Source: an uncultured Dehalococcoidales bacterium (GTDB lineage: Bacteria; Chloroflexota; Dehalococcoidia; GIF9; UBA5629). Taken from it: a stretch of 64,000 bases of DNA. The DNA lies in contig CAZFIM010000002.1 of the NCBI GenBank assembly GCA_964519615.1, positions 23,814-87,813 on the forward strand, written 5' to 3'. This document shows positions 1 to 64,000 of the stretch, piece after piece (the first letter of the stretch is position 1; each line of letters begins with the position of its first letter). Under the pieces are notes generated by a model. That model had not been told where the DNA came from and searched no databases. It worked only from the letters and a program-made list of their open reading frames with translations. The position numbers were made by a program, and so were the translations under genes.

Positions 1-184
1 TGATGGCGGAGACCTCGCTCTCCGCCTGTATGAAAGCGCAGCCCTTTCTCCTGCTTAAATTAGCTGCCATATATTCAGTTAATTCATTCTGCGGCGTGAT
101 GGGATAGCCGAAATAACACTGGCACCCGGCCCTGATGGCCGCTTCGCCAATGGCGGCATTCCCATACATGAGCACTTTAGTCAC
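1..184 (-). CDS. 2-oxoacid (2-oxoglutarate/pyruvate):ferredoxin oxidoreductase alpha subunit, 5' fragment; the gene continues past the window start
   Basis: Reverse-strand translation reads (V)TKVLMYGNAAIGEAAIRAGCQCYFGYPITPQNELTEYMAANL..FIQAESEVSAI, matching the conserved KorA/PorA N-terminus (GNEAIA..AG..YAGYPITP..QAE.E). It lies directly downstream of a ferredoxin-type delta subunit. The start is either GTG at 184 or ATG at 159. Confidence 0.65.
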   Translation of the reverse strand, partial: MTKVLMYGNAAIGEAAIRAGCQCYFGYPITPQNELTEYMAANLSRRKGCAFIQAESEVSAI

Positions 185-386
185 GGTACACCTCTATAGC
201 GACCTCCGCACACACCAGAGCGCAGATAGCGCAGCCCGTACACTGCCCGCTGTCACCGCAAACAGCATACTGATAGCCGGCGGCATTGAGCTGGTCTGAA
301 AGAGAGATAAGCTCTTTGGGGCAGAAAGAGGTGCATATTGCACAGCCTTTGCAGAGTTCGGTATCGATCTGGATATATCCGCTCAT
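177..386 (-). CDS. 4Fe-4S dicluster ferredoxin-type protein, probable delta subunit of 2-oxoacid:ferredoxin oxidoreductase
   Basis: 69 aa with two CxxCxxCxxxCP-like motifs (CKGCAICTSFCP and CTGCAICALVC). It sits immediately upstream of the korA-like gene on the same strand. Confidence 0.7.
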   Translation of the reverse strand: MSGYIQIDTELCKGCAICTSFCPKELISLSDQLNAAGYQYAVCGDSGQCTGCAICALVCAEVAIEVYRD

Positions 387-636
387 AACAAGTATCGATC
401 GTGGAGCAGCCTGGACAGGTTAGGCAACCGGCGGGCTGTTCAATTGTCGCTGGTTATTCTACTCCTGAAACACGAACATACGCAAATAATGATACTCAGG
501 CGTAAATAATTGTTATCTGCAGGTTACCGTCATCCATTTGTTTCCAGATATGTTTAATCAAATGAAAGCTAAGGCTTGTCAAAGGGACCGCTTGTAAGAT
601 ATGCTTTGAACGCACTATAGTGAGCATGTATGTAAC

Positions 637-1241
637 ATGATAAAAATCCTGGCCCTTGACGCAATGGGGGTAATTTATCCGACAGCAGATGATGTAAAAC
701 ATCTGCTGATACCGTTCATTGAGGAAAAGGCGGCAGCAAAGACATTCCCGTAATAGAGAGGCTTTATTATTCGGCAAGCCTGGGTGAGATATCTGCGGCT
801 GATTTCTGGCAAAGCGCGGGATTAAACCCTCATCTTGAAGACGAATATCTTGAAAGACATCGTCTTGCTGACGGCCTGATACACTTCCTTGAAACGATCA
901 GGGGGAGGGGCTACAGAATATGGTGCCTATCCAATGACTTGTCCGAATGGTCAAAAAAACTGCGCAAGCGTTTTAGACTGGAAAAATACTTCGAAGGATT
1001 CGTTGTCAGCGGGGATGCCGGCGCAAGAAAGCCGGCACCGGCAATTTATCACAAGCTGCTTGAGCTCATGCAGGAGAACCCGAAAAATATCACCTTCGTT
1101 GATGACAATGCAAAGAATCTGGATTCAGCAGCGGCACTCGGCTTCCACACGATACTTTTTAGACCCATGGGGGATAATGTCACCGGCTGCGTCCATCAAA
1201 CGGTCCGCAATTTCGGTGAGCTTGAGCTTCTTTTGCCTTAA
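637..1241 (+). pseudogene. HAD-superfamily hydrolase interrupted by a -1 frameshift in an A-run (725-728)
   Basis: The N-terminus MIKILALDAMGVIYPTADDVKHLLIPFIEE is in frame 1 and stops at TAA 751. The rest (GGSKDIPVIERLYY...SGDAGARKPAPAIYHKLLELM..ITFVDDNAKNLDSAAALGFHTILF) continues in frame 3 to 1241. One extra A in gaggaaaagg would restore a single ORF. Confidence 0.55.
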
Positions 1242-1638
1242 ATCTGTAAATTAGCAGCCGCTTTACTATAAGTCACCCATCCATGGATAAAGGTTCCCCG
1301 GGTCAGCCATCATACAGCTTTCCCCAATACTGGATTAAACCTCTCTGGTTGGTATTTTATCCACATCACTATCCGCCAGAGATGATGTCTGGTACAATTT
1401 GCTCCCTTTTTTCCTGCGTGCTGCCTGCGCCAAGCGGCCGTATTAGAAACGTAAAACATTCGCAAAAAGCCTGAACATAATTATCTACTTTTCTTCTACG
1501 AGATTGACATGTTGCCCTCCTGCGGCAGACTCCTCGCACTGGCTAATAATAGACGATTATGATACGAATCAACGGCTGCTGCCCGCTCGTGTGTCATCAA
1601 TAATCCGTTGAAGGCGGGTTCGCACTCAAGTAAAAACG

Positions 1639-2391
1639 CTAGTGGCCGCCGCAGCACTGGACGTTGAGTGTTATTTTGGCCTCCGCCTGCCGTCCGGTGG
1701 TATCGGTCACTTTCACCGTTACGGTCTGCAGCGACCTTTGTTTGGCGATGTAGTATACCTTTTCCATCGTATCGTCCGCCGGGTCTATATCTCCGCCCGT
1801 TGCGGTCCATTCTATGGCAAGTGCATCGCCGTCCGGGTCCTCGGCTTTGCATCTGAAGATAACGGTGCTCCACTGCCTTACCTTTACCGGGTCCTGCCCC
1901 GGAAATACCTCATACGGGGGAAGGCCGGAAGGCTGTACCATAAGAGTTATGACGGGAGCATGGCCGGTCTCTTCCGGCGCAGCTACCTGCACGTGGACAG
2001 TATCCGTAGCCGCTCCGCCGGAACCGTCCGTTACCGTCACCCCGATGCTGTAATGCCCTTCCTGCGCAGGAGCTTTCCAGATAACGGTATCCCCCTTGCC
2101 CGAGATGCTGCCTGCTTCTATGGACCAGGAGTAGTAGAGCTCGCCGCCGTCGCTGTCCTCTGCGATGCAGCGGACCTCCGTGCTTGCCAGCGGGGCAATC
2201 TGTGACCGGGCCTGCACGGAACGTATAACGGGCATGCTGTTTTCAGGCTGCGGAGTATCGGCGGGTGCCGCGGCCGGCGCTGCCGGGGAAGCGGTTTCTT
2301 CCGGGGGCGTGAGCTGGCATCCGGCAAGGCACAGGGCCGTGATTGCCGGCAGTGCTATTGCCGCTGCGAGTAACCGCTTGAAAACTTTCAT
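1639..2391 (-). CDS. secreted lipoprotein with two tandem Ig-like/PKD-like beta-sandwich repeats
   Basis: Signal peptide with a LAGC lipobox and a Pro/Ala-rich linker. Two repeats follow the pattern YxWxxxxGxIxxxGxxVxWxAPxxxGxYxIxVTVTDxxGxxAxxxVxVxV. Confidence 0.75.
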   Translation of the reverse strand: MKVFKRLLAAAIALPAITALCLAGCQLTPPEETASPAAPAAAPADTPQPENSMPVIRSVQARSQIAPLASTEVRCIAEDSDGGELYYSWSIEAGSISGKGDTVIWKAPAQEGHYSIGVTVTDGSGGAATDTVHVQVAAPEETGHAPVITLMVQPSGLPPYEVFPGQDPVKVRQWSTVIFRCKAEDPDGDALAIEWTATGGDIDPADDTMEKVYYIAKQRSLQTVTVKVTDTTGRQAEAKITLNVQCCGGH

Positions 2392-2529
2392 CAGTATGCC
2401 GGAAAAACGCTTATCGGTACCGATGGGAGCACGATATATCGATTCCGTTGACTAATTATAGTGAATACAATGGGCAAAGTCGAACAACTCTAAATTGATA
2501 AAATAGATAAGGCCGGCAAGCGCAGGGGC

Positions 2530-2558
2530 TTGGACAGGCGCCCGGCATCGGTTATAAT
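2530..2558 (+). promoter_or_regulatory. sigma70-type promoter for pyrF (TTGGAC / TGGACA, 16-17 bp spacer, TATAAT)
   Basis: TGGACA at 2531-2536 and a perfect TATAAT at 2553-2558. The ATG at 2568 is only about 10 nt downstream, so the mRNA would be near-leaderless. Confidence 0.45.
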
Positions 2559-2567
2559 GCTTGTTGT

Positions 2568-3374
2568 ATGGCCATGACATTTATCGAGAAGCTGTCCGCA
2601 GCGACAGTGAAAAACAAAAGCCTGCTCTGCGTGGGGCTGGACCCGGACCCCGCGCGCATGCCCGTAAAGAGCATTCTCGATTTCAACCGGGCGATTATCG
2701 ATGCTACAGCGGACCTGGTCTGCGCCTATAAGCCGAACTTTGCCTTCTATGAGGCTTCAGGCATCGCGGGCATGGAACAGCTCAAACAGACTATCGAGTA
2801 TATCCCCTATGATATCCCCGTGATCGGCGATGCCAAACGCGGCGATATCGGCAGCACGGCGCAGGCATATGCCCGTGCGCTTTTTGCAGCTTTCGGCCTG
2901 GATGCCGCCACCGTGAACCCGTACCTGGGCTTCGATTCTATTGAGCCGTTTTTAGCCCACAAGGATAAGGGAATCTTCATCCTGTGCCGCACGTCCAATA
3001 AAGGGGCCGTAGACTTTCAGAACATTCTCTCGGCAGAAGGAGAGCCGCTCTACCGCGCTGTAGCCCGCAAGACGCTGGAATGGAATAAGCAGGGGAATAT
3101 CGGGCTTGTTGTGGGCGCCACTTATCCCGACGAGCTGAAGGAGATACGCGGCCTCTGTCCGGAAATGCCGCTGCTGATACCGGGCATAGGTACGCAGGGT
3201 GGAGACCTGAAGCTGGCTGTGTGCAACGGGGTCGATTCGGAGGGCAGGAACGCCTTATTCAACGTCTCCAGACAGGTGCTCTACGCTTCTTCCGGCCCCG
3301 ATTTTGCCCGGGCTGCCCGCCTCAGCGCACAGGAAATACGGGACCGGATACAGGACTATTTGGAGCAGGCATAG
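2568..3374 (+). CDS. pyrF: orotidine 5'-phosphate decarboxylase, type 2
   Basis: Signature motifs LCVGLDP and DAKRGDIGST; length 268 aa. Confidence 0.9.
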   Translation: MAMTFIEKLSAATVKNKSLLCVGLDPDPARMPVKSILDFNRAIIDATADLVCAYKPNFAFYEASGIAGMEQLKQTIEYIPYDIPVIGDAKRGDIGSTAQAYARALFAAFGLDAATVNPYLGFDSIEPFLAHKDKGIFILCRTSNKGAVDFQNILSAEGEPLYRAVARKTLEWNKQGNIGLVVGATYPDELKEIRGLCPEMPLLIPGIGTQGGDLKLAVCNGVDSEGRNALFNVSRQVLYASSGPDFARAARLSAQEIRDRIQDYLEQA

Positions 3375-3393
3375 CGAATGCCCGGGAGGGGAG

Positions 3394-3588
3394 ATGACGA
3401 TAGAACCGGGCGATACCGTATACCTCAAGAAAAAACACCCCTGCGGCGGCAGCCGCTGGGAGGTGATAGCGGTCGGGGCCGATATCAGGTTGAAATGCTG
3501 CACCTGCGCCCGCGTTATTCTCTTACCCCACTCCGAATTTGAGCGTAAGATCAAGACGGCAGGCTCCGGCGGCATGCCCCCGCGCTAG
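3394..3588 (+). CDS. DUF951-family small protein
   Basis: MTIEPGDTVYLKKKHPCGGSRWEVIAVGADIRLKCCTCARVILLPHSEFERKIK matches the DUF951 pattern (KKHPCG..W.V...GADI..KC..C.R..ML.R..FEK). An RBS GGGAGGGGAG precedes ATG 3394. The longer ORF starting at 3304 overlaps pyrF and was discarded. Confidence 0.7.
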   Translation: MTIEPGDTVYLKKKHPCGGSRWEVIAVGADIRLKCCTCARVILLPHSEFERKIKTAGSGGMPPR

Positions 3589-3683
3589 AATGGTCTATGA
3601 ACACAGCATGCAGGATGAATATCCGGGGAAGGCAGCGTTATGCCGTTGCCTTGCCCTTCCGCTTCCGTCTCAGCATGTAGCAG

Positions 3684-4880
3684 ATGCGGTTTAATATGGG
3701 ACGCATTATTATCCATGTGGACATTGATGCCTTCTTCGTATCGGTGGAGCAGGCGCTGGACCCTTCGCTTAAGGGTAAGCCGGTCATCGTAGGCGGACAG
3801 CCGGATCGGCGCGGCGTGGTGGCCGCCGCCTCGTATGAGGCGCGCGCCTACGGTATACATTCGGCCATGCCGCTGGCGCAGGCATACCACCTCTGTCCTC
3901 ATGCCATTTTCCTGCACGGCAGCTTCTCCCGCTACAGAGAGGTATCGGGCCGGTTCATGGCCGTACTTGCCGATTTCACGCCGGACCTGGAGCCGGCCGG
4001 GCTGGATGAGGCTTACCTGGATATCACCGGCTGCGATATGTACGGTCCGTCGCGTACTCTCGCTGAAATCCTCAAAGAGCGCGTGAAGAAGGAGTGCCGG
4101 GTGGTAGCCTCGGTGGGCATCGCCTCATCCAAAATAGTGGCCAAGATAGCCTCCGATTATGGCAAGCCGGACGGGCTGGTGGAGGTAGCGGAGGGGAAGG
4201 AAAGGGAATTTCTGGCTCCGCTCGATATCGCCCGCATTCCCGGAGTGGGCAAACGCACGGAGCAGAAACTTCGCTCGATAGGGATAACCACCATAGGCAA
4301 GCTTGCGGATATGCCGAAGGAGACGGCAAGGAACTACCTGGGCAAGTTCGGACTGATGCTGCGAGAGTACGCCTTCGGCATAGACAGCAGGCGCGTGGAG
4401 GCTCCGGGAGAGGCAAAGTCCATAAGCCGGGAGATGACCTTCTCGAACGATATCAAGGAAAGCACCCGCCTCAAGGCGGTGCTCAGCTACCTGTGCGAGC
4501 GCGTGGGCGCCGAACTGCGCAGACAGAACAAGCAGGGCGGTACCGTATCGTTGAAAATCAGGTTCGATGATTTCGAGACGCTCAACCGAAGCCGCAGCCC
4601 GGGACAATCGTTCAATACCGATAAGGTGATCTTCGATATTTCCTGGACGCTGCTTGAGCGCGTTCTCTCCGGGAACAACCGGCCGGTGAGGCTGCTGGGT
4701 GTGGAGGTGAGCAATCTGTCCCTCGAAGGGCGGCAGCTTACCTTTTTCGATGCGGATCTCGCGCAGCAGGAAAAGCTGGATAAAGCCATCGACCGCATCA
4801 GGAAGAAGTACGGCTTCCGCTCCGTGCAGACGGGACGTACTCTGTATTCGGATGATATCTTCGAGAGGGGCGGCAGGTAG
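3684..4880 (+). CDS. dinB: DNA polymerase IV (Y-family)
   Basis: IIHVDIDAFFVSVE, PVIVGG, SYEARAYGI motifs; about 398 aa. The start could instead be ATG 3696. Confidence 0.9.
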   Translation: MRFNMGRIIIHVDIDAFFVSVEQALDPSLKGKPVIVGGQPDRRGVVAAASYEARAYGIHSAMPLAQAYHLCPHAIFLHGSFSRYREVSGRFMAVLADFTPDLEPAGLDEAYLDITGCDMYGPSRTLAEILKERVKKECRVVASVGIASSKIVAKIASDYGKPDGLVEVAEGKEREFLAPLDIARIPGVGKRTEQKLRSIGITTIGKLADMPKETARNYLGKFGLMLREYAFGIDSRRVEAPGEAKSISREMTFSNDIKESTRLKAVLSYLCERVGAELRRQNKQGGTVSLKIRFDDFETLNRSRSPGQSFNTDKVIFDISWTLLERVLSGNNRPVRLLGVEVSNLSLEGRQLTFFDADLAQQEKLDKAIDRIRKKYGFRSVQTGRTLYSDDIFERGGR

Positions 4881-4912
4881 TGCCGGTATCTGTGACATGG
4901 AGCTACCGGCAC
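4880..4912. terminator. hairpin after dinB (9 bp stem GTGCCGGTA / TACCGGCAC, 15 nt loop)
   Basis: Inverted repeat seen directly. There is no strong U-tract, so terminator function is uncertain. Confidence 0.3.
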
Positions 4913-5110
4913 CGTACAATATTCAAGATCAAAGCCGCATGCACCCGCCGGCGTTGTATAACATCGTGACATTGATAGAGAATGCCGTGCCGCCTCCTGC
5001 TTGCGGCGGTGATGCCGTCCTTATTGCCGGCGCTAGGCGCTCGCTGCATATGATGCTCACAAGTTAAAATTCTGCAACTTTTTACGGGTTCTCACGTTAT
5101 AATAAAAACA

Positions 5111-5683
5111 GTGTTGCCGGATGTGGAAAAAGAGGATTTACAGCTAGAAGAAGAACTTGTCAGAAAAGCCCAGCACAGCCGCCAGGCGTTTGGCGAGCTG
5201 TACCGGCGCTATTACGCCGGCATATTCGGCTACACCCTGAACAGGGTAGCCGATGTACAGCTTGCTCTGGATATAACGTCTGCGACATTTTTTAAAGCGT
5301 TAAACAGGATTCAGCGCTTCCGCTGGCGCGATATTCCCTTCTCCGCGTGGCTTTACCGCATTGCCACCAACGAGATCAACGACTACTACAGGAAGAAAAA
5401 ACACCCCCTTATCTCACTGGAAAGCAATCCTCACTGCATGGAGATCGCCAACCCTTCCGATGAGATAACAGAAGCTGAAGAGGAGATGTCCAGACGCGAG
5501 GAGTTTTTACGCCTTCACAAAACGCTGACCGGACTGCCGCTCAAATACCAGGAGGTTATTTCATTGCGCTTCTTTGAGAAAAAGAGCATAAAAGACATCT
5601 CTCAGATACTGGGGAAGAAAGAGGGGACGGTGAAATCGCTGCTGCACCGGGGGCTGGAACAGCTCAGAGCGCACATGGAGTAA
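5111..5683 (+). CDS. ECF-type RNA polymerase sigma-70 factor
   Basis: Sigma-70 region 2 (YRRYYAGIFGYTLNRVADVQLALDITSATFFKAL) and region 4 (LKYQEVISLRFFEKKSIKDISQILGKKEGTVKSLLHRGLEQLR). GTG start. Confidence 0.85.
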   Translation: MLPDVEKEDLQLEEELVRKAQHSRQAFGELYRRYYAGIFGYTLNRVADVQLALDITSATFFKALNRIQRFRWRDIPFSAWLYRIATNEINDYYRKKKHPLISLESNPHCMEIANPSDEITEAEEEMSRREEFLRLHKTLTGLPLKYQEVISLRFFEKKSIKDISQILGKKEGTVKSLLHRGLEQLRAHME

Positions 5684-5741
5684 TGCAACTTTTTTAAAAA
5701 TCAGCGTTCTGTTATTACAGGCATAAAAAGAGGCATATATT

Positions 5742-6533
5742 GTGGACAAAGATGAACTGATTAATACACTGGAGAACCTGGACCTGCCTGATATTGTCAT
5801 TTGCAGCCACCGGGAAAATCTCGGGAAAGCTTTACAGGATGCCGCCTATCCCGCTGATTTTGAAAAGGGACAGGCGCGGGTATCCGGCCTGTCTTTTCTT
5901 GACCGCCTGCGGTATCAACCGGCATGGAAGCTGGCGGCGGGCCTTGCAGTGTGCCTTGTGATAGCTGCTCTGGCGGTCTTTCTGCCGCTGGTGACGGCCC
6001 CCTCGCCTGACAGTCTGGCGGTGCAGATCGCCCGTAATGATCCGCAGATAGCACGAACCCTGCAGGGGGAAGGAAATATAGATGTGCTGCATTTGAAGAT
6101 AGAGGGCAGAACGGCACAGGTGGTGTGTACCAGGGGCTGGGGAGATATTGTAGAGGCCAGCATCGACCTCGATGCCGGAAAAGTAGTGAGCGCCCGGCAC
6201 CTTCAGGGGCTGTATCTGCCGGAGTTGACCGAGATGGCACGTGCACACGCGCTTGATATAGCGATGGATGATCCCAGGGTCAAACAAATACTGGATAAAG
6301 GAGGCAGTGTGGGTAGAATATTTCCTTCTTTCTCAAGTTTATCGAGCGCCTCCATGGTGGGAAGCGACATGGTAAAGATTATTCCTGATACCAACCTGGC
6401 CATTCTGCAGATTGAATCACAGGGAAAGAGCTGGATTATCCAGATAAACCTCGATGAAATGCAGGTGGAGAATATAATAGAACCTCAGCTCAAATTGCCG
6501 GGGAAGAACGGAATGAGCGATATCTGCTTTTGA
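5742..6533 (+). CDS. putative anti-sigma factor (single-pass membrane protein)
   Basis: Lies immediately downstream of the ECF sigma. Short cytoplasmic N-terminus, one TM helix (WKLAAGLAVCLVIAALAVFLPLV), then an extracytoplasmic domain. GTG start. The assignment rests on position and architecture. Confidence 0.5.
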   Translation: MDKDELINTLENLDLPDIVICSHRENLGKALQDAAYPADFEKGQARVSGLSFLDRLRYQPAWKLAAGLAVCLVIAALAVFLPLVTAPSPDSLAVQIARNDPQIARTLQGEGNIDVLHLKIEGRTAQVVCTRGWGDIVEASIDLDAGKVVSARHLQGLYLPELTEMARAHALDIAMDDPRVKQILDKGGSVGRIFPSFSSLSSASMVGSDMVKIIPDTNLAILQIESQGKSWIIQINLDEMQVENIIEPQLKLPGKNGMSDICF

Positions 6534-6573
6534 AAAGGAAGAGGGCCAATTGACAAGGGAAAGGTGACCGGAT

Positions 6574-7839
6574 ATGAAATCGATCGTAAAGCTGTCTAAA
6601 AGAATATATGCAGGCCGCAGGCTTCATGCTGTTTTGCTTGCCGCAGTTATGCTGGCAGCCGCAGCTTCGGCCGGGTGCGGCGGTGCGGACCTGAATGCAT
6701 CGACCGGTTCAGGCCAATTTTCTTTGCTGTCACCGGCGCCCGCCGAAGCTGCGGCAATTTCACTTTATGATGAGGACAGCGTCGTTGCTCTCTATGAGCG
6801 GTCTATCCCCGCTGTAGTGCAGATAGATATGGCAGGCAGTATTAAGCTTGATGCTCTTGAACGCTTAGACCTTCCCGTCCCGCAGCTACGGGGACAGGGT
6901 TCCGGCTTCATTATCGATGACGAAGGGCATATCCTGACCAATTATCATGTTGTGGACAATGCCGGCAAAGTGAAGTTCACGCTGCATGACGGGACCGAGT
7001 TGACCGCAAAGGTAGGGGGCACAGACCCCAATAACGACCTCGCTCTTATTTCGGTGGACCCGGAAAAACTCGGAGATATCCTGCCTTTGCCACTGGGTGA
7101 CTCGGATGCAATAAAGCCGGGACAAATGGCCATTGCACTGGGCTCTCCCTACGGGCTAGAGGGCTCCATAACGGTAGGCGTGATAAGCGGGTTGAAGCGT
7201 TCCATTACGGGTAAAACACAGCGGCCTATAGCGGATATGATTCAGACGGACGCGGCCATCAATCCCGGCAATTCAGGAGGACCTCTGCTGAACTCCTGCG
7301 GAGAGGTTATTGGCATCAATACCGCTATCGAGGCTTTTGCCAACGGGATCGGCTACGCTGTACCGATAAATACCGCAAGGTCGGTGCTGCCTGCTCTGCT
7401 CGATGGTGAGAAGGTGAGGAGCGCCTGGCTGGGCGTGAGCGGCACGGCGGTGACAGATGAGCTTAAAGAAAAGCTGGGCCTGACGGTAGATGAAGGCGTA
7501 TACGTTATAGGAGTGATACCCGACAGCCCCGCTCAGGAAGCGGGCATAAGGGAGGGAGGCAGAAACCAGCAGGGAGAGCCCACCTCGGGCGGCGACGTTA
7601 TCATTGAGGTAGACGGTGTTGCGGTGAGCGAAGTGGAAGACCTGATACGCTATTTCAACAGTAAAAGGCCGGGGGATGAAGTAAGCCTCCTCATAGTCAG
7701 AGATGGCCGGGAGATGACGGTGGGGGTGCAACTGGATGAATGGCCTGAGGATATTGCCGTTTCAGGGGATCGTATTCAACCGAAAGAGTTCGACTTTGGA
7801 CCTTTTCACTGGTTCTGGGACTGGGACAGCCGCCAGTAG
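6574..7839 (+). CDS. HtrA/DegP-family trypsin-like serine protease with PDZ domain
   Basis: Signal peptide, HVV catalytic-His region, D..ALI, GNSGGPLLN catalytic Ser motif and a C-terminal PDZ-like region. RBS AAAGGTGA. Confidence 0.9.
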   Translation: MKSIVKLSKRIYAGRRLHAVLLAAVMLAAAASAGCGGADLNASTGSGQFSLLSPAPAEAAAISLYDEDSVVALYERSIPAVVQIDMAGSIKLDALERLDLPVPQLRGQGSGFIIDDEGHILTNYHVVDNAGKVKFTLHDGTELTAKVGGTDPNNDLALISVDPEKLGDILPLPLGDSDAIKPGQMAIALGSPYGLEGSITVGVISGLKRSITGKTQRPIADMIQTDAAINPGNSGGPLLNSCGEVIGINTAIEAFANGIGYAVPINTARSVLPALLDGEKVRSAWLGVSGTAVTDELKEKLGLTVDEGVYVIGVIPDSPAQEAGIREGGRNQQGEPTSGGDVIIEVDGVAVSEVEDLIRYFNSKRPGDEVSLLIVRDGREMTVGVQLDEWPEDIAVSGDRIQPKEFDFGPFHWFWDWDSRQ

Positions 7840-7860
7840 CGATCATCTGAATACAGGATG

Positions 7861-7906
7861 ACATAAACATAGGAGGGGGCGTTCCGGCCCCCTCCTATGT
7901 TTATGT
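7861..7906 (+). terminator. intrinsic terminator-like hairpin with a perfect 20 bp stem after htrA
   Basis: ACATAAACATAGGAGGGGGC-gttccg-GCCCCCTCCTATGTTTATGT, read directly. The U-tract is weak. Confidence 0.55.
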
Positions 7907-7996
7907 ATATCACCCGACCCCGCCCCGAGAGGAGCGTTTTTAGATGCGCGATACTTAGTGCGATTCCGGCATATCTACGCATTGAAAATTGGGGAT

Positions 7997-8025
7997 TTGA
8001 CAAATATAACTTTACTTAGTAAAAT
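7997..8025 (+). promoter_or_regulatory. near-consensus sigma70 promoter for the MarR gene (TTGACA, 17 bp spacer, TAAAAT)
   Basis: TTGACA at 7997-8002 and TAAAAT at 8020-8025. ATG at 8044. Confidence 0.5.
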
Positions 8026-8039
8026 ATTTATTTAGTAAA
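8011..8039. promoter_or_regulatory. tandem inverted repeats TTTAC-N3-GTAAA overlapping the -10 and transcription start; candidate MarR autoregulatory operator
   Basis: tttacTTAgtaaa at 8011-8023 and tttatTTAgtaaa at 8027-8039. Confidence 0.35.
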
Positions 8040-8043
8040 TAAT

Positions 8044-8523
8044 ATGTCTCCGGAGCGCCTCATGTCAAGCGGTCAATTTGATGAAATTTTCGAACTTCTT
8101 GTTCGCGTACTTCCCGTTGTACACAAGAAGATACACAGGGATATTTTCAAGGTCACAATCGAACAGGCCGGTGGGGACATGTCGCCGCATCATCTGATGA
8201 TACTTAAGATGCTCAGGGACGGTGGACTTTTCACCATGAGCGAGATCGGTGAGGAAATTGCCGTCTCCCAATCACAGATGACCCATTCAACGGATAAGTT
8301 GATAAAACTGGGTTTGATTACAAGAAAGGCAGGTACCGCCGATAGGAGAAAAATAAATATCAGGCTAACTGCGAGGGGAAGGGAATATCTGGAAAAGCTG
8401 GAGCCGGCAATGAAAAGAAGGGTAGAATCAAAGTTGTCCCTGTTATCTGATAATGATATGGTAAAGCTGGCAGTTTCGCTGAGGGATCTGGCCGGGATAT
8501 TCAGAAAATTGCACTGGGAGTAA
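8044..8523 (+). CDS. MarR-family transcriptional regulator
   Basis: Winged HTH: MILKMLRDGGLFTMSEIGEEIAVSQSQMTHSTDKLIKLGLITRKAGTADRRKINIRLTARG. Confidence 0.85.
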   Translation: MSPERLMSSGQFDEIFELLVRVLPVVHKKIHRDIFKVTIEQAGGDMSPHHLMILKMLRDGGLFTMSEIGEEIAVSQSQMTHSTDKLIKLGLITRKAGTADRRKINIRLTARGREYLEKLEPAMKRRVESKLSLLSDNDMVKLAVSLRDLAGIFRKLHWE

Positions 8524-8569
8524 TAAATAAACTGGCCCCCCATTGTTTAATAGGAATTTTTTTAAACTA

Positions 8570-8607
8570 TTATTGCAACTTATTGCAATAACAATAGGCT
8601 GCAATAA
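8570..8607. promoter_or_regulatory. three TTGCAA-type motifs, including the perfect 12 bp palindrome TTATTGCAATAA, upstream of the FmdE-like operon
   Basis: ttattgcaac at 8570-8579, ttattgcaataa at 8580-8591 and ctgcaataa at 8599-8607. The first two are spaced about 10 bp apart. Confidence 0.3.
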
Positions 8608-8624
8608 TTATAAAGGAAGGATTA

Positions 8625-9341
8625 ATGAGCACTGGTTATATTGCCAATCCGCGGCAGGAAATAACAGAGGCTGTAGACGCAGGAGATATATTGAAGCTGC
8701 TTAAGATAACAGGGACTTTACACGGCCATTTTTGCCCTGGAAGCGCGCTTGGTATCATGGCTACTATGTACGGGCTGCGTAAACTCAGAAGAGGGAGTAT
8801 GGCATCGGATGGTATGGAAGAGCTGATGGCTATAGTGGAAACGAATGCGTGTTTCACCGATGGTGTACAAATGGTATCCGGGTGTACTATCGGCAACAAC
8901 GGGCTGATATATCGTGATCTGGGCAAACACGCCGTGACTTTCATTATACGCGGGAAAGAAACTGGCGTACGTGTTCATGCACTGCCGTCTTTTCGTTCTT
9001 GTATAGAAAGGGAGGTTCCGGAATTCTTCTCCTTGGTATCCGAAGTCATTAAAAATAAGGACTGGAGCATAGCGGGGAAAAAGACCTATCGTGAAAAGGG
9101 ATGGGAAGCGGCATGTGCTCTGATAAGACACCCATTTGAGGAAATTCTGGCGGCAGAAACCTTCTTTCTTGCGCTGCCGGAATATGCACCGATTGTAAAA
9201 AGCGCCGTCTGCGCCGCCTGCGGTGAAGAGATTATGGTTACTAAAACCGTTGCTGAAAGTGAAAACCGCAGTCTCTGCTTCATGTGCAGCGGACATCGAT
9301 ACTTTCAGGTAGAGGGACAGGGAATAGTGTCCAAAGGCTGA
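8625..9341 (+). CDS. FmdE/FwdE-family protein with C-terminal zinc-ribbon
   Basis: HGHFCPGSALG motif typical of formylmethanofuran dehydrogenase subunit E-like proteins. C-terminal CAACGEE...CFMCSG, giving a CxxC...CxxC pattern. Confidence 0.8.
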   Translation: MSTGYIANPRQEITEAVDAGDILKLLKITGTLHGHFCPGSALGIMATMYGLRKLRRGSMASDGMEELMAIVETNACFTDGVQMVSGCTIGNNGLIYRDLGKHAVTFIIRGKETGVRVHALPSFRSCIEREVPEFFSLVSEVIKNKDWSIAGKKTYREKGWEAACALIRHPFEEILAAETFFLALPEYAPIVKSAVCAACGEEIMVTKTVAESENRSLCFMCSGHRYFQVEGQGIVSKG

Positions 9342-9395
9342 TATTGGATGCCGTTTCAGGGCGGTTCAGAATTCATTTGAGAACGGAGAAATATT

Positions 9396-9926
9396 ATGGA
9401 CACAGAGGGAAAATCAATTAGTCTGCGAACTGTGGGCATTGTAAGAAACGTATTAAAAGAGCCTTTTCTTAAGGCAGGAGACAGCGATATTGAAATGCAC
9501 GGCGAAATAGACGCTGTCAGGGAAGAAGTCCGCCAATCGTACCAGATGATTTCAGAAATTATTATTGACAAGGACATAATGAATATCCTCGCCGGAATAG
9601 AAGAGTATTCTCATCTTGTAGTGCTTTACTGGGCGCATCAAGTACCGGAAAAGAGCCGTCTATTAACGCAGGTACATCCAATGGGTAGAAAGGAGACTCC
9701 TATCTCCGGGATATTTTGCACGTGCAGTCCCGCTCGCCCCAATCCGGTGCTTATGTCCGTGGTCAGCCTGTACAAAAGGAAAGAAAACGTATTGCAGGTT
9801 CGCGGCTTGGATGCGGTTGACGGGAGCCCTGTTATAGATATCAAGCCATATGTCAAAGAGTTTTATCCCAAAGGCAAAGTTACAGTTCCTGAATGGATGA
9901 AACAGCTTTGCCTGGAGATGAGTTAA
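9396..9926 (+). CDS. TsaA/TrmO (YaeB)-like SAM-dependent methyltransferase-fold protein
   Basis: UPF0066-type pattern: IGIVRN, SHLVVLYWAHQ, PNPVLMSVVSL, VRGLDAVDGSPVIDIKPYV. Confidence 0.8.
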   Translation: MDTEGKSISLRTVGIVRNVLKEPFLKAGDSDIEMHGEIDAVREEVRQSYQMISEIIIDKDIMNILAGIEEYSHLVVLYWAHQVPEKSRLLTQVHPMGRKETPISGIFCTCSPARPNPVLMSVVSLYKRKENVLQVRGLDAVDGSPVIDIKPYVKEFYPKGKVTVPEWMKQLCLEMS

Positions 9927-10537
9927 TGAGTACCTTAGATAATGCCGAAGGATCCGGACACGGATTCAGACATGGATGCGGTAGAGGTATGGGCCCGAGC
10001 AGCTTCTGGATGCATGACCCTGAGGTTCTTTTCAATGCCATTAGACTAAAAAGAGGGGATACCTTTCTGGATTTGGGCTGTGGTTCGGGTGACTATGCGG
10101 TTTATGCAGCTCAAATCGTCGGAGAAGATGGGGTGGTATATGCACTGGACAGATGGCAGGAAATGATCGGTGACTTGCTGGCAAAAACGGATTCGCAGGG
10201 ACTGGAGAATATAATCGGAGTGATTGCCGATATTACCGCGCCGCTGCCGCTGCAAGAACACTGCATTGATGTGTGCATGATAGCTACAGTGCTTCATACA
10301 CTGGATACTGGTAGAGCGGTAAGGACGCTATTTACTGAAATCCGGCGCGTTCTAAAGCCGGACGGATATCTTGCCGTCATCGAGTGTAAAAAGGAAGAGA
10401 TGTCTTTTGGCCCGCCGATGCACATACGTTTATCGCCGGAGGAAATAGAGGAACTGGCAGTACCGTGCGGCTTTAAGAGGGCTGCTTTTACCGATCTTGG
10501 ATATAACTATCTGATTCAATATAGCGTCTTACGATAA
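9926..10537 (+). CDS. class I SAM-dependent methyltransferase
   Basis: Motif I LDLGCGSGDY and post-I/II motifs. Its ATG overlaps the upstream TAA as TAATG, indicating translational coupling. The longer ORF from 9893 was discarded. Confidence 0.8.
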   Translation: MSTLDNAEGSGHGFRHGCGRGMGPSSFWMHDPEVLFNAIRLKRGDTFLDLGCGSGDYAVYAAQIVGEDGVVYALDRWQEMIGDLLAKTDSQGLENIIGVIADITAPLPLQEHCIDVCMIATVLHTLDTGRAVRTLFTEIRRVLKPDGYLAVIECKKEEMSFGPPMHIRLSPEEIEELAVPCGFKRAAFTDLGYNYLIQYSVLR

Positions 10538-10714
10538 TAAACGATTATTGCAGAAACCGTGGAGTAAACAGGTAGAGAGAGCATTTCTTAAAGAGTACAA
10601 AAGTGGTCCTTGCAGCAGGAGATCGGGATAATACCTGAAGAGCATTACTTGCACCACGCGGGATAAAAGCACTTTCAATATTATGAAGTATAAAAAGGAT
10701 TATCGGTAGCGGAA

Positions 10715-10734
10715 ATGTTAGCTATTACTAACAT
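10715..10734. promoter_or_regulatory. candidate DtxR/IdeR-type iron-box palindrome (ATGTTAG-ctatta-CTAACAT) upstream of the DtxR-family gene
   Basis: 7 bp perfect inverted repeat with TTAGC/GCTAA-like half sites, 20 bp upstream of ATG 10755. It resembles the TTAGG..CCTAA iron-box architecture. Confidence 0.4.
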
Positions 10735-10754
10735 ATTAGAGAGGATAGAGCATA

Positions 10755-11264
10755 ATGATCACCAGCATCGTATTTACGAACAAGCCTACGCCCAGTCTTG
10801 AGGATTACCTTAAGACCATAGCTATCCTTAAGGAACAAGCCGGTAAGGTTACGGTTACGGCGTTGAGCGAATCGGTCGGCGTGAAGAAGCCGAGTGTTTC
10901 CTGGGCAATAGCACGGTTATCCGCCGCCGGATTGGTCCTGCATGAAAAATACCGTGATATTGAGCTTACTTCTGAAGGTGCACAGGTAGCTGCTGATATC
11001 TATAACCGCCATAAAGCGCTGCGCCGTTTTCTGGTTGATATTCTCAATGTCGATGCCAAGACGGCTGATATCGATGCCTGTCGAGTTGAGCATGTACTTA
11101 GCTTTTCCAGCTTTGTCAGGCTGGAAAAGCTTACGGATTATATATTGGGCTGCCCGAGGCATGATCATGTGTGGTCGAAAAGATTTAATCACTATGTTGA
11201 ACATGGTGAGAGGAATACAGGTCGATTAGCGGTGCCTCCCGGGGAAGATAAAGGAAAGCAATAA
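10755..11264 (+). CDS. DtxR/MntR-family metal-dependent transcriptional regulator
   Basis: N-terminal LEDYLKTIAILKEQAGKVTVTALSESVGVKKPSVSWAIARL followed by a dimerisation/metal-binding region. The DtxR C-terminal SH3-like domain is absent. Confidence 0.85.
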   Translation: MITSIVFTNKPTPSLEDYLKTIAILKEQAGKVTVTALSESVGVKKPSVSWAIARLSAAGLVLHEKYRDIELTSEGAQVAADIYNRHKALRRFLVDILNVDAKTADIDACRVEHVLSFSSFVRLEKLTDYILGCPRHDHVWSKRFNHYVEHGERNTGRLAVPPGEDKGKQ

Positions 11265-11445
11265 AAAAACCGGCCGTAATAGTTAGTCTTATTTGACTTA
11301 ATTATGCACGATATCCGGTTTTGTAATAAAGCAAAGCGATAGATGTGCATCTGCCGGGTTAAGCGGGCTAAATGCATATCTGACCACAGTGATTATTACA
11401 TGCTACAGCTAAAATAATGCCATATATATGCCTGAGGAGGTAAAA

Positions 11446-14400
11446 ATGTATGTCGCAGGAATAGATATAGGGTACTCTTCAACGAAAGTATCACTGATCA
11501 ACAGAAGCGGTGAAATAGAGTGCAGCAGCTATAGTATGCATAGAGGGCAGATCAAGCCATCGATTAAAGAGGCACTCCGTGAGCTGCTTGCAAAGTACAG
11601 CCTGTCAGAAATTTCACTGGGTGCGGTTACCGGCAGCGGCAGCGATTTACTGGTAAAACCGGGTGCTGTGGAATCTGTAAATGAGGTGCAGTCACTGGTG
11701 GAAGGCGCAATGCAGGTAAATAATACGGCTCATTCCATTATTGAAATCGGCGGTCAGAGCGCAAAATACATTACCGGGTTTAGCAAGCAGGATAAGTCAC
11801 ACATAAAAATGTCCATGAACGCCAACTGCTCCGCTGGCACCGGATCGTTCCTGGAAGAGCAGATGTCCCGGTTGAATATGGAGATTGGAAATTACTCCAC
11901 CTGTGCAAGCAAGGCCAAGTCAATACCCAGAATAGCCGGCCGGTGCAGTGTATTTGCGAAGACGGATATTATCCATCATCAGCAGGAAGGAACTCCGGTG
12001 GAGGATATTTTAATGGGCCTTGCTTATGCTCTGGTGAAAAGCTACAGAGGTTCGGTTATCAGAAAACTCTCAATGGTAAAACCAGTGCTGTTTATCGGCG
12101 GAGTAGCGCATAATGAGGCGATCGTTACTGCATTGAGGGATATACTTTGTCTGAATAATAAAGAGTTGATTATCCCGGAGTACTGCGGTAATGTTGCTTC
12201 CGTCGGGGCGGCAGTTATCGCTCTGCAAAACAATATCAGGATAGATATTCCCCTGTTGTTAGCCGGTCTGGACGAGGTATCGGAATTTCATGATGTTTCG
12301 CAGGATACAGGTGCGCTGCCTGCGCTGGCGGCTTTCGGTGATGGGGACAGCAGAAATAAGCATGTGTGTAAGGAAATAGTACCCGGGCAGCGTGGTCTGG
12401 CCTGCTATCTGGGGGTTGATGTCGGTTCCACCAGCACCAATCTGGTGCTGGCTGATGAGAAAGAAGAAATAGTCTCATATAAATATTTACGTACGCGGGG
12501 GAATCCTGCCCAAGCAGTTATAAACGGCTTAAAGGAACTGGAAGAAGAGCTTGATGATAAAGTTAATATACTCGCTGCAGGAGTAACCGGATCGGGCCGT
12601 TACATGATTGGTGCGCTTATTGGTGCCGACAGCATAAAGGATGAGATTACTGCCCAGGCCAGGGCTGCCGTAGCTGTGGACAGCAGCATAGATACGATAT
12701 TCGAGATAGGCGGACAGGATTCTAAATTTATTAGTCTTGCCAGTGGCATCGTTACCGATTTCCAGATGAATAAGGTATGCGCAGCCGGGACCGGATCTTT
12801 TATAGAAGAGCAGTCCCACAAGTTTAATATACCCATAGATAATTTCGGCGAACTGGCGCTCAGCAGCAGTAATCCTATTAACCTGGGTGAAAGATGTACG
12901 GTTTTTATCGAGACCAGTATTGCTGCCAATCTTTCCTCCGGTGCGGAATTGAAAGATATCGCCTCCGGACTCTGCTATTCCGTTGCCAGGAATTATCTCA
13001 ACAGGGTGGTCGGACAAAAAAAGATCGGCAATAAAATATCTTGTCAGGGAGGCATTGCCTACAATCAGGGTATAGTAAATGCCTTCAGGTCTCTTACCGG
13101 CAAGCCTGTTTCCGTTCTTCCTTTTTTCAGTGTCAGCGGGGCTTATGGTGCTGCCATTCTGGCTAAAGAAGAGATTGGTGACAAAAATACGCTATTTAAA
13201 GGATTCCATATAGAAAGTCCTCAGAAACAAGTAGATAAACGATTGGAAAAACCAAAATCAGGTAATACTGCAAAATTTAATAAATCGATTGAGGAACTGG
13301 TATTTGAGGGATATGATAGAGTAATCGATATCAGGAGAGCCACAGTGGGAATACCCCGTGCATTATTCGCTTACGGCATGTTTCCCATGTTCAATACTTT
13401 TTTCAAAGAACTGGGCTTCAATGTCTTACTTTCAGATCCTACCAGTGAAGAGACCATCAGATTGGGGCAGGAATACTCACTCGATGAGACCTGCTACCCG
13501 GTCAAGCTGATCAACGGCCATGTTGCCGAGCTGGTGCAAAAAAAGGTGGACTATATTTTCTTTCCCGACCTTTATACGGTAGACCACCCCGGTTCACATA
13601 CCCGCCAGAACTATGGCTGTGTCTATATGCAACTTGCTTTTAAAATGATTAATCAGGCCATGGAGCTCAAGATAAAAGGTATAGAATTACTGGCGCCGAC
13701 CATTGCCTTCAATCTTGGCAAAGAGTTCATGCTAAAAAGTTTCCTGGACCTGGGGCGGCAGATGGGTAAAGACCCGCAATTGACAACCCGGGCTCTACAA
13801 AAAAGCATGCAGGCTATTCTCGCTTTTGAAAACAGGATGGAGGAGAACGGGAAGATTGTGATGGCAAGTATCAAGCCTAGTGAAAAAGCGTTTGTTCTTA
13901 TCTCGAAGATATACGGTATTGCCGATCCCGTATTGAATATGGGTATACCGGGCAGGCTGATGGATATGGGCTATAAGGTGTTATCATTTTTTGATCTGCC
14001 CGAAGGTGATATATCGCAAGAGCACCCGAATATGTACTGGCCTTTTGGACAGCATATACTTGAGCCGGTCAAGCTCATCAAACAGCACCCTGACCTGTAT
14101 GCCATACTCCTTACTCATCACGGCTGCGGCCCGGACTCGGTAATGCTCCATTACTTCAAGGAACTTATGGGAGATAAACCCTATTTAAATATTGAGGTTG
14201 ATGAACACTCTTCTGATGTCGGCGTCATTACAAGGATAGAGGCATTTGTTAATAGCTTGAGAAAGCTTCCGGCAAAGAAAGCCGGCGGTACAGAAATTTA
14301 TGCCGGAAACAAGTGCAGCGAGAAGGTGCAAATTAGAAACAGGCTGGCAGGACTGAAAGATGGTGCGACATTGTATCTTCCACAAATGTATCCCTATTCT

Positions 14401-15441
14401 CATATATTTGAAAAAATCCTCATTGGTAAAGGAATAAATGCCAGAGTACTTCCCCAAACCGATATTGTCTCTATAGATATCGGTAAGAAATATACGCTCA
14501 CCAATGAATACTTATCCTTAACAGCACTCCTGGGTGATGCCCTGAAAGAACTTGGAAAAGCGGACAGGGATGAAGTAAGCACAGCTTTTCTTATACCGCA
14601 AACTGAGGGGGCTGAAGTATACGGGCAGTACAACCGGTTCCTGAGAGCGAAACTTGATGAAGCAGGGTACCGTGATACTGATATAATTGCACCTTTTGTA
14701 GAGGATGCCGTCTATCAAAACGGTGAAGATTTGAGGTCTATTTATCTGGGTCTGCTGGCCGGTGATATTGTAAGGATTGCCCCGGCCGGGCATAGGGATG
14801 GCTGTTTAAAAAGAATAACAGAGTCGATCACAAGGAAACAATTCGAGATAGATACTCTGGTAGAAATGGCAAGGGAGTTGAAAACTGTAATTAAATCTGC
14901 CGGATGCGAGGGAAAGAGGATCTTTGCTATCGGAGAACCTTTCATTCTATTCAATGATTTCTTGAACGGCTTTATCCTGAAAGATATCGAGGCAAATGGA
15001 CACAGGGTGATATATTGCCCGTTCAGTGAATACATGTGGCTGATGTGGCAGGACTATGTGGAGCAGAATGGAAAAGATAAATCAACGGATCTGCGCCGAA
15101 GTCTGAATGAATTCGAAAGATATATAAGTGCGGTATCCGGCTGTTTCTCAGAAGAGACTCCCTTTGAGAAGGATCTTAAGGAATTTGCTGCTGCTGCGGA
15201 TGACAAGATCAAATATTATGCCGGCTGGAGCGGCAGATACCGTGAGGCTAAATTACTCAGCGATTTGCCGAATATTCAAGGTTCTATCACTGTAGCCTCT
15301 ACGTATGAAAACACCGGAATAGCACTGGGAATATTGCATAGAGGTTTTGAGAATGGAATGCCGGTTCTCAATCTCACTTTCGATGGTAATAAAAATAGAA
15401 ATGATCAGTCAAAAATCGAGGCCTTTATTCATTATCTATAG
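11446..15441 (+). CDS. large fusion protein: two tandem BadF/BadG/BcrA/BcrD (HgdC-type) activase ATPase domains plus a 2-hydroxyacyl-CoA-dehydratase-like C-terminal domain
   Basis: Two copies of the acetate/sugar-kinase-fold activase pattern (GIDIGYSSTKV...EIGGQ...CAAGTGSFLEEQ and GVDVGSTSTNLV...EIGGQDSKFI...CAAGTGSFIEEQ). A roughly 750 aa C-terminal domain follows. RBS GAGGAGG sits 5 nt before ATG 11446. The ORF from 11428 was discarded. Confidence 0.85.
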   Translation: MYVAGIDIGYSSTKVSLINRSGEIECSSYSMHRGQIKPSIKEALRELLAKYSLSEISLGAVTGSGSDLLVKPGAVESVNEVQSLVEGAMQVNNTAHSIIEIGGQSAKYITGFSKQDKSHIKMSMNANCSAGTGSFLEEQMSRLNMEIGNYSTCASKAKSIPRIAGRCSVFAKTDIIHHQQEGTPVEDILMGLAYALVKSYRGSVIRKLSMVKPVLFIGGVAHNEAIVTALRDILCLNNKELIIPEYCGNVASVGAAVIALQNNIRIDIPLLLAGLDEVSEFHDVSQDTGALPALAAFGDGDSRNKHVCKEIVPGQRGLACYLGVDVGSTSTNLVLADEKEEIVSYKYLRTRGNPAQAVINGLKELEEELDDKVNILAAGVTGSGRYMIGALIGADSIKDEITAQARAAVAVDSSIDTIFEIGGQDSKFISLASGIVTDFQMNKVCAAGTGSFIEEQSHKFNIPIDNFGELALSSSNPINLGERCTVFIETSIAANLSSGAELKDIASGLCYSVARNYLNRVVGQKKIGNKISCQGGIAYNQGIVNAFRSLTGKPVSVLPFFSVSGAYGAAILAKEEIGDKNTLFKGFHIESPQKQVDKRLEKPKSGNTAKFNKSIEELVFEGYDRVIDIRRATVGIPRALFAYGMFPMFNTFFKELGFNVLLSDPTSEETIRLGQEYSLDETCYPVKLINGHVAELVQKKVDYIFFPDLYTVDHPGSHTRQNYGCVYMQLAFKMINQAMELKIKGIELLAPTIAFNLGKEFMLKSFLDLGRQMGKDPQLTTRALQKSMQAILAFENRMEENGKIVMASIKPSEKAFVLISKIYGIADPVLNMGIPGRLMDMGYKVLSFFDLPEGDISQEHPNMYWPFGQHILEPVKLIKQHPDLYAILLTHHGCGPDSVMLHYFKELMGDKPYLNIEVDEHSSDVGVITRIEAFVNSLRKLPAKKAGGTEIYAGNKCSEKVQIRNRLAGLKDGATLYLPQMYPYSHIFEKILIGKGINARVLPQTDIVSIDIGKKYTLTNEYLSLTALLGDALKELGKADRDEVSTAFLIPQTEGAEVYGQYNRFLRAKLDEAGYRDTDIIAPFVEDAVYQNGEDLRSIYLGLLAGDIVRIAPAGHRDGCLKRITESITRKQFEIDTLVEMARELKTVIKSAGCEGKRIFAIGEPFILFNDFLNGFILKDIEANGHRVIYCPFSEYMWLMWQDYVEQNGKDKSTDLRRSLNEFERYISAVSGCFSEETPFEKDLKEFAAAADDKIKYYAGWSGRYREAKLLSDLPNIQGSITVASTYENTGIALGILHRGFENGMPVLNLTFDGNKNRNDQSKIEAFIHYL

Positions 15442-15584
15442 ATCAGAAATGCAGGCTACATTTTTGTGATACTCCGCCCGCAAGCTGTATAATACGAAAA
15501 CATACCCCGATACCTATCCTGTAACACAAGGTGGCAAAACCGCTCTTATGCGCGATGGGTACAGTTTATAAAGGAGGGCTTATA

Positions 15585-16376
15585 ATGTCAGACCGCGCTT
15601 CCGATAAAATAAGGGGGCTGCTGCTGCTGGTCGACCGCATGAATATGAAAGGCCTGCGGCACTGGGGCGGTGAGCTTATGAGGAGAAAAATACCCGCTGT
15701 TATATCGTTAAACCCGGCCACTCTGGAGAGCGATTGTGAGATGGTCAAGCAGCTTGCTGCTGACGGGTTTGAGATTGCCGGCGCCTACAATGAAGGCCCT
15801 TTCTGGAATGAAAGCTACGAGTTTCAGCGTACGATAATATCCCGCACAATGGAGAAGATTTCTGCCTGCATCGGCAAGCCGGGCCGCGTCTTTCACGCCA
15901 AGTATTTCAGTTATAACGAGGACACGCTCAAGATAGCGGACGAGCTCGGCATCGGCTTCATCCTGGCGCGGGGGAGCGCTGGTGTGAGGGGGGTGGTGTA
16001 TAAACCGCAGGAATACGGCTGCCGTATTATCTCGGTAAGCAATGTGCCTTCTAAAGGAAAGGGCACCGGCTCGCTGTGCGATGAATCGCTTCGCTGCAGG
16101 ACTGAGCCCCCTGCTACGCTGCGGGAGCTGCTATTCAGTTTATCGGTGGACAGGATAGTGCTGGTGGCGCAAACACATGTCAGCGGTGTAAAGCTGCACT
16201 GGTGGAACGTGTACCGGGACTTTTTTGACGCGGACATCGTCTCCTGGCAGAGTCTGGACCAATTCTGCGCAAATCCGCAGGTGATGCCGAACTTGCAGAT
16301 ACCCTATAATACCGCAATGGACTATATGGAGCCCAAACCGCTGATACCTCTGGAGCAGGAGGAGGACCTGGTTTAG
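15585..16376 (+). CDS. hypothetical protein (cytoplasmic, no recognisable family)
   Basis: 263 aa ORF with a strong RBS AAGGAGGG 7 nt upstream of ATG 15585. It lies directly downstream of the activase-fusion gene. Confidence 0.55.
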   Translation: MSDRASDKIRGLLLLVDRMNMKGLRHWGGELMRRKIPAVISLNPATLESDCEMVKQLAADGFEIAGAYNEGPFWNESYEFQRTIISRTMEKISACIGKPGRVFHAKYFSYNEDTLKIADELGIGFILARGSAGVRGVVYKPQEYGCRIISVSNVPSKGKGTGSLCDESLRCRTEPPATLRELLFSLSVDRIVLVAQTHVSGVKLHWWNVYRDFFDADIVSWQSLDQFCANPQVMPNLQIPYNTAMDYMEPKPLIPLEQEEDLV

Positions 16377-16386
16377 ACGTCCCGCT

Positions 16387-17469
16387 TTACGGCTTGCATT
16401 CTACACTGATGCGGGTACCCTGACCGGGGCCACTCTGGATATGTAGCGTGCCTATAGAGCCCGCTCTCTCTCTGATGCCTATGAGCCCCAGCTTGCTCTT
16501 GGATGCGAACACGTTTATCTTCTCCGGCACTTCAAATCCCACGCCGTTATCTGAAATCTCTAATTTAACATTCCCCGCATCGTGGAATTCGAGGGTGACC
16601 AGCACTTCCGTGGCCTGGGAATGCAGCTTGATATTGTTCAAGGATTCTTCCACAATGCGTATGAGGGTGATATCCATTCCCTTAGGAATCTGGACTTCCT
16701 GCCCTTTTATCACCATTTTGGCATTCATGTGAGTTTCATTCTTCAGCCTGTCTACCAGCCATCTTAAAGCAGCCACGAAACCAACATCATCGAGCAGGCC
16801 GGGCCGTAGATCGATCGCCAGTTGCCTCAGCTTATTGGAAACCTGGATAACGCTGTCTTTTACGCCCATTGCCTCGTTCTGCAATTTGGCCTTGGTCAGG
16901 TTATTCTTGTTGACGGCGATATTCTGCACCTTGCTGGCTATCAGCAGGAGCGAATGAAGCGTATCGTCATGAATCTCCTGGGCAAGACGTTTGCGCTCAA
17001 CCTCCTGCGCCCGGAAAATTTGCGCAATATTGGCCTGCCGTTCATTCTCCCTGTCCATAAGCAGCCCGCGCTCTTTTTTGCGCCAGTTGAGCTCTATGGT
17101 GACGATGGCAATCAAAAGCAAAGGAATACTGAGATAAAACACGTTTTCCAGAACCATTATATTCAATGATCTGTAATAGAACGCCATGGGCATGACCACA
17201 AGCAATGAAATAGCCCAGATAACCAGCGTACCGTACCACCATAAGAATACTGCGGATACAATGAGAGGAATGGTAAAGAGCATACCGTGAAAATGGCTGC
17301 GGAACTCCACTATTACCAGCCGTCTTATCCAATCAGGCAGGTCATGCACAAAGACGGTAGCACCGTAAAAGAGAGCCAACGCAATGACAACGATCAGGAT
17401 TGTTAAAAAGAGCGGGTTGGAGAAAAGTTTTCTTGTTTGTGCCGGAGATATGTTGCTTAATGTATGCAT
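16387..17469 (-). CDS. sensor histidine kinase, NarL/LuxR-partner type (HisKA_3 + HATPase), membrane-embedded sensor
   Basis: N-terminal TM helices with almost no periplasmic loop. H-box ERKRLAQEIHDDTLHSLL and a C-terminal ATPase with G-boxes (DNGVGF, GLIGIRERA). Confidence 0.85.
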   Translation of the reverse strand: MHTLSNISPAQTRKLFSNPLFLTILIVVIALALFYGATVFVHDLPDWIRRLVIVEFRSHFHGMLFTIPLIVSAVFLWWYGTLVIWAISLLVVMPMAFYYRSLNIMVLENVFYLSIPLLLIAIVTIELNWRKKERGLLMDRENERQANIAQIFRAQEVERKRLAQEIHDDTLHSLLLIASKVQNIAVNKNNLTKAKLQNEAMGVKDSVIQVSNKLRQLAIDLRPGLLDDVGFVAALRWLVDRLKNETHMNAKMVIKGQEVQIPKGMDITLIRIVEESLNNIKLHSQATEVLVTLEFHDAGNVKLEISDNGVGFEVPEKINVFASKSKLGLIGIRERAGSIGTLHIQSGPGQGTRISVECKP

Positions 17470-17478
17470 CTGTGCTGA

Positions 17479-18189
17479 TTACTCTATATCATCGGAGGTA
17501 ATTAACCGTGCACGTAGCCCTGTAATGACCGCTTCAGTACGTGAACTGACATTCAATTTGGCAAATATTTCAACCATGTAACTTTTTACCGTATGTAAAC
17601 TCAGGTTCATTTCATGCGAGATATCCTTGTTGCTCAGGCCTCTTGCCGCAAGCCTGAGGATCTCGAGTTCTCTGGCAGTAAGCGTGTCCTTGGCATCCAG
17701 AACGAGCGGCTTTAACGGATACTGCAGGGCATGCTTGAGCACCTGTGTGAATATCTCTGTGACCATCACTATTTCGCCTTTGCTGATGGCCCGTATCGCC
17801 GTAATTATTTCATCTTCATATGATACGCTTTTGGTAAGATATCCCGCCGCTCCCGCATCTAGTATGCTCAAGATGTGCTCGATATCGTCATAAATGGTCA
17901 GTACCAGTATAGCCATACCCGGGCACTTAGCTTTGATTTGTTGTGTAGCCTGCAGTCCGTTCAAGACGGGCATGCCGATATCCATTATCACCATATCCGG
18001 CATCAATTCGCAGGCCAATTTCACCGCCTCTGCGCCGTTGCCTGCTTCTGCGATTACCGTAAAATCAGCCTGTTTTTCCAGTGTCTCCCGGACCGCTTTG
18101 CGAAACAGAGGATGATCATCGGCCAGCAAGATAGTTATCGCTTTATCGGCGGGACTGCGTGTAGATTTCTTACTCTTCCAACCCATCAT
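17479..18189 (-). CDS. response regulator, NarL/LuxR family
   Basis: Receiver domain (ILLADDHPLFR...MDIGMP) plus a C-terminal LuxR HTH (LTARELEILRLAARGLSNKDISHEMNLSLHTVKSYMVEIFAKL). Confidence 0.9.
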   Translation of the reverse strand: MMGWKSKKSTRSPADKAITILLADDHPLFRKAVRETLEKQADFTVIAEAGNGAEAVKLACELMPDMVIMDIGMPVLNGLQATQQIKAKCPGMAILVLTIYDDIEHILSILDAGAAGYLTKSVSYEDEIITAIRAISKGEIVMVTEIFTQVLKHALQYPLKPLVLDAKDTLTARELEILRLAARGLSNKDISHEMNLSLHTVKSYMVEIFAKLNVSSRTEAVITGLRARLITSDDIE

Positions 18190-18432
18190 GATAAATCATT
18201 GTAGCACAGACGAATTTTACACATAAAAGATACGAAAGTATACATTATATCCAACTTTTTATCGTTTACAGAGAGCGGTAAATGCATGTTAAATACTACT
18301 GCAGCCAGATATTTAAGGCCAGGCAGGGCGGCGCATGTGTATGGGTATTGCAGGAACCCACTCTGTGATTTTTATTGTTTTTGTATTGTGAGAAGGTCCT
18401 GCATTGCCGATAACGATCCCGGAGGAATTGCG

Positions 18433-20808
18433 ATGAACATTGAAGCGAGGAAACAAAGAATAAGCAAATTAAGGGAGAAGGTCACAGGCACGCCGGCAAT
18501 TTGCATGGAAAGGCTGTGTTTGATGACGGAGTCTTATAAACAGACTGAGGGTGAGCCTGCTGTCATCAGAAGGGCAAAGGCGCTGCAAAAGATATTGAGC
18601 GGGATGTACATCAATATCGATGACGGAGAGTTGATTGTGGGAAAAACCACCAGCAAAGATCGCGGCAGTACGGTAACTCCGGAGATCAGACAGGAGTGGT
18701 TTTTGCAGCAAATAGAAAGCCTTTCGACCAGAGTATGGGACAGGTTCTCGCCGCTTTCGGAAGATGAAAAGAAAAAGGCAAGGAAATACATGCCCTACTG
18801 GGAAGGCAAATCCGTATGCGACCTGTTTTATGGTATGGCGCCGGAGGAATTCATCAGGCTGGACCACAAGGTCATAACCGGCGGGCTTATCATGCACAAT
18901 TTCAATGTTGGGCATATGGTTTTCGATGCCCAAAGAATTCTAAACATGGGATTGAGCGGCATCAAGAAAGAGGCTGAAGCAGAGCTGTCCAAGTTGAATC
19001 CGGGAATCTATGAGGATTTCGAGAAGTCGCAGTTTTTAAAAGCTGCCGTTATCGCTCTTGATGCTGTAGCGGGCCTTGCCCAAAGATATGCAGAACTTGC
19101 TGAAACCATGGCAAAAAACGAGAGCGGCAGCAAGAGAAGAGCTGAGCTGAAAAAGATCGCACAAACGTGCAGGAGGGTTCCTGCGGGTGCGGCCCGAACG
19201 TTTTTTGAAGCGCTGCAGTCGATCTGGTTTGTACATATAGGGATTGTCATGGAAGGGTGGGGCACCGGCATCGGTATCGGCCGGGCGGATCAGTATTTGT
19301 ATCCCTTCTATCAGAAGGATATGGAAGAGGGGAGAATTACAAAAGATGACGTTTTGGAGCTGTTTGAACTGCTCTATATAAAAATGAATTCATCGGTTAT
19401 TCTGCTGGCAGAGGATGCTGCCAGGATTGCCGGCGGCTTTCCCATATGGCCCAATATGACGCTGGGCGGCGTGACTAAGGATGGAGAAGATGCCGTAAAT
19501 GAGCTTTCTTACCTTTTCCTTGAAGCTGAAGCGGAAGTGCGGCTGCAGCAGGAGGAATTCATTATCAGGGTCAATAAAAAAACTCCGGATGCCTTTTTGC
19601 ATAAAGCATGTGAAGTCGCCAAATTGATGAGGGGAAAATTCAAATTCGTCAGCGATGATACGGCAATACAGGCGCTGCTCGATTGCGGGAAACCCCTCCC
19701 GTACGCGCGTGACTATATTGTGACAGGTTGTTTTAATCTCACCGTCCCCGGAGTATCCGCAGACCTATTCTCAGGCATGTTCAACCTGCCGATGGCGCTG
19801 GAGCTGGCTTTGAATAACGGCGTTTCACGTTTGAGCAAAGAACGGCTGGGGCCGCAAACAGGGGATGCTCGTAAATTCAGTTCCTATGACGATGTATGGA
19901 ATGCCTTTACCAAACAAGTAGCAAGCGCTGTCCCCCTGGTTGTGTTTTATATTAACGCCGATAAGAAGATTTTTGCGGATAACTACCCGTACCCGCTTGA
20001 GTCAGCGCTTTTCAGAGATTGCATCAAGCACGGCAAGAGCATTTTGCACGGAGGTACCGCTCCCTATCTCACCTGCGGAATCGGCCTTGTGGGCGCAGCT
20101 AATGTCGGTGATTCTCTGGCGGCGATAAAAAAGGTTGTATTCGAAGACAGACAGATTACCATGGAGGAATTGGTAGATGCCCTCGATAAAAATTTTGAAG
20201 GCTGTGAGAGAGTTCTCAGCCTGCTCAAGAATGCCCCAAAGTTCGGCAATGACGAGCGCTATGTTGATTCCATTGTCAACGATGTACTCATGTATACCAC
20301 CGAGGAGATAAGAAAATATAGAACCTATTTAGGGACATTGAACACCACCGCGGGTGGAGCGGTCACTTCCAATATTCCCTTAGGATATATAGTAGGGGCG
20401 CTGCCGGACGGAAGAAAGGCCGGGGAATCGCTCTCTGAAGGAGGAATATCCCCTTATCAGGGAAGAAACGTAAGCGGGCCGACGGCTACCATGAGGTCAG
20501 TATCGCAGTTGGACCTGGCACGGTTGAGCAACGGTTCCGTATTGAATATGAGATTGGACCCCGAATCACTGAAAGATGAAGCAAAGATAAGCAAACTGGT
20601 ATCCATGATCAGGACATTCTGTGAAACGGGGGGATACCTGGTTCAATTCAATATTGTCAGTACCGAAACATTAAGGGACGCGCAGGTGCATCCGGAAAAG
20701 TATAGAGACCTTCTAGTCAGGGTAGCCACTTACAGTGCTTATTTTGTGGAACTGAGCCCTGAATTGCAGAACGATATCATTGCCCGGACGGAATTTCAGG
20801 CTCTGTGA
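18433..20808 (+). CDS. glycyl-radical-enzyme (PFL2/glycerol-dehydratase-like) family homologue with Thr at the canonical radical-Gly position
   Basis: About 791 aa. The C-terminal radical-domain fingerprint FNIVSTETLRDAQVHPEKYRDLLVRVATYSAYFVELSPELQNDIIARTEF aligns with RVxGY but has ACT (Thr) where Gly is expected. The Cys loop reads TGCFNL (20849-region gene follows) rather than GCVE. RBS GGAGGA precedes ATG 18433. Confidence 0.85.
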   Translation: MNIEARKQRISKLREKVTGTPAICMERLCLMTESYKQTEGEPAVIRRAKALQKILSGMYINIDDGELIVGKTTSKDRGSTVTPEIRQEWFLQQIESLSTRVWDRFSPLSEDEKKKARKYMPYWEGKSVCDLFYGMAPEEFIRLDHKVITGGLIMHNFNVGHMVFDAQRILNMGLSGIKKEAEAELSKLNPGIYEDFEKSQFLKAAVIALDAVAGLAQRYAELAETMAKNESGSKRRAELKKIAQTCRRVPAGAARTFFEALQSIWFVHIGIVMEGWGTGIGIGRADQYLYPFYQKDMEEGRITKDDVLELFELLYIKMNSSVILLAEDAARIAGGFPIWPNMTLGGVTKDGEDAVNELSYLFLEAEAEVRLQQEEFIIRVNKKTPDAFLHKACEVAKLMRGKFKFVSDDTAIQALLDCGKPLPYARDYIVTGCFNLTVPGVSADLFSGMFNLPMALELALNNGVSRLSKERLGPQTGDARKFSSYDDVWNAFTKQVASAVPLVVFYINADKKIFADNYPYPLESALFRDCIKHGKSILHGGTAPYLTCGIGLVGAANVGDSLAAIKKVVFEDRQITMEELVDALDKNFEGCERVLSLLKNAPKFGNDERYVDSIVNDVLMYTTEEIRKYRTYLGTLNTTAGGAVTSNIPLGYIVGALPDGRKAGESLSEGGISPYQGRNVSGPTATMRSVSQLDLARLSNGSVLNMRLDPESLKDEAKISKLVSMIRTFCETGGYLVQFNIVSTETLRDAQVHPEKYRDLLVRVATYSAYFVELSPELQNDIIARTEFQAL

Positions 20809-20848
20809 AAGAGCGGCAGGTTTAGTACGGGCAGGATAAGAGCGGTCA

Positions 20849-21769
20849 ATGGATAAACGGGAAGGAATTGTATTCCACATCATCAGAGGGTCTTTTGTGG
20901 ATGGATACGGAATCAGGACCACGGTATTTTTAAAGGGATGTCCTCTACGGTGTCTCTGGTGCTGCAACCCTGAAGGACAGCTAAAGCAGCTGCAGATCAA
21001 GTACACGCCCTCAGCGTGCAACAGCTGCGGAAGATGCGCCGAGGTCTGTCCGTATAATGCAATTCAAATCGGGCCGGATAAGAGGGCATTACTCAACAGG
21101 GAATTGTGCACTGATTGCGGACAATGTATAGATGTCTGCTTTACGGGGGCGCTTTCCTTTTTCGGCAAGGTGATGACTGTAGATGAGGTCTGGGATATAG
21201 TGAAGCAGGATGAGCGCTATTACCGTTCTTCCGGGGGAGGGGTCACCATCGGCGGCGGTGAACCGACCTTTCAACCTTATTTCACCTATGCTCTCATGAA
21301 AAGATGTCAGGAAAACCATATTCATGTGGCACTTGACACCTGCGGATATGTCGACAGCAAGCCCGTGCTGCGGTGTCTGGAGGAAGCTGACCTGCTGCTC
21401 TTTGATTTGAAGGGTCTGGATGAGGCGCGCCATAGGGACAATACCGGTGTATCGAATGAGCTGATTCTTAAAAACCTGATACGACTGGATGCCATGGGAA
21501 AAGCGATTATTATCAGATTGCCGCTCATTCCGGGATACACGGACTCGGAAATAAATATCGAAGCTACTGCCAAGCTTATATCCGGGCTTAAATCGGTAGA
21601 GAGGGTAGATCTTCTGGCCTATCACTTATATGGCTCTACAAAATACGAGCAATTAGGGATGCCCGATCGGCTGCGCATGCTGAATATTCAGCCTCTTGGC
21701 GGTGAAAGGCTCGCTGCCGTTATGGATGTGTTCTGTCGATACGATATAAAAGTTCAGATCGGAGGGTAG
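20849..21769 (+). CDS. glycyl-radical enzyme activating enzyme (radical SAM; PFL-AE family with ferredoxin-like insert)
   Basis: CPLRCLWC (Cx3Cx2C), two additional CxxCxxCxxxCP clusters, and the GGGEP SAM motif. Confidence 0.9.
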   Translation: MDKREGIVFHIIRGSFVDGYGIRTTVFLKGCPLRCLWCCNPEGQLKQLQIKYTPSACNSCGRCAEVCPYNAIQIGPDKRALLNRELCTDCGQCIDVCFTGALSFFGKVMTVDEVWDIVKQDERYYRSSGGGVTIGGGEPTFQPYFTYALMKRCQENHIHVALDTCGYVDSKPVLRCLEEADLLLFDLKGLDEARHRDNTGVSNELILKNLIRLDAMGKAIIIRLPLIPGYTDSEINIEATAKLISGLKSVERVDLLAYHLYGSTKYEQLGMPDRLRMLNIQPLGGERLAAVMDVFCRYDIKVQIGG

Positions 21770-21856
21770 GAATAGAGCGCCGGAGCCTCAAACCAGGTAT
21801 TTACAGAGCCAAAAGACGAAGTTATAAAGGAAAATAGCAAACCGGATGGTATTTAT

Positions 21857-23740
21857 ATGCAGAAAGCAATTGTAAGCTACGATAAAGGTATCGGGATACT
21901 CACGAAAGTTTGCGCATATGTAGGTATCTCAGCCATGTTTTTTGTTGTGCTGCTCACGGTAACGCACGGCACAGGACGGTACATTTTCAACAAACCTGTG
22001 CTGGGCATGGTTGAAATAACGAACTTTATGGTAATCAGCGCAGTCTTCCTCACGTTTGCGTATACACTGAAATTGAACGGGCACACGAGTATACGTGTTA
22101 TAATCGACCGCCTCTCGGAGAGAGGCCAGGCTATCTGCGGAGCGGTCAGCAGCGTAATCGGCATAATTTTCTCTGTCGGAGCGTGCTGGCAGACATTGAT
22201 GCAGTGCAAAGAGGTTGTCGGCGCGGTATCCGTCATACTCCATTTGCCCAAAGTACCCTTTTTCTATGTGATAGCTGTGGGGTGGGGACTTTTTACGCTT
22301 ACGCTGATACTGCTGTTAGCAAAAGACCTGTCCAAACTGATGGGCGGGAAATGGATACTGTCTCTTATTCTGCTGACTCTTGCGGCCTCTGCGGCGCTGA
22401 TTCTATTTACACATTCCGGTAGAGGAGTGTTAGGAGATATGAATCAACTCGCGGTCGGTCTGATCGGACTGCTGGTAATCAGTATTCTGCTCTTCTCAGG
22501 TATACCCGTTGCCATAGTTTTAGCGGCAGGCGGGTTTTTCGGCGTTGCTTTATTTGCCGGGTTTCAACCGGCAAACTGTGCTATTGCCACTATCCCTTAT
22601 GCTACCTTATATAACTATGCCTGGTCGAGCATACCGATGTATATCCTCATGGGATTTTTTGCCGATCATTCAGGATTGGCAAAAGATTTTTATACAGGGG
22701 TACAGAAATGGGTGGGACATTTCCGCGGCGGGCTGGCTCAGGCCGTCATCGTCGCCAACGCTGCATTCGGTGCGTGCAGCGGTAACTCGCTCAGTGCAGC
22801 AATTACTTTCTGCTCTATCTCCTTACCTGAAATGCGCAAGTACAGGTATGACGACAAGATCACGCTGGGGGCTATCTGCGGCGGAAGCCTGCTCTCCAGC
22901 TTAATACCTCCCAGCATAGTGCTCATTATTTTCGGTGCGGTGACACAGACGCAGATCAGCGATCTCTTTATCGGTGGGATAATTCCCGGGCTGCTGCTGT
23001 CTGTTATGTTTATGATTCAAATCTACGTTCAGTGCCGGATAAATCCTTTTGTCGGTCCGGCTATGCCGCCGTCACCCATAAGTGAGAGGCTCAGGGCAAC
23101 CACCGGCATGTGGACGGTGGTTGCTGTCTTCGGAATAATAATAGGGGGAATATACTTCGGTCTATTCACGCCCACGGAGGCGGGGGCATTCGGGGCTTTT
23201 GTTGTTCTCCTCATCGGCCTGATAAGGAGAAAACTGGGCTGGGGAGATTTCAAGGATTCCCTGCTGCAGTCAGCTATCACTCTGGGAATGGTAGGATTTT
23301 TATTCGTGGCTGCTCTGGTATTCAACCTGTTTATCGTGAGGACCGGTGTGCCCGTGGCGTTGTCTGAACTGGTGAGCAATGTCAGTTCTCCTCCTCTTTT
23401 TATGATGCTTGTCGTACTGCTGTATATCATACTGGGCCTCTTTTTAGACGGGCTGGCAATATTGATGCTGACTTTGCCTGTTCTTTTCCCGCTTGCCACA
23501 CAGTTGGGTATCGATCCGGTGCATTTCTGCATAGTAATTTCAACAGCTAATCTAATAGGTGCCTTGACGCCCCCCTTCGGTATGGTCGTTTATTCGCTCG
23601 CTACCGTAGCAAAAGATGTCCCTATTATGAAAATCTTTGCCGGTTCAGTGCCTTTTGTTCTCACTACGCTGGCCTGCAATGTAGTACTTATATTTTTCCC
23701 CCAGTTGTCAACGTTTCTTCCTTCTACGATGGCCTCGTAG
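21857..23740 (+). CDS. TRAP transporter fused permease (DctQ-like N-terminus plus DctM-like domain)
   Basis: 627 aa polytopic membrane protein. The first four or so TM helices are DctQ-like and are followed by a DctM 12-TM domain. Confidence 0.85.
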   Translation: MQKAIVSYDKGIGILTKVCAYVGISAMFFVVLLTVTHGTGRYIFNKPVLGMVEITNFMVISAVFLTFAYTLKLNGHTSIRVIIDRLSERGQAICGAVSSVIGIIFSVGACWQTLMQCKEVVGAVSVILHLPKVPFFYVIAVGWGLFTLTLILLLAKDLSKLMGGKWILSLILLTLAASAALILFTHSGRGVLGDMNQLAVGLIGLLVISILLFSGIPVAIVLAAGGFFGVALFAGFQPANCAIATIPYATLYNYAWSSIPMYILMGFFADHSGLAKDFYTGVQKWVGHFRGGLAQAVIVANAAFGACSGNSLSAAITFCSISLPEMRKYRYDDKITLGAICGGSLLSSLIPPSIVLIIFGAVTQTQISDLFIGGIIPGLLLSVMFMIQIYVQCRINPFVGPAMPPSPISERLRATTGMWTVVAVFGIIIGGIYFGLFTPTEAGAFGAFVVLLIGLIRRKLGWGDFKDSLLQSAITLGMVGFLFVAALVFNLFIVRTGVPVALSELVSNVSSPPLFMMLVVLLYIILGLFLDGLAILMLTLPVLFPLATQLGIDPVHFCIVISTANLIGALTPPFGMVVYSLATVAKDVPIMKIFAGSVPFVLTTLACNVVLIFFPQLSTFLPSTMAS

Positions 23741-23858
23741 GATTGTGTTTTATTAATGAAATAAGTCTAATAAAGGAGATGACAGTATGATTTGAACAAA
23801 ACGACTGAATTGTTTTTCATATCACTATTCGTTCTAAATAACAGGGGAGGTTATCGAA

Positions 23859-25067
23859 ATGAAATCAAAAAGCACACTGATTATTGCGAGTGTTCTGCTG
23901 GTTCTCGTAATGCTGATGGGGATTGTCGGCTGTTCCACTAAAGCACCGGCGTCGGCACCGGCGGAGAAGCCACCGACCTCAACAGCATCACCGGATAAGA
24001 ACAAGGTCTATAAATTGACGTTTTCAAGCTTTAACTCTGCTGAAGATAACAAGAGTAAAGTAATCTCAAAATGGTGGTTCAAATGGCTCAATGAGGAGAG
24101 CGGCGGCAGAATAGAGGTTACTTCTTACTTCGATGCACAGGCAGCCGCCCCGCAGGATCAGATAACGGCTGCTAAAAATCATATAGTGGATATTGCGGAA
24201 CCTGCCTCGCACGGTTCACCGGGGTCTTTCCCGCTAAACGATCTTATCGCTCTGCCATTTGTCTTTGACTGGCCGTCCAGCCGTGCTTTCTCACTGACGC
24301 AACTGGCATTACTGGAAAAATATCCTCAATTGAGAGCTGAGATAGAAGATCAGGGAGTGAAGCTGCTGGGCTCCGTTCAGTGCGCCTCACCGTCCGAACT
24401 CTGGGCAGCAGACAAACCGATAAAAGTCCCGAACGATATCAAGGGAATGGTGCTTCATTGCTGGGGGCAGATGGAGGCCGATGCCTTGAAGCTTTGCGGT
24501 GCTGCACCTGAAACCTTTGCTCCGGGTGAAGTGTATGACGCATTGTCCAAAGGCGTAATTGACGGCACTATGGACAGCTATGTTGCGGCATCGCTCGTAT
24601 TCGGTCATATCGACAAAGTCAATTATGGAATAGAAATTAATCTGTCCAATGTATACTGGATGCACGTAATGAACCTCGATACCTGGAACAGCCTACCCTC
24701 CGATCTGCAGGAGCTCTTTATAGGAGAGAACGCCCGCCGTATAACCGAACTATGGGGCTACCAATTTGAGCAGGACGATAGTTTTGCCAAGGATGTTGCT
24801 AATAAGCAGCTTAGTGAACGCGGTAAATCTGAAGTTTATGTTCCCACCGCAGCAGAGATGAAACTATGGAGAGATGCTGTCGTTCAGGTAAAAGACGCTT
24901 GGGTAAAGAGGGCAAATGAGCTGGGAGCACCGGGCGAAGACATGTGGAACGACCTGTTGAAATTCGCTGAACAGTACTCCTACAAGAATTATCCCACACA
25001 GGATTGGTACCTGCCTACATTACAGAAATATCAAAATGAGGTTCCGCTGCCTGATCACTGGAAGTAA
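23859..25067 (+). CDS. TRAP transporter solute-binding lipoprotein (DctP-like)
   Basis: Signal peptide with lipobox IVGC and periplasmic-binding-protein-like sequence features shared with the DctP at 35493. RBS GGGGAGG. Confidence 0.65.
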   Translation: MKSKSTLIIASVLLVLVMLMGIVGCSTKAPASAPAEKPPTSTASPDKNKVYKLTFSSFNSAEDNKSKVISKWWFKWLNEESGGRIEVTSYFDAQAAAPQDQITAAKNHIVDIAEPASHGSPGSFPLNDLIALPFVFDWPSSRAFSLTQLALLEKYPQLRAEIEDQGVKLLGSVQCASPSELWAADKPIKVPNDIKGMVLHCWGQMEADALKLCGAAPETFAPGEVYDALSKGVIDGTMDSYVAASLVFGHIDKVNYGIEINLSNVYWMHVMNLDTWNSLPSDLQELFIGENARRITELWGYQFEQDDSFAKDVANKQLSERGKSEVYVPTAAEMKLWRDAVVQVKDAWVKRANELGAPGEDMWNDLLKFAEQYSYKNYPTQDWYLPTLQKYQNEVPLPDHWK

Positions 25068-25087
25068 TCAATATCTGCAACCTGTAT

Positions 25088-25115
25088 CCGGGATGAGCTA
25101 CGCTGCTCATCCCGG
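25088..25115. terminator. hairpin (11 bp stem CCGGGATGAGC / GCTCATCCCGG) between the convergent TRAP SBP and MFS genes
   Basis: Perfect inverted repeat; no U-tract. Confidence 0.35.
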
Positions 25116-25228
25116 ACAGATATCCTGATATCCGGTAGCATTTGGATACAGGCGCATTGCCGTACGGTATATTCATCGGCTTCATTAGCAGTTCGTACGA
25201 CGGAATATATTCAGCAGCGACTCCACGC

Positions 25229-26626
25229 TTATTTTTTGTCAACCCGGTTGTGCGGAGGTAGCATGGATGTGGGGCGGGCGGGTATGAAAAATACCGCTGC
25301 TATGGAAAGAACCAGAACGACAGCCCAGCCGGTAAAGAGAATACTGAATGCGGCGCTCATATCATCCATAAGCTGTAGTACGATGGTGGATATCAGTATG
25401 CCTATGCTGCTGCCGATCTGCCTGAACAGGATTCGCACTGCGGTGATCGTTGCCACTCTATCGGGCATAAGTTCGATGCAGGCGTTATTCGAAGAAGGAG
25501 AAGCAGAGCCGATGCCGATTCCGGAAATGAACATGATGACGGCAAGCACTGCTGCTGCATCAAGATTGAGGCCCATGATCCTGAAGCCTTGAGGTTCGAG
25601 TGCAAGCAGGAAAAGGCTAAGCGCCATCACCACCGTGCCTACCAGAATAGGCTTGCGGTATCCCCATCTCATAAGGAAAAAACTGGCGATTGCTGAGGTT
25701 ATAATCGTTGCGACAGACCTGGGGGTAAGTATGAAACCGCTCATAAAAGTCGACATGCCGTAGACGGATACTGCGAAGTAGGGAATAAGCGTGATAACTC
25801 CTATAGCGCATGCGCCGTAAACAAGATTATATATGTTCGTAGCCAGGAACGGTCTTTCCCTCAGAAGCGCGAAATCGAGTATAGGTTCAGGAGTACTGCG
25901 TTCCCGGCGAATAAAAAGAAACAGGATAATGATACCGGCGGCAATGAATAATGTGGAAAATAGGGATGATATCCCGAATTCAGCATCTGACAGTGCGGTA
26001 AAACCGAACATAGCGGCAAAAAGGGAGAGAGAAAGCAGGCCTGCGCCGGCAAGATCGATCTTTCCCTCGCGATGTCCGCTTCCCCCGTGCAGCAGCAGCC
26101 AGGAAAAAAGGAGAACTATAATTCCTGCAGGAACATTGAGCCAGAAGACAGACCTCCACCCCCACGCATCCACCATCCACCCCCCAAGGTTCGGGCCGAT
26201 TACCATACCAATGGGAAAAATGCTGCTGATCAGGCCTATCGAGCGCTGGCGTGATTCGGGAAACTCGCTGCTGATAATAGCAGTTGCGCAGGGCATAAAC
26301 GCCGCCCCGCCGACCGCCTGAATCACACGGAAGGCGATGAGCAGATAGATATCGGGAGCGATGGCGCACAGTGCTGAGCCGATCGTAAACAATAATGTGC
26401 TTACCGTGAGGACCGTTCTCTGGCCGAAGAATTCTGTTATTTTCCCTGTCAAAGGCACTACCGCAATCCAGGTCAGTTGAAAGGCGGTCAACGTCCAGCC
26501 GGCAATAACTACGGTGGTGTCCAGATCTGAAATAATGTCAGGAAAAGCGACCGATATAGCGGTGGCACTGACCGTATAAAGCAGCAAAGGCAGGGTCGCA
26601 ATGATAAAAACAAGATATCTGCGCAT
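25229..26626 (-). CDS. MFS transporter (14-TM DHA2 / EmrB-QacA-like efflux family)
   Basis: 465 aa. MFS motif GKITEFFGQRTVL and a 14-helix hydropathy layout. Confidence 0.85.
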   Translation of the reverse strand: MRRYLVFIIATLPLLLYTVSATAISVAFPDIISDLDTTVVIAGWTLTAFQLTWIAVVPLTGKITEFFGQRTVLTVSTLLFTIGSALCAIAPDIYLLIAFRVIQAVGGAAFMPCATAIISSEFPESRQRSIGLISSIFPIGMVIGPNLGGWMVDAWGWRSVFWLNVPAGIIVLLFSWLLLHGGSGHREGKIDLAGAGLLSLSLFAAMFGFTALSDAEFGISSLFSTLFIAAGIIILFLFIRRERSTPEPILDFALLRERPFLATNIYNLVYGACAIGVITLIPYFAVSVYGMSTFMSGFILTPRSVATIITSAIASFFLMRWGYRKPILVGTVVMALSLFLLALEPQGFRIMGLNLDAAAVLAVIMFISGIGIGSASPSSNNACIELMPDRVATITAVRILFRQIGSSIGILISTIVLQLMDDMSAAFSILFTGWAVVLVLSIAAVFFIPARPTSMLPPHNRVDKK

Positions 26627-26683
26627 GTTTATCTGCTTGTTTGCAGCCGGAAAATCATAAGGCTTTTTATATCTTTCAATAAT

Positions 26684-26708
26684 AAAACCGGTAATATATA
26701 CCGGTTTT
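26684..26708. other. perfect 10 bp stem hairpin flanked by A- and T-tracts (AAAACCGGTA-atata-TACCGGTTTT), lying between divergently transcribed genes
   Basis: Looks like a bidirectional intrinsic terminator, but no ORF ends next to it. Confidence 0.3.
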
Positions 26709-26802
26709 ATTAAGAATTATACCCTTAGTATTGAAATATATAAAACACAGACGGGGACAATCGTAGTATTAGCGGAGAAAATCTGCTATTATTACTGCTG
26801 AT

Positions 26803-28203
26803 TTGAGTGAGCGAGGGATACAAAGTATATGCCTGTTTGCTGCTGTGTGTCTGCTATTGATATTTCTTTGTAGCGGCTGCGGCAAAACGGAGAAGCCCCA
26901 GGTGCCTTCCGTTTCTCCTTCCACCCCTCCCCCTAACTTACCCCCATCAGCGGAGCAGGCCCAATGTCCTGAGCTGGTGTTTAATGACCGCGAGTTCGCG
27001 TTTGAGCTCAGGCGGACCCTCTCGGCGGCGTGCGCCGGAGAAGCTGATTTGGGAGAGTGTCTTTATACCGCCTCACGCATCACAGAGCCGGATTTCGAGA
27101 GCTGGTATAGCCAGTGGTACGCGACGGCTGAACATGCCAGAGCAGGCGGCGATGAAAGCCTCGCACAGGGGCATGAGGTAAGCGCCCGCAATGCCTATTA
27201 CCGCGCTGCCACCTATTACCGCACGGCGGAATTCTTCCTGCACGGCGAACCGGCCGATCCTCGCATCATTGAAACCTGGGGAAAAAGCAGGGACGTGTTT
27301 GTGGCGGCGGCAGAGCTCGATACCGTCCCCTTTGAAATATTGGAAATTCCGTATGAGGATACAACCCTGCCCGCATATTTTTACAGTGTCGATGATTCAG
27401 GCAAGCCCCGCCCGCTGCTGATAGTACAGACAGGCTTTGACGGATGTCAGGAGGAATTGCACCCCTATGCCGTACAAGGACTTCAGCGGGGATACAACGT
27501 GCTCACCTTTGAAGGGCCCGGTCAGGGTGCCGTTATACGGCTGCAGCACATCCCTTTCCGGGCGGATTGGGAGAAAGTAGTCACACCGGTGGTGAATTAT
27601 GTGTCGGACCGCCCTGATGTGGATAAGAACCGTATAGCATTGTGGGGCATAAGCCTGGGAGGCTATTTTGCCCCGCGGGCTGCGGCTTATGAACCGAGGA
27701 TTGCGGCGGTGATAGCTGACGGGGCGGTGTATGATGTTGGCGGAAATTTGCTCAACGGCTTGAAGCAGGCGGGCGGGCAGCTCGCGCAGATAACCCGGGA
27801 GGAGTTGCATGAGTACCTGCTCACCGACCCGGAGGAATTCAACGATATCATGAAAAGCATGATGAAGAGCAGCACCGCAAGCCGCTGGCAAAATGAGCAT
27901 GGGATGTATACATTCGACGCTGCTTCTCCCGCCCTCTTCTGGGCAAAGTATATGGATTTTACGCTTGAAGGGGCGGCTCAAGCCATACGCTGCCCGGTGC
28001 TGATTTGCTTCAGCCGGACTGACAGCTTCGACCCCGACGGTAAACAGGCACACCTGCTCTACGATAATCTTAACTCTGCCAGGACGCTTATGGAATTTAT
28101 CGGGGAGTATGGGGCGGGGTATCACTGCCAGATGGGCGCGTGGGCGCAGTCATTTGCCAGGAAATTCGACTGGCTGGATCAGACAATAAACGCTTTACCC
28201 TGA
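26803..28203 (+). CDS. alpha/beta-fold hydrolase lipoprotein
   Basis: Signal peptide with lipobox LCSGC and a GISLGG nucleophile elbow (GxSxG). Probable TTG start. Confidence 0.7.
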   Translation: MSERGIQSICLFAAVCLLLIFLCSGCGKTEKPQVPSVSPSTPPPNLPPSAEQAQCPELVFNDREFAFELRRTLSAACAGEADLGECLYTASRITEPDFESWYSQWYATAEHARAGGDESLAQGHEVSARNAYYRAATYYRTAEFFLHGEPADPRIIETWGKSRDVFVAAAELDTVPFEILEIPYEDTTLPAYFYSVDDSGKPRPLLIVQTGFDGCQEELHPYAVQGLQRGYNVLTFEGPGQGAVIRLQHIPFRADWEKVVTPVVNYVSDRPDVDKNRIALWGISLGGYFAPRAAAYEPRIAAVIADGAVYDVGGNLLNGLKQAGGQLAQITREELHEYLLTDPEEFNDIMKSMMKSSTASRWQNEHGMYTFDAASPALFWAKYMDFTLEGAAQAIRCPVLICFSRTDSFDPDGKQAHLLYDNLNSARTLMEFIGEYGAGYHCQMGAWAQSFARKFDWLDQTINALP

Positions 28204-28381
28204 AGGCTTCCCTGCCTCCGCTTTTACCCGGCATACATAGCAGAACGGCTCATCATCCTTCATGCCCGCTGCCGCATATCCGCAGCTTATTGCATCAAAC
28301 GAGGATGTGCTCTTGAAATTATGTTTTGGCTGTGATACTGTTAAACCATACAACAACATTGTTGTGTTATATGATAAGTGT

Positions 28382-29740
28382 ATGAATTTGAATAATCGAG
28401 GTCTTTTGTTGAAACTGCTAACGGCTCCCCTGCTTTTTTCTCTCTTTTTCCTGTGTTGGGGACTGACTACGCAGACGGTCCTTGCGGCGGAGCCGGACTG
28501 CACCATCACCGCTCCTGCGGAAGTGTGGGCTGAATCAGAAGGCAATACCGCCTCGGTGGCAAATGCCGGCCCCGGTGCACGTTATGCATGGACAATCAGC
28601 AACGGCAGTATCACGCACGCTGATGCCAATAGCATTACCTGGAGTGCGGGCTCGGTTTCGCCGGTTGCTATCAGCGTTACCGTTACCGGCGGTGACTGCT
28701 TCTCTTGCCAGAGCAGTGTAAATGTAACTGTAAAACCGCTGCCGGGCTGTGATATCAGCGCTCCTGCTTCAGTCAACGCAGGTTCTACAGGCAATAAAGC
28801 TACAGTTGAGGGCGGCGGCATGGGTTCTACTTATGCCTGGACGGTAGGCAACGGCACAATTACCGCCGGCGCAGGCACCAGTCAGATCACATGGAGTGCC
28901 GGCAATTCATCGCCGGTGACTATTAGTGTTACTATCACCGATGGATACGGCCACTCCTGTCGTGATACTGTGAATGTAACAGTTGTTCCGCTGCCGAATG
29001 CGGCGTTCACCGCGTCACCTGTCTCCGGCTGTGCACCGCTTACGGTGCAGTTCACAGATGAATCCACCAATTGTCCGGATTCCTGGAGCTGGAATTTCGG
29101 TGACGGCAGTACCAGCGATGCGAGAAACCCATCTCACCAGTATGCTTCGCCCGGTACTTATACCGTATCGCTGACCGCCGCAAACAGCTACGGCTCCGAT
29201 ACGGAAGTAAAGTCCGCTTTTATTGCAGCGCTCTCCTGTAGCACGGCAGTACCTCCATCACCATCTTCATCGAACGGTGACGATTTTGTCCAGAAGCTGC
29301 TCACCGATGATCCTTCGGAACATGCCAATTCCTGGTCATGGGCACAGCCGTGTGATGTCATGGTCACCAATACCTGGGCCAATCCACAGACAGCAAAGGC
29401 AGGCCAGAGTGTCACCATCTATGCCAATATGGCAAACAGGGGCGATATTCAGGGTACCTATACCGCCACGCTCAGGATAAACGGCAAGATCGAAGAAACG
29501 AAAAGCGGCAGTCTGGAAGGGAATACCGCGCTGCCGCTGCAGTTCATCGTCAGCCGGGATAGGCCGGGAACGTATCAAGTCGATGTGAACGGGCAGGAGA
29601 CGTTCTTTACAATTGTTGATAGCGGCAGTAAGACAATGTCTTATCTGGGCTGGATAATCGGGATAGTTCTCCTATGTGTCTTCTCCGCTGTAGTGATGGT
29701 TTTCTTCCGCCGACGGCACAAGGTCTTTCACCGCATATAG
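28382..29740 (+). CDS. cell-surface protein with Ig-like repeats, a PKD domain and a C-terminal TM anchor
   Basis: Signal peptide. Two repeats are homologous to those in the lipoprotein at 1639-2391. A canonical PKD domain follows (WSWNFGDGSTSDARNPSHQYASPGTYTVSLTAANSYGSD), then a C-terminal hydrophobic anchor plus RRRHK. Confidence 0.8.
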   Translation: MNLNNRGLLLKLLTAPLLFSLFFLCWGLTTQTVLAAEPDCTITAPAEVWAESEGNTASVANAGPGARYAWTISNGSITHADANSITWSAGSVSPVAISVTVTGGDCFSCQSSVNVTVKPLPGCDISAPASVNAGSTGNKATVEGGGMGSTYAWTVGNGTITAGAGTSQITWSAGNSSPVTISVTITDGYGHSCRDTVNVTVVPLPNAAFTASPVSGCAPLTVQFTDESTNCPDSWSWNFGDGSTSDARNPSHQYASPGTYTVSLTAANSYGSDTEVKSAFIAALSCSTAVPPSPSSSNGDDFVQKLLTDDPSEHANSWSWAQPCDVMVTNTWANPQTAKAGQSVTIYANMANRGDIQGTYTATLRINGKIEETKSGSLEGNTALPLQFIVSRDRPGTYQVDVNGQETFFTIVDSGSKTMSYLGWIIGIVLLCVFSAVVMVFFRRRHKVFHRI

Positions 29741-29815
29741 ACATACTGACGGCTCAGGTGCCGCCCGTAACCGGATATTACAGCTAAAAAACGGCTGTCC
29801 TGTAAAGACTTGATT

Positions 29816-31126
29816 TTATCTCTCTGCGCAGTCCTTGCAGGCTGAATAGATGTTATTGAACAGTTTTTCTATCTTATCGGCGGGTGTGGAGGCAAAGGCA
29901 AGTCTCAGCACGCTGATGTCACTGTAGCAGATTACTCCCGTGCTGTATTTGTCCAGCAGAAGCTGCCAGACTTTATCGGGGTCTGAGTTCTTAAGCTGTA
30001 CACACATGAAATATCCGGAATTATAAGGATAAGCATAGAAAAAAGTGTTGTATTCGGGATGGGCGCTGAGAACTTCCTTGACCTTTACATACCGCTCCCT
30101 GATCTTTTCTATATTCTTTTCTTTTTCCTTTTCGTGAGCTTCGGAGTTAAGGGCACGCAGAAAAGCTGATTGTGAGGCATGAGGAGAATTGGAGATATTG
30201 CCCCTCACCGCTCCGGCTGTTTTACCTTCAAGAGCTTTATAGACCTCTTTAGTACCGTTCTTTACTGCGTAGGTTACAAATCCGACACGTAAACCCCAGG
30301 CATATTCCTCCTTGGTTATGCCGTCTGCTTTAATAGCAAGCAGGTTTTCATGGGCGCCGGCCAGCTTGGCAAAGAGTGATTCTCTGGCTGCGGTGGTATC
30401 GAAGATGAGCCCGAAGTAGGAGTCATCACATATCACAACAAGTTTATTGCCGGATTCAGCCGCCTCTTTCAGAACGTGTGTAATATTTTCCATCTCCGCT
30501 TCCGTTGGTGTATATCCTGAAGGATTATTGGGGAAGTTTAAAAGCACGATCTTTTTGCCGGTATGGCCTGACATGAGGGTCTCTTTGAAGGCAGTTATAT
30601 CGAACCCGTTGTTTTTAAACAGATTGAAAAATTTTAGTTTGGCTCCATAGGCGTTGGCGAACACCAGGTCATAATTTTCCCAATAGAGGTTGGAGATTAT
30701 AATCTCGTCATGCTCATCAACGAACATATAGCCTATAATACTGAGGCCGTTGGTAACTCCGCAGGTAACTACAGGCATGCTTATCTCCTGAGTGCCTAGG
30801 GAAGGATTCTTGATGCGTATCAGTTCCTGCCACTTTTCCCGCAGGGGTTTGATTCCTTCACTGGGTGCATAAGGGAAGACATCTCTGCTCTCGATTTCAT
30901 AGAGGCGTGAGATGCTCGATATAACCATAGGTTTGCCGTCATCTTCGTAGGCCGTGCCGACCGTGGCATTGATCTCTTTGCCCCTGGCTGCTGCACCCTG
31001 CGCGAGAATTCCTTTTGCAGGAAAATAGATTGCCTTCCCTTTTTTAGAAAGGAGGTCATACAGCGTTTCATTGTGAGCCTTTAATATGCGATTAAGCTCT
31101 ATTGCCTGTAAATTAAGCGCAGCCAT
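29816..31126 (-). CDS. PLP-dependent aminotransferase, class I/II fold
   Basis: NPSGYTPT and a downstream K-containing PLP region; 436 aa. Confidence 0.8.
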   Translation of the reverse strand: MAALNLQAIELNRILKAHNETLYDLLSKKGKAIYFPAKGILAQGAAARGKEINATVGTAYEDDGKPMVISSISRLYEIESRDVFPYAPSEGIKPLREKWQELIRIKNPSLGTQEISMPVVTCGVTNGLSIIGYMFVDEHDEIIISNLYWENYDLVFANAYGAKLKFFNLFKNNGFDITAFKETLMSGHTGKKIVLLNFPNNPSGYTPTEAEMENITHVLKEAAESGNKLVVICDDSYFGLIFDTTAARESLFAKLAGAHENLLAIKADGITKEEYAWGLRVGFVTYAVKNGTKEVYKALEGKTAGAVRGNISNSPHASQSAFLRALNSEAHEKEKEKNIEKIRERYVKVKEVLSAHPEYNTFFYAYPYNSGYFMCVQLKNSDPDKVWQLLLDKYSTGVICYSDISVLRLAFASTPADKIEKLFNNIYSACKDCAER

Positions 31127-31315
31127 GGTATATCCCCCGGTTATATATTCATAATTGCACTATTATACAGTTTTTTATCGGGGTAATTCGATTCTGGCGA
31201 AAGGTTGTCTGCGTTTGTAAAGTTTATTTTGCATAAAATAATGAGCTGCGAATGCCTGTGGCTGGTAAAACCTGTGTTAATTTAAGGTGATAACACGATA
31301 CCTTGAAAGGTTCAA

Positions 31316-32071
31316 CTAAACATTGGTTTCCTCTTTCAATGATTCAGGTAAATACTTGTAATCCATTATTTTAAATAGGATAGATTTACATTTCCTTGCA
31401 TCGCGTGCACGCAACGCATCGCAAAGCCTCAGATGCCCATCCTTCTCGCGTGAGATCTTTAATACTTCATCAAATATTTTTAATCTGGATACCAGAATAA
31501 TACGCAGATATTGTTTGATGGGATCCTGTGCAGCCATATATGACAGAGAAAACAAAGGATTTTTTGATAACTCGCAGATTTTTAAATGGATGTTATAATC
31601 TGCATTAACGAGCTGCTCGATTATCTCATCTTCATTATCAATGGGATATTTAGCATTGGTCAACATCTCAAAAAACTGTACACACAGCGATTCTAACTCG
31701 TCAATTTCCTTATCATTACAATTTTTTACGATGAGTCGGGTACTTTCCAATTCAATAAGCTTACGAAAATCCAGCACATCACGTACGGTTCCCGATTTGA
31801 CCATGCAGGAAGATAGCTCTTTGAAATATTTACCGGCATCGAACTTGATAACAAATGACCCTTCGCCAGCACGTGTACGTACAAGCCCCAGAGCGTTTAG
31901 TTTTTGCAGGGCGATACGAATGGTAAGGCGACTCACACCGTATATTTCACATAAACCGTGTTCGGAAGGAAGTTTTTGCCCGGCTTGCCATTGACCTGAG
32001 AGTATTTCCTCTTTTATTTGATCATATACCTGATCGGCTAGAGTATATTTGGATACCTTAAGACGCGTCAT
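31316..32071 (-). CDS. GntR-family transcriptional regulator (FadR/FCD subfamily)
   Basis: N-terminal wHTH LPSEHGLCEIYGVSRLTIRIALQKLNALGLV plus a C-terminal FCD-like all-helical domain. Confidence 0.85.
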   Translation of the reverse strand: MTRLKVSKYTLADQVYDQIKEEILSGQWQAGQKLPSEHGLCEIYGVSRLTIRIALQKLNALGLVRTRAGEGSFVIKFDAGKYFKELSSCMVKSGTVRDVLDFRKLIELESTRLIVKNCNDKEIDELESLCVQFFEMLTNAKYPIDNEDEIIEQLVNADYNIHLKICELSKNPLFSLSYMAAQDPIKQYLRIILVSRLKIFDEVLKISREKDGHLRLCDALRARDARKCKSILFKIMDYKYLPESLKEETNV

Positions 32072-32119
32072 TTTTCTTGCTTATTTCCATTAATTTAAAT
32101 TAAAAGATAGCACCTTTTA

Positions 32120-32133
32120 GCCTAGATAACAAG
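32120..32133. promoter_or_regulatory. operator-like motif GCCTAGATAACAAG, copy 1, upstream of the GntR gene; contains ATAAC-AA-GTTAT inverted repeat
   Basis: Exact 14-mer repeated at 32292-32305. Confidence 0.4.
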
Positions 32134-32257
32134 TTATACTAGTAACCGAAATTTATATAAGGGCAGAGAGAAATGCAAAAAAGTTACACGATTATATGTT
32201 TTCACTCCCTTATTATTTTGTAACGGTTTGAAGAATAAGAAATCTTCTTATATGTGC

Positions 32258-32305
32258 TTGACAATCTTGTCGGGGAAACTATAATATGTATGCCTAGATA
32301 ACAAG
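32258..32305 (+). promoter_or_regulatory. consensus sigma70 promoter (TTGACA, 16-17 bp spacer, TATAAT) with GCCTAGATAACAAG copy 2 over the predicted transcription start
   Basis: TTGACA at 32258-32263 and TATAAT at 32280-32285. The operator copy at 32292-32305 is followed by ACAAG tandem repeats. RBS AAGGAG precedes ATG 32329. Confidence 0.5.
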
Positions 32306-32328
32306 CTAACAAGTAACAAGGAGATAAC

Positions 32329-33513
32329 ATGCAAATAACCAGTGTAGATGTATTTAGATGCAACGGAAAATCTCCTATTGATAAAGAAATATTTACTGTA
32401 GTCTGTGTAAAAATAAACACCGATGAAGGGATATGTGGTTTTGGGGAAGCCGGGATGTCATATGGCGCCGGAGCAGAAGCAGCATTTGGTATTATTCAAG
32501 ATTTTGCTTATTTGATATTGGGTATGGATCCCATGAAAATTGAAGCAATATGGAATAAATTGCATCGTAATACTTTTTGGGGTATGGGGGGTGGCGCTGT
32601 CATATTTTCCGGTTTCAGTGCCATTGATATTGCATTGTGGGATATCAAAGGAAAGGCATTAGGGGTACCTGTTTACCAACTGCTAGGTGGAAAAACAAAC
32701 GATAAGCTGCGGGCATACGCCAGTCAGATACAGTTTGATTGGGGTCCTATTAGCCGTGCCATGATAACCACAAATGACTATGCTGATGCTACCAGACGCG
32801 CTATTGCCGATGGATACGACTGTATTAAAGTTGACCCTGTTATGTTCGATGAGATGGGGCGGTTTATGCACTGGAATAATTACGGCATTCTACGCAATGA
32901 ACAGCTAAGAATAGCAGTCGCCCGTATTGCAGCAATACGTAAGGCCGGCGGCCCTGATCTGGATATTATTATAGAACTGCACGGCTATACGGATACTAAT
33001 ACCAGTATACAGCTGGGCAGGGAGCTGGAACAGTTCCGCTGTTTTTATTATGAAGAGCCCACGCAGCCGCTCAATCCAAATTTATTCAAAGAAATATCAG
33101 ACAAGGTTAAAATCCCTATTGCCAGCGGTGAACGTATTTTTAGCCGCTGGGGTTATCGGCCGTTTTTTGAGAATAGAGCTTTGTCGGTAATTCAGCCGGA
33201 CATGTGCAACTGCGGCGGTCTGACCGAAGGCAAGAAGATATGTGATATGGCGCATGTCTACGATATCGGCGTACAGGTGCACGTATGCGGCGGCCCGATT
33301 TCCACTGCTGCAGCATTACAAATGGAAGCGGTAATACCGAATTTTGTCATCCACGAACAGCATCAGGCTGCACTGGTACAAGAGAATATTGCTTTGTGTA
33401 AATACGATTATCAGCCGGTCAGCGGTTATTTTGAGGTGCCTGACCGGCCGGGTATTGGGCAGGAGCTTTCAGATGCGGCAATGAGAGATGCCATTCGAGT
33501 TACTATTTCTTAG
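32329..33513 (+). CDS. enolase-superfamily (mandelate racemase/muconate lactonizing enzyme family) acid-sugar dehydratase-like enzyme
   Basis: N-terminal capping domain plus a TIM-barrel with the metal-ligand pattern of ManD/DgoD-like dehydratases (AIDIALWDIKGK, IKVDP, ELHG, EEP). Confidence 0.85.
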   Translation: MQITSVDVFRCNGKSPIDKEIFTVVCVKINTDEGICGFGEAGMSYGAGAEAAFGIIQDFAYLILGMDPMKIEAIWNKLHRNTFWGMGGGAVIFSGFSAIDIALWDIKGKALGVPVYQLLGGKTNDKLRAYASQIQFDWGPISRAMITTNDYADATRRAIADGYDCIKVDPVMFDEMGRFMHWNNYGILRNEQLRIAVARIAAIRKAGGPDLDIIIELHGYTDTNTSIQLGRELEQFRCFYYEEPTQPLNPNLFKEISDKVKIPIASGERIFSRWGYRPFFENRALSVIQPDMCNCGGLTEGKKICDMAHVYDIGVQVHVCGGPISTAAALQMEAVIPNFVIHEQHQAALVQENIALCKYDYQPVSGYFEVPDRPGIGQELSDAAMRDAIRVTIS

Positions 33514-33584
33514 TAATAAATTATTTTGCTCAAATACTCCTGTTTCAGGCCATCTGTTATTGAGTGAGAGGAAAGGAATAAAAA

Positions 33585-34574
33585 ATGGCTAAGAGAAAGC
33601 GAATTGCATTTATGCTTCCGGGTGACATGTGGATACCCACCGAGCAGCATGCAGCGGAGCTGGGTTACATAACCGAAAGACGCACCCCGAAGGGCAAAGA
33701 AGCCGCTGATATTGTAGAGGCGGTTGCAGGTGTAGATGCAATCGTTGCTGCACTGGAAAAATATACGCCGGAAGTGCTTGCGCAGCTCAAAGGAAAGATT
33801 GAGATTATTACTCGTATAGGCGTAGGGTATGATAGCATCAATGTGCCTGCGGCTACCGAAAACGGTATTGTAATCGCAAATACTCCTGGTGCAAATTCCT
33901 ATGCTGTTGCTGAGATGGCGGTTGCTTTAATGCTGGCGGCGGTAAGAAAGGTTTGCCTGCTGGACCGTACAGTACGTGCAGGTGGTGGTTGGGGTGGTCC
34001 TTTAAGTGTGACAGGGCAGCTCTTAGGCAGTACTGTGGGTATACTAGGTTTCGGTAACGTCGGCAAGAAACTAGCCAAAATACTTTACGCCTTTGATTGT
34101 AAAGTCCTGGTTTATGATCCGTATATGGATAAAGACGCACTGGCTTCTTCCGGTGCACAGGAAGCACCGATAGATGAGATTATTACGCAATCGGATTTTA
34201 TCAGTCTTCACCTGCCCGGTACAGCTGAAACAAACGGGATGGTAAATGCGGACTTTCTAAAGAGGATGAAGAAAACAGCTATTCTTATTAATACAAGCCG
34301 CGGTTCTGTAGTGAACGAAAAGGATCTAGCGAACGCTCTGAAATCATGTGAAATAGCTGCTGCAGGACTTGATGTATTTGTTAACGAGCCTCTGGAAATG
34401 GACAGTCCTTTACGCGGACTTGGTAATGTAGTATTTACTCCGCATTTCTCCGCTATGACAAAGCAGGCATTTGGTTTGATGGGAAGTATGGCTATAGATA
34501 ACATTCACGCGCACTTTTCAGGGAAAAAACCAGAAGGCCTAGTAAATCCGCCTGTATATGACCACATGAAATGA
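33585..34574 (+). CDS. D-isomer-specific 2-hydroxyacid dehydrogenase, NAD-binding
   Basis: GILGFGNVGKKLAKIL Rossmann motif and the catalytic R/E/H region (NTSRGSVV...FTPHFS). Confidence 0.85.
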   Translation: MAKRKRIAFMLPGDMWIPTEQHAAELGYITERRTPKGKEAADIVEAVAGVDAIVAALEKYTPEVLAQLKGKIEIITRIGVGYDSINVPAATENGIVIANTPGANSYAVAEMAVALMLAAVRKVCLLDRTVRAGGGWGGPLSVTGQLLGSTVGILGFGNVGKKLAKILYAFDCKVLVYDPYMDKDALASSGAQEAPIDEIITQSDFISLHLPGTAETNGMVNADFLKRMKKTAILINTSRGSVVNEKDLANALKSCEIAAAGLDVFVNEPLEMDSPLRGLGNVVFTPHFSAMTKQAFGLMGSMAIDNIHAHFSGKKPEGLVNPPVYDHMK

Positions 34575-34589
34575 ATTGGAGGGCTCATC

Positions 34590-35462
34590 GTGAAAAAAAC
34601 AATGGTAATGAAAAAGCTCTTAAGTGAGGGGAAAACACTGATACTTCCCGGTGCATATGATTGTTTTTCAGTAAAGATCATCGAGAAAATGGGATTTGAT
34701 GCGGCGTATTTAACCGGTTACGGTGCAGAAGCAAGTGTGCTCGGCAGGCCTGATATGGGTTTTACTACCATGAATGATGTTTGTGATCTTGCTCGCCGCA
34801 TGTGTACAACAGTGGATTTGCCGATTATTGTAGATGCGGACCTAGGGTGGGGAGGCACGTTGAGTATAACGCGCACGATTCAGGAATTTGAGAATGCCGG
34901 TGTGGCTGGATTGCATATTGAAGATCAGGCTATACCGCTTAAATGTGCAGGCATGCCCGGCCTGAAGTTCATTTCTTGTGAAGAGATGTGTATGCGCATC
35001 CGTGCAGCCGTTAGTGCGCGCAATGACCCTGATTTTCTTATCATCGGACGCTGCGACACTTTTGCAAAAGAAGGATTTGATGGTACTAAAGAACGTCTAC
35101 ATGCATATATGGATGCAGGCGCGGACTACCTTATAGCCGGCGGCGGATTCAATGAGGATCAACTATGGGATCTTTCACGGGAATTTCCTCACAAAATGTG
35201 CTGGAATGCGGGTCTATCCGTATGGCCGGAGAGCATGCTTCCGATATCAAGGTTCAATGAAATGAGCGCAGCAATGATGTTTTTTGCGCTTGTAGGACTG
35301 GCAGCAGCAGGCAAAGCCATCGAGGATACTTACAGCCGCTTAAAGATGGATACGCTCACCCCTGAATATATAAAAGAAAATACCATGGATATGCGGCGTA
35401 TGGAAGCTACACTCGACTATGCAAAATATATCGAGATCGAAAAGAAATTTTCACTTGATTAG
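34590..35462 (+). CDS. isocitrate lyase / PEP mutase superfamily enzyme (methylisocitrate-lyase / oxaloacetate-decarboxylase-like)
   Basis: LPGAYD, IVDADLGWGG and the GLHIEDQ hallmark. Confidence 0.8.
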   Translation: MKKTMVMKKLLSEGKTLILPGAYDCFSVKIIEKMGFDAAYLTGYGAEASVLGRPDMGFTTMNDVCDLARRMCTTVDLPIIVDADLGWGGTLSITRTIQEFENAGVAGLHIEDQAIPLKCAGMPGLKFISCEEMCMRIRAAVSARNDPDFLIIGRCDTFAKEGFDGTKERLHAYMDAGADYLIAGGGFNEDQLWDLSREFPHKMCWNAGLSVWPESMLPISRFNEMSAAMMFFALVGLAAAGKAIEDTYSRLKMDTLTPEYIKENTMDMRRMEATLDYAKYIEIEKKFSLD

Positions 35463-35492
35463 CAATTGTCTAAAAAGAAAGGAGGCAAAACA

Positions 35493-36554
35493 ATGAAACA
35501 GAAGTGGGGGATTCTTTCTATCTTAATAGTGGCTTTGGTTGCTTTTTTGGTAGGTTGTTCACCTTCTGCAGCCCCTGCAAGTCCAAGCACTACTCCCAGT
35601 TCCGGTACTACGGAAGAGGCAACGGTCACCTACATTGCTGCGGCAAGTGTTTCTGCACCAGGTCAATTCTGGGATCGTCAGGCCGATGCACTGATTGAGC
35701 TTTTAAGCGAGAAATCAGGTGGACGGTTTGTAGCTGATAAGCTGGATGCCGGTATGCAGGGCAACAGTCGTGAAGTTGGAGAAGCGGTACAGATGGGTAC
35801 AATCGAGGTACTGGTGGTCGGCGATATGGAGCTTAATCTGGTCACCGGTAATATCGGCTGGGCATGGATTCCGTTCCTGACAACCACATATGAACAGGCC
35901 GATGATGTGTATTACGGCGGCTGGATTAATGAGAAAATCAAAGAAAAGTTTGCTTCGGTAGGTATTGTTAAGATCGGTAACGCAGAAAACGAGTTCCGTC
36001 TCTGCGGTACAGTGGATAAGCCGATCGCAACAATATCAGATTTCAAAGGTGTAAAGATCCGAACTCCCGAACTTCCGGATGTAATTCGCTTTTATGAGCT
36101 GTGCGGAGCACTCCCGGTAGCTATCTCTCCTCCTGAAGTTATGACGGCGTTACAGCAGGGAACGTGTGATGGTCTTGACAATTCTATTATCAACATAAAG
36201 AATATGGGTGTGTATGATATGGTTCAGCATATCACCCGGACCAACCATCTTTATGCAGGTGCTTCGATAGTCTGTAATGCAGATTTTTGGAACAGCCTCT
36301 CCTCAAGCGATCAACAGATCTTTCTCGATGCTGCAAAAGAAAACGGCGATGAGTATATTCAATTATACAGGGAGGAAGCTGCCGCTTTACTTGCTGATCC
36401 GCATCTGACGGTCCATGAACCGGATGCTGAAATGAAGGAAACGATGATAAACATCGGGTTGCAGATACTGGATGATAACGCAGCAAACTATGATGCGGAT
36501 ATTGTTGAATTGATTCGCAAACAAATGAATACCAATATTGCAGCTATAAAGTAA
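35493..36554 (+). CDS. TRAP transporter substrate-binding protein, DctP family
   Basis: Signal peptide with lipobox LVGC and DctP-like features. RBS AAAGGAGG. Confidence 0.8.
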   Translation: MKQKWGILSILIVALVAFLVGCSPSAAPASPSTTPSSGTTEEATVTYIAAASVSAPGQFWDRQADALIELLSEKSGGRFVADKLDAGMQGNSREVGEAVQMGTIEVLVVGDMELNLVTGNIGWAWIPFLTTTYEQADDVYYGGWINEKIKEKFASVGIVKIGNAENEFRLCGTVDKPIATISDFKGVKIRTPELPDVIRFYELCGALPVAISPPEVMTALQQGTCDGLDNSIINIKNMGVYDMVQHITRTNHLYAGASIVCNADFWNSLSSSDQQIFLDAAKENGDEYIQLYREEAAALLADPHLTVHEPDAEMKETMINIGLQILDDNAANYDADIVELIRKQMNTNIAAIK

Positions 36555-36663
36555 TAATTTACAAATGCCATTTTTGCAGGGCGGTTACGTTAAAAGACGG
36601 CTCCGTCCTGCAGATTTTCTTCTACTCGCCTCTATAAACAAATTATATATGAGGTTAACGTAA

Positions 36664-37221
36664 ATGTTTGTATTACGAGGCATAAATAAATTCCTCATGC
36701 ATGTAGAAAAATTTATTGTCGTTTTAACGGGGAGCGGCCTCGTGGTTTCAATCTGCGTTCAAGTTATAGGGCGCTATATACTGCAAGTGCCCACACCGTG
36801 GGCTGAGGAAATAGCCAGATATTTATTTATCTGGATGGTGCTTGTCGGCGCCGGATATGTTCTGGCAATAAAAGACCATATTGAGATTGCTATTTTAGAC
36901 CAGTTGCTTGAAAAACTAAAAAATCCCGACAAAGCAAAAACGATACTGTTTGTGATTTCTACTATAGGCGGTATGGTTTTTATCGTTCTCTTTTCACTCA
37001 TTTATTACCGCTATCTGGTAAATATCAACCGCTACGGCGGTCAATTTTCAGCTGCGCTGCAAATCAACATGCTGATTCCCATGAGTGCTTTGCTCGTGGG
37101 TAATATCCTTATGTTATTTCACTCCATCTATTTATTGCTCGAGCTAATATTTAATTCACGTTCAAAAGCTGAGAGTGCAAAGCAAAGCAATATAGAAGAG
37201 ATGGGCATGAACTATGAATGA
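36664..37221 (+). CDS. TRAP transporter small permease, DctQ family
   Basis: 185 aa with 4 TM helices; overlaps the dctM start. Confidence 0.8.
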   Translation: MFVLRGINKFLMHVEKFIVVLTGSGLVVSICVQVIGRYILQVPTPWAEEIARYLFIWMVLVGAGYVLAIKDHIEIAILDQLLEKLKNPDKAKTILFVISTIGGMVFIVLFSLIYYRYLVNINRYGGQFSAALQINMLIPMSALLVGNILMLFHSIYLLLELIFNSRSKAESAKQSNIEEMGMNYE

Positions 37222-38530
37222 AATGATGCTGCTTGTCATATTTTTACTTATTTTCTTCGGTGCGGGCATTCTACTGCGGATCAACGTTGCTTTTTCACTC
37301 GGGCTTGCATCTCTTGGGTTGCTCTTTTTCGCCGGTGTCCAGGTTATTAACATTGCGGCACCTTCTTTTTCCGCTCTGGATAGTTTTCCATTGCTCGCTA
37401 TTCCGTTTTTTATGCTGGCAGGAACGGTTATGGAGCATGGCGGAATTTCCAGCAGCCTTGTTGGTTGGATCGATGCATTTGTTGGGCGTGTACGTGGTGC
37501 CATAGGTGCTATTACAGTGCTTGCAAGCATGGCGTTTGGTGTGCTCACCGGCTCTGCAATGGCAACTATCAGCTCGATAGGTAAGATGATGCACCCGGAA
37601 ATGGTACGCCGTGGTTATACGCCGGAATATGCAGGTGCATTAATTGCCGCTACCTGTTTTCTCGGTATTCTGATCCCTCCTTCTATACCGGGAATCATGT
37701 ATGCGTTATCCTCAGGGCAATCGATCTCCGATGTGTGGCTGTCAACTGTAGGCCCCGGTGTTCTTATAGGGATTGCTTATATCATATACAACTATTTTTC
37801 CGGTGGAAAAAAAGACAAATCTGTTGCAGATACCAAAGGTGTACTGGAATACTTTGCCAAGATAGGTCATAAGACGTGGTCAGCATCGCCTGCAATTATT
37901 ATGCCAATAATTATCTTCGGTGGTATATACGGCGGTGTTTTTACTCCTACAGAAGCAGGTGCTGTCTGTATGGCCTACGGAGTGGGGTTCTATCTTGTCA
38001 AGCGAGCACTCAAAAAGGACAGCGTTTCCAGTTCCATGTGGTTAATCTTTTTAACCGGTGGACTGGCCACAGCGACAATTTGTATCATCCAGATTTTTGC
38101 TAATACGGCCAGCCGTGCAATTTCACTGGCAGGTATTACCCAGGCACTTGCGGAGTTTATTGTTGCAAACGTAAGTGCGACATGGCAGTACTTATTAATC
38201 TGTAATGTGATCTTTTTGATTCTGGGCTGTCTTATAGATATTACAAGTGCGGTTCTAATGATGACACCGCTGTTGCTCCCTACAACACTGGCGATGGGAA
38301 TAGATCCAATCCATTTTGGTGGTATAATGCTTGTTAATCTGAGCATAGGCTTCATGACACCGCCATTTGCCGGAGGGCTATTTGTAGCCTGCAAAATATC
38401 TCAAGTACCGTATATTAAACTGGTAAGGGAATGCATTCCATTTTTAATAATCGGTATATGTGTTGTGATCTTTACAACCTTTGTGCCTGATATAGTACTT
38501 TTCCTACCAAAACTCCTGGCGACATCATAA
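37214..38530 (+). CDS. TRAP transporter large permease, DctM family
   Basis: 438 aa with 12 TM helices. Confidence 0.85.
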   Translation: MNEMMLLVIFLLIFFGAGILLRINVAFSLGLASLGLLFFAGVQVINIAAPSFSALDSFPLLAIPFFMLAGTVMEHGGISSSLVGWIDAFVGRVRGAIGAITVLASMAFGVLTGSAMATISSIGKMMHPEMVRRGYTPEYAGALIAATCFLGILIPPSIPGIMYALSSGQSISDVWLSTVGPGVLIGIAYIIYNYFSGGKKDKSVADTKGVLEYFAKIGHKTWSASPAIIMPIIIFGGIYGGVFTPTEAGAVCMAYGVGFYLVKRALKKDSVSSSMWLIFLTGGLATATICIIQIFANTASRAISLAGITQALAEFIVANVSATWQYLLICNVIFLILGCLIDITSAVLMMTPLLLPTTLAMGIDPIHFGGIMLVNLSIGFMTPPFAGGLFVACKISQVPYIKLVRECIPFLIIGICVVIFTTFVPDIVLFLPKLLATS

Positions 38531-38802
38531 CTTTATACAATTTATGAAGTATCGTCTAATCGAATCAAGCGTATTATTGTAAGCATTCAGTATGCGTTTC
38601 AAACCCGTTAAGCATCTTCCAGATATTTTTAGTAATTTCTCTATAATGTTGTTTCAAAGGGTTTCGATTCGACACAGTTACCTTTATAGTAGTTGGATAG
38701 GGTACACAGATTAACATACGAAGATGTGTTATCATTGTTATTAACCGGCCATTTACGGTCCGGTGAAAGGTTCGAACCCAGCAAACTACTGCCAGGAGGT
38801 GT

Positions 38803-39093
38803 ATGATAATCCAGATTACCGATATAGCCAAAGACAAACTTAAAGAGGTTCTCGATGAGAATCCCGGAAAATATATACGTGTTGTCATCGAGGGGATAGG
38901 CTGAAGCGGTCCCAGATTGGGATTAGCTCTGGATGAGCTAAAAGAAAATGAAAAAGCGGTGCAGATAAACGGCATCGATATCTTAATATCTGATACGGTT
39001 GGAGCTTTAGCAACGGATAAAAAGGTTGATTATGTAAAATCGTCATATGGAGAGGGTTTTGCGATAACTTCTCCGAATCAGACATGCTGCTGA
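38803..39093 (+). CDS. HesB/IscA-like small protein with in-frame TGA (38902-38904) at the conserved first-Cys position; probable selenoprotein
   Basis: Read-through translation gives MIIQITDIAKDKLKEVLDENPGKYIRVVIEGIG[U]SGPRLGLALDELKENEKAVQINGIDILISDTVGALATDKKVDYVKSSYGEGFAITSPNQTCC. This matches the IscA fold pattern (I.LT..A...L...G..IRV...GGCSG....L.LDE...D.V.......I.........VDY....EGF.I.NPN..C), with TGA exactly where the GCSG Cys sits. RBS AGGAGGTG precedes ATG 38803. A bulged hairpin AGCGGUCCC-AGAUU-GGGAUUAGCU starts 1 nt after the UGA. Confidence 0.55.
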
Positions 39094-39191
39094 TAGTGCG
39101 AGGATTTGCTGCCGGCGGGGGAATAAGAAAGTGTGCTGATAATCCGTTGTCAAGGAAAATAGTACACAGCTAAATATACATCGTGGCGCTG

Positions 39192-39753
39192 CTAGCTTTT
39201 TTTGCCGGAAAGCCCCAGCGTAAGGACACGCAGCAGACCGGCAATGCTTTTGGCATCGACGATTTCGCCGGAAGCGATAAGGTTCTGTACCTGCGACATA
39301 GGCACCTTCACTACCTCGATCTCATCCGTATCCTCTGCTTCAAGCTGGCTGTGCTCAAGCTGAGTAGCCAGGTAGAAATGCAGGTATTCGGTACAGTATC
39401 CCGGTGCTGAGTAGAACCCCCCCCAGCTTCTGAATTTTCTTGGGACGAAAGCCGATCTCTTCCTGTAGTTCCCTGCTTACCGCTTGCACCGGCTGTTCCC
39501 CCGGCTCTATACCGCCTGCCGGTATCTCAAGAAGGGTCTTTTCAACGGCCTTTCTATACTGTTTTACCATCAGGACGTTATCAGCCTCATCCAATACTAC
39601 TACGGCTATGCAGTCGCTGTGTTCCACGATTTCGCGTGTGGTCCGGCTTCCGTTCTCCTTTTCAACCGTATCCACGCGCAAATTGACCGCTCTGCCTTTA
39701 TAAATTTGCTCGCTTGAGAGTGTCTTCTCAACCACGTTAACCTCCTCCTGCAC
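39192..39753 (-). pseudogene. NUDIX hydrolase (ADP-ribose pyrophosphatase-like) interrupted by a frameshift at a C8/G8 homopolymer (39417-39424)
   Basis: The N-terminal part has a Nudix box GGIEPGEQPVQAVSRELQEEIGF. After ..KLGG the frame breaks at the G8 run, and the C-terminal part continues in another frame (FYSAPGYCTEYLHFYLATQLEHSQLEAEDTDEIEVVKVPM..) to TAG at 39192. Confidence 0.6.
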
Positions 39754-39756
39754 CGG

Positions 39757-40212
39757 TTATTCGAACCTGTAAACCAGCGCCACTTCGTCGCAGTCAGGGA
39801 ATTTGGGACAATGGAAGCATTCTGACCATATTTTGCGCGGCAGCTCCATTTTATCTATATCCTTGAAGCCGCACTTTTTAAAGAACTCGGGTTTATAGGT
39901 GAGGCAAAAGATGGTAGCTATTCCCAGTTGTTTTGCTTCTTCCAAACATGCTTTCACCAGCAGTCTGCCGCATCCATGAAACTGCGCCTCTTTGTTTACG
40001 GCCATAGACCGAATCTCCGCCAGATCAGCCCAGCTAATATGCAGAGCTACGCACGCCAGAACTTTATCATTCTCTCTGATGACATAGTAGTCACGCAGAT
40101 TCTCATAAATATCGCTTAAGGCGCGCGGTAGCATCTCGCCTTTATTTGCAAAGCCATTGATGAGCACGTGCATCTGCTGCGCATCGCCTATTTTTGCTTT
40201 CTCAACCTTCAT
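39757..40212 (-). CDS. GNAT-family N-acetyltransferase
   Basis: Acetyl-CoA binding motif region (VNKEAQFHGCGRLLVKACLEEAKQLG); 151 aa. Confidence 0.8.
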   Translation of the reverse strand: MKVEKAKIGDAQQMHVLINGFANKGEMLPRALSDIYENLRDYYVIRENDKVLACVALHISWADLAEIRSMAVNKEAQFHGCGRLLVKACLEEAKQLGIATIFCLTYKPEFFKKCGFKDIDKMELPRKIWSECFHCPKFPDCDEVALVYRFE

Positions 40213-41033
40213 GTCGTTTTCCTTCTCAATTTGCTTTCCAGTGACTGGTAGAAATAGTTGCCGGATTGTATTCTCATAAGTTTTGCTGTATAAGGGCTGT
40301 CCATCACTTCCACGTAATCTCCGCTCTTAAGCTGTACTTCCACCTGACCGTCTACGCTGATCATGGCTTCATGTCTTGTGATAATTGTTAGCCCGAGGAC
40401 CGTCTTCTGCGGCAGTACCAGCGCTTTATCGAAAGTAACATGCGAGCATACAGGCATCAATATCATATCCTGCGACTGTGGATGGAGCACAGGACCTCCG
40501 GCAGCAAGTGCGTATCCCGTACTTCCGCTCGGAGTTGCCACCAGTACTCCGTCCGCGCGGTAGGTGGCCATAGTCTCGCCGTCTATTCTGCATTCGACAT
40601 TGACCAGTCTTGCTATACTTCTGCGCCCGATAAAGACATCGTTCACCGCATACAATATGCGCTCACAGGAGGGCAGATACGCTTGAAGCACGCAGCGCTC
40701 CTCTATCCAGCCTTCTCCTTTAAGCAGAGCAGGCAGTTTAGTAAAGGCTTCAGCGCTTTCAAGCTCGGTCATAAATCCGAGCTTTCCCAGATTTATTCCA
40801 ATGATGGGAATGGCATACTGAAGCACGGCACGTGCCGCGCGCAGGATGGTGCCATCCCCCCCGACACTAATAACTATGTCTGTACCTTGCAGATGCAGTT
40901 CCGCCTGCTCCGGCTCCCATGCCGAGCATAGCCAGGAGGATATGCCTTCACGTGACAGAAACTTTTCAATTTCCCGGCTTAAAGACAGCGCCTTACTGCG
41001 GCGCGGATTATAGAAAATACCAGCTCGCTTCAA
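40209..41033 (-). CDS. nadK: NAD kinase
   Basis: GGDGTILRAAR, NLGKLGFMTE and DGVLVATPSGSTGYALAAGGPVLHP motifs. Confidence 0.9.
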   Translation of the reverse strand: MKRAGIFYNPRRSKALSLSREIEKFLSREGISSWLCSAWEPEQAELHLQGTDIVISVGGDGTILRAARAVLQYAIPIIGINLGKLGFMTELESAEAFTKLPALLKGEGWIEERCVLQAYLPSCERILYAVNDVFIGRRSIARLVNVECRIDGETMATYRADGVLVATPSGSTGYALAAGGPVLHPQSQDMILMPVCSHVTFDKALVLPQKTVLGLTIITRHEAMISVDGQVEVQLKSGDYVEVMDSPYTAKLMRIQSGNYFYQSLESKLRRKTT

Positions 41034-41117
41034 AGCATCTGGAGTCTATCACCGCCTGATAAAAGTGTCAAATATAAGCGGCAGGCGGTTGTTACTTTGA
41101 CATGAAGTGAAGTATAT

Positions 41118-42590
41118 CTAGCCTGTAAAGAGTTTTGAGGCCGCCTGTGCCAGGCTTACAAAACTGCCCGGAATAATACCCAGCAGCAGCACGAAGAGGC
41201 AGGCTATACCCAAAGCTACGCGCAGCGCTATGGTCGATGGAACTTTCTCGCTGGAGGCAGGTTCTCCCGTCCACATTACCTTCACTACTCTGAGATAGTA
41301 GAAGGCTGAGATAACGCTGTTGATGACCGCGACCACGACCAGCCATACCAGCCCGTTTTGTACGGCTCCGTTGAAAATATAGAGCTTGGCGATAAGTCCG
41401 CCGGTAGGGGGCAGGCCTATTAGCGATATCATGCAGAAGCTGAGGGCTATAGCCAGCAGCGGTGCACGCCTGATCATACCGGTAAAATCGGAGATATCAT
41501 CGCTTGCTATTTTATTGGAGATGGCGATAATGGCGAAAAATGCTCCCAGGTTGGTGACAGCATAGCTCATAAGGAAGAAGATAAGCCCGCTCTGTCCCAG
41601 CAGGTCGCCTGTGGCTGCCATGCCTACCGTTGCCAGACCGACCATCAGATATCCTGCCTGGGCGATACTGGAGTAACCGAGCATACGCTTTATATTGGAC
41701 TGCAGGAGCGCCACAACATTACCCACAGTCATGGTGATAGCGGCCAGCACCGCGATAATCAGCCCCCATTCCAGGCTGAGCCAGACGGTGGATCCGAAGG
41801 CGGTGAAAAAGACCCGTGTTATAACCGCAAATCCCGCTGCTTTACTTGCCACGGAGAGATACGCGGTGACCGGTGTGGGAGCGCCTTCATAGACGTCCGG
41901 TACCCACATCTGGAAGGGGAAGCTGGCAATTTTAAATCCGAATCCGGCGATCATAAGCACAATGCCCATAAGCAGGCCGGGGCTTGCCAGCAGGCTGGTG
42001 AAAGGCATGGTCTCTACCACACCGGCAATGCATACCAGACAGGTATGCTGGGTGATGCCGAAGGTAAATGCCATGCCGTAGAGAAGCACCGCTGAAGATA
42101 CGGACCCAAGCAGTAAATATTTCAGGCCGGATTCGGTTGATTTCTCATCTTTTAAGAAGGTGGTCAGGACATAGAGTGAAATGCCGCTTAACTCCAGCGC
42201 AACAAAGACCGTAATCAGGTCTTCCGCTGCCGCCAGCAGCATCATCCCCATTGCCGATATCAGCAGCAGAGCGTAATACTCGCCCTGGAAGCGTTCGAAC
42301 TTATTTACGTAGTCCTGAGAAGCCAATATTACCAGACCGCAGGCCAGCAGCAGAACGATTTTGAAAAAGACCGCGAATTTATCCACCGCCAGCATGGCAA
42401 AAAAGGTATCAGTTGTGGGATGACTCCAGAGATTGATAGAGAAGCCGCATGCTACCAGCAGTGCCAGTATGCTGATTGCTGCCAGTATCTTCTTCTGCTT
42501 GATAAAAACATCGGCCAGAATTATTGCCAGAGCAGCGACCAGCAGTGTGATCTCCGGTGCGACCATGTATAGCTCGCTCACTATTACCAT
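41118..42590 (-). CDS. nuoN: NADH-quinone oxidoreductase subunit N
   Basis: 490 aa, 14 TM antiporter-like subunit at the 3' end of the nuo operon. Confidence 0.9.
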   Translation of the reverse strand: MVIVSELYMVAPEITLLVAALAIILADVFIKQKKILAAISILALLVACGFSINLWSHPTTDTFFAMLAVDKFAVFFKIVLLLACGLVILASQDYVNKFERFQGEYYALLLISAMGMMLLAAAEDLITVFVALELSGISLYVLTTFLKDEKSTESGLKYLLLGSVSSAVLLYGMAFTFGITQHTCLVCIAGVVETMPFTSLLASPGLLMGIVLMIAGFGFKIASFPFQMWVPDVYEGAPTPVTAYLSVASKAAGFAVITRVFFTAFGSTVWLSLEWGLIIAVLAAITMTVGNVVALLQSNIKRMLGYSSIAQAGYLMVGLATVGMAATGDLLGQSGLIFFLMSYAVTNLGAFFAIIAISNKIASDDISDFTGMIRRAPLLAIALSFCMISLIGLPPTGGLIAKLYIFNGAVQNGLVWLVVVAVINSVISAFYYLRVVKVMWTGEPASSEKVPSTIALRVALGIACLFVLLLGIIPGSFVSLAQAASKLFTG

Positions 42591-42636
42591 CTGTTCAGGT
42601 CATCCCATTTACATAACATTCCATTTATATTCATGA

Positions 42637-44106
42637 TCAGAATCCTGCTATTCTCACTATCGGTTCGATACCTGCCTTGATTATGTTCGTAAGCACAGCG
42701 GGGTAGATGCCGACGACCATAATGGCCAGCACGAATAGAAAGATGGAAATCTTCTCGATCGTATCGGCATCAGGAGTTCCCTCATACTTTTCCTGCGGTG
42801 GCCCGTAGAAGACCTTTTGCAGCATATAGAGAATATAGCCCGCCGTCAGCACAATGCCGAAGACGCCCAGCAGCGTATATATTTTAATTCCTGTCACAGC
42901 AGTACTGGAGAAGCAGCCGGTGAAGGTGATAAACTCGGCGGCAAAGCCGCTGGTTCCTGGAAGACCAAGAGATGCCAACCCGGCTATACTGAAAACCACC
43001 ACGATAACCGGCATCTGCCTGGCAAGTCCTCCCAGCGTATCTATATTGCGGTTGTGGGTCTTATCGTAGACAAGTCCCACCATAGCGAAGAGCAGCCCGG
43101 TGATGATGCCGTGGCTGAACATCTGCAGGGTTGCGCCGGTAAGGCTTATCTCATTCAAGGCAAATATACCCAGCAGTACATAGCCCATGTGGCTTACGCT
43201 GCTGTAGGCGATAAGCCGCTTCAGGTCGGTCTGTCTGAGCGTGATGCCTGCTCCGTATAATATGCCTATCACTGCCAGGATTACCAGTATCGGCGCATAG
43301 AGGCGTGCCATATCCGGCATGATGCTCACGCACAGGCGAATCATTCCGTAGCCTCCCATCTTCAGCAGCGCACCCGCCAGTATGACGCTCACCGCGGTGG
43401 GAGCATCGGTATGGGCATCAGGCAGCCACGTGTGGAAGGGGAACATAGGCAGTTTGATGGCAAAGCCGATAAAGAGCAGGAAGAACATCGCCGCCAGAGG
43501 TATTACCGGGCGTATGCCGGCACCTGCCAGCGCTATCATATCGAAGCTGCCGGTAGAGAAGTAGAGCGTTAGAATGCCCGCCATCATCATTGCGCTTCCG
43601 GTGAGGGTATACAGAACATACTTCATGGCGGAGTATTCTTTGCGGCCGCTGCCCCAGATGGAAATAAGGAAATACATGGGGAAGAGTTCAAGCTCCCAGA
43701 AAAGGAAGAAGAGTATCAGATCCAGCGAGCAGAAGACGCCGAGAATGCTCAGTTCCAGCAGCAGCAGCCAGATGAAATACTCCTTGATTCTGAGCGTTAC
43801 CTTCAATGATATCAGCACGGTGAGGAAGCCCAGAAAAGTCATCAGTATGACCATGGGCAGGTTGATGCCGTCCACGCCGACATGGTAAGAGGCATTGATA
43901 GCAGGAATCCAGGCTAGCTTCTCTTCAAACTGAATCCCGGAGGCAGCACGGTCGAATTGTGAAAAGACCACCAGCGAAAGCACGAACGCGGCCAGAGTAG
44001 CAATAAGGGCGGTGTACCTGATCGCTTTTTCCTGCCGTGAAGACAGGAAAGCGATAACTATCAGCCCGATTAGCGGGAGCAGCAATATTGTACTCAGATA
44101 ACCCAA
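42637..44106 (-). CDS. nuoM: NADH-quinone oxidoreductase subunit M
   Basis: 489 aa antiporter-like subunit. Confidence 0.9.
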   Translation of the reverse strand: MGYLSTILLLPLIGLIVIAFLSSRQEKAIRYTALIATLAAFVLSLVVFSQFDRAASGIQFEEKLAWIPAINASYHVGVDGINLPMVILMTFLGFLTVLISLKVTLRIKEYFIWLLLLELSILGVFCSLDLILFFLFWELELFPMYFLISIWGSGRKEYSAMKYVLYTLTGSAMMMAGILTLYFSTGSFDMIALAGAGIRPVIPLAAMFFLLFIGFAIKLPMFPFHTWLPDAHTDAPTAVSVILAGALLKMGGYGMIRLCVSIMPDMARLYAPILVILAVIGILYGAGITLRQTDLKRLIAYSSVSHMGYVLLGIFALNEISLTGATLQMFSHGIITGLLFAMVGLVYDKTHNRNIDTLGGLARQMPVIVVVFSIAGLASLGLPGTSGFAAEFITFTGCFSSTAVTGIKIYTLLGVFGIVLTAGYILYMLQKVFYGPPQEKYEGTPDADTIEKISIFLFVLAIMVVGIYPAVLTNIIKAGIEPIVRIAGF

Positions 44107-44117
44107 ATTACATTACC

Positions 44118-46040
44118 TCATCCGAACAAATATACACAAAGTGCAATTGCGATAATTCCAATAACAATGAACATCCCGTAGACCTGCAGCTGGCCTGTCT
44201 GCGCCTGCCGGATGACCCTGCTTGCCGCTGAGGTTCCGCTGGCGATGCCGTTGACTGCGCCGTCGACCGCTTTGCTGTCAAAGAATGAAAATGCCCTGAA
44301 AATGCCATTGTAGAGGACAGTGCGTATAATAACGTTTTCATAGAGCTCGTCCAGCCAGTACTTGCGTGAGAAAAGAAGATAAAGCGGTTTGAATATATTG
44401 CCCAGCGATTCTGCCGAAATAATTTTTGCACTGTAAACAATATATGCCGTCAGAATCCCCGCAAGGGCAACAGCAAGTGAGACCAAGGGTACCGGGTGTG
44501 TTAAGATGCCGAAGAAGCCGCCGAAAAAGCCGTGGACTTCATGTGCAGCCTCGTGCCCCATGAAAGCATCGAACCCACCCGCAGCATTCCACCATCCCGC
44601 TACAATAGAGAAGAATGCCAGGATAACGAGCGGGACCACCATTACCGGAGTGGACTCATGCGGCCCGTGATGCTCATGTGAGCTATGGCCGCTTTCCTCC
44701 GAGGGTGCTCCTCCCCTGTACTCCCCTCCGAATGTCATGAAAATAGCCCTGAACATGTAGAAAGCGGTCATAAAGACAGTTATCATCGCCAGATAGAACA
44801 GCAGCGGCTGTCCGCCCGCTCCTGCAACGATCTCGTCTTTACTCCAGAAACCGGATAAAGGCCATATTCCGGAAAGGCTGAGGGAACCGATAAGGAAGGT
44901 GGCATAGGTCCATGGCATGGTCTTGCGCAGGCCGCCCATCAACCGCATGTCAAAAGTATTGGTGCTGTGGTTGACGCTGCCCGCTCCTAAAAACAGGAGA
45001 GCTTTGAAGAAAGCATGTGTAAACAGATGGAATATGCCTGCAGCTATACCGGCTGTGCCCAATCCCAGCATCATATAGCCCAACTGGCTAATGGTGGAGT
45101 AAGCCAGCACGCGTTTGATATCGTTCATCACCAGGCCCATGCTGGCAGCGAAAATAGCAGTGAAGCCGCCGATATAGGCTACGGTTGCCAGGGCGGTGGG
45201 GGATGCTTCGAAGAAGGGATAAAAACGCGCCACCAGGAAAACGCCGGCGGCTACCATTGTCGCTGCATGTATCAGCGCGCTGACGGGTGTAGGACCTTCC
45301 ATGGCGTCCGGCAGCCAGACATGGAGCGGGAACTGTGCTGATTTGCCAGCGGCACCGGCAAAGATGCCCAGTGCCACCCATGTGAGCACGGTTCCGCTCA
45401 ATGTGCCCGCCAGCACCATAGCGTGCAGTTCCTCGGTATCGAAAGTACCTGTTGTGGTGAATAACATGAGAATGGCGGCTAAAAAGCCCAGGTCGCCAAA
45501 TCGGGTGACGATAAATGCCTTCTTGGCTGCGTTTGCCGCGGAAGGCTTGTGAAACCAGAAACCGATAAGCAGGTATGAACCCAGCCCCACTCCCTCCCAG
45601 AAGAGGAACATAAATACAAGATTATCCGCCATCACCAGGCCCAGCATGCATAATGTAAACAGTGACATGAAGGCATAGTAGCGTGGATACCCGGGATCTC
45701 CGTGCATATATCCCTGCGAATATATCTGTACCATCAAGCTGATAAAGCTCACTACCACCGCCATAACCGCTGTCAAGGAGTCAATCAGCAGTCCTGCGCT
45801 GATGCTTAAGTTCCCGATAACCAGCCACTGAATATCGGGCATATCCAGTTTGTGCCCCGGAGTGCCCATCACGGCGATCAGCATCCAGATGGACAGCACG
45901 CATGAGATGCCTATCGCGGCAATTGTCACGTATCCGCTCAACCGCGGTCTGTCATTAAAAAACGGCCGCAAGATAAAGGCGATGAGCAGCAGCGAAATCA
46001 CCGGAAAAAGGAGTATCAGCCATGGTACCTGATAGGGCAT
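44118..46040 (-). CDS. nuoL: NADH-quinone oxidoreductase subunit L
   Basis: 640 aa antiporter-like subunit with a C-terminal long-helix extension. Confidence 0.9.
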   Translation of the reverse strand: MPYQVPWLILLFPVISLLLIAFILRPFFNDRPRLSGYVTIAAIGISCVLSIWMLIAVMGTPGHKLDMPDIQWLVIGNLSISAGLLIDSLTAVMAVVVSFISLMVQIYSQGYMHGDPGYPRYYAFMSLFTLCMLGLVMADNLVFMFLFWEGVGLGSYLLIGFWFHKPSAANAAKKAFIVTRFGDLGFLAAILMLFTTTGTFDTEELHAMVLAGTLSGTVLTWVALGIFAGAAGKSAQFPLHVWLPDAMEGPTPVSALIHAATMVAAGVFLVARFYPFFEASPTALATVAYIGGFTAIFAASMGLVMNDIKRVLAYSTISQLGYMMLGLGTAGIAAGIFHLFTHAFFKALLFLGAGSVNHSTNTFDMRLMGGLRKTMPWTYATFLIGSLSLSGIWPLSGFWSKDEIVAGAGGQPLLFYLAMITVFMTAFYMFRAIFMTFGGEYRGGAPSEESGHSSHEHHGPHESTPVMVVPLVILAFFSIVAGWWNAAGGFDAFMGHEAAHEVHGFFGGFFGILTHPVPLVSLAVALAGILTAYIVYSAKIISAESLGNIFKPLYLLFSRKYWLDELYENVIIRTVLYNGIFRAFSFFDSKAVDGAVNGIASGTSAASRVIRQAQTGQLQVYGMFIVIGIIAIALCVYLFG

Positions 46041-46234
46041 CAGAGTTTTCTCAAGACCTCCTCAACTACATGGACTCTTTCCTGTGAGACGTAGATGTTG
46101 TATCCGGCCTGCAGTTGTGAGCCCGGCTTTTCCGGGTCCGGCAGCAGGCGGGTGGGGATTCCCTCACCCTCGAACAACTCCTTCCACATCTCTGCTATTA
46201 TTAGATTAGGAGCGCTTTTTACATGAACCCACAT
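46040..46234 (-). CDS. small DUF2007-like protein inserted between nuoK and nuoL
   Basis: 64 aa: MWVHVKSAPNLIIAEMWKELFEGEGIPTRLLPDPEKPGSQLQAGYNIYVSQERVHVVEEVLRKL. This matches the DUF2007 pattern (L..A..L...LLE.EGIP..L...........I.V.EE....A.E.L). Its stop overlaps the nuoL start as TGATG. Confidence 0.55.
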   Translation of the reverse strand: MWVHVKSAPNLIIAEMWKELFEGEGIPTRLLPDPEKPGSQLQAGYNIYVSQERVHVVEEVLRKL

Positions 46235-46244
46235 ATTAGCTTCT

Positions 46245-46556
46245 CTACCATTTAGTCAGATCGAACTTATCGACATTTATTGACTGTCGGTTGCGGTAAA
46301 TTGCGATGATAATGGCAATTCCCACCGCTGCTTCTGCGGCCGCAACGGCCATAACGAATATAGCGAATATCTGTCCCGTCAGCAATGACGGGTCTGAATA
46401 GCGCGAGAAAGCGATGAGCGCTATATTAACCGCATTGAGCATAATCTCAATACACATAAGTATTATGACGGCATTACGCTTGGCCAGTACGCCGTACAGG
46501 CCTATGGAGAACAGAATAACCGAAAGAATTAAATAGTGCTCCAGCGTTACTGCCAT
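46245..46556 (-). CDS. nuoK: NADH-quinone oxidoreductase subunit K
   Basis: 103 aa, 3 TM, conserved E residues. Confidence 0.9.
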   Translation of the reverse strand: MAVTLEHYLILSVILFSIGLYGVLAKRNAVIILMCIEIMLNAVNIALIAFSRYSDPSLLTGQIFAIFVMAVAAAEAAVGIAIIIAIYRNRQSINVDKFDLTKW

Positions 46557-46560
46557 AGAA

Positions 46561-47046
46561 TTACTTCTCCCTGATGAGCACGATCGCTCCCAGTATCGCC
46601 GTTAACAGCAGCACAGCCGTTATCTCCACTGGCAGCAGATATCCTCCCATCCCGAAAAGGCGTGAGCCTAAAAAGGCTACTGTCGGCTCCTGCGGAGGCG
46701 TTGTGCTGATAAACCAAGCTGTATGGACGATCGATAGTATCAGTATTATTGCCAGCAGCCCTCCTATGATCAATGCGGGAAGGCGCAGTCTGCCGGAAGG
46801 ATTGCCGTGTTGCGCATCTCTAGTAAGCATTATCCCCACGATGATCAGAATGGAGATGGCGCCGACGTAGACCAGTATCTGGACCACAGCCAGAAAATCT
46901 GCGTGCAAGGTAATATAGATGCCTGCTATAGTGATGAAGAGCAGCACCAGTGAGAGCGCCGCACGAAAGACATCGCGCAGCAGCACAACCGCTGCCGCTG
47001 CGGCAACCGTTATAATCGACAGTATCCAGAAAGCTGCATCAAACAC
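46561..47046 (-). CDS. nuoJ: NADH-quinone oxidoreductase subunit J
   Basis: 161 aa, 5 TM. Confidence 0.85.
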   Translation of the reverse strand: MFDAAFWILSIITVAAAAAVVLLRDVFRAALSLVLLFITIAGIYITLHADFLAVVQILVYVGAISILIIVGIMLTRDAQHGNPSGRLRLPALIIGGLLAIILILSIVHTAWFISTTPPQEPTVAFLGSRLFGMGGYLLPVEITAVLLLTAILGAIVLIREK

Positions 47047-47587
47047 CGCGCCCTCTCTTTTTGCTCAGCGGGAAGTAATAAAGCTTTTGCCCGCCTTCTT
47101 CACGTTCTTTATCGCCGTAGACGAGCAGAGTTTGTTTGGGCAGTGAGGCGGCGAACTCCGGCCGCATATAACCGCTGGGCTGTTTCAGCGCCGGCGAGAT
47201 CTGCTCTTTTGACAGCACCAGATCCTTGCGGCGGTACTGTGCCCGCTCATAGCTCATCCCCATTGCAAGGGCATTATAGGGGCATGACTCCACGCACAAA
47301 CCGCAAAACATACATCTGCCTGTATCGACCTCAAATTTATCAACGATATAGTGCCCCTTGCCGTCGCTGTGGGTTACTATCTCGATATTGCCCTGCGGGC
47401 ACGCTTTGGCGCAGGTGGCACAGCCGGTGCACCGCTCCTGCAGCCATACCAGCTCATTGCCGCGCAGCCTGCGCGACATGACCAGTTTTTCCTCCGGGTA
47501 CTGAACGGTGATGGGCTGGCGGAAGAAATGTTGGAGGGTAAGTGCCATTCCTTTCAGTATCCCTTTGCCGTAGCGCTCAAACTTCAA
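47039..47587 (-). CDS. nuoI: NADH-quinone oxidoreductase subunit I (2x[4Fe-4S])
   Basis: CTGCATCAKACP and CMFCGLCVESCP motifs. Confidence 0.9.
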   Translation of the reverse strand: MKFERYGKGILKGMALTLQHFFRQPITVQYPEEKLVMSRRLRGNELVWLQERCTGCATCAKACPQGNIEIVTHSDGKGHYIVDKFEVDTGRCMFCGLCVESCPYNALAMGMSYERAQYRRKDLVLSKEQISPALKQPSGYMRPEFAASLPKQTLLVYGDKEREEGGQKLYYFPLSKKRGRGV

Positions 47588-48689
47588 CCTTGCCGCCTCC
47601 CAGTGTAAACAGTCTGGACCAGAGCAGAATCAGGACGCCCGCCAGCGCAAAATTGATTAAGAGAATAACCCAGGGGAGTGTCTGGGGTATCCACAGTACC
47701 TCCAGCGCGATAATGAAGAGATTGATAACCGCCATTGGGAAAAGCCCTTTCCAGGCAAAGGACATGAGCTGATCCACGCGCAGCCGCGGAAGGGTGCCGC
47801 GTATCCAGACGATTACCAGAAAGACGATAAGCATTTTTATTAAGAACCAGATGATTCCCGGCAAGAGAGGGCCTTTCCAGCCGCTTAAGAAAAGAGAGGT
47901 GATGATTGCCGAGTATACCACAGTGTGCCCATACTCTCCCAGATAGAACATGGCGAATTTCATGCCGGAGTACTCGGTGTGATACCCTGCTACTATCTCC
48001 GAGTCCGCTTCCAGCAGATCGAAGGGACAGCGGTTCATCTCCGCCAGCGCTCCGATAAAAAAGATAATAAAACCCAGCGGCTGCAGCAGGATAAAGGGGA
48101 CGGTCTGAACTTCCACAATCTGGTTTATGGAGAGTGATCCTACCATAAGCACCACTCCCAGGAGTGAGAGCACTACCGGCAGCTCATAGCTCACCATCTG
48201 CGCTACTGTGCGCATGGCGGCAATTAGTGCGTATTTATTGTTGGAAGACCAGCCTGCCATGTAAATACCGACGGCGGAGATAGAGCTGATAGCGATAATA
48301 TAGACGATGCCCACGTTGAGGTCTGCGTATATCGCCCCGCGGTGTATGGGGATGACAGCGAAGATAAGCAGTATGGGAATGAATACCACCAGAGGTGCCA
48401 GAAAATGAATAACCTTATCAGCTTTGGCCGGTACGATGTCCTCTTTGAGAAGTATCTTGACCGCGGTGGCAATAGGCTGGAAAATGCCTTCCGGTCCCAG
48501 CCGGTTGGGTCCCAGCCGTATTTGGAAACGTCCTAATGCCCTGCGCTCGACATAGATAAACACGATTACCATTGTGAGTACAAGACCCAGTATGACGATA
48601 ATTCCGGCTACGGAAGGAAGCAGATATGCCGCCCAGTGAGGCATATAATGTGACAGCCACAGTTCGAACTGCTCCAGAAGCGTCATCAT
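47577..48689 (-). CDS. nuoH: NADH-quinone oxidoreductase subunit H
   Basis: Conserved VERRALGRFQIRLGPNRLGP motif. The first ATG overlaps the nuoD stop as ATGA. The longer ORF to 48710 was discarded. Confidence 0.85.
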   Translation of the reverse strand: MMTLLEQFELWLSHYMPHWAAYLLPSVAGIIVILGLVLTMVIVFIYVERRALGRFQIRLGPNRLGPEGIFQPIATAVKILLKEDIVPAKADKVIHFLAPLVVFIPILLIFAVIPIHRGAIYADLNVGIVYIIAISSISAVGIYMAGWSSNNKYALIAAMRTVAQMVSYELPVVLSLLGVVLMVGSLSINQIVEVQTVPFILLQPLGFIIFFIGALAEMNRCPFDLLEADSEIVAGYHTEYSGMKFAMFYLGEYGHTVVYSAIITSLFLSGWKGPLLPGIIWFLIKMLIVFLVIVWIRGTLPRLRVDQLMSFAWKGLFPMAVINLFIIALEVLWIPQTLPWVILLINFALAGVLILLWSRLFTLGGGKVEV

Positions 48690-49789
48690 CGGTCTATCTC
48701 CGCAAGACAAATGTCAATACTGCCGAAGGTAATAATGAGATCGGCGATCTTCCAGCCGCGTACCATATCCCGCAGGGCGGTCAGGTTAAGCAGCTCGCAG
48801 GGACGTACGTGAAAACGGTAGGGTGCAATGGAGTTATCGCTCACCAGGTAGAAGGCAAGCTCTCCCTTTGGAGCTTCGATACGGCCGTAGACCTCTCCCG
48901 CAGGCGGACGCAGCAGCAGAGGTACATCTGTACAGACCTCTCCCGGCGGGATATCTTTAACGGCTTGTTTGAGGATTTTTACGCTCTCTCGCATTTCCAG
49001 CATTTTCACCATGAAGCGGTCATAGCAGTCCCCGTTTTCTCCCGTGGGGATATCGAAATCGAATCTATCATAGATCGAATACGGGGCAGCGCGCCGCAGG
49101 TCCCATTTCATGCCGCTGGCTCTGAGCACGGGGCCGCTGGCGCCGCTGTTTACGGCCAGTTCGCGGGACAGTACGCCCACACCTTTACTGCGTACCAGCA
49201 GTATCTCATTTTCGGAGAGCAATTGCTCGTATTCGTCTATAAAGCCGGGCATCTCATCGATGAAGCGCTCCAGAGCCGGCATAAACTCCTCCGGCAGGTC
49301 CTGGCTGACGCCTCCGATGCGCATATAATTATAGGTAAGCCTCTGCCCGCAGACCATCTCGAACAGGTCCATAATCTTCTCACGTTCACGCCACATGTAA
49401 AGCACGGGCGTCATCATTGCCCCCATATCGTTAAGGAAAAAGCCTACACCCATCAGATGGCTGGATATACGCATAAGCTCGGCCATGATTATTCTGATGT
49501 ACTCCGCTCTTTCCGGAACGGCTATATCGGCAAGCTTCTCTACCGACATGACATACGCCAGGTTATTGGTCATCGAAGTAAGATAGTCCAGCCGGTCAGT
49601 GAAAGGTATATTCTGCGTATAGGTACGGCCTTCAGCCAATTTTTCTATACCGCGGTGCAGGTATCCGATGACGGGTTCCACGTCGACGATGACCTCACCA
49701 TCGAGCGTTACCCTCATCCTGAATACTCCGTGTGTGGAGGGATGCTGCGGCCCCATATTCAATATGAATGGTTCTGTCCGTAACGCCAT
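48686..49789 (-). CDS. nuoD: NADH-quinone oxidoreductase subunit D (49 kDa)
   Basis: 367 aa NuoD; not fused to NuoC. Confidence 0.9.
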   Translation of the reverse strand: MALRTEPFILNMGPQHPSTHGVFRMRVTLDGEVIVDVEPVIGYLHRGIEKLAEGRTYTQNIPFTDRLDYLTSMTNNLAYVMSVEKLADIAVPERAEYIRIIMAELMRISSHLMGVGFFLNDMGAMMTPVLYMWREREKIMDLFEMVCGQRLTYNYMRIGGVSQDLPEEFMPALERFIDEMPGFIDEYEQLLSENEILLVRSKGVGVLSRELAVNSGASGPVLRASGMKWDLRRAAPYSIYDRFDFDIPTGENGDCYDRFMVKMLEMRESVKILKQAVKDIPPGEVCTDVPLLLRPPAGEVYGRIEAPKGELAFYLVSDNSIAPYRFHVRPCELLNLTALRDMVRGWKIADLIITFGSIDICLAEIDR

Positions 49790-50260
49790 TTAGAGATAGT
49801 CCCTCCGCAGGGGGTGTCCCGGGAACCCTTCCCAGAGAAACAGCCGTTTGAGATTGGGATGTCCGGTAAAAGTTATACCCATCAGGTCATAAAGCTCTCT
49901 TTCCTGATAGTCCGCTGCCCGCCATAGATCGTATACAGAGTCTATGACAGGGTTTTGACGGTCATAGAGATGCGTTTTCAGTACGAGACTGTGGTTGTGT
50001 TCGAGCGATACCAGATGATAGACAAGTTCGAAGCGGTCCAGATAGTCGACCGCGGTAAGGCTGGCAAGATAATCGAACCTCATATCCTGCGCGTTCTTTA
50101 AATGTTCGGCAGTCCGGTAAAGTATATCTGAGCCGACCACCATCGTGTTTTCACCCTGGATGGTAATTTCGCCCGGTACTGCTTGTGCTATCTTCTGTTT
50201 GACCTCTTCGGCATTTAAATGGACTGTCAAAGAAACTATGTGCCTCCGTATGTTTTGCAT
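49790..50260 (-). CDS. nuoC: NADH-quinone oxidoreductase subunit C (30 kDa)
   Basis: 156 aa. Confidence 0.85.
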   Translation of the reverse strand: MQNIRRHIVSLTVHLNAEEVKQKIAQAVPGEITIQGENTMVVGSDILYRTAEHLKNAQDMRFDYLASLTAVDYLDRFELVYHLVSLEHNHSLVLKTHLYDRQNPVIDSVYDLWRAADYQERELYDLMGITFTGHPNLKRLFLWEGFPGHPLRRDYL

Positions 50261-50271
50261 GCTGCGGGAGT

Positions 50272-50871
50272 CTAGATTTTATGTCTGGCCAGCGAATCGT
50301 TGCCTATCTTTTTATGCAGCATGGTTATTGCGTGAATAAGCCCTTCCGGTCTGGGTGGGCACCCCGGTACATAGACATCGACAGGAACGATATGATTGAT
50401 ACCCGGAACGACACTGTACGATTCTCTGAATGTTCCTCCGCTGATAGCACAGGCTCCCATCGCGATCACCCATTTAGGCTCAGCCATCTGCTCGTAGATC
50501 ATTTTGACGGCCGGGGCCATTTTCCAGGTGAGCGTGCCGGCCACGATCATAAGGTCTGCCTGACGTGGTGACCAGCGGAAGATATCCATGCCGAAACGGG
50601 AGATATCGAAACGCGAGCATGCTGTCCCGATCATCTCGAAGGCGCAGCATGCCAGGCCGAACATGAGTGGAAATATGGAACGGGAACGTGCCCAATCCAG
50701 AATATAATCGACTGTGGTGAGGCCTATATTGCGCTTAAGCTCCTCATCGAGCCACGCATCGGGGTCAGGAATGACGTACTTTTCAGCGTTTTCCCGCAGG
50801 CGTATTATACGCTCCGCTTCCGCTATATCGATCTCATGAGAGGAAGCGATCTGAGGCCTTTCTATTTCCAC
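50272..50871 (-). CDS. nuoB: NADH-quinone oxidoreductase subunit B (20 kDa, N2 cluster)
   Basis: [17 protein letters not shown] and VPGCPP motifs. Confidence 0.9.
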
Positions 50872-51284
50872 TCGAGCGCTCCTTTAAGCCATGCGTAGAC
50901 ATAGCCGACCATGAGTATGAAAAAGAATACTACTATAGCCACCAGTCCGAAAACGCCCAGATTCTTGAGGTTGACCGCCCAGGGATAGAGAAAAACCGTC
51001 AGGACATCCAGCGCAACGAACAGTATAGCAAAAAAATAGTACCTGAAATTAAACTGTACCCATGTATTACCGATAGTCTCGATTCCGCACTCATAAGGCG
51101 AGGTTTTTACTTCGTTGCTTTTCCTTGGAACCAGTCCCATGAGTCCAAGTAATAAAGGCACCAAAGGCATTATGACTGTAAATACTATGGCAACAATGAG
51201 AAGGATGCCAATATAGCCGTAACCAGCTAACACCGGGAATACCTCCTTTGCGCCATCACGCGACGCCAACGGCGAGTATACCAT
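50862..51284 (-). CDS. nuoA: NADH-quinone oxidoreductase subunit A
   Basis: 3 TM; conserved SPYECGIE motif. Start trimmed to ATG 51284. The 194 aa ORF extending to 51446 would overlap rsmD. Confidence 0.7.
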
Positions 51285-51392
51285 ATACTTTTCTCTATTT
51301 GCAATGCTTTGTAGTGTCACTGATTTTGTGTAAAATTTGATAATTGGACTAATACGCGCTGCACGGTATAATAGGTACGCACGATTTACACT

Positions 51393-51944
51393 ATGCGAAT
51401 TACAGGCGGTACAGCAAAAGGGCAGCAGCTCAAAGTGCCGGAGCACGTCCGGATGAGACCTACTACGGACAGGGTGAGGGAAGCGGTATTTTCTCTTCTG
51501 GCCTCTTATGAGTGTGCGTGGGAACGAGTGCTGGACCTCTATGCCGGAACCGGCGCATTGGGTATTGAATCACTTAGCAGGGATGCCGTATGGGTTGATT
51601 TTGTTGACCGGGAACCCAGATGTTGTGCTATCATTAAACAAAATCTGGAGAAGACCGGATTCATACGCAATGCGCACGTCTATTGCGCCGCGGTCAATAA
51701 AGCGTTGACATTTCTCGATGGCATATACGACGTGGTTTTTATGGATCCGCCATATTCCGATACGGCGTTGGAGAACGTGATTGAACAACTGGATAACTCA
51801 GATTGTATCGGCGACGGTTCGCTTATAGTAGTCTCGCATTCATCGCGGGTTCTCCTGTCCGCATGCTACGGCAGGCTTCACATATGCAAGGAACGCCGCT
51901 ATGGAGATACAGGTATTTCTCTATTCCTCAGGGAGGCTGACTAG
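51393..51944 (+). CDS. rsmD: 16S rRNA (guanine966-N2)-methyltransferase RsmD
   Basis: DLYAGTGALGIE and the DPPY motif. Confidence 0.85.
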   Translation: MRITGGTAKGQQLKVPEHVRMRPTTDRVREAVFSLLASYECAWERVLDLYAGTGALGIESLSRDAVWVDFVDREPRCCAIIKQNLEKTGFIRNAHVYCAAVNKALTFLDGIYDVVFMDPPYSDTALENVIEQLDNSDCIGDGSLIVVSHSSRVLLSACYGRLHICKERRYGDTGISLFLREAD

Positions 51945-52421
51945 GTGATTACCGCTTTGTACCCCGGGAGTTTTGACCCGATTACCAACGGGCATCTGGA
52001 TATCGCCCGCCGTTCGGCAGCCATTTTCGATAAGGTGGTTATGGGCGTTTATAACCGTCCTTATAACAAGAATCTCATGTTCACCACCGACGAAAGAATT
52101 AAGCTGGCCAGGGAGGCTACCGCTGATATCGGCAATGTGGAGGTGCAGCCTTACTGTTCCTTAACCGTCGATTTTGCACGCAGCATAGGCGCCCGGGTTA
52201 TCGTGAGGGGCCTTAGAATGAGCCCCGATTTCGAGCATGAATTTGAGATTGCAGTTATGAACCGTAAGCTTGCGCCCGATCTCGATATGGTTTGTTTTAT
52301 GGCCAGTGTGGATTATCAGTTTCTCAGTTCCAGTCTGCTCAAGGAGGTGGCGCAGCTTGATGGTAAACTGGAAGATATGGTGCCGGAGAATGTAGCCCGT
52401 GCGCTAAAGGCAAAGCTTTAA
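51945..52421 (+). CDS. coaD: phosphopantetheine adenylyltransferase
   Basis: YPGSFDPITNGHLDI. GTG start abuts the rsmD stop; RBS GGGAGG. Confidence 0.9.
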   Translation: MITALYPGSFDPITNGHLDIARRSAAIFDKVVMGVYNRPYNKNLMFTTDERIKLAREATADIGNVEVQPYCSLTVDFARSIGARVIVRGLRMSPDFEHEFEIAVMNRKLAPDLDMVCFMASVDYQFLSSSLLKEVAQLDGKLEDMVPENVARALKAKL

Positions 52422-52519
52422 TAAAAGTCTGCCGCATTGCGTAAAGCCTGTCGCCGGACAGCGGCTGTATATACGATGCAGCCTTAATCAATTTTAATAA
52501 CTATAGGAGGCAATATTAG

Positions 52520-52765
<246 letters not shown>

Positions 52766-52790
52766 TAATCTGTGTGTGAAATAAGCAGAC

Positions 52791-53051
52791 TTACGGTAAT
52801 ACCGTGTAAATAATTTGCAAAACCAATATCGCAATCAAAGGGCTGAAATCTATACTTCCCGTCCGCCCGGCTATTTTAACACCGAGCCGGCGGATGGGAG
52901 ACAGAATAGGTTCTGTAGTGCGGTTCAAAAAAGAGACTGCAGGGCCGTTAGGGTATGTTGACGTCCAGGAGAGAATAATCCGGAATATAATAAGAAATGT
53001 CCATATCTGACAGAGGACCTTAAGAATTATAAACAGGATTTTCAGAGCCAC
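52791..53051 (-). CDS. yggT: YggT-family membrane protein
   Basis: 86 aa, 2 TM; directly downstream of proC, overlapping it by 1 nt. Confidence 0.75.
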   Translation of the reverse strand: MALKILFIILKVLCQIWTFLIIFRIILSWTSTYPNGPAVSFLNRTTEPILSPIRRLGVKIAGRTGSIDFSPLIAILVLQIIYTVLP

Positions 53052-53848
53052 TAGCTGCCCATTTTTTTTGATTTCTCAAATGCTGCCGTAACCGCTTCCA
53101 ACAGCAAGGTGCGTATGCCTCCCGCTTCCAACTGCATTAATCCCTCGCTGGTGGTTCCGGCGGGTGAAGTAACCATATTACGCAGTTCAGCTGGATGTTT
53201 CTCCATAAGTTTTACGCTCATAGCTGAACCTATCACGGTGTCCGTAACCAGTCTCTCAGCTATGGTGCGGGGCAGACCTATATGAACCGCGGCATCCATG
53301 AGAGCCTCCATAATGAGGAAGATGTAAGCGGGGCCGCTGCCGCTGACGGCCGTTGCCATATCGATATACTTCTCACTGCTGACGTACACCTCTCCGCCGG
53401 TAGCTGCCAGCACTGTTCTGGCCATCTCCTTCTGTTCTTTGTTTACCTGGTCGGTAGCAGTCCAGACTGTTATACCTTCGCTGATTTGCGCCGGCATGTT
53501 GGGCATTGCCCGCACGAGGACGTGATGCTCAAGGCCTTTGCTCAGCGTATCCAGCGTGATGCCCGCTGCAATTGAGATTACCACCTGTTGTTCGCTAATG
53601 GCGCGCAGCTCCGGCAGTACAGACGGGATATCCTGCGGTTTAACTGCCAGTACCACTATATCCGCTCCGGCTGCAGCTTCACGGTTTTGCGCCGTTGTTT
53701 TAATGCTGTACTCCCTGTTAAGTATGTCACGCCGCTCGGGGCTTACATCGCTTACGATGATATCAGATGCCTGTGTGATGCCGTCTGCAAGAATGCTCCT
53801 GATGATAGCCTCGCCCATTTTGCCGCCGCCTATAAAGCTGATTTTCAT
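53051..53848 (-). CDS. proC: pyrroline-5-carboxylate reductase
   Basis: ISFIGGGKMGEAI Rossmann motif and a ProC C-terminal dimerisation domain. RBS AGGAGG lies 5 nt before the second ATG. Confidence 0.9.
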   Translation of the reverse strand: MKISFIGGGKMGEAIIRSILADGITQASDIIVSDVSPERRDILNREYSIKTTAQNREAAAGADIVVLAVKPQDIPSVLPELRAISEQQVVISIAAGITLDTLSKGLEHHVLVRAMPNMPAQISEGITVWTATDQVNKEQKEMARTVLAATGGEVYVSSEKYIDMATAVSGSGPAYIFLIMEALMDAAVHIGLPRTIAERLVTDTVIGSAMSVKLMEKHPAELRNMVTSPAGTTSEGLMQLEAGGIRTLLLEAVTAAFEKSKKMGS

Positions 53849-54005
53849 CATTACCTCCTGTCGCGGAATTATAGTAATTATACTCAAACCGGAATGTAAA
53901 CGGTCTGTTTCTTAAGGAAAAACCGGACAAAAATCGAGATGGAAAGTACTTGCATTACCGAATTTCTATATTTTCTTCTGTCATAGGTGCCCGTTCTGAA
54001 CGCGG

Positions 54006-56456
54006 CTACCTGATAACGATATTGAGCAGTTTGCCGGGGACGAATATCTTCTTTACTACGACTTTCCCATCTATGTACGCTTTAACCTTTTCCCTCTCGA
54101 ATGCCAGCTTCACAGCCTCGTTTTCTCCGATGGAGGCGGGTACGGTGAGCTTGTCTCTGAGCTTACCGTTGACCTGGATGACAAGGGTGATCTCCTCTTC
54201 TTTGGCCAGATTTTCATCCCATGAAGGCCATGGTTGATTGTGTATGCTGTACCGGTGCCCGGAAAGTTCCCAGAGTTCCTCAGCCAGATGGGGGGCGGTG
54301 GGTGCCAGGAGCAGCAGCAGCGTGCTGACCGTCTGCTGCCATAGATGGGAGGTAACGTCAGCGGCCTCCTGCACTTTGGCCAGGTAATTAGTAAGCTCCA
54401 TTAATGCCGCAAGCATGGTATTGAAATGAAAGCGCTCCATATCCTCAGTGGCTTTTCTGATTGTTTTATGGAGCATACGTTCAAGGTCTCGCTCAGCGCC
54501 TGAATCACGGGTTTTCTCCCTGTAATCAGCCAGCGCCAGATTCCAAACACGGTTGAGCCAACGGCTCATACCCACGATTCCATTATCGTTCCACTCGCCG
54601 CCCTGCTCCCACGGTCCTACGAACATGATATAAGCACGAACGGAATCAGCGCCCATCTCACCGACATAGACATCCGGAGTGATGACATTGCCCTTGGACT
54701 TGCTCATCTTGCCGCCGCGGTAGATGACCAGCCCCTGGTTGAATAGGTGAAGGAAAGGCTCGTTGAAGTCCACCAGCCCCAGGTCACGTATAGCCTTGAC
54801 GAAAAAGCGGGCATAAAGCAGGTGCATTACGGCATGCTCCGCTCCTCCGGTATAGGAATCCACCGGCATCCAGTATTTAAGCTTCTCCTTATCGAAAGGA
54901 TGATCGTCTATCCCCGGACTGGTATAGCGCAGAAAATACCATGAGGAGCACATAAAGGTGTCCATGGTATCAGTTTCACGGCGGGCAGGTGCACCGCAAA
55001 CCGGGCAGGTGGTATTGACGAAGGACTGGCAGTATTTGAGCGGCGATTCTCCCGTGGGCTTGAACTCCGCATCCGGCGGCAGCAGCACGGGAAGGTCCTT
55101 CTCCGGCACGGGAACGATCCCGCATTTATCACAATACACTATAGGAATGGGTGCCCCCCAATAACGCTGGCGCGAGATGAGCCAGTCGCGTATGCGGTAG
55201 GATACCGTTCGTTTGCCCCAGCCTTTTTCTTCCATATAATCACAGATAGCCTCGAAGCCCTGCTCGCTGGGCAGGCTGTCGAACTGTCCGGAGTTGACCA
55301 TAGTCCCTGTCTCCGTATATGCCTGCTCAAGCTCGCCGCCACTATAACCGGACGGGGCGATGACCACCTTCACGGGCAAGCCGTATTTATGTGCGAACTC
55401 CAGATCCCGCTGGTCATGAGCGGGTACACCCATAACGGCACCGGTGCCGTAGCCCGGCAGTACGTAATCGCCTATCCATACCGGGACCTTTTGCCCGTTC
55501 AATTTATTGATAACATAGCTCCCCAGAAAGACGCCGGTCTTCTCCTTCTCTGTTGAGGTACGTTCGATCTCACTCTCGTGCCGTGTTTTCTCAATATAGG
55601 CTTCCACCTCGGCCTTCCGCTCAGGGGTGGTGAGGGGGGGCACCAGCGGATGTTCCGGAGCAAGCACGAAGAAGGTAACGCCGTAGACTGTGTCCGGCCG
55701 CGTGGTGAAGACCTTTATTTCGCGTGGCTCCATTTCTTCATTTTCCAGACCGAAGGATATCTCTGCGCCTTTGCTCTTGCCTATCCAGTTCTTCTGCATG
55801 ATTTTAATGCGTTCCGGCCAGTCAATACGGCTGTGATCGGCCAGTTCATCAGCATATCTGGTGATACGGAAGAACCACTGTTCCAGCGATTTTCTGATGA
55901 CAGGAGTTTCACAGCGCTCGCACACTCCTTCACCAGTGACCTGCTCGTTGGCCAGCACCGTCTGACAGGTGGGACACCAGTTAACAGGCGCCTCTCCGCG
56001 GTAAGCAAGGCCGCCTTTATAGAGCTTGAGGAAGAACCACTGAGTCCATTTATAGTAGTCAGGCTGACAGGTGATAACCTCCCGTTTCCAGTCATAAATA
56101 GCGCCTATGCTTTTAAGCTGACGGCGCATGTTCTGGACATTATTCATAGTCCAGGTATAGGGATGAATGCCTCGTTTGATGGCAGCGTTTTCCGCGGGCA
56201 GCCCGAAGGCATCGAAGCCTATGGGGTGGAGTACATTATAACCCTGCATGCGCTTGAAGCGGGCATGTACATCGGAAGGTGCCATGGCATACCAGTGACC
56301 GATGTGCAGGTCTCCTGATGTATAGGGAAACATGGTAAGCGCATAGTACTTGGTACGGCTCTCATCCTCTCCTACCTCATAAATACCGTCCGCCGCCCAG
56401 CGCTCCTGCCATTTCTTCTCTATTTCCTGAGGATTGTATTTTAGGGCTGTATTCAT
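54006..56456 (-). CDS. leuS: leucine--tRNA ligase
   Basis: HIGH (HIGHWY) and KMSKS motifs plus the editing domain; 816 aa. Confidence 0.95.
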   Translation of the reverse strand: MNTALKYNPQEIEKKWQERWAADGIYEVGEDESRTKYYALTMFPYTSGDLHIGHWYAMAPSDVHARFKRMQGYNVLHPIGFDAFGLPAENAAIKRGIHPYTWTMNNVQNMRRQLKSIGAIYDWKREVITCQPDYYKWTQWFFLKLYKGGLAYRGEAPVNWCPTCQTVLANEQVTGEGVCERCETPVIRKSLEQWFFRITRYADELADHSRIDWPERIKIMQKNWIGKSKGAEISFGLENEEMEPREIKVFTTRPDTVYGVTFFVLAPEHPLVPPLTTPERKAEVEAYIEKTRHESEIERTSTEKEKTGVFLGSYVINKLNGQKVPVWIGDYVLPGYGTGAVMGVPAHDQRDLEFAHKYGLPVKVVIAPSGYSGGELEQAYTETGTMVNSGQFDSLPSEQGFEAICDYMEEKGWGKRTVSYRIRDWLISRQRYWGAPIPIVYCDKCGIVPVPEKDLPVLLPPDAEFKPTGESPLKYCQSFVNTTCPVCGAPARRETDTMDTFMCSSWYFLRYTSPGIDDHPFDKEKLKYWMPVDSYTGGAEHAVMHLLYARFFVKAIRDLGLVDFNEPFLHLFNQGLVIYRGGKMSKSKGNVITPDVYVGEMGADSVRAYIMFVGPWEQGGEWNDNGIVGMSRWLNRVWNLALADYREKTRDSGAERDLERMLHKTIRKATEDMERFHFNTMLAALMELTNYLAKVQEAADVTSHLWQQTVSTLLLLLAPTAPHLAEELWELSGHRYSIHNQPWPSWDENLAKEEEITLVIQVNGKLRDKLTVPASIGENEAVKLAFEREKVKAYIDGKVVVKKIFVPGKLLNIVIR

Positions 56457-56491
56457 ATCAGGCTGATTGTATCCCCCTTCTGAGTATTACG

Positions 56492-57487
56492 TCAACCGTA
56501 CGAGGCCATTTCCTTATGCCACTTTTCCAGCAGTTGCAGGCCGGCGTCGGCTTTGTTCTTCAGCTCCTGACTGCGGGCAAGCTCTTTTGCCTTCCTGTAG
56601 TATGCCAGCGCCAGATCGTAGTTCTCGTTGCCGGTGGACAGCGGGTTTATCTGACCGGCAGAAGGTTGTCCGGAAAGAATCTCCACTACCCTGTCATAGT
56701 CCGCGATGACGTTGTCCCATCGGGCATATTTTTCTACGGCTGCCTCTTTAGGAAAAGGCCCGCGGTTGAGAGATGCATCGCGCGCAAGCGCAGCATCGAA
56801 ATCGGCAATGGCTTTTGCCCACTGCGCTTTCTTAAAATAAGAGAAACCGATGTTGATAAAGGCCTCGGCAGTATCCGGTTGCTGCTCCACCGCGTTTTTA
56901 AGGTTGGGTGTACTGGCAATGTCCCACTGCTCCTGCCGCACCCATTTCCAGCCGGAGCCGGTGTAGGCGGTTGCGAGTCCGGAATCCGCCTCAAATTTCT
57001 GATAAAGGTAGAGGATGGATGATTGGCTCCACTGGGCGATATTGAGGTTTGCCCACCCGCGTCCGTAATAAGCGCCTAACAGATCCGGGCTCTGCTCAAG
57101 CGCCGCGGTAAAATCGGCGACCGCCAGTTCAAATCCGTTCTCAGCCGTGCGCGCCCAGGCACGGTAGTAGTAGACATCGGCATCGCTGCGCCCCAGCTCC
57201 ATAGCGGTGGTGAGATCGTCTGACGCACGTATGGAGCGGCTGTCGAAGTAATAAGCTCTGCCTCGCCCGAAATAGGCATCTGCAAGGTCTGCTTTAAATT
57301 TCATGGCGATCGTGTAGTTATCGATGGCCTCGGTATAATTGCCCTGTTCATAAGCGGAATCGCCCTTGCTGAGGTAGATAGCTGCCTGCTGGGCCTGGGG
57401 GTCCGCGAGCTCCTTGCTCCCGCTGCACTGGGCAGAAGGCGTTATTGCTATGCAGGCAAGCAGTAGAATACTGAGTATTATTTTCAC
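56492..57487 (-). CDS. secreted TPR-repeat protein
   Basis: Signal peptide and multiple tetratricopeptide repeats (A..Y..G.A type). Confidence 0.8.
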   Translation of the reverse strand: MKIILSILLLACIAITPSAQCSGSKELADPQAQQAAIYLSKGDSAYEQGNYTEAIDNYTIAMKFKADLADAYFGRGRAYYFDSRSIRASDDLTTAMELGRSDADVYYYRAWARTAENGFELAVADFTAALEQSPDLLGAYYGRGWANLNIAQWSQSSILYLYQKFEADSGLATAYTGSGWKWVRQEQWDIASTPNLKNAVEQQPDTAEAFINIGFSYFKKAQWAKAIADFDAALARDASLNRGPFPKEAAVEKYARWDNVIADYDRVVEILSGQPSAGQINPLSTGNENYDLALAYYRKAKELARSQELKNKADAGLQLLEKWHKEMASYG

Positions 57488-57710
57488 GCTGTCTCTCCGG
57501 ATGTGCTATTTGAGGCTATTCTATTATACAGTCTCTTTGTACTAATGAGAAACCGGAATAGTTCATGCCAGATGCGTATGTAAGGGCGAACAGCGGGAGA
57601 TAAATCACATGTATATCGATCCGCTGGCATGGTTTCATCAGGGGGTGGTATGCTATATGTGTGCGGGTTGTTGAGCGCAGCGTACAAAACTTGCTGGAGT
57701 GAGATGGTAT

Positions 57711-58103
57711 ATGGATAGGGATCAATTTGAGGCCCATGTTTTAAAAGCCGTGGAGGCGCTGCCGGAGGAGTTCAAGCAGAAGCTTGAAAACGTGGATATC
57801 GTGGTGCAGGGCTGGCCGGATCGTGAGCAGATGAGGAGTGTGGGGCTGCGCAGCCGCTACCAGCTGCTGGGATTATATGAAGGCGTACCGCAGACAGCGC
57901 GCAGCCACGGCTATACGCTGGTGCTGCCGGATAAAATAAGCATCTTTCAGAAACCCATCGAAGCAGTCAGCCGCACCACAGAAGAGGTTGTGGAGCGGAT
58001 AGGGGAGGTTGTGCGCCATGAGATAGCACACCATTTCGGTCTCAACGATGCCGCACTGTATGAGATAGAGCGGGAGAAGAGGAGGAGGGGGAGTACGAGA
58101 TAG
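57711..58103 (+). CDS. zincin-like metallopeptidase-domain protein (HExxH: HEIAHHFG)
   Basis: Small cytoplasmic protein carrying HEIAHHFGL. The start could be GTG 57699. Confidence 0.6.
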   Translation: MDRDQFEAHVLKAVEALPEEFKQKLENVDIVVQGWPDREQMRSVGLRSRYQLLGLYEGVPQTARSHGYTLVLPDKISIFQKPIEAVSRTTEEVVERIGEVVRHEIAHHFGLNDAALYEIEREKRRRGSTR

Positions 58104-58134
58104 ATTGGCAAATAGAAAACGGCGGTTGTTTTTC

Positions 58135-58350
58135 TTATGCTATCTTCGATTTACGGCCAGCCGAAACGCCTTTGCCTAGACCTGCCTGCCTATCCAGTGA
58201 TAGCACTGTCTCTGTAGGTGATATTTTTTTCTGCCGTATCCCGCCAAGAGCTTTAATACGCCCGCCGATATTCAGATACCATAGTAAGACAACAGGAAAG
58301 AGGATGACGGGGATGGCAAAGATGAGGGCTATAATAAACTTCCACTCCAT
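58135..58350 (-). CDS. small membrane protein (MEWKFI... family), paralogue of 61009-61182
   Basis: 71 aa with an N-terminal TM helix MEWKFIIALIFAIPVILFPVVLLWYLNIGG and a basic tail. RBS AAGGAGG. Confidence 0.5.
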   Translation of the reverse strand: MEWKFIIALIFAIPVILFPVVLLWYLNIGGRIKALGGIRQKKISPTETVLSLDRQAGLGKGVSAGRKSKIA

Positions 58351-58587
58351 TATCAGGCCTCCTTAAACTAGCCCGCTTAACTTCAAAATAGTCCAGTTAA
58401 GGACGCATGTAACCGTTGAAAACGCGTAGTCGCAAAATAAAAAAGCAAGTATAAATACCTGTTTTGATAGTCGTGGACGAGATGATGTGACATTGTTAAT
58501 ATTTTATGTACAGGCCTAAACAGGGAAAAATAATATATTCAGCATCATGAAAACTGCAAAATAAATCACTGAAAATCAATTAAAAAG

Positions 58588-58610
58588 AAAATGGCGTTTA
58601 TCGCCATTTT
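58588..58610. terminator. bidirectional intrinsic-terminator-like hairpin AAAATGGCG-tttat-CGCCATTTT followed by a T-run
   Basis: 9 bp stem flanked by A- and T-tracts, inside a 580 bp AT-rich non-coding stretch. Confidence 0.5.
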
Positions 58611-58934
58611 TACGGGGGAAGCTGTAAAAAAAGAGTGTGCTTAGTATAAAATATGTGGAATTATATCTTTGGAGATGTAATCAGTATAAAAAAGGCGGGA
58701 TGTCACATACCCTGATGTAACCGGAAAACCCACCACTAAGGAAGTTGCGCATGTGTATTGTTTCAGCAGGGAAGAGAGGAGAAAACGTCGTAAAACCCGG
58801 TTACCCCTTGACAGAGCCCGCCTGTACTTGGCTTCTCTAAAATGATTCCCCTTGATGCTCTCGCACTGCAAAGGGGAACATGATATACCAGACTTATCCA
58901 GCATAGAAATAGTTATCCCGGCGAAAGCCAGCGG

Positions 58935-59627
58935 TTAGCTGTCCTTTCCCGGTGCGTTGTTTTGCATTACCTTTCGTCTTGCTTTTAAAATTGAAGGCTC
59001 CAGGGCCCAGTCGCCGAAGTGTTCCAGGAGAGTCTTTTGTAATGTCTCTAACGGCACATCGGGGTAGTGGCGGCCCAGGTCCTGGAGATATTCTATATGC
59101 GGCTTCCCGTCCCGGTTGTATGGGGGGAAAACGGCATCGTGGTAGCCGTCGAAATCGACGGGGATAAAGCGGAATTTTTCACACATGTGGATATCGAAAG
59201 CAGGCGTCGCTTTTACCCACTTGCCTTCCAGAAATAACTCGGTATAACCATGAAAGGGAAAGATATTGGTACCAATCAGCTGAATTGTATGTGTGGGGAT
59301 CAGGTTATTCTTTATTCTCGCAAAACTCAGACTGGATGGTATGCCCGCGGCTCGGGCTAAGGCGGAAAGGAGGACAGCTTTCTGGACACAATATCCTTCC
59401 CTTCTGGTTAAAATATTACTGGCCTTAAAATGCTCCGGCAGGGATTTGGAGACGAAGACATTGTAGCGGATTTCGTCTCGTACAAAGTAAAACAGGCTTA
59501 CGGCCTGATCAACGGGTCTGGTCTTCCCGCGGATCAGGTTGCGGGCTTGCTCCTGAATAATGGGAGTAGCGGAGTCTATGATAGGGGAGTTCTCCAGGTA
59601 TTTATTCAGGTCTTCGTTCGTAAACAT
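58935..59627 (-). CDS. transglutaminase-like superfamily protein (Cys-protease fold)
   Basis: REGYCVQKAVLLSALARAAGIPS core with downstream His/Asp. Start trimmed to MFTNEDL; the upstream 26 codons look non-coding. Confidence 0.65.
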   Translation of the reverse strand: MFTNEDLNKYLENSPIIDSATPIIQEQARNLIRGKTRPVDQAVSLFYFVRDEIRYNVFVSKSLPEHFKASNILTRREGYCVQKAVLLSALARAAGIPSSLSFARIKNNLIPTHTIQLIGTNIFPFHGYTELFLEGKWVKATPAFDIHMCEKFRFIPVDFDGYHDAVFPPYNRDGKPHIEYLQDLGRHYPDVPLETLQKTLLEHFGDWALEPSILKARRKVMQNNAPGKDS

Positions 59628-59759
59628 TTTTTTCTCGTTTCTTGCTGATAGCCCGCATTTTCGCCGGTGTGTGTAAGAAGAGTGGTAACACCGGTTCCGT
59701 ATCATTTTAAGGCCGCAAATAAGCCGTTTGTGAGTATCAATCCTTTCTCTTTTTTTATA

Positions 59760-60956
59760 CTATGCCGTTTGAGCGGCTTTGGACGATTTTTCTTTAGCCG
59801 CATCCACAAACTGCGCTTCGCGCATCAAGTGGCGGGCGATAGTCAAGCGCTGCATTTCACTGGTGCCCTCATAAATGCTGCAGATTCTGGCATCGCGGAA
59901 ATACCGCTCCACCGGATAGTCCTTGACATAGCCGTAGCCGCCGAATATCTGGATGGCCTTGTCCGTGACAAACATGGCTGCTTCAGCAGCATAGAGCTTG
60001 GCCATGCAGGCCTCTTTTACGAAAGGCAGTCCGTTCTGCTCAAGCCATGCTGCACGGTAGGTGAGCAGGCGGGCGCAATCAAGCTGCGTGGCCATATCGG
60101 CCAACATCCACTGAATGGCCTGCAGGTTGATGATCGGCTTGCCGAACTGCTGCCTGTCCTTGGCATACTCTATTGCTTTGTCAAAGGCGCCCTGGGCGAT
60201 ACCCAGCGCCTGAGCGGCAACACTGATGCGGCTGGAATCGATAGCGGAGATGGCGATCTTGAACCCTTCTCCGATCTTGCCCAGAATGTTCTCTTCCGGC
60301 ACGAAGCAGTCTTCTAAAATAAGCTCTGCCGTCGATGAACCGCGGATACCGAGCTTGTGCTCCAGTTTGCCCACTGAATATCCGGGAGTGCCTTTCTCGA
60401 CTATAAAAGCGGTTACACCCTTATGCCCCAGGGATTTATCGACAGTGGCGAACACCAGAATAATCTCCGCTTCATTGCCGTTGGTGATGAATATTTTGTT
60501 TCCGTTGAGCAAATAGCCGCCGTCTGTCTTGGTTGCGGTGGTCTGAAGTGCAGTTGCGTCACTGCCTGCGCTCGGCTCGGTTAAACCAAAACAGCAGATC
60601 TTCTCGCCTTTGGCAATCGGGACGGTGAAACGCTTGCGCTGGTCTTCATTGGCAAATTTATATATCGGTTTCCCGGCAAGACCCGCGGTAACCATGTAAA
60701 CAGTTGATGTAGAAGCGCATGTACGAGAAAGCTCTTCCATCACTAAAGCGAAGTCGACTGAGCTTCCTCCGCCACCGGCGTATTGCTCGGGAAAAGGCAG
60801 GCCGATAAGGCCCAGCTCAGCGAGTTTCTTGATGTTCTCTGCAGGGTAGAGACAGTTCTCATCTATCTCCGCTGCCAGCGGCTCAAAATCTTTGGTACAC
60901 AGATCGCGCACCATTGTCTTAAGCATTTTTTGTTCTTCCGTTAGTTCATAATCCAT
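59760..60956 (-). CDS. acyl-CoA dehydrogenase (short/medium-chain type)
   Basis: 398 aa ACAD with the catalytic Glu region (YEGTSEMQRL) and FAD-binding motifs. Confidence 0.9.
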   Translation of the reverse strand: MDYELTEEQKMLKTMVRDLCTKDFEPLAAEIDENCLYPAENIKKLAELGLIGLPFPEQYAGGGGSSVDFALVMEELSRTCASTSTVYMVTAGLAGKPIYKFANEDQRKRFTVPIAKGEKICCFGLTEPSAGSDATALQTTATKTDGGYLLNGNKIFITNGNEAEIILVFATVDKSLGHKGVTAFIVEKGTPGYSVGKLEHKLGIRGSSTAELILEDCFVPEENILGKIGEGFKIAISAIDSSRISVAAQALGIAQGAFDKAIEYAKDRQQFGKPIINLQAIQWMLADMATQLDCARLLTYRAAWLEQNGLPFVKEACMAKLYAAEAAMFVTDKAIQIFGGYGYVKDYPVERYFRDARICSIYEGTSEMQRLTIARHLMREAQFVDAAKEKSSKAAQTA

Positions 60957-61008
60957 TGTGTTTTCCTCCTATATTCCTGCTATTTCTGAGTTGCTTGTTA
61001 AAAAACAA

Positions 61009-61182
61009 CTATTTGTTTCCTATTTCAACCGTCACATCCGTTCGTATCCCTTTTTGGCGCATCAGTCTTTTTTCCTTAAGCGCGGTATAAAGGCCGCCCA
61101 GATTCAAATACCATAAAAATGCAGCCGGAAAGAGAATGACGGGTATGGCGATGATCAATACTACTATGAATTTCCATTCCAT
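61009..61182 (-). CDS. small membrane protein (MEWKFI... family), paralogue of 58135-58350
   Basis: 57 aa: MEWKFIVVLIIAIPVILFPAAFLWYLNLGGLYTALKEKRLMRQKGIRTDVTVEIGNK. The first 30 residues are nearly identical to the other copy. The ORF was missed by the provided track because it is shorter than 60 aa. Confidence 0.5.
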   Translation of the reverse strand: MEWKFIVVLIIAIPVILFPAAFLWYLNLGGLYTALKEKRLMRQKGIRTDVTVEIGNK

Positions 61183-61213
61183 TGTTCAGATATCCTTTGT
61201 CCTTGTCCATTTC

Positions 61214-63121
61214 TTAAAAAGTGAGCTTTATTTCAAGCATCTCTCGGCTGGAGACCTTTTCCATCTTCAAGCCGGTCTTTTCAAACAGGTGCTGCATCGG
61301 CTGGTTTTCCTTCAGTACCTCTGCCGTAAATCCCAGCAGTCCCTGCTTCTTGGCTAAAAAAATCAAATATGAGAGCAGTTCTGTGCCTATACCCAAATTC
61401 TGATACTCGTCCGATACTATAAAAGCCACATTAGCGGTGTGAGTATTTTCGTTTCTCCAGAAACGCCCTTCACCTACTATAGTCTCTTTCACTCCATTTT
61501 CTATTACGGCAGCGATAGCCATTTCCTTGTTATAATCGATGCCCACTAATCTCTGAAGGCGCTCATGCGGCATATCGCGGCGCTGCGAGATAAACCTGCG
61601 GTACATGCTGTTTTCAGAAATAGAGTAGAACAAATCCTTGAGCAGGGGCTCATCACTGATCCGTACCGGTCTGAGCAGTACGGGAAGGTCGTTTTTAGCG
61701 ACCATGTGTGTTTCAAGCTCCTCGGGATACTCTCCTCCTTTGCCTTCGATGAAGACCTGATCCTGATAGATGAGCTTGAGGTTTTTAGCCTTCTCTATAA
61801 GCTCCTGTCTGAATTGGGGATGAGCGATAGAGATAAGCGCCATCGCGCGCTCACGCACATTTTTACCGTGAAGATAGGCGATCCCGTACTCGGTAACCAC
61901 ATAGTGAATGTCCCCTCTGGTGAGAGTTACGCCTGCGCCCTCGGTCAGGAAAGGAACGATGCGCGAGACGGCCCCATCCTCAGCGGTGGACTGCATGGCC
62001 AATATAGTCTTTCCTCCGCGTGCCAGCACCGCACCTCTCATAAAATCAGCCTGCCCGCCTATGCCGCTGTAAAATGTTTTGCCCAGCGATTCCGCCGTGG
62101 CCTGTCCGGTCAGGTCTATTTCCAGTGCACTATTTATAGCGGTAATGTTATCATGCTGGGCGATTATCAACGGATTATTGGTATAATCGATGGTTTTGAA
62201 CTCGATACCGGGGTTGTCGTGTATATATTGATAGGTTTCCGCTTTGCCCATGCAGAAAGAGGCTACCGTTTTACCGCGGCCGACGGTCTTCTTGCTGTTA
62301 TCGACAACACCCAGCTTCATCAGATGGATGATGCCTTCGGTCAGAAGCTCGGTATGTACGCCCAGATGCTTCTTGCCTTTGAGGCTGGAAAGTATCGCAT
62401 TGGGCATGCTGCCGTAGCCGACCTGAATGGTATCTCCGTCCTGTATCAGCCGGGCTACATATTTTCCTATCCTGTTTACGATCTCGTCTGGCGCTTTCTC
62501 ATCATATTCCAGTAAGGATTCATCGTAAGGAACGATGTAGTCAACATCCTCGATGTGGATAAAGCCGTCGCCGTGCACGCGCGGCATCTGTGAGTTGACC
62601 TGCGCGATGACCAGTGAAGCGTTCTCAACGGCAGCCTTGACAATATCGACGCTTACCCCCAGGCTAATATACCCTTTTTCATCGGGAAGGGAGGTCTGCA
62701 CCAGCACTACATCTATAGGCACCAGCTTCTGCGCAAATAGCCCGGGGAGCTGTGAGAGAAATATGGGAGTGTAATCAGCTATACCGGCATTAACTTTCTC
62801 TCTGGTGGCATTGCCTATAAAAAAGGAGTTATGCCTGAAATTGGTCTTGAACTTTTCATCAGTATAGGGAGCGATTCCCAGAGTCCAGACCTGGATGACC
62901 TGGGTATCGAAGAAGGCCTTGGGCCTGGCCTTCACATACTCGATCAGCGCGCTGACCAGATATTGAGGTTCGCCGCAGGCAGTGCTGATAAAAATGCGGG
63001 AGCCAGGACGGATATGATTGAAAATAGCTTGTTCAGATGCGAATTTTTCCGGATATAACAGGCGCATCTGTTCCAGATTCTGGTGGTTTGTATTCGTTTT
63101 TATGATTTCAGCTATTTCCAT
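61214..63121 (-). CDS. acetyl-CoA hydrolase/transferase-family (4-hydroxybutyrate CoA-transferase-like) domain fused to a C-terminal GNAT acetyltransferase domain
   Basis: An N-terminal CoA-transferase fold of about 490 aa (GGQADFMRGA...) is followed by a GNAT domain (FIVSDEYQNLGIGTELLSYLIFLAKKQGL). Confidence 0.8.
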   Translation of the reverse strand: MEIAEIIKTNTNHQNLEQMRLLYPEKFASEQAIFNHIRPGSRIFISTACGEPQYLVSALIEYVKARPKAFFDTQVIQVWTLGIAPYTDEKFKTNFRHNSFFIGNATREKVNAGIADYTPIFLSQLPGLFAQKLVPIDVVLVQTSLPDEKGYISLGVSVDIVKAAVENASLVIAQVNSQMPRVHGDGFIHIEDVDYIVPYDESLLEYDEKAPDEIVNRIGKYVARLIQDGDTIQVGYGSMPNAILSSLKGKKHLGVHTELLTEGIIHLMKLGVVDNSKKTVGRGKTVASFCMGKAETYQYIHDNPGIEFKTIDYTNNPLIIAQHDNITAINSALEIDLTGQATAESLGKTFYSGIGGQADFMRGAVLARGGKTILAMQSTAEDGAVSRIVPFLTEGAGVTLTRGDIHYVVTEYGIAYLHGKNVRERAMALISIAHPQFRQELIEKAKNLKLIYQDQVFIEGKGGEYPEELETHMVAKNDLPVLLRPVRISDEPLLKDLFYSISENSMYRRFISQRRDMPHERLQRLVGIDYNKEMAIAAVIENGVKETIVGEGRFWRNENTHTANVAFIVSDEYQNLGIGTELLSYLIFLAKKQGLLGFTAEVLKENQPMQHLFEKTGLKMEKVSSREMLEIKLTF

Positions 63122-63132
63122 TTTTAACGGTT

Positions 63133-63161
63133 CCGCCGCCGCTCCTTGCGGTGCGGCGGCG
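63133..63161. terminator. GC-rich hairpin CCGCCGCCGC-N10-GCGGCGGCG between the acyl-CoA synthetase and CoA-transferase/GNAT genes
   Basis: Inverted repeat read directly; no U-tract. Confidence 0.3.
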
Positions 63162-63190
63162 AACCCCTCCGTTGTAGTAAAACTGGCTAT

Positions 63191-64000
63191 TTAACTCTTA
63201 TTTACCAGGTCACGTTCTCTCTGTTTCAGTACGTTCTTTTGTATCTTTCCGGTAGCCGTTCTGGGAATCTTGTTGAATTCTATTTCCCGCGGGATCTTAA
63301 ATCCGGCCAGACGCTCCCGGCAGAACTGCTGTATCTCTTCTTTAGTTACGCTTTCACCGGCCGCTACCTGTATCACGGCTTTTACGATCTCGCCCCACTT
63401 CTCGTCCGGTTTACCGATAACCGCTACGTCGAACACCGCAGGGTGCTCAATGATGACGTTCTCAACCTCAACACTGGATACGTTCTCGCCGCCGGTGATA
63501 ATGATGTCCTTGATACGGTCAACTATCTCAATATAGCCGTCGGGATGTACTACTGCGGCGTCTCCGGTATGGAACCAACCGCCCCTGAAGGCCTCTTCCG
63601 TTTTATCATGTTCTTTGAAATACCACTGCATGACGTTGTTGCCGCGCATGATGATCTCGCCGCGGGTCTCGCCGTCCCAGGGGATTTCATTCATATCATC
63701 GTCAACTACTTTGACGAAGGTGCAGGTGACATAAGGAACACCCTGTCGTGACTTGAGTTTAGCACGCTCCGCAAGGGGAAGGTGGTCCCATTCCTCACTC
63801 TTCCATTCACAAATGGTATGCGGCCCATAGACCTCGGTCAATCCGTATACCTGATGGACATCGAAGCCCACGCTCTCGGCCAGACCGATGACCATCGGTG
63901 AAGGCGGTGCACCGGCAATATAGCCGAATACCCTGTTATCGAATTGGCGGTTGTTCTGTTTCATATAATCGCCGATAGTGGTATAGACGGTGGGTGCGGC
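63191..64000 (-). CDS. AMP-forming acyl-CoA synthetase (AMP-binding enzyme), 3' portion; gene continues beyond window end
   Basis: C-terminal AMP-binding signature GWFHTGD, hinge DRIKDIIITGGENV and terminal PRTATGKIQK. Confidence 0.8.
   Translation of the reverse strand, partial: AAPTVYTTIGDYMKQNNRQFDNRVFGYIAGAPPSPMVIGLAESVGFDVHQVYGLTEVYGPHTICEWKSEEWDHLPLAERAKLKSRQGVPYVTCTFVKVVDDDMNEIPWDGETRGEIIMRGNNVMQWYFKEHDKTEEAFRGGWFHTGDAAVVHPDGYIEIVDRIKDIIITGGENVSSVEVENVIIEHPAVFDVAVIGKPDEKWGEIVKAVIQVAAGESVTKEEIQQFCRERLAGFKIPREIEFNKIPRTATGKIQKNVLKQRERDLVNKS

Follow-up and report, generated by a model that had tools for sequence, protein, structure and literature searches.

The window analysed here, a stretch of 64 000 nucleotides from an uncultured Dehalococcoidales bacterium, contains a conserved unit of six genes (8044–15441) whose predicted products are a MarR-family regulator, an FmdE-like protein, a TrmO-like protein, a SAM methyltransferase, a DtxR-family regulator and a large fusion protein. 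Based on its sequence, we propose the fusion protein to be an ATP-driven reductase in a single chain, belonging to the benzoyl-CoA reductase/2-hydroxyacyl-CoA dehydratase/double-cubane superfamily. Phylogenetic analysis of predicted proteins placed it in a separate clade among those with the PlsA/Ger architecture, and comparison of the clade loci showed that expression is probably tied to trace-metal or cofactor status. This suggests a role in trace-metal handling, not in lipids, that is undescribed so far. To the reading as a whole, a six-gene module combining an ATP-driven reductase and a methyltransferase under metal control and acting on a metal chelate, we assign a probability of about one half.

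The fusion gene has a ribosome-binding site (GAGGAGG) 7 nt upstream of the ATG at 11446, and homologues begin at the same methionine. The gene and the segments of its product are:

11446–15441, plus strand: fusion protein, 1331 aa, with two HgdC-type ATPase modules, DUF2229 and an HGD-D-like stretch
11452–12231 (aa 3–262): HgdC-type ATPase module 1
12406–13170 (aa 321–575): HgdC-type ATPase module 2
Between ATPase module 2 and DUF2229: linker free of cysteine
13342–13986 (aa 633–847): DUF2229
14071–14259 (aa 876–938): HGD-D-like stretch
From the HGD-D-like stretch to the C-terminus: second Rossmann-like half

The double-activase and dehydratase-like architecture proposed in a preliminary description of this DNA was borne out by profile searches, which returned two BcrAD_BadFG stretches (E 1.8e-65), TIGR00241 (281.6 bits, cut-off 125.4), DUF2229 (E 1.3e-58) and, below threshold, HGD-D (27.5 vs 28.4 bits). 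The cysteine ligands of both activase modules are all present: C128 and C167 of module 1 align with C127 and C166 of HgdC (PDB 1HUX), C445 and C484 of module 2 lie in the same motifs, and the four are invariant across 90 homologues. Further invariant residues are C683, C725, C894, H692 and H921. The C-terminal catalytic module was not recognised by sequence-profile searches against the PDB, being too divergent; a Foldseek search with an AF2 model of residues 625–1331 (pLDDT 82.9, pTM 0.85) gave the double-cubane cluster protein DCCP (6ENO and 7YYL_D) as the best match (E 1e-4, probability 1.0).

The earlier statement that such fusions have no known substrate no longer applies, since the plasmalogen synthase PlsA/PlsR and the glycerol ester reductase Ger share the architecture (PMC13159169, PMC12838417, PMC9702350). 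In a neighbour-joining tree of 90 homologues, a set without the experimentally tested PlsA and Ger sequences, the clade of the fusion protein was monophyletic in 30 of 30 bootstraps. Identity is 47% or higher among clade members and does not exceed 44% to any other homologue; the fusion protein is 32–35% identical to the Ger-like group and 25–28% to the Listeria pls orthologue. A CxxCxxxC...C insert in the linker is carried by 62/62 distant-group sequences and by Listeria, and by 0/21 clade members. The clade spans anaerobic bacteria and methanogens, its carriers being methanogens, acetogens and completely oxidising sulfate reducers. For gene context, 23 clade loci (22 related loci and the window) were compared with 74 non-clade loci. 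No lipid-synthesis genes were found in any of the 23 clade neighbourhoods, and no CoA-transferase or CoA-ligase genes in any neighbourhood.

A 20-bp terminator hairpin (7861–7906) ends the gene upstream of the cluster, which opens with the following features:

7997–8025, plus strand: cluster promoter TTGACA-17-TAAAAT, matching at 11 of 12 promoter positions
8009–8025: candidate MarR operator ACTTTA-N5-TAAAAT, overlapping the cluster promoter from within
8044–8523, plus strand: MarR-family regulator, 159 aa (Pfam MarR/MarR_2), first gene of the cluster
8569–8608: TTATTGCAA/TTGCAATAA half-site repeats in the marR–fmdE-like intergenic region, among them a 12-bp palindrome, TTATTGCAATAA
8625–9341, plus strand: FmdE-domain protein, 238 aa (PF02663, E 4e-32; PDB 2GVI, E 3e-8)
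9396–9926, plus strand: TrmO_N-only (UPF0066) SAM-binding beta-barrel protein, 176 aa (PF01980, E 7e-27; TIGR00104, 102 bits)
9893–10537, plus strand: class I SAM methyltransferase, 214 aa (Methyltransf_31/11/25)

The methyltransferase gene, whose start overlaps the 3' end of the trmO-like gene by 34 nt, accompanies the fusion gene more consistently than any other gene (17/23 clade loci, 0/74 non-clade loci), and its product has the conserved motifs DvC..TVLH and IECkK...FGPP. The fmdE-like gene occurs in 10/23 and the trmO-like gene in 9/23 clade loci, each against 0/74 elsewhere. Gene fusions were of three types: the FmdE-like and TrmO-like domains form one protein in L086, in L092 the big protein carries the methyltransferase at its C-terminus, and the third type joins FUR to the big protein. 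The FmdE-like protein combines an FHGHxC zinc motif with a CxxC...CxxC finger at its C-terminus, and genes of this family have been reported mostly to adjoin metal-ion transporters (PMC2954224); the TrmO-like protein matches PDB 2NV4 (E 8e-19). The marR gene has a syntenic counterpart, 66% identical, in L001, preceded at 6976–7004 by TTGACA, 6 nt and ACTTTA-N5-TAAAGT, an arrangement as in the window promoter, and MarR-family genes also adjoin the fusion gene in L094 and L098.

The preliminary description had delimited a unit of three genes, missing the four conserved upstream partners (marR, fmdE-like, trmO-like and methyltransferase) and including a downstream 263-residue reading frame. That frame is present:

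15464–15493, plus strand: promoter-like site TTGTGA-18-TATAAT
15585–16376, plus strand: CE4 (polysaccharide-deacetylase-like) protein, 263 aa

Its product, described earlier as being of no recognisable family, matches PF01522 above the cut-off (26.1 vs 23.1 bits) and has 216 homologues of 51–64% identity, named no more than hypothetical or deacetylase. The frame is missing from all 22 related loci. It is an unrelated neighbour with a promoter-like site of its own, outside the conserved unit.

Between the methyltransferase and fusion genes lie the metalloregulator and two sites:

10715–10734: perfect 7-6-7 palindrome ATGTTAG-CTATTA-CTAACAT, candidate operator of the DtxR-family regulator
10755–11264, plus strand: DtxR/MntR-family metalloregulator, 169 aa, short, without an SH3/FeoA domain
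11279–11300: possible second, degenerate site ATAGTTAG-tcttat-TTGACTTA, 5' of the fusion gene, read by eye

The DtxR/MntR assignment held, with Fe_dep_repress (PF01325, 51.4 bits) and Fe_dep_repr_C (PF02742, 57.6 bits) both above Pfam cut-offs. The best solved relative is MntR of B. subtilis (E 6e-16); D17, H86, C109, E112 and H113 stand at the positions of MntR D8, H77, E99, E102 and H103, and C109 matches Cys102 of DtxR. The palindrome was found exactly as reported, 20 nt upstream of the dtxR ATG, and no convincing sigma-70 promoter overlapping 10715–10734 was identified. The DtxR iron box is 19 bp long with half-sites 1 bp apart. The likeness to an iron box that had been suggested extends to the half-site pentamer GTTAG/CTAAC, but not to the spacing, the arms here being 6 bp apart. 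Perfect 7-N6-7 palindromes number eight in the window against 3.5 in shuffles, and 0.23 occurrences of ATGTTAG-N6-CTAACAT with up to two mismatches are expected. In L001, the closest orthologous cluster (73% identical) and the only one compared for the operator, the core GTTAG-N6-CTAAC recurs as ATAGTTAG-N6-CTAACTAT at 9961–9982, in the 55-bp dtxR–fusion spacer. The exact core occurs once in L001, where 0.02 per locus are expected, and once in the window, each within 60 bp of dtxR, 5' of the gene in the window and 3' of it in L001; the core of the palindrome is to this extent conserved in the orthologous region. A metal-loaded dimer of the DtxR-family protein would bind this core. The second site, which has the left arm of the L001 operator unchanged and a right arm matching at 4/8 positions, might conceivably be a further operator.

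Metalloregulators recur across the clade. A dtxR gene accompanies clade members in 5/23 loci (the window, L001, L003, L084 and L097) in three gene orders, the encoded proteins being 32–39% identical to one another, L001 excepted; the link is recurrent, not universal. Genes for Fur were found in L002, L084, L091 and L097, and Fur boxes with 16 or more matches over 19 positions at -243 (L083) and -77 (L084), against a background of 3 per 1.29 Mb; Fur genes or strong Fur boxes thus mark five further or overlapping clade loci. In Desulfonema magnum, cobalamin riboswitches lie directly 5' of the MFS-fmdE-fusion-MT operon as well as of TonB-dependent receptors, and L035 has three more. They are confined to these two bacterial loci, searches of the window and of 12 further bacterial loci having found none. 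By lineage, the link takes the form of a DtxR-family repressor here, Fur genes or boxes in Firmicutes and cobalamin riboswitches in Desulfobacteraceae. Importers of the FecCD/Peripla_BP_2 type flank the fusion gene in 3/3 methanogen loci, ZnuABC, ZIP, TonB receptors, FeoA and DUF364 also occur near clade genes, and exporters (ABC, MFS, MATE, RND) adjoin the fusion gene in most loci. The neighbourhoods are heterogeneous, and no transporter lies next to the cluster in the window itself. DtxR and Fur genes, Fur boxes, riboswitches, chelate transporters and the recurrence of the palindrome core therefore support metal-linked control of an Fe-S, ATP-dependent enzyme, as the preliminary description had surmised.

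By analogy with the enzyme family, the tandem HgdC-type modules may form an internal pseudo-dimer with one [4Fe-4S] cluster between C128/C167 and C445/C484. ATP hydrolysis would then drive a very low-potential electron into a [4Fe-4S] cluster at C683, C725 and C894 of the DUF2229/HGD-D module, where a carbonyl-bearing substrate would be reduced or dehydrated. The methyltransferase would methylate the substrate; a carboxylate would plausibly become a methyl ester, which would supply the ester carbonyl needed by this enzyme family. When trace metals are limiting in anoxic, sulfidic habitats, the module may make or dismantle a small metal chelate, possibly a metallophore or corrinoid-type compound, in cooperation with adjacent exporters and chelate importers. 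Against this reading, induction of a cluster-rich Fe-S enzyme by iron shortage is counter-intuitive, MarR, PadR, AraC and Crp regulators and multidrug-type pumps equally suit detoxification, and the palindrome is statistically unremarkable within the window alone.

The regulatory link in the window could be coincidental. The palindrome would then be a chance inverted repeat or bind some other factor, while dtxR would control unlinked metal-uptake genes. The frequency of such palindromes in the window, a spacing unlike that of known DtxR/IdeR boxes, the differing position relative to dtxR in L001 and the reliance on one orthologous cluster would fit this; we consider it quite unlikely, however, given that the 10-base core is unique in L001 and falls in the spacer adjoining dtxR, that the left arm ATAGTTAG is seen again upstream of the window fusion gene and that metalloregulators were recruited to the clade independently in several lineages. 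It is very improbable that the fusion protein is a PlsA/PlsR or Ger orthologue converting the sn-1 ester of glycerolipids into a vinyl or alkyl ether, with incidental neighbours. The architecture and conserved cysteines are common to both, and Ger homologues are reported in Methanosarcinales and Methanomicrobiales (PMC13159169). The separate clade and low identity to the Listeria orthologue, the missing 4-Cys insert, the clade-specific methyltransferase, FmdE-like and TrmO-like partners and fusions, and the 0/23 neighbourhoods with lipid-synthesis genes nevertheless argue against orthology. Clade members moreover occur in methanogens, whose membrane lipids are not known to have ester-linked acyl chains.

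Two further explanations retain the context of metals. The module might process imported corrinoids, for example by ATP-driven cobalt reduction followed by SAM-dependent methylation or remodelling, or replace a B12-dependent step under B12 scarcity. The riboswitches in Desulfonema magnum and L035, BtuFCD-like Peripla_BP_2/FecCD/ABC genes in three methanogens, tetrapyrrole methylase genes near the clade gene in L082, the heavy corrinoid use of the carriers and the known role of ASKHA-type ATPases in ATP-driven reductive corrinoid activation (PMC7317905) point this way. It is unlikely, however, as the window and 12 other bacterial loci have no riboswitch, Fur boxes, ZnuABC and ZIP indicate Fe or Zn elsewhere, a corrinoid-binding domain is absent and FecCD-type transporters are not B12-specific. 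Alternatively, a toxic metal(loid) or xenobiotic would be reduced by the fusion protein, methylated and exported, the metal regulators sensing damage rather than scarcity. This would suit the common MarR, PadR, AraC and Crp-type regulators and MFS, MATE, RND and ABC exporters, the arsenite-methyltransferase-like families that are the methyltransferase's best, sub-threshold NCBIfam matches, the ArsP-type permease, AhpD-like and CCG genes among the neighbours, the Paraclostridium sister-group copy adjoining hcp, hemerythrins and NifU, and the genome context tying a double-cubane protein and activase to organometallic loci (10.1101/2022.07.06.499078). The ArsM cysteine is, however, not conserved at the SNCV motif, as read from the sequence, ArsR/MerR-type sensors are absent, and importers, TonB receptors, Fur boxes and B12 riboswitches imply induction by scarcity, which makes detoxification improbable.

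The proposed metal-chelate module resembles several known systems in part. PlsA/PlsR of Clostridium perfringens, encoded by a single gene in Enterococcus and Listeria, and Ger of Thermotoga maritima and Desulfatibacillum alkenivorans likewise combine two BcrAD_BadFG modules with DUF2229 and HGD-D-like segments, either within one polypeptide or across an operon, and have the cluster cysteines. Like the proposed enzyme, they work strictly anaerobically, presumably by way of a ketyl radical formed at a carbonyl. The fusion protein differs in having no CxxCxxxC...C insert between ATPases and DUF2229, and its clade in occurring in methanogens with its own partners, metal-linked regulation and no nearby lipid genes. 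DCCP and its ATPase DCCP-R of Carboxydothermus hydrogenoformans (PDB 6ENO, 7YYL) are an ATP-driven low-potential reductase like the proposed enzyme. DCCP-R matches the ATPase modules (E 4e-20), and DCCP, which no other structure surpassed as a match to the C-terminal module, does so at 13–14% identity and low TM-scores (0.29 and 0.45). DCCP, however, binds [8Fe-9S] via six cysteines, against three invariant cysteines and two histidines here, and its system consists of separate polypeptides instead of one chain. With the 2-hydroxyacyl-CoA dehydratases (HgdAB and HgdC) and the class I benzoyl-CoA reductases (BcrABCD/MbdONQP), the fusion protein shares 1HUX- and 9GAI-like ATPase modules (E 1e-32), a weak HGD-D match and presumably the mechanism of ATP-coupled electron injection, but carries both ATPases in tandem on the catalytic module. 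Like DtxR/IdeR and MntR, the regulator combines a winged-helix domain with a dimerisation/metal-binding domain, with D17, H86, E112 and H113 matching MntR, and a candidate palindromic operator with the GTTAG/CTAAC half-sites of DtxR/IdeR. It falls below every NCBIfam equivalog cut-off, has no SH3-like domain, and differs from MntR by a lysine at the E11 position and from both by a Cys/His-rich C-terminal tail; its half-sites are separated by 6 bp, in contrast to the overlapping 19-bp iron box of DtxR/IdeR.

ORF listing and domain scans of the window recovered the three genes of the preliminary description: a dtxR-family gene, a large fusion gene and a downstream ORF. The features of the region are as follows.

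7861-7906, terminator hairpin of 20 bp, preceding the cluster
7997-8025, near-consensus cluster promoter, TTGACA-17-TAAAAT
10715-10734, exact palindrome ATGTTAG-N6-CTAACAT, 20 nt before the dtxR start
10755-11264, DtxR/MntR-family gene, 169 aa
11446-15441, fusion gene, 1331 aa; ATG at 11446 with GAGGAGG 7 nt upstream, a start shared by homologues
15464-15493, promoter-like site of the downstream ORF, separate from the cluster
15585-16376, downstream ORF, 263 aa (ATG at 15585) to 281 aa
18286-20808, PFL-like glycyl radical enzyme, 840 aa, a locus separate from the cluster

The fusion protein matched PF01869 (BcrAD_BadFG, 221.6 bits against a cut-off of 31.5) and TIGR00241 (281.6 bits against 125.4), each over two stretches, with the BcrAD_BadFG modules at residues 3-262 and 321-575. 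A clear match to DUF2229 followed (residues 633-847, 198.6 bits), and then a stretch related to HGD-D (PF06050), confined to residues 876-938 and, at 27.5 bits, just below the cut-off of 28.4. Both activase modules contained their cysteine pair (C128/C167 and C445/C484). In a residue-for-residue alignment with the solved structure 1HUX, C128 and C167 corresponded to C127 and C166 of HgdC, the ligands that bridge its [4Fe-4S] cluster, and C445 and C484 fall within the equivalent motifs of the second module. All four were invariant in 90/90 aligned homologues, as were C683, C725, C894, H692 and H921 of the catalytic module, residues for which conservation predicts a role as Fe-S ligands.

A sequence-profile search with the C-terminal module against PDB sequences returned no solved relatives. 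An AlphaFold2 model of residues 625-1331 (pLDDT 82.9, pTM 0.85) gave chains of the double-cubane cluster protein, DCCP (6ENO, 7YYL_D), as its top three Foldseek matches (E 1e-4 to 5e-4, probability 1.0; ~418 aligned columns, TM 0.29 and 0.45), and the ATPase partner of DCCP (7YYL_E) also matched the ATPase modules of the fusion. The fold match and the match to the ATPase partner together suggest the fusion protein to be a one-chain form of an ATP-driven low-potential reductase. With just three conserved cysteines, its catalytic part may resemble the 2-hydroxyacyl-CoA dehydratases in holding a single [4Fe-4S] cluster that has an open site, and not an [8Fe-9S] cluster.

Two published enzymes, the plasmalogen synthase PlsA/PlsR and the glycerol ester reductase Ger, already have the architecture of the fusion (PMC13159169, PMC12838417), their two activase domains, DUF2229 and HGD-D-like segments being described in the identical order (PMC13159169); NCBIfam contained no PlsA/Ger model. 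A homologue search covering 5.8 billion proteins identified at least 120 full-length relatives at 55-73% identity, the bacterial ones from Desulfobacterales, Clostridia, Vallitalea and Halanaerobiales, with methanogen members (Methanospirillum, Methanolobus, Methanofollis, Methanolacinia and Methanomicrobium) at 55-59%. Identity in a genome scan fell in steps, from a first group at 52-62% to a small group at 38-42% (gut Actinobacteria, Treponema, Oscillospiraceae) and a large group at 32-35% (Deltaproteobacteria, Planctomycetota, Bacteroidales and others). In a neighbour-joining tree of 90 full-length sequences, the window group (21 sequences) was monophyletic in 30/30 bootstraps and separate from 62 Ger-like sequences; the experimentally tested sequences from C. 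perfringens, E. faecalis, T. maritima and D. alkenivorans were outside this set, and the pls orthologue of Listeria monocytogenes (L096:5977-10431), reported to be active anaerobically (PMC9702350), was the stand-in for comparison. The Listeria protein shared only 25-28% identity with clade members, and by identity and phylogeny the window fusion does not appear to group with the PlsA/PlsR-Ger stand-ins used. An insert of ~35 aa with the pattern CxxCxxxC...C, located between the second ATPase and DUF2229, was present in 62/62 distant-group sequences and in the Listeria protein, and in 0/21 sequences of the window clade and 0/7 of the 38-42% group, this being a pattern seen in these alignments and not a published membership criterion. 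Archaeal lipids are isoprenoid ethers, and the methanogen hosts of the clade do not fit the need of PlsA/Ger hosts for an ester-linked glycerolipid substrate. Ger homologues have been reported in Methanosarcinales and Methanomicrobiales (PMC13159169), and these most likely belong to the window clade.

Gene content was compared across 23 loci of the clade: besides the window, 7 came from genomes, 6 from metagenomes and 9 from exact look-ups. A SAM methyltransferase gene was found in 17/23, an FmdE-like gene in 10/23 and a TrmO-like gene in 9/23, each in 0/74 of the non-clade loci. Three gene fusions tie the parts of the clade together: in L092 the big protein carries the methyltransferase at its C-terminal end (10001-14608), in L084 it carries Fur at its N-terminal end (266-4723), and L086 encodes a TrmO_N::FmdE fusion (2698-3813), an architecture noted earlier (PMC2954224). 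The methyltransferase has the conserved motifs DvC..TVLH and IECkK...FGPP; an assignment as ArsM was rejected, since its matches fall below threshold and the cysteine that ArsM has in the SNCV motif is replaced. We know of no biochemical role for FmdE-like and TrmO_N-only proteins so far, and these orphan families gain a first defined, testable context here.

The closest orthologous cluster (L001, 73% identity, on a 1.5-Mb metagenome contig) matched the window in all six genes and in their order: MarR, FmdE-domain protein, TrmO_N protein, SAM methyltransferase of class I, DtxR and fusion protein. The gene 3′ of the fusion there was unrelated. The conserved unit extends further upstream, and is shorter downstream, than the preliminary description had drawn it. 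Within the window, the trmO-like and methyltransferase genes overlap by 34 nt. Upstream of marR in both clusters (window 8009-8025, L001 6988-7004) is an inverted repeat, ACTTTA-N5-TAAA(A/G)T, which begins 6 nt past the TTGACA box, overlaps the -10 box and is probably a MarR autoregulatory operator. In the window, marR and the fmdE-like gene are 101 bp apart, and three copies of TTATTGCAA/TTGCAATAA lie between them (8569-8608), including a perfect 12-bp palindrome, TTATTGCAATAA; L001, with a gap of 19 bp, has none of these copies.

The downstream ORF, taken at first to be of no recognisable family, matched PF01522 (26.1 bits against a gathering score of 23.1, residues 49-141 of the 281-aa form) and has 216 homologues at 51-64% identity, ~265-aa CE4-like proteins most of which carry a precomputed PF01522 match, which refutes that description. 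Named sources of these homologues were Deltaproteobacteria, Syntrophaceae and Chloroflexota MAGs. Its proposed membership of the unit was likewise abandoned: absent from all 22 related loci (0/22) and with a promoter-like site of its own, the CE4-like ORF is a neighbour, not a cluster component. Further downstream (16387-20808), the minus strand encodes a histidine kinase (HisKA_3) and a response regulator of LuxR type, which face the PFL-like glycyl radical enzyme.

The regulator upstream of the fusion has winged-helix and dimerisation/metal-binding domains, both above cut-off (PF01325, 51.4 bits against 26; PF02742, 57.6 bits against 27), in agreement with its placement in the DtxR/MntR family. 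Orthology to characterised regulators was not found with the NCBIfam models (MntR, 76 bits against 138; DtxR, 60 against 290), and identity to B. subtilis MntR was 33%. Residues D17, H86, E112 and H113 occupy MntR ligand positions, C109 stands at the position of MntR E99, matching DtxR Cys102, and K20 at that of MntR E11, a predicted metal-ligand set of hybrid MntR/DtxR type.

The palindrome ahead of dtxR is exact, as first described, and perfect 7-N6-7 palindromes are not striking alone (8 in the window against 3.5 in shuffles). Iron-box operators are 19 bp long and of the TTAGGTTAGCCTAACCTAA type. The window palindrome shares with them only the GTTAG/CTAAC pentamers, at a spacing of 6 bp; its half-site resembles that of DtxR/IdeR boxes but its spacing differs, and the earlier likening to an iron box holds for the half-site only. 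Its core, GTTAG-N6-CTAAC, has a single exact occurrence in the window, ahead of dtxR, with no second site at up to one mismatch in these 64 kb, and a single exact one in L001, as ATAGTTAG-N6-CTAACTAT in the 55-bp dtxR/fusion spacer, where 0.02 matches per locus are expected. In the window, the arm ATAGTTAG also stands 5′ of the fusion gene, paired with a degenerate partner (11279-11300). Conservation of the palindrome core and dtxR/fusion synteny, on both of which the preliminary description had staked its reading, were thus found in the one close orthologous cluster compared, with dtxR beside the fusion gene in the same order. No convincing sigma-70 promoter overlapped the palindrome. Palindromes of the form CAATTAG-N6-CTAATTG in L085 and L090, at first read as further operators, were rejected because they are part of a repeated MITE-like element of ~100 bp (L090 3260-3330 and 19950-20140; L085 ~6943) with a 10-6-10 palindrome, AACCAATTAG-N6-CTAATTGGTT. 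Present in tandem and inverted copies, this repeat looks like a miniature mobile element that mimics an operator.

Regulator genes recur beside the fusion gene, dtxR-family genes in the window, L001, L003 (Methanospirillum), L084 and L097 (Desulfoscipio), in three gene orders, and fur genes in L002, L084, L091 (Vallitalea) and L097. Fur boxes matching at least 16/19 positions, for which the background is 3 per 1.29 Mb, were located in Clostridium aceticum (-243) and in L084 (-77). In Desulfonema magnum, a cobalamin riboswitch lies directly 5′ of an MFS-fmdE-fusion-methyltransferase operon and a second precedes two TonB-dependent receptors; the Desulfobacterium locus has three. These riboswitches of two Desulfobacteraceae genomes (L082 5008-5191 and 12754-12937; L035 20312-20494, 23148-23332 and 23656-23883) score 87-113 bits and adjoin clade genes and TonB-dependent receptors; none was found in the window or in 12 other bacterial loci. 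The methanogen loci (3/3) have the fusion embedded among Peripla_BP_2/FecCD/ABC importers, with FeoA, DUF364 and DGC genes, DUF364/DUF4213 being annotated as 'putative heavy-metal chelation' and the DGC-domain gene lying directly 3′ of the fusion. These DUF364/DUF4213 and DGC-domain orphans adjoin the fusion gene at L003 4569-5315 and 14038-14415 and at L093 14110-14370, and a PadR regulator stands ahead of the trmO-fmdE-methyltransferase genes in methanogen loci. Importers in other clade loci were ZnuABC with SufCD, or ZIP, and exporters (ABC, MFS, MATE, RND, MMPL) were adjacent in most. FmdE-family genes had previously been reported mostly next to metal-ion transporters (PMC2954224). Together, the clade is, at the level of gene context and predicted sites, recurrently and independently associated with metal/B12 sensors and chelate transporters.

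Firmicutes clade loci share a GTATC-N4-GATAC inverted repeat (L091 9385-9460, L002 9350-9430, L097 9410-9490, L083 7710-7795), probably the site of the divergent Crp-family regulator, followed by a Fur-box-like AAATGA(A/T)AATGA upstream of fur or the fusion gene. The 38-42% sister group (L007-L012, L095) has a constant context of its own, a cupin gene immediately 3′ and a NitT/TauT-type ABC transporter, and the clade member in Clostridium aceticum (L083) has the cupin-plus-ABC context common to this group. The sister copy on a Paraclostridium bifermentans plasmid (L095; NZ_CP094935.1, 79221-99054) has hcp, hemerythrins, ferredoxin, NifU and DUF1858 as neighbours, a setting typical of nitrosative stress or Fe-S repair.

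The observed architecture, ligand candidates, clade separation and clade-specific partners and fusions, together with the recurrent metal/B12 context, may mark the clade as the core catalyst of a hitherto unrecognised pathway for acquiring trace metals, shared by strictly anaerobic bacteria and methanogens, a reading to which we give a probability of about 0.35. The pathway would make or dismantle a metal chelate, possibly a metallophore adapted to sulfidic environments or a compound of corrinoid type. The SAM methyltransferase would prepare the substrate, plausibly as a methyl ester; the ATP-driven ultra-low-potential reductase and the methyltransferase would act on the chelate, assisted by the FmdE-like protein as a putative Zn-thiolate protein and the TrmO-like protein as a putative SAM-binding protein. 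Control would be exerted by DtxR, Fur or B12 riboswitches, with metal-loaded DtxR protein repressing from the palindrome in the window.

That the fusion is a true ether-lipid enzyme, as its domain order, identical to that of PlsA/PlsR and Ger, would allow, is improbable; the different partners, the lack of the Cys-rich linker, the methanogen hosts and the metal/B12 sensors and chelate transporters suggest that members of this radical-enzyme family in the window clade use a different substrate, and possibly a third chemistry. A function specific to corrinoids would suit the five riboswitches of the two Desulfobacteraceae genomes, and sits less easily with the 13 bacterial loci, the window among them, that have none. 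Reductive-methylation detoxification would draw on the methyltransferase and the adjacent exporters; on the other side stand the importers and the failed ArsM assignment. The regulator of the window might also be adjacent by coincidence, a reading that fits the commonness of perfect 7-N6-7 palindromes and a spacing unlike that of DtxR/IdeR boxes, to be set against the dtxR-family genes in three gene orders, the Fur fusion and the palindrome core shared with L001.

If the trace-metal reading is true, the 'Ger homologues' of archaea would have no part in lipid synthesis. Those of Methanosarcinales and Methanomicrobiales should not be taken as evidence of bacterial-type ether lipids in archaea. 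In studies of the lipid divide and of biomarkers, not every 'Ger/PlsA homologue' should count for ether lipids, the archaeal ones least of all. To our knowledge, the acquisition of Fe, Co, Ni and Zn by anaerobes in sulfidic habitats is poorly understood. Cultured carriers (Desulfonema magnum, Clostridium aceticum, Vallitalea pronyensis, Methanospirillum stamsii and Methanolacinia petrolearia) open the clade to experiment.

No description of the clade or its gene context was found in the literature searched. Fusions of two HgdC-type ATPases with DUF2229 are very common in anaerobes and, as far as we know, only plasmalogen and alkyl-ether lipid synthesis have been assigned to them. The clade appears to be new, and its enzyme architecture is already known from PlsA/PlsR and Ger; where relatives use a CoA thioester or a glycerol ester, the proposed methyl ester would be the analogue.

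What the first reader, a model, noticed from the sequence alone, without database searches (positions are those of the whole stretch)
16387..25067. Two-component-regulated cassette: NarL-type TCS, atypical GRE, activase and TRAP transporter
The gene order is RR and HK on the minus strand, then GRE, activase, fused TRAP DctQM and a TRAP lipoprotein SBP on the plus strand. This resembles characterised GRE substrate-utilisation islands such as the isethionate and hydroxyproline clusters, where a TRAP imports an organic acid or sulfonate. The histidine kinase has essentially no periplasmic loop, which suggests intramembrane or cytoplasmic sensing. The 240 bp divergent intergenic region 18190-18432 should carry both promoters and RR-binding sites; the short T-rich repeats tttttattg / tttttgtattg at roughly 18365-18390 may be part of these. 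Because the GRE is atypical (see the previous finding), the transported substrate and the chemistry are both open.
Basis: inference. Interest (0 to 1): 0.6.

Follow-up and report, generated by a model that had tools for sequence, protein, structure and literature searches.

The report
Threonyl-radical enzyme cassette with TRAP transporter
Six adjacent genes encode a recently discovered type of radical enzyme (a threonine, not the usual glycine, carries the radical), its activating enzyme, a dedicated importer and a sensor-regulator pair; no enzyme of this class has a known function, so the importer's binding protein offers a direct way to find the substrate.

Summary
The gene order is as described: HK and RR on the minus strand, then GRE-like enzyme, activase, fused DctQM and a lipoprotein DctP on the plus strand.

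- **The enzyme.** The "atypical GRE" is a threonyl radical enzyme (TRE), one class of the aminoacyl radical enzymes described in 2024. Its motif is RVATYS (Thr766) with Cys433 kept. All 120 best homologues also carry Thr. A June 2026 review states that no function is known for this class.
- **Active site.** It lacks the eliminase Glu: the loop is GCFNLT, a signature unique among 211 TREs.
- **The SBP.** It falls structurally in the aromatic-acid TRAP clade (TarP-like), but the carboxylate-clamping Arg is replaced by His200. "Organic acid or sulfonate" is therefore doubtful.
- **Co-conservation is modular.** An activase lies near the TRE in 57 of 77 loci and a TRAP component in 15 of 77. TRE and SBP subtypes co-vary.
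- **The two-component system.** The HK belongs to a discrete 4-TM family that sits beside TRAP operons in 3 of 4 independently sampled contexts, with varying catalytic genes such as UbiD/UbiX. It is a TRAP-associated regulator, not a TRE-specific one.
- **Full set.** TRE, TRAP and this TCS recur together in only one other locus, L017, and no activase was found there.

Substrate and chemistry remain open. My best guess is an aromatic or hydrophobic compound converted to a carbonyl product.

The parts
16387..17469 (-). Sensor histidine kinase (360 aa). It has a 4-TM N-terminal sensor module with no periplasmic domain, then HisKA_3 (H-box His166) and HATPase_c.
   Evidence: Pfam/NCBIfam. Hydropathy gives 4 TM segments. 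The sensor part matches no Pfam family. About 57 full-length homologues (357-385 aa) form a discrete family. The membrane motif EFRxHxxGxLFxIPxI is shared with the L017 and L162 kinases.
17479..18189 (-). NarL/FixJ-type response regulator (236 aa): receiver domain plus GerE helix-turn-helix. It lies 9 bp upstream of the HK gene, so the two are probably co-transcribed.
   Evidence: Its best equivalogs (NarL, NarP, MctR) all score below their cutoffs.
18190..18432 (.). Divergent intergenic region, presumed to hold both promoters and the RR sites. It contains three copies of TTTKTATYGT (18256-18265, 18369-18378, 18380-18389), a palindrome around 18235-18246 (AAAGTATAC/GTATACATT), and imperfect 16-nt inverted arms at 18340-18355 / 18397-18412.
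   Evidence: Sigma-70 consensus hits are not above chance. There is no Rfam hit. The leader fold is not significant, z = -1.3.
18433..20808 (+). Threonyl radical enzyme (791 aa; deposited as 840 aa from 18286). It has the PFL-like barrel and the radical domain. The radical-site motif is RVATYS with Thr766 (20728-20730). The thiyl-radical Cys433 (19729-19731) sits in the loop TGCFNLT.
20849..21769 (+). Radical-SAM activating enzyme (306 aa). It has CX3CX2C (Cys31/35/38), two ferredoxin-like Cx2Cx2Cx3C motifs and a GGGEP SAM motif.
   Evidence: It is 44-61% identical to the activases next to TREs in 57 of 77 loci.
21857..23740 (+). Fused TRAP membrane component DctQ (residues 31-157) plus DctM (206-617).
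23859..25067 (+). TRAP DctP-family substrate-binding lipoprotein (402 aa; lipobox Cys25). It belongs to the aromatic-ligand structural clade. The canonical ligand-clamping Arg is replaced by His200 (24456-24458).
25087..25116 (+). Perfect 12-bp stem-loop between the convergent DctP and MFS genes. It is the likely 3' end of the operon, although no U-tract follows it.
   Evidence: sequence; dG -30.5 kcal/mol, z = -5.9, 0 of 200 shuffles as stable.

Best explanation
This is an inducible "import and convert" cassette built around a threonyl radical enzyme (TRE).

**Shown by sequence and homology**
- The enzyme belongs to the TRE clade of aminoacyl radical enzymes.
- It is followed by its own radical-SAM activase and a complete TRAP importer on the same strand, and preceded by a divergently oriented NarL-type two-component system.

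**Inferred from the published biochemistry of FpTRE1/2**
- The activase abstracts the C-alpha hydrogen of Thr766.
- The stored radical passes to Cys433, and the thiyl radical attacks the substrate.

**Inferred from context**
- The TRAP system (lipoprotein DctP plus fused DctQM) delivers the substrate.
- The SBP's fold neighbours are aromatic-acid binders, yet it lacks the Arg clamp. The enzyme's pocket loses the small-diol-binding polar residues of glycerol dehydratase. The substrate is therefore probably a larger aromatic or hydrophobic compound, not held by a classical carboxylate salt bridge.
- Related TRAP-linked TRE loci carry aldehyde dehydrogenases, aldehyde:ferredoxin oxidoreductase, an aldo-keto reductase, an SDR or enoate reductases. 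The product is therefore probably a carbonyl compound, made by lyase/eliminase-like chemistry without the usual Glu base.
- The 4-TM kinase has no extracytoplasmic domain and belongs to a family found next to TRAP operons. It most likely detects the substrate within the membrane or through contact with the TRAP components, phosphorylates the RR, and the RR activates the divergent operon from the 243-bp intergenic region.
For: **TRE identity**
- Thr766 sits in RVATYS and Cys433 is conserved.
- All 120 best 90%-clusters carry RV[AS]T[YW]S, as do 92 of 94 GRE matches in 77 genome loci.
- In the 50%-representative library, 11 of the top 12 carry Thr (the twelfth is a 606-aa fragment lacking the motif). 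Gly-bearing GREs start only at about 600 bits and 42% identity or below.
- The window enzyme is 56% identical to the Moorella sp. SLA38 enzyme and 50% to a Lawsonibacter hominis enzyme. Both organisms appear in the SI table of Fu et al..
- Radical formation on Thr, dependent on the cognate activase, and thiyl-radical evidence are published for FpTRE1/2 (PMC11528403).

**Activase**
- An activase is adjacent to the TRE in 57 of 77 loci.

**TRAP coupling**
- Same strand, with gaps of 40, 87 and 118 bp.
- A TRAP component lies within 10 kb of a TRE in 15 of 77 loci across Bacillota, Chloroflexota and gut Clostridia.
- TRE and SBP pairwise identities correlate: Pearson 0.65 over 91 pairs from 14 loci.
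- The SBP most similar to the window's (L081, 45%) accompanies the TRE with the most similar Cys loop (CINLTV against CFNLTV). Four gut loci with Arg-containing SBPs all share the TRE signature FHAG-CHNP[ST]I.

**SBP**
- AF2 model pLDDT is 89.8.
- The top 27 Foldseek PDB hits are TarP (coumarate, cinnamate, ferulate, caffeate, 4-hydroxyphenylacetate), "aromatic acid ligand" SBPs and four EFI entries. Their E-values are 8e-24 to 3e-20, against 1e-17 or weaker for isethionate and C4-dicarboxylate binders.
- Arg is replaced by His200. The role of that Arg is described in PMC11668362.

**Pocket, aligned to glycerol dehydratase 1R8W**
- His164 is kept. Glu435 becomes Asn, Asp447 is a gap, His281 becomes Thr, Ser282 becomes Gly, Asn156 becomes Leu, Tyr339 becomes Trp and Tyr640 becomes Gly.

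**Carbonyl-processing neighbours**.

**TCS-TRAP link**
- The HK family is discrete.
- Its RR-HK pair is divergent from, or adjacent to, DctPQM in L165, L166 and the P0254 locus, in L017 (TRE+TRAP) and in L162 (TRAP + UbiD/UbiX).
Against: - No substrate, ligand or transcript evidence exists; everything functional is inference.
- The cassette has no downstream carbonyl-processing gene of its own.
- The window TRE's active-site signature (LHTG-CFNLTV) is unique among 211 sequences, so extrapolating from neighbours of 50-60% homologues is risky.
- The SBP clade is not TRE-specific: 0 of 80 metagenome loci with related SBPs carry a TRE. Its nearest relatives sit beside beta-oxidation or benzoyl-CoA-like genes.
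- Only 2 of 77 TRE loci have a NarL-type TCS, and one of those (L004) has a PAS-type kinase instead.
- Promoter-like hits are not above chance, and no cis motif shared with related loci beats shuffles.
- Loss of the Arg does not prove a non-acid ligand. His200 or other residues could bind an anion.
- Some TRE-linked SBPs in gut loci keep the Arg.
Confidence: 0.6

Rival explanations
1. This is a conventional GRE 1,2-eliminase island for a small hydroxylated organic acid or sulfonate, like the isethionate, DHPS or hydroxyproline clusters. The TRAP imports an anion, and a Cys/Glu-assisted elimination yields an aldehyde.
For: The best characterised-family scores are to HpsG, HypD and CutC models, and the closest solved structure is glycerol dehydratase. 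The operon layout mirrors the isethionate and DHPS clusters that use TRAP importers (PMC6453916 and PMC13335735, listed). Aldehyde-oxidising genes flank some related TREs. Fu et al. also consider eliminase-like chemistry the most likely.
Against: Every equivalog score is far below its cutoff: HpsG scores 618 against 1000. The radical residue is Thr, not Gly. The catalytic Glu at Cys+2 is Asn, and Asp447, His281 and Ser282 of the dehydratase site are lost. The SBP lacks the Arg that clamps carboxylate or sulfonate in IseP and most TRAP SBPs. Its nearest structures are aromatic-acid binders rather than isethionate or DHPS binders.
Confidence: 0.12
2. The enzyme is an aromatic-acid decarboxylase, analogous to the GRE arylacetate decarboxylases (HPAD, IAD, PAD). 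The cassette imports an aryl-carboxylate and releases a volatile or toxic aromatic product, which would explain why no downstream catabolic genes are needed.
For: The cassette is minimal: enzyme, activase and transporter, as in GRE decarboxylase operons (own knowledge). The SBP's fold neighbours include TarP with 4-hydroxyphenylacetate bound. The same TCS+TRAP chassis in L162 carries a UbiD/UbiX (de)carboxylase pair in place of the TRE.
Against: The decarboxylase NCBIfam models score lowest among the PFL2-type families: IAD 449 and HPAD 374 bits, in fragmented matches. The SBP lacks the carboxylate clamp, whereas both UbiD-linked SBPs in L162 keep it. Carbonyl-processing neighbours in related loci point to a lyase rather than a decarboxylase.
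Confidence: 0.13
3. The adjacency is partly coincidental. The TCS and TRAP form one self-contained uptake module with its own substrate, and the TRE-activase pair is an independent insertion acting on something not imported by this TRAP.
For: The HK family accompanies TRAP operons with many different catalytic genes, or none. SBP relatives usually lack a TRE. Most TRE loci (62 of 77) have no TRAP.
Against: The TRE and activase lie between the TCS and the TRAP genes on the same strand, with gaps of 40-118 bp. The only strong hairpin comes after DctP. TRE subtype and SBP subtype co-vary across 14 loci. L017 repeats the TRE+TRAP+TCS combination in another phylum.
Confidence: 0.1
4. The Thr-bearing protein is a catalytically dead GRE relic or a non-enzymatic (regulatory or structural) paralogue.
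For: Long-standing theory held that substituted C-alpha radicals were disfavoured (discussed in PMC11528403). No activity has been shown for any TRE.
Against: Thr766, Cys433, the eliminase-site His161 and about 150 other columns are invariant across 26 family members. Dedicated activases are retained. EPR shows stable Thr radicals and thiyl-radical evidence in FpTRE1/2. The ORF is intact.
Confidence: 0.05

Closest known systems
Threonyl radical enzymes FpTRE1/FpTRE2 and their activase from Flavonifractor plautii (aminoacyl radical enzymes; Fu et al., JACS 2024, PMC11528403)
   Same: Thr replaces the radical Gly in the RVxG[FWY] motif. The thiyl Cys is kept and an adjacent CX3CX2C radical-SAM activase is present. 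The window enzyme is most similar to GRE eliminases, and it falls in the same sequence clade as enzymes from organisms in that paper's SI table (Moorella sp. SLA38, 56%; Lawsonibacter hominis, 50%).
   Different: There is a single TRE per activase rather than the usual pair. The source is probably an environmental bacterium, as judged from the sources of its nearest homologues, rather than a gut one. The Cys-loop signature GCFNLT is unique. The enzyme is linked to a TRAP importer and a two-component system, and neither the paper nor its SI mentions a transporter.
GRE sulfonate-utilisation clusters with TRAP importers: isethionate sulfite-lyase IslA/IslB with IseP-type TRAP, and DHPS HpsG/HpsH with HpsKLM
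   Same: The cluster logic is the same: radical enzyme, activase, TRAP importer and a local regulator. HpsG is the best-scoring characterised NCBIfam model (618 bits).
   Different: Those enzymes use Gly and a Cys-x-Glu dyad, and their SBPs clamp the sulfonate with conserved Arg residues. Here the residues are Thr, Cys-x-Asn and His200. Scores are far below the equivalog cutoffs.
B12-independent glycerol dehydratase (PDB 1R8W), the closest solved structure by sequence
   Same: It aligns full-length (549 bits). Cys433 has the same number in both proteins, and His164 and the fold are conserved.
   Different: Gly763 becomes Thr766, Glu435 becomes Asn, Asp447 is deleted, His281/Ser282 become Thr/Gly, Tyr640 becomes Gly and Asn156 becomes Leu. 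The diol-binding site is dismantled.
TarPQM-type TRAP transporters for lignin-derived aromatic acids (TarP structures 7NR2, 7NRA, 7NSW, 7NTD, 7NRR, 7NQG)
   Same: They are the best structural matches of the SBP model (TM-score about 0.7 normalised by the query and 0.86-0.90 by the target; E down to 8e-24). Both are DctP-type SBPs working with DctQ and DctM.
   Different: Sequence identity is only 22-26%. The window SBP is a lipoprotein with N- and C-terminal extensions. It has His where TarP has the Arg of GMKIRG.
Intramembrane- or transporter-coupled sensing kinases of the HisKA_3/NarL class (LiaS, UhpB with UhpC, BceS with BceAB)
   Same: It has a HisKA_3 + HATPase_c core and a NarL-type partner. 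It lacks an extracytoplasmic sensor domain and is genomically coupled to a transporter.
   Different: The similarity is confined to the kinase core (LiaS 80, UhpB 92 and MctS 108 bits, all far below cutoffs). The 4-TM sensor module matches no Pfam family. Its partner is a TRAP system, and I found no published description of such a pairing.

Membership tests
Canonical glycyl radical enzyme (GRE) | PFL-like ten-stranded barrel domain plus C-terminal radical domain | tested here: met
   PF02901 scores 634 bits and PF01228 102 bits. TIGR01774 scores 694 against a cutoff of 678.
Canonical glycyl radical enzyme (GRE) | Radical-bearing Gly in the fingerprint RVxG[FWY] | tested here: not met
   The motif is RVATYS. 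Thr766 is encoded by ACT, two substitutions away from any Gly codon.
Threonyl radical enzyme (AARE class) | Thr at the radical position, with the thiyl-radical Cys retained | tested here: met
   Thr766 and Cys433. Both are invariant in a 26-member alignment.
Threonyl radical enzyme (AARE class) | Falls within the monophyletic TRE clade rather than being an isolated mutant of a Gly enzyme | tested here: met
   All 120 best homologues carry Thr, as do 92 of 94 matches in genome loci. In the 50% representative library Thr-bearing sequences rank first, and Gly appears only at about 42% identity or below. The clade includes enzymes from organisms listed by Fu et al.. No formal tree was built.
Threonyl radical enzyme (AARE class) | Cognate radical-SAM activase encoded nearby | tested here: met
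   The activase lies 40 bp downstream and has CX3CX2C plus two auxiliary cluster motifs.
Threonyl radical enzyme (AARE class) | Activase-dependent stable C-alpha radical on Thr (EPR) | not testable with these tools
   Shown only for FpTRE1/2 (PMC11528403).
GRE 1,2-eliminase / dehydratase | Cys-x-Glu dyad (general base two residues after the thiyl Cys) | tested here: not met
   GCFNL has Asn435 where glycerol dehydratase has Glu435. Most close TREs also lack the Glu.
GRE 1,2-eliminase / dehydratase | Equivalog-level similarity to a characterised eliminase (HpsG, HypD, CutC, HpfG) | tested here: not met
   Scores are 618, 570, 556 and 508 bits against cutoffs of 1000-1100.
TRAP transporter (DctP type) | DctP-family SBP plus DctQ and DctM membrane components | tested here: met
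   PF03480, PF04290 and PF06808 all match. Q and M are fused.
TRAP transporter (DctP type) | Conserved Arg in the SBP that salt-bridges the ligand's carboxylate or sulfonate | tested here: not met
   His200 aligns with the Arg of GxKxR in TarP and other SBPs. The role of that Arg is described in PMC11668362.
TarP-like aromatic-acid SBPs | Closest structural neighbours are aromatic-acid-bound SBPs | tested here: met
   The top 27 Foldseek hits, about 1000-fold better in E-value than the next tier.
TarP-like aromatic-acid SBPs | Binds hydroxycinnamates or aryl-carboxylates | not testable with these tools
   Identity is only 22-26% and the clamp Arg is missing. A binding assay is needed.
NarL/FixJ-class two-component system | HisKA_3 + HATPase_c kinase paired with a REC + GerE/LuxR-HTH regulator | tested here: met
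   H-box His166 is invariant in the HK alignment. The receiver acidic pocket is present.
NarX/NarL nitrate system proper | Equivalog-level match and a periplasmic P-box sensor | tested here: not met
   NarL scores 157 against 250 and NarX 65 against 578. There is no periplasmic domain.

The most novel reading that the evidence does not exclude
This cassette may be the first tractable handle on the function of aminoacyl radical enzymes.

- The TRE would perform a radical lyase-type conversion, independent of the usual Glu base, on an aromatic or hydrophobic non-carboxylate compound.
- That compound would be delivered by an Arg-less TRAP system.
- Expression would be controlled by a previously undescribed family of 4-TM HisKA_3 kinases. 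These would sense substrate through the TRAP transporter or its SBP, which would be a new transporter-coupled signalling partnership.
- TRE active-site subtypes would pair with matching SBP subtypes across phyla, so SBP ligand screening could de-orphanise the whole enzyme class.
Probability: 0.3. Interest if true: 0.85.

Novelty: new variant of a known kind. Interest (0 to 1): 0.62.

Why it matters
Aminoacyl radical enzymes overturned the rule that only glycine stores the radical in this superfamily. Two years on, a 2026 review still states that no function is known for any of them, and the discoverers reported that genome contexts gave no clear insight.

This locus, and the 15 TRE loci with TRAP genes found here, link a TRE to a soluble high-affinity binding protein. 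Ligands of such a protein can be screened directly by thermal shift or ITC. TRE and SBP subtypes co-vary, so ligands found this way are credible substrate candidates. The divergent two-component system also gives a ready-made reporter for the inducer.

Two side results deserve attention in their own right:
- The TRE-linked SBPs from environmental genomes and metagenomes all lack the Arg clamp, which bears on the ligand range of TRAP transporters.
- A discrete 4-TM kinase family travels with TRAP operons, which points to transporter-coupled sensing.

Tried and rejected
- **Organism identification failed.** The genome scan returned no hit above 60% identity. The exact SBP, activase, DctQM and the 840-aa ORF are in the protein collection, from one unnamed NCBI contig of 102,173 bp. 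The contig itself could not be retrieved.
- **Rfam** found nothing across 16000-25500.
- **Promoter and terminator consensus scans** were at or below shuffle expectation.
- **The 5' leader** of the TRE does not fold better than shuffles, z = -1.3, so I dropped a riboswitch or attenuator reading.
- **A shared RR-binding motif across four divergent TCS/TRAP intergenic regions.** The best 12-mers, including TACGAAAGTATA, scored no better than shuffled controls. I keep this only as a weak lead.
- **SBP-side test of TRE linkage.** 80 metagenome loci with related SBPs contained no TRE, so the idea that this SBP clade is TRE-specific is rejected.
- **A TRE-specific TCS is rejected.** Only 2 of 77 TRE loci have a NarL-type TCS, and one of those has a PAS-type kinase.
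- **Literature searches** for the Thr variant under "radical glycine / threonine" terms were uninformative before "threonyl radical" found the key paper. A search for a TRAP-linked intramembrane kinase found nothing relevant.
- **The last context look-up** (P0273) had no record.
- **The divergent gene next to the HK homologue in L167** is not an SBP, and the contig ends there, so that context is uninformative.

Full report
**Observation.**
- Pfam and NCBIfam give a HisKA_3/HATPase_c kinase (16387-17469, minus strand) and a REC+GerE regulator (17479-18189, minus strand).
- On the plus strand they give a PFL-like/Gly_radical protein ending at 20808 and a glycyl-radical-type activase (20849-21769).
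- The remaining two plus-strand genes are a fused DctQ-DctM (21857-23740) and a DctP-family binding protein (23859-25067).
- The binding protein has a signal peptide and the lipobox IVGC.
- The kinase has four hydrophobic helices within residues ~18-128, and no loop between them is longer than about 20 residues.
- The enzyme most likely starts at ATG 18433, behind a GGAGG. Homologues are 787-805 aa and align from about residue 8 of that form.
- The T-rich repeats are present in three copies. The degenerate pattern is enriched, with 4 copies in the window against 0.59 expected and 3 of them here. I derived the pattern from the data, so the enrichment is over-stated.

**What the "atypical GRE" is.**
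- The radical fingerprint reads RVATYS: Thr766 (ACT) replaces the glycine, while the thiyl-radical Cys433 is intact.
- This is not a private mutation. All 120 best homologues in the 5.8-billion-protein collection have RV[AS]T[YW]S. So do 92 of 94 matches in 77 loci from GTDB species genomes; the two Gly-bearing exceptions are distant (26% and 34% identity) and carry the classical GCVEP loop.
- In the library of 50% representatives, 11 of the top 12 carry Thr (the twelfth is a truncated fragment). One Ala variant follows, and then Gly enzymes from about 42% identity downward.
- The literature search found the explanation. Fu et al. (JACS 2024, PMC11528403) described aminoacyl radical enzymes with Ala, Ser or Thr at this position. 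They showed by EPR that dedicated activases install stable C-alpha radicals on them, and listed 71 threonyl radical enzymes (TREs), mostly from gut MAGs.
- Their SI table includes Moorella sp. SLA38 and Lawsonibacter hominis NSJ-51. TRE loci from those organisms are my L009 and L050, 56% and 50% identical to the window enzyme.
- They reported that genome contexts were too varied to predict a reaction. A June 2026 review still says that no AARE function has been elucidated (PMC13450708).
- Neither the paper nor its SI mentions a TRAP system or any transporter.

**Active site.**
- The closest solved structure by sequence is B12-independent glycerol dehydratase.
- In the residue-level alignment His164 is kept and is invariant in the TRE family.
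- Glu435 becomes Asn and Asp447 falls in a gap. His281/Ser282 become Thr/Gly, Asn156 becomes Leu, Tyr339 becomes Trp and Tyr640 becomes Gly. The roles of these dehydratase residues are from my knowledge of the GDH literature.
- The small-diol site and the Glu base are thus gone, and the pocket should be larger and less polar.
- An 11-position signature taken at these sites is LHTG-CFNLTV-T, unique among 211 TRE sequences. The family as a whole is highly diverse at these positions, which points to many substrate specificities.
- All characterised-enzyme NCBIfam models score far below their cutoffs; the best is HpsG at 618 against 1000.

**The transporter.**
- By sequence and by fold the binding protein's nearest solved relatives are aromatic-acid TRAP SBPs. 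These are TarP with coumarate, cinnamate, ferulate, caffeate or 4-hydroxyphenylacetate, and marine SBPs "specific for aromatic acid ligands".
- Four EFI entries with truncated titles are also among them. From memory 4P56 binds mandelate and 4NAP binds D-tryptophan; I did not verify this.
- These fill the top 27 Foldseek ranks at E 8e-24 to 3e-20. Isethionate and C4-dicarboxylate binders start at 1e-17.
- Yet the Arg that clamps the ligand's acid group in this family (PMC11668362) is His200 in the window protein.
- The same position is non-Arg in all ten distinct TRE-linked SBPs (the window's included) that accompany the window-like, ≥51%-identical TREs. These come from environmental genomes and metagenomes plus one Sporobacter MAG. 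The residues there are Cys, Leu, Ile, Trp, Ser or His.
- Five gut-type TRE loci have SBPs that keep the Arg.
An aromatic or hydrophobic ligand bound without the classical salt bridge fits better, but this is inference.

**Co-conservation.**
- Among 77 TRE loci, an activase lies within 10 kb in 57, a TRAP component in 15, a second TRE in 13, and a NarL-type kinase-regulator pair in only 2.
- The TRE-TRAP link looks functional rather than accidental. Pairwise identities of TREs and of their SBPs correlate (Pearson 0.65 over 91 pairs; these are not independent and phylogeny contributes).
- The SBP most similar to the window's (45%, L081) accompanies the TRE with the most similar Cys loop, CINLTV.
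- Four gut loci from different genera pair an Arg-containing SBP with the same TRE signature, FHAG-CHNP[ST]I.
- From the SBP side the link is not exclusive. None of 80 metagenome loci with related SBPs had a TRE, and the nearest SBP relatives sit beside beta-oxidation or benzoyl-CoA-like genes.

**The two-component system.**
- The kinase belongs to a discrete family. About 57 full-length homologues of 357-385 aa score 190-382 bits, followed by a sharp drop to kinases that share only the catalytic core.
- The sensor part matches no Pfam family. It shares a conserved membrane motif (EFRxHxxGxLFxIPxI) with the kinases of L017 and L162.
- I sampled contexts from the kinase side. Three of four have the RR-HK pair divergent from or adjacent to DctP-DctQ-DctM, with different catalytic genes: a fumarate-reductase-like flavoprotein, molybdopterin oxidoreductases, or none. 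The fourth is cut by a contig end.
- L017 (Dehalococcoidales) combines this kinase family with TRE+TRAP.
- L162 has the same divergent layout but carries a UbiD/UbiX decarboxylase pair instead of the TRE, and its SBPs keep the Arg.
- Several loci place an extra DctP next to the TCS.
- I conclude that the TCS is a TRAP-associated regulator. Given the absence of any extracytoplasmic domain, I infer that it senses within the membrane or through the transporter or its SBP.

**Likely chemistry.**
- The window cassette has no downstream enzyme.
- TRAP-linked TRE loci elsewhere carry two aldehyde dehydrogenases (L028), an aldehyde:ferredoxin oxidoreductase and a CoA-transferase (L030), an aldo-keto reductase (L017), an SDR (L081) and OYE-type enoate reductases (L003, L004).
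- SDR, 3-hydroxyacyl-CoA dehydrogenase and OYE families top the neighbour counts around the 16 closest TRE loci.
- This favours a carbonyl product from lyase/eliminase-like chemistry, in line with Fu et al.'s own guess. It would have to proceed without the canonical Glu.
- A decarboxylase role, by analogy with the UbiD locus and the minimal operon, is a live alternative. It is disfavoured by the missing carboxylate clamp.

**Operon boundaries and cis elements.**
- Gaps between the four plus-strand genes are 40, 87 and 118 bp.
- A perfect 12-bp hairpin follows DctP: -30.5 kcal/mol, z = -5.9.
- Consensus promoter and terminator hits are not above chance and Rfam finds nothing.
- The leader does not fold unusually, and no motif shared with related intergenic regions beats shuffles.
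- RR binding to the T-rich repeats or to the 18235-18246 palindrome remains a hypothesis.

**Verdict.** The enzyme class is already known, so this is not categorically new. However, a TRE embedded in a TRAP-plus-TCS utilisation cassette, with subtype-matched SBPs across phyla and a TRAP-associated 4-TM kinase family, has not been described in the literature I could search. It makes the open question of TRE function experimentally approachable. The source organism could not be identified. The lipoprotein SBP suggests a monoderm (Gram-positive-type) host, and the radical enzyme, whose class is oxygen-sensitive, suggests an anaerobe.

Noticed in passing
L001-L077 (genome loci); P0001-P0120; P0365-P0514: The TRE clade is much larger and more environmental than the 71 sequences, mostly from gut MAGs, reported in 2024. 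There are 243 relatives among GTDB species genomes, spanning Chloroflexota, Desulfobacterota, Acidobacteriota, Actinomycetota and Bacillota. Cultured carriers include Sporomusa aerivorans DSM 13326 (two loci 15 kb apart, L007 and L014), Neomoorella sulfitireducens SLA38 and Lawsonibacter hominis NSJ-51.
   Followed up: partly
L165 8252-10083; L166 3660-5464; L162 6692-8547; L017 12803-14593; window 16387-18189: A discrete family of ~360-aa HisKA_3 kinases with an unannotated 4-TM sensor module travels with TRAP (DctPQM) operons carrying different catalytic genes. Some loci add an extra DctP beside the TCS (RR-HK-DctP in the P0254 locus; DctP convergent to the HK in L162, L146, L147 and L157). 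This hints at SBP- or transporter-coupled sensing.
   Followed up: partly
L162 9203-14664: This locus has the same divergent TCS+TRAP layout as the window, but with a UbiD-family decarboxylase and a UbiX flavin prenyltransferase in place of the TRE and activase. One of its SBPs carries an InlB B-repeat N-terminal domain. Both of its SBPs keep the carboxylate-clamp Arg.
   Followed up: partly
L028 12383-15448; L030 1865-3688 and 7281-8537; L017 10498-11514; L003 5606-9761: TRAP-linked TRE loci carry carbonyl-processing genes next to the TRE: two aldehyde dehydrogenases, an aldehyde:ferredoxin oxidoreductase plus a family III CoA-transferase, an aldo-keto reductase, and tandem OYE-type enoate reductases. 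This suggests that TRE products are aldehydes, ketones or enones.
   Followed up: partly
L031, L033, L034, L042 (gut and rumen Clostridia): A divergent pair of TREs plus one activase sits beside a TRAP system whose SBP retains the Arg. All four loci share the TRE active-site signature FHAG-CHNP[ST]I. This subtype is probably the most approachable one for gut-microbiome work.
   Followed up: partly
window 18286-18432: The deposited gene model for the TRE (840 aa) begins 49 codons upstream of the start supported by homology and by the RBS. The extension (MLNTTAARYLRPG...) has no counterpart in any homologue and would swallow the T-rich repeats.
   Followed up: yes
window 11428-15441 (+): A 1337-aa fusion protein has two BcrAD/BadFG-type ATPase domains, DUF2229 and an HGD-D (2-hydroxyacyl-CoA dehydratase-like) segment. 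A 281-aa protein with weak polysaccharide-deacetylase similarity follows at 15531-16376. No link to the cassette was established.
   Followed up: no
P0365-P0377 (50% representatives): Some TRE-clade representatives keep a Glu two residues after the Cys (CHEPF, CIEKG, CWELE), while the window enzyme and most close relatives do not. An Ala-bearing representative (P0377, RVAAYS) ranks directly after the Thr block.
   Followed up: no
window 18231-18246; L162 about 8575-8595; L165 about 8175-8190: A CGAAAG(T/G)(A/G)TA(C/T) element lies 30-80 nt from the RR start codon in three of four divergent TCS/TRAP intergenic regions, in the same orientation. It did not beat shuffled controls in a 12-mer comparison.
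   Followed up: yes
window 31316-34574: A GntR/FCD regulator lies divergent from an enolase-superfamily (MR/MLE) enzyme and a D-2-hydroxyacid dehydrogenase. This looks like a separate acid-sugar or hydroxy-acid utilisation unit, and I did not examine it further.
   Followed up: no

What the first reader, a model, noticed from the sequence alone, without database searches (positions are those of the whole stretch)
18433..21769. Glycyl-radical-enzyme homologue with Thr at the radical-Gly position and Asn at the Cys-loop Glu, next to an apparently intact activase
The C-terminal fingerprint of the 18433-20808 protein aligns residue by residue with the GRE glycine loop (..YRDL[LV]VRVAGYSA[YH]F[VI]EL..). 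The codon at 20728-20730 is ACT (Thr) rather than GGN. Changing GGN to ACT needs two substitutions, so a single base error does not explain it. The Cys loop reads TGCFNL where PFL2-class enzymes (CutC, glycerol dehydratase, HPAD) have GC-x-E, so the proposed general-base Glu is also missing while the Cys is kept. The downstream gene 20849-21769 is a complete GRE activase, with Cx3Cx2C, GGGEP and two auxiliary clusters, which argues the locus is under selection. Known activases act only on a Gly C-alpha hydrogen. Three readings are possible: a non-radical GRE-fold protein such as a substrate-binding or regulatory paralogue, an enzyme whose radical is supplied in trans, or an undescribed radical site.
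Basis: partly seen in the sequence, partly recalled or inferred. Interest (0 to 1): 0.8.

Follow-up and report, generated by a model that had tools for sequence, protein, structure and literature searches.

The report
Threonyl radical enzyme with its activase
This gene pair encodes a threonyl radical enzyme, a glycyl-radical-enzyme relative that stores its radical on a threonine, and its activating enzyme; the class was described in 2024, so this is a new environmental member of a known class whose chemical reaction is still unknown.

Summary
The 791-aa protein (18433-20808) is a full-length PFL2-type glycyl-radical-enzyme homologue with Thr766 (ACT, 20728-20730) at the radical-Gly column. It has Asn435 at the Cys-loop Glu column and keeps Cys433. 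An intact radical-SAM activase follows 40 nt downstream.

It is not an error or a decaying copy. All 120 closest database homologues and 96 of 96 TRE ORFs in related loci carry Thr, encoded by all four ACN codons. The Thr-bearing sequences form one clade (NJ bootstrap 85/100).

The class is already published. Fu et al. 2024 (JACS, PMC11528403) named these threonyl radical enzymes (TREs), part of the aminoacyl radical enzymes. They showed by EPR that a dedicated activase installs a C-alpha radical on the Thr. Three MAGs or organisms in their TRE list hold relatives found here at 54-58% identity.

Its third reading, a new radical site, is right in substance but no longer new.

The reaction is unknown for every TRE (2026 review). 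Features specific to this locus:
- one TRE per activase
- co-orientation with a TRAP transporter whose binding protein lacks the canonical carboxylate-binding Arg
- a Glu-less Cys loop shared by the whole subclade

Verdict: new member of a known kind; moderate interest.

The parts
18433..20808 (+). Threonyl radical enzyme (TRE), 791 aa, PFL2-type GRE fold
   Evidence: Pfam PFL-like plus Gly_radical. NCBIfam TIGR01774 subfamily 694.6 bits against cut-off 678.2, with every equivalog failed. AF2 model pLDDT 84, TM 0.88-0.89 to 1r8w, 5i2g and 6vxc. Lies inside the Thr clade. The NCBI record calls the gene from ATG 18286 (840 aa), but the SD site and the homologues support 18433.
20728..20730 (+). 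Codon ACT = Thr766, at the radical-Gly column of the RVxG[FWY] fingerprint; inferred site of the C-alpha radical
   Evidence: Invariant in alignment A1. 96 of 96 relatives have Thr, using all four ACN codons. The radical assignment is by homology to FpTRE1/2 EPR (PMC11528403).
19729..19737 (+). Cys loop: Cys433-Phe434-Asn435. Cys is the inferred thiyl radical site. Asn replaces the eliminase general-base Glu.
   Evidence: Cys is invariant. Position C+2 is never Glu in 89 subclade members.
20849..21769 (+). TRE-activating enzyme (radical SAM, 306 aa), 40 nt downstream of the TRE
   Evidence: Radical_SAM plus two Fer4. TIGR02494 at 324.5 against 174, with all equivalogs failed. Motif coordinates: CX3CX2C 20939-20962, auxiliary clusters 21017-21049 and 21107-21139, GGGEP 21251-21265. 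Homologues at median 59% identity in 49 of 82 TRE loci. Closest of the three characterised AARE activases to FpTRE-AE.
21857..23740 (+). Fused TRAP transporter membrane subunit DctQ-DctM (627 aa), same strand, 87 nt after the activase. Probable substrate importer (inferred).
   Evidence: Pfam DctQ plus DctM; TIGR00786. TRAP components lie beside TREs in only 11 of 82 loci, so this link is specific to the locus, not general to the class.
23859..25067 (+). TRAP solute-binding protein DctP (402 aa, lipoprotein-like N-terminus) with His200 in place of the canonical carboxylate-binding Arg
   Evidence: Pfam DctP. Alignments to 4p56, 7nr2, 4n6d and TTHA0766 all show Arg against His. The second DctP of the window has Arg.
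16387..18189 (-). Divergently transcribed two-component pair: HisKA_3 histidine kinase (16387-17469) and NarL/LuxR-type response regulator (17479-18189). Possible regulators of the TRE operon, by position only.
   Evidence: Pfam. Not conserved beside other TREs (HK in 4 of 82 loci, RR in 2 of 82).

Best explanation
The locus encodes a threonyl radical enzyme (TRE) and its dedicated radical-SAM activase.

Inferred by homology to FpTRE1/2:
1. The activase reductively cleaves SAM.
2. The 5'-deoxyadenosyl radical abstracts the C-alpha hydrogen of Thr766 in the buried C-terminal loop, leaving a stable, oxygen-sensitive threonyl C-alpha radical.
3. During turnover the radical passes to Cys433. The resulting thiyl radical abstracts a hydrogen atom from the substrate and is regenerated at the end of the cycle.

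Inferred from gene order: the substrate is a small molecule imported by the co-oriented TRAP transporter, and expression is probably controlled by the divergent two-component system.

The reaction is unknown. The enzyme is closest in sequence to the GRE 1,2-eliminases, but it lacks their general-base Glu and most glycerol-dehydratase substrate contacts. If it does eliminase-like chemistry, it must use a different acid/base arrangement.
For: Shown here:
- Thr at the Gly column, with Cys kept.
- GRE fold.
- Complete activase 40 nt downstream.
- Thr in 120 of 120 closest homologues and 96 of 96 ORFs in related loci, with all four ACN codons, which indicates purifying selection on the residue.
- The 12 full-length Thr sequences (the query plus 11 of the 150 best 50%-identity representatives) form a single split in an NJ tree built without the Thr column, bootstrap 85/100.
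- All loci at 39% identity or below carry Gly.
- An activase lies directly downstream on the same strand in 35 related loci.
- The window activase is nearer to FpTRE-AE (41%) than to the Ala- or Ser-enzyme activases (36% and 32%).

From the literature (PMC11528403):
- EPR shows a carbon-centred radical on FpTRE1/2 that requires the activase, SAM and reductant.
- T770G gives a glycyl doublet. T770A, S, I and C give no radical.
- Cys-dependent H/D exchange supports thiyl formation.
- Table S3 lists as TREs proteins from bacterium SM23_31 (my L002, 54% identity), Chloroflexi RBG_16_50_9 (P0042, P0091 and P0105, 56-58%) and a Moorella (probably P0071, 56%).
Against: - No experiment exists on this protein.
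- Its identity to the characterised FpTREs could not be measured cleanly, because only OCR-damaged DNA was available. The lower bound is about 35%, with 80% over the last 50 residues.
- The AF2 model is unreliable in exactly the radical domain (pLDDT below 50 for 768-791 and 669-683), so Thr-Cys proximity was not verified.
- 24 related loci with at least 1.2 kb of downstream sequence show no activase there.
- The transporter link is weak for the class as a whole (11 of 82 loci).
- The binding protein lacks the usual carboxylate-clamping Arg, so even the substrate class is open.
Confidence: 0.82

Rival explanations
1. Non-radical pseudoenzyme: a GRE-fold protein that has lost radical chemistry and acts as a binding or regulatory paralogue.
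For: Both the radical Gly and the general-base Glu of the nearest characterised enzymes are replaced. Most glycerol-dehydratase substrate contacts are changed (alignment). 24 related loci show no adjacent activase.
Against: Cys433 and Thr766 are invariant across the clade, with synonymous codon turnover. An intact activase is the only consistently co-located gene (49 of 82 loci by tblastn, 46 by ORF clustering). Two clade members form a Thr radical in vitro (PMC11528403).
Confidence: 0.05
2. The activase modifies Thr766 in another way (for example epimerisation or side-chain oxidation), or the working radical sits elsewhere and Thr is only structural.
For: Radical SAM enzymes do epimerise residues and oxidise beta-carbons in other systems (general knowledge). 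The FpTRE EPR spectra lack resolved hyperfine splitting, and the C-alpha assignment was reached by elimination.
Against: In FpTRE1 the Thr-to-Gly variant gives a classical glycyl doublet at the same site, and the Ala, Ser, Ile and Cys variants give nothing. g-values exclude an oxygen radical, and the line shapes exclude beta- and gamma-carbon radicals.
Confidence: 0.07
3. Sequencing or assembly artefact, or an isolated decaying copy of a canonical GRE.
For: None beyond the rarity of the substitution among annotated GREs.
Against: Two nucleotide changes are needed. The ORF is intact and full-length. A 98%-identical fragment with the same Cys loop exists in an independent JGI metagenome (P0392). 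All close relatives share Thr.
Confidence: 0.01

Closest known systems
Threonyl radical enzymes (TREs) of the aminoacyl radical enzyme (AARE) class: FpTRE1 and FpTRE2 with FpTRE-AE of Flavonifractor plautii (Fu et al. 2024, JACS 146:29645, PMC11528403)
   Same: RVATYSAYF fingerprint with Thr at the radical position. Conserved Cys. No Glu at Cys+2 (FpTRE2 also has Asn there). Adjacent ferredoxin-domain radical SAM activase. Membership of one Thr clade. Several of this protein's nearest relatives are listed in the paper's TRE table.
   Different: One TRE per activase here, whereas the paper describes two TREs per activase as usual. Source is a Chloroflexota/Dehalococcoidia-like environmental MAG rather than a gut Clostridia isolate. 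The Cys loop GCFNL is rare (1 GCINL and no GCFNL among 89 loci ORFs). The operon carries a TRAP transporter. No biochemical data exist.
B12-independent glycerol dehydratase (1r8w) and other GRE 1,2-eliminases (propanediol dehydratase, CutC, HypD, IslA/IseG, HpsG)
   Same: Best sequence and fold matches (E 1e-163; TM 0.88-0.89). Same domain order. Cys loop and His161 (GDH His164) conserved. Same type of activase.
   Different: Radical residue is Thr, not Gly. The general-base Glu is replaced by Asn. GDH contacts are changed: N156 to L, H281 to T, S282 to G, Y339 to W, D447 to gap/Ser, Y640 to G. The protein fails every NCBIfam equivalog cut-off by 380-550 bits.
Alanyl and serinyl radical enzymes (DgARE, DaSRE) of the same AARE class
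   Same: GRE homologues with a non-Gly radical residue and dedicated activases.
   Different: Different residue and different clades. The window activase is less similar to their activases (36% and 32%) than to FpTRE-AE (41%).

Membership tests
Threonyl radical enzymes (TRE; AARE class, Fu et al. 2024) | PFL-like GRE fold with a C-terminal radical domain | tested here: met
   Pfam PFL-like plus Gly_radical; phmmer to 37 solved GREs; AF2 and Foldseek TM 0.88-0.89.
Threonyl radical enzymes (TRE; AARE class, Fu et al. 2024) | Thr in place of Gly in the RVxG[FWY] fingerprint | tested here: met
   RVATY with ACT at 20728-20730, aligned column by column to RVAGY of 1r8w and 5i2a.
Threonyl radical enzymes (TRE; AARE class, Fu et al. 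2024) | Conserved catalytic Cys in the Cys loop | tested here: met
   Cys433 aligned to GDH Cys433; invariant in A1.
Threonyl radical enzymes (TRE; AARE class, Fu et al. 2024) | Encoded next to a radical SAM activase with CX3CX2C and auxiliary clusters | tested here: met
Threonyl radical enzymes (TRE; AARE class, Fu et al. 2024) | Falls in the monophyletic Thr clade | tested here: met
   NJ tree of 142 sequences: Thr set is a single split, bootstrap 85/100, with the Thr column excluded. Nearest relatives come from MAGs listed in Table S3. Caveats: NJ only, and native FpTRE sequences were not in the tree.
Threonyl radical enzymes (TRE; AARE class, Fu et al. 2024) | Activase-dependent stable C-alpha threonyl radical (EPR) | not testable with these tools
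   Requires anaerobic protein work. Shown only for FpTRE1/2.
GRE 1,2-eliminases (GDH, PD, CutC, HypD, IslA, HpsG) | Radical-storing Gly in the C-terminal loop | tested here: not met
   Thr766.
GRE 1,2-eliminases (GDH, PD, CutC, HypD, IslA, HpsG) | Cys-x-Glu motif with Glu as general base | tested here: not met
   Cys-Phe-Asn. 0 of 89 relatives have Glu.
GRE 1,2-eliminases (GDH, PD, CutC, HypD, IslA, HpsG) | Score above a curated equivalog cut-off for a characterised enzyme | tested here: not met
   HpsG 617 against 1000; HypD 570 against 1100; CutC 556 against 1050; HpfG 508 against 1000. Only the broad PFL2-3 subfamily model passes, 694.6 against 678.2.
GRE activating enzymes (TIGR02494, PFLE_PFLC subfamily) | Subfamily model cut-off, CX3CX2C motif, GGE SAM motif and two ferredoxin-like clusters | tested here: met
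   324.5 against 174.35 bits. All substrate-specific activase equivalogs failed. Motifs confirmed.

The most novel reading that the evidence does not exclude
This Glu-less TRE subclade carries out a reaction outside the known GRE reaction classes, on a substrate that is not a simple carboxylate. The grounds are as follows. The whole subclade lacks the eliminase general base. The predicted pocket replaces polar GDH contacts with Leu, Gly, Trp, Gly and Thr. The TRAP binding proteins encoded beside TREs, including this one (His200), mostly lack the canonical carboxylate-clamping Arg. If so, the compact TRE-activase-TRAP operon, with its binding protein as a ligand probe, would be a direct route to the first AARE function.
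Probability: 0.2. Interest if true: 0.7.

Novelty: new member of a known kind. Interest (0 to 1): 0.35.

Why it matters
It was established experimentally in 2024, so the locus does not reveal a new principle.

Its value is practical. No aminoacyl radical enzyme has an assigned reaction (review of June 2026), and the published contexts are large and heterogeneous. Here the TRE and its activase are followed only by a TRAP importer. A ligand screen on its soluble binding protein (DSF or ITC) could name the substrate.

The survey also shows that TREs are much more numerous and diverse in environmental metagenomes than the 71 sequences listed in 2024:
- 120 clusters at 90% identity among the nearest homologues alone
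- at least 14 clusters at 50% identity
- more than 300 candidate stretches in JGI contigs

Automated annotation still names them 'glycyl radical enzyme'.

Tried and rejected
1. The genome-contig scan with patterns from the single protein returned mostly canonical Gly enzymes. Only L001 and L002 were TREs. It was useful as a negative contrast but poor for context.

2. The first NJ and bootstrap run with Biopython timed out. I redid it with a numpy NJ.

3. Direct comparison with FpTRE1, FpTRE2 and FpTRE-AE used DNA text extracted from the paper's PDF, which contains indels. The resulting identities (35%, 35%, 41%) are lower bounds and were used only for ranking.

4. Exact-sequence look-ups of the TRE, the activase and the LeuRS contig found nothing. 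The cluster look-up then showed that the record calls the TRE from ATG 18286, and that its 90% cluster is represented by a 339-aa fragment. That explains why no near-identical hit appeared.

5. The upstream BcrAD_BadFG x2-DUF2229-HGD-D fusion (11428-15441) and the polysaccharide-deacetylase-like gene (15531-16376) were considered as partners and rejected. They occur in 0 of 82 TRE loci.

6. Promoter and terminator scans gave counts at or below the shuffled expectation. Short repeats in the 18190-18432 intergenic region were unremarkable. The operon structure therefore rests only on strand and short gaps (40, 87 and 118 nt).

7. I tried to learn the ligand of the nearest solved TRAP binding protein (7nr2) from the paper library, without success. 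My recollection that it belongs to the aromatic-acid-binding TarP group is unverified and was not used.

8. The AF2 model could not be used for Thr-Cys geometry, because the radical domain is low confidence and coordinates are not exposed.

9. A search for a second GRE or activase in the window found none.
Full report
**Observation**

The ORF 18433-20808 (+) encodes 791 aa. A GGAGG Shine-Dalgarno site lies 8 nt before its ATG, and homologues begin at the same point. The public record instead calls the gene from ATG 18286, giving 840 aa.

Pfam finds PFL-like (E 3e-190) and Gly_radical (E 3e-29). The codon at 20728-20730 is ACT, giving Thr766 in LLVRVATYSAYFVEL.

phmmer against all PDB chains gives B12-independent glycerol dehydratase 1r8w as the best match (E 1e-163). 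The alignment has no gaps in either loop. RVATYSA lies on RVAGYSA, and TGCFNL lies on IGCVEP. So Thr766 occupies the radical-Gly column, Cys433 is retained, and Asn435 occupies the column of the eliminase general-base Glu.

The next ORF, 20849-21769, starts 40 nt downstream. It has CX3CX2C (C31-C38), two CX2CX2CX3C motifs and GGGEP. It passes the NCBIfam glycyl-radical-enzyme-activase subfamily model at 324.5 bits against a cut-off of 174.

**Is it an oddity of one sequence?**

No.
- The 120 best homologues in the 5.8-billion-protein collection are 54-61% identical, and all 120 carry Thr at this position (RV[AS]T[YW]S) together with the Cys.
- A scan of metagenome contigs with a profile of this subclade added 78 loci. 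With four other loci, this gave 96 TRE ORFs with a readable C-terminus.
- All 96 have Thr. The codons are ACA 39, ACC 36, ACT 11 and ACG 10, which shows selection on the amino acid rather than shared descent of one codon.
- By contrast, genome loci recovered at 31-39% identity all carry Gly.
- In an exhaustive search of 1.84 billion 50%-identity representatives, the top-scoring full-length hits are all Thr. Ala and Gly sequences follow.
- In an NJ tree of 142 near-full-length sequences, built without the Thr column, the 12 Thr sequences form a single split with 85/100 bootstrap support.
- A 98%-identical fragment with the same GCFNL loop exists in an independent JGI metagenome.

**What it is**

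A literature search found that this class has been described. Fu et al. 2024 (JACS 146:29645, PMC11528403) reported GRE homologues with Ala, Ser or Thr at the radical position and named them aminoacyl radical enzymes. The Thr group are threonyl radical enzymes, TREs.

For FpTRE1 and FpTRE2 of Flavonifractor plautii they showed the following:
- A carbon-centred radical forms only with the partner activase, SAM and reductant.
- Thr-to-Gly variants give a classical glycyl doublet, and Ala, Ser, Ile and Cys variants give no radical.
- H/D exchange depends on the Cys, which supports thiyl formation.

Their Table S3 lists TREs from bacterium SM23_31, from Chloroflexi bacterium RBG_16_50_9 and from a Moorella. 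These are the sources of my L002 (54%), of P0042, P0091 and P0105 (56-58%) and probably of P0071 (56%).

The window activase is more similar to FpTRE-AE (41%) than to the Ala- or Ser-enzyme activases (36% and 32%). The last 50 residues of the window TRE are 80% identical to FpTRE1. These figures come from OCR-damaged DNA and are lower bounds.

The predicted structure (pLDDT 84.3, pTM 0.87) matches glycerol and propanediol dehydratases, HypD and CutC at TM 0.88-0.89. The radical domain itself is poorly modelled.

Every defining feature of a TRE that can be tested in silico is met. Only the EPR criterion cannot be tested here.

**Mechanism**

Inferred by homology:
1. The activase cleaves SAM reductively.
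2. The 5'-deoxyadenosyl radical removes the C-alpha hydrogen of Thr766.
3. The stored threonyl radical is relayed to Cys433.
4. The thiyl radical abstracts a substrate hydrogen.

The reaction is unknown. Fu et al. could not assign one. A June 2026 review states that no function has been elucidated for any AARE.

NCBIfam places the protein only at the PFL2-3 subfamily level (694.6 against 678.2 bits). It fails every characterised equivalog by hundreds of bits.

From the alignment, GDH His164 and Cys433 are kept. The other GDH contacts are changed: N156 to L152, H281 to T278, S282 to G279, Y339 to W339, E435 to N435, D447 to a gap/Ser447, and Y640 to G642. The pocket is therefore different and less polar.

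Loss of the Glu is a clade property. None of 89 subclade ORFs has Glu at Cys+2. FpTRE2 reads C-H-N and FpTRE1 reads C-N-(L/S). Some more distant Thr representatives do keep Glu.

**Context**

Four genes follow one another on the + strand with gaps of 40, 87 and 118 nt: the TRE, the activase, a fused DctQ-DctM and a DctP. A HisKA_3 kinase and a NarL/LuxR regulator are transcribed divergently upstream.

Across 82 TRE loci:
- Activase: 49 loci by tblastn (46 by ORF clustering). It lies directly downstream on the same strand in 35.
- TRAP components: 11 loci.
- Kinase: 4 loci. Regulator: 2 loci.
- Upstream BcrAD-DUF2229 fusion and deacetylase-like gene: none.

The other recurrent neighbours are SDRs, OYE-like flavoenzymes, FAD oxidoreductases, family III CoA-transferases, MaoC-like hydratases, AOR, molybdopterin oxidoreductases and UGSC-family proteins. 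This agrees with the paper's statement that contexts are varied.

62 of the 82 loci show a single TRE, whereas the paper describes two TREs per activase as usual.

There is no second GRE or activase in the window. LeuRS places the source among Chloroflexota/Dehalococcoidia-like MAGs.

**A side observation bearing on the substrate**

The TRE-linked DctP has His200 where solved TRAP binding proteins have the Arg that clamps the ligand carboxylate. This holds in five alignments. The other DctP in the same window has the Arg. Of ten further DctPs encoded beside TREs, only one has Arg. The usual argument that a TRAP transporter implies a carboxylate substrate is therefore unsafe here.

**Verdict**

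It is a radical enzyme with a non-Gly radical site, not a pseudoenzyme or an artefact. But the class is already known, and the premise about activase specificity is outdated.
- The locus is a new, environmental, single-TRE member of the TRE class with an unusually compact transporter-linked operon.
- Interest is moderate. It offers a practical handle on the open question of what AAREs do, not a new kind of system.

Noticed in passing
window 23859-25067 (His200, about 24456-24458); also L080, L092, L095, L100, L109, L111, L129, L136, L138, L150: The TRAP solute-binding protein encoded after the TRE has His at the position of the canonical carboxylate-clamping Arg (G-x-K-x-R strand). Of 10 other DctP homologues encoded beside TREs, only 1 keeps Arg; the others have W (4), H, I, E, L or Q. 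The window's second DctP (35466-36554) has the Arg.
   Followed up: partly
window 18286-18432: The public record calls the TRE gene from ATG 18286 (840 aa, P0391). A GGAGG Shine-Dalgarno lies 8 nt before ATG 18433, and all homologues start there, so the 49-residue N-terminal extension is probably a mis-call. Its 90% cluster is represented by a 339-aa fragment, which hides the full-length protein from similarity searches.
   Followed up: yes
L130, L158 and 14 other TRE loci (cluster 3): Proteins of about 565 aa whose only Pfam match is the UGSC family (PF24696, N-terminal 160 residues) occur 28 times in 16 TRE loci, often in several copies per locus. Their function is unknown.
   Followed up: partly
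window 11428-16376: A 1337-aa fusion of two BcrAD/BadFG ATPase domains with DUF2229 and an HGD-D-like C-terminal region (acyl-CoA dehydratase activase type) is followed by a weak polysaccharide-deacetylase-like protein. Neither occurs beside other TREs (0 of 82 loci).
   Followed up: partly
window 31316-38530: A separate GntR/FCD-regulated cluster encodes a mandelate racemase/MLE-family enzyme, a D-2-hydroxyacid dehydrogenase, a PEP-mutase/isocitrate-lyase-family protein and a canonical TRAP system (DctP 35466-36554, DctM 37214-38530). It looks like an organic-acid catabolic operon.
   Followed up: no
L057, L063, L066 and other Asgard archaeal loci (Promethearchaeota, Odin-, Hel- and Thorarchaeota MAGs): These loci carry canonical Gly GRE homologues with an unusual KV[ST]GYSARF fingerprint (Lys instead of Arg). 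They occur as 2-4 tandem paralogues per locus, with four copies in L057.
   Followed up: no
P0133, P0153, P0163, P0223: Four 50%-identity representatives carry Ala at the radical position (RVAAY). In the NJ tree they did not form a single split, whereas Fu et al. report the Ala enzymes as monophyletic. The sample is small and the tree is NJ only.
   Followed up: no
Contig names suggest many are sediment, sulfate-methane transition zone and bioreactor samples. The class appears much larger and more environmental than the 71, mostly gut-derived, TREs listed in 2024.
   Followed up: partly
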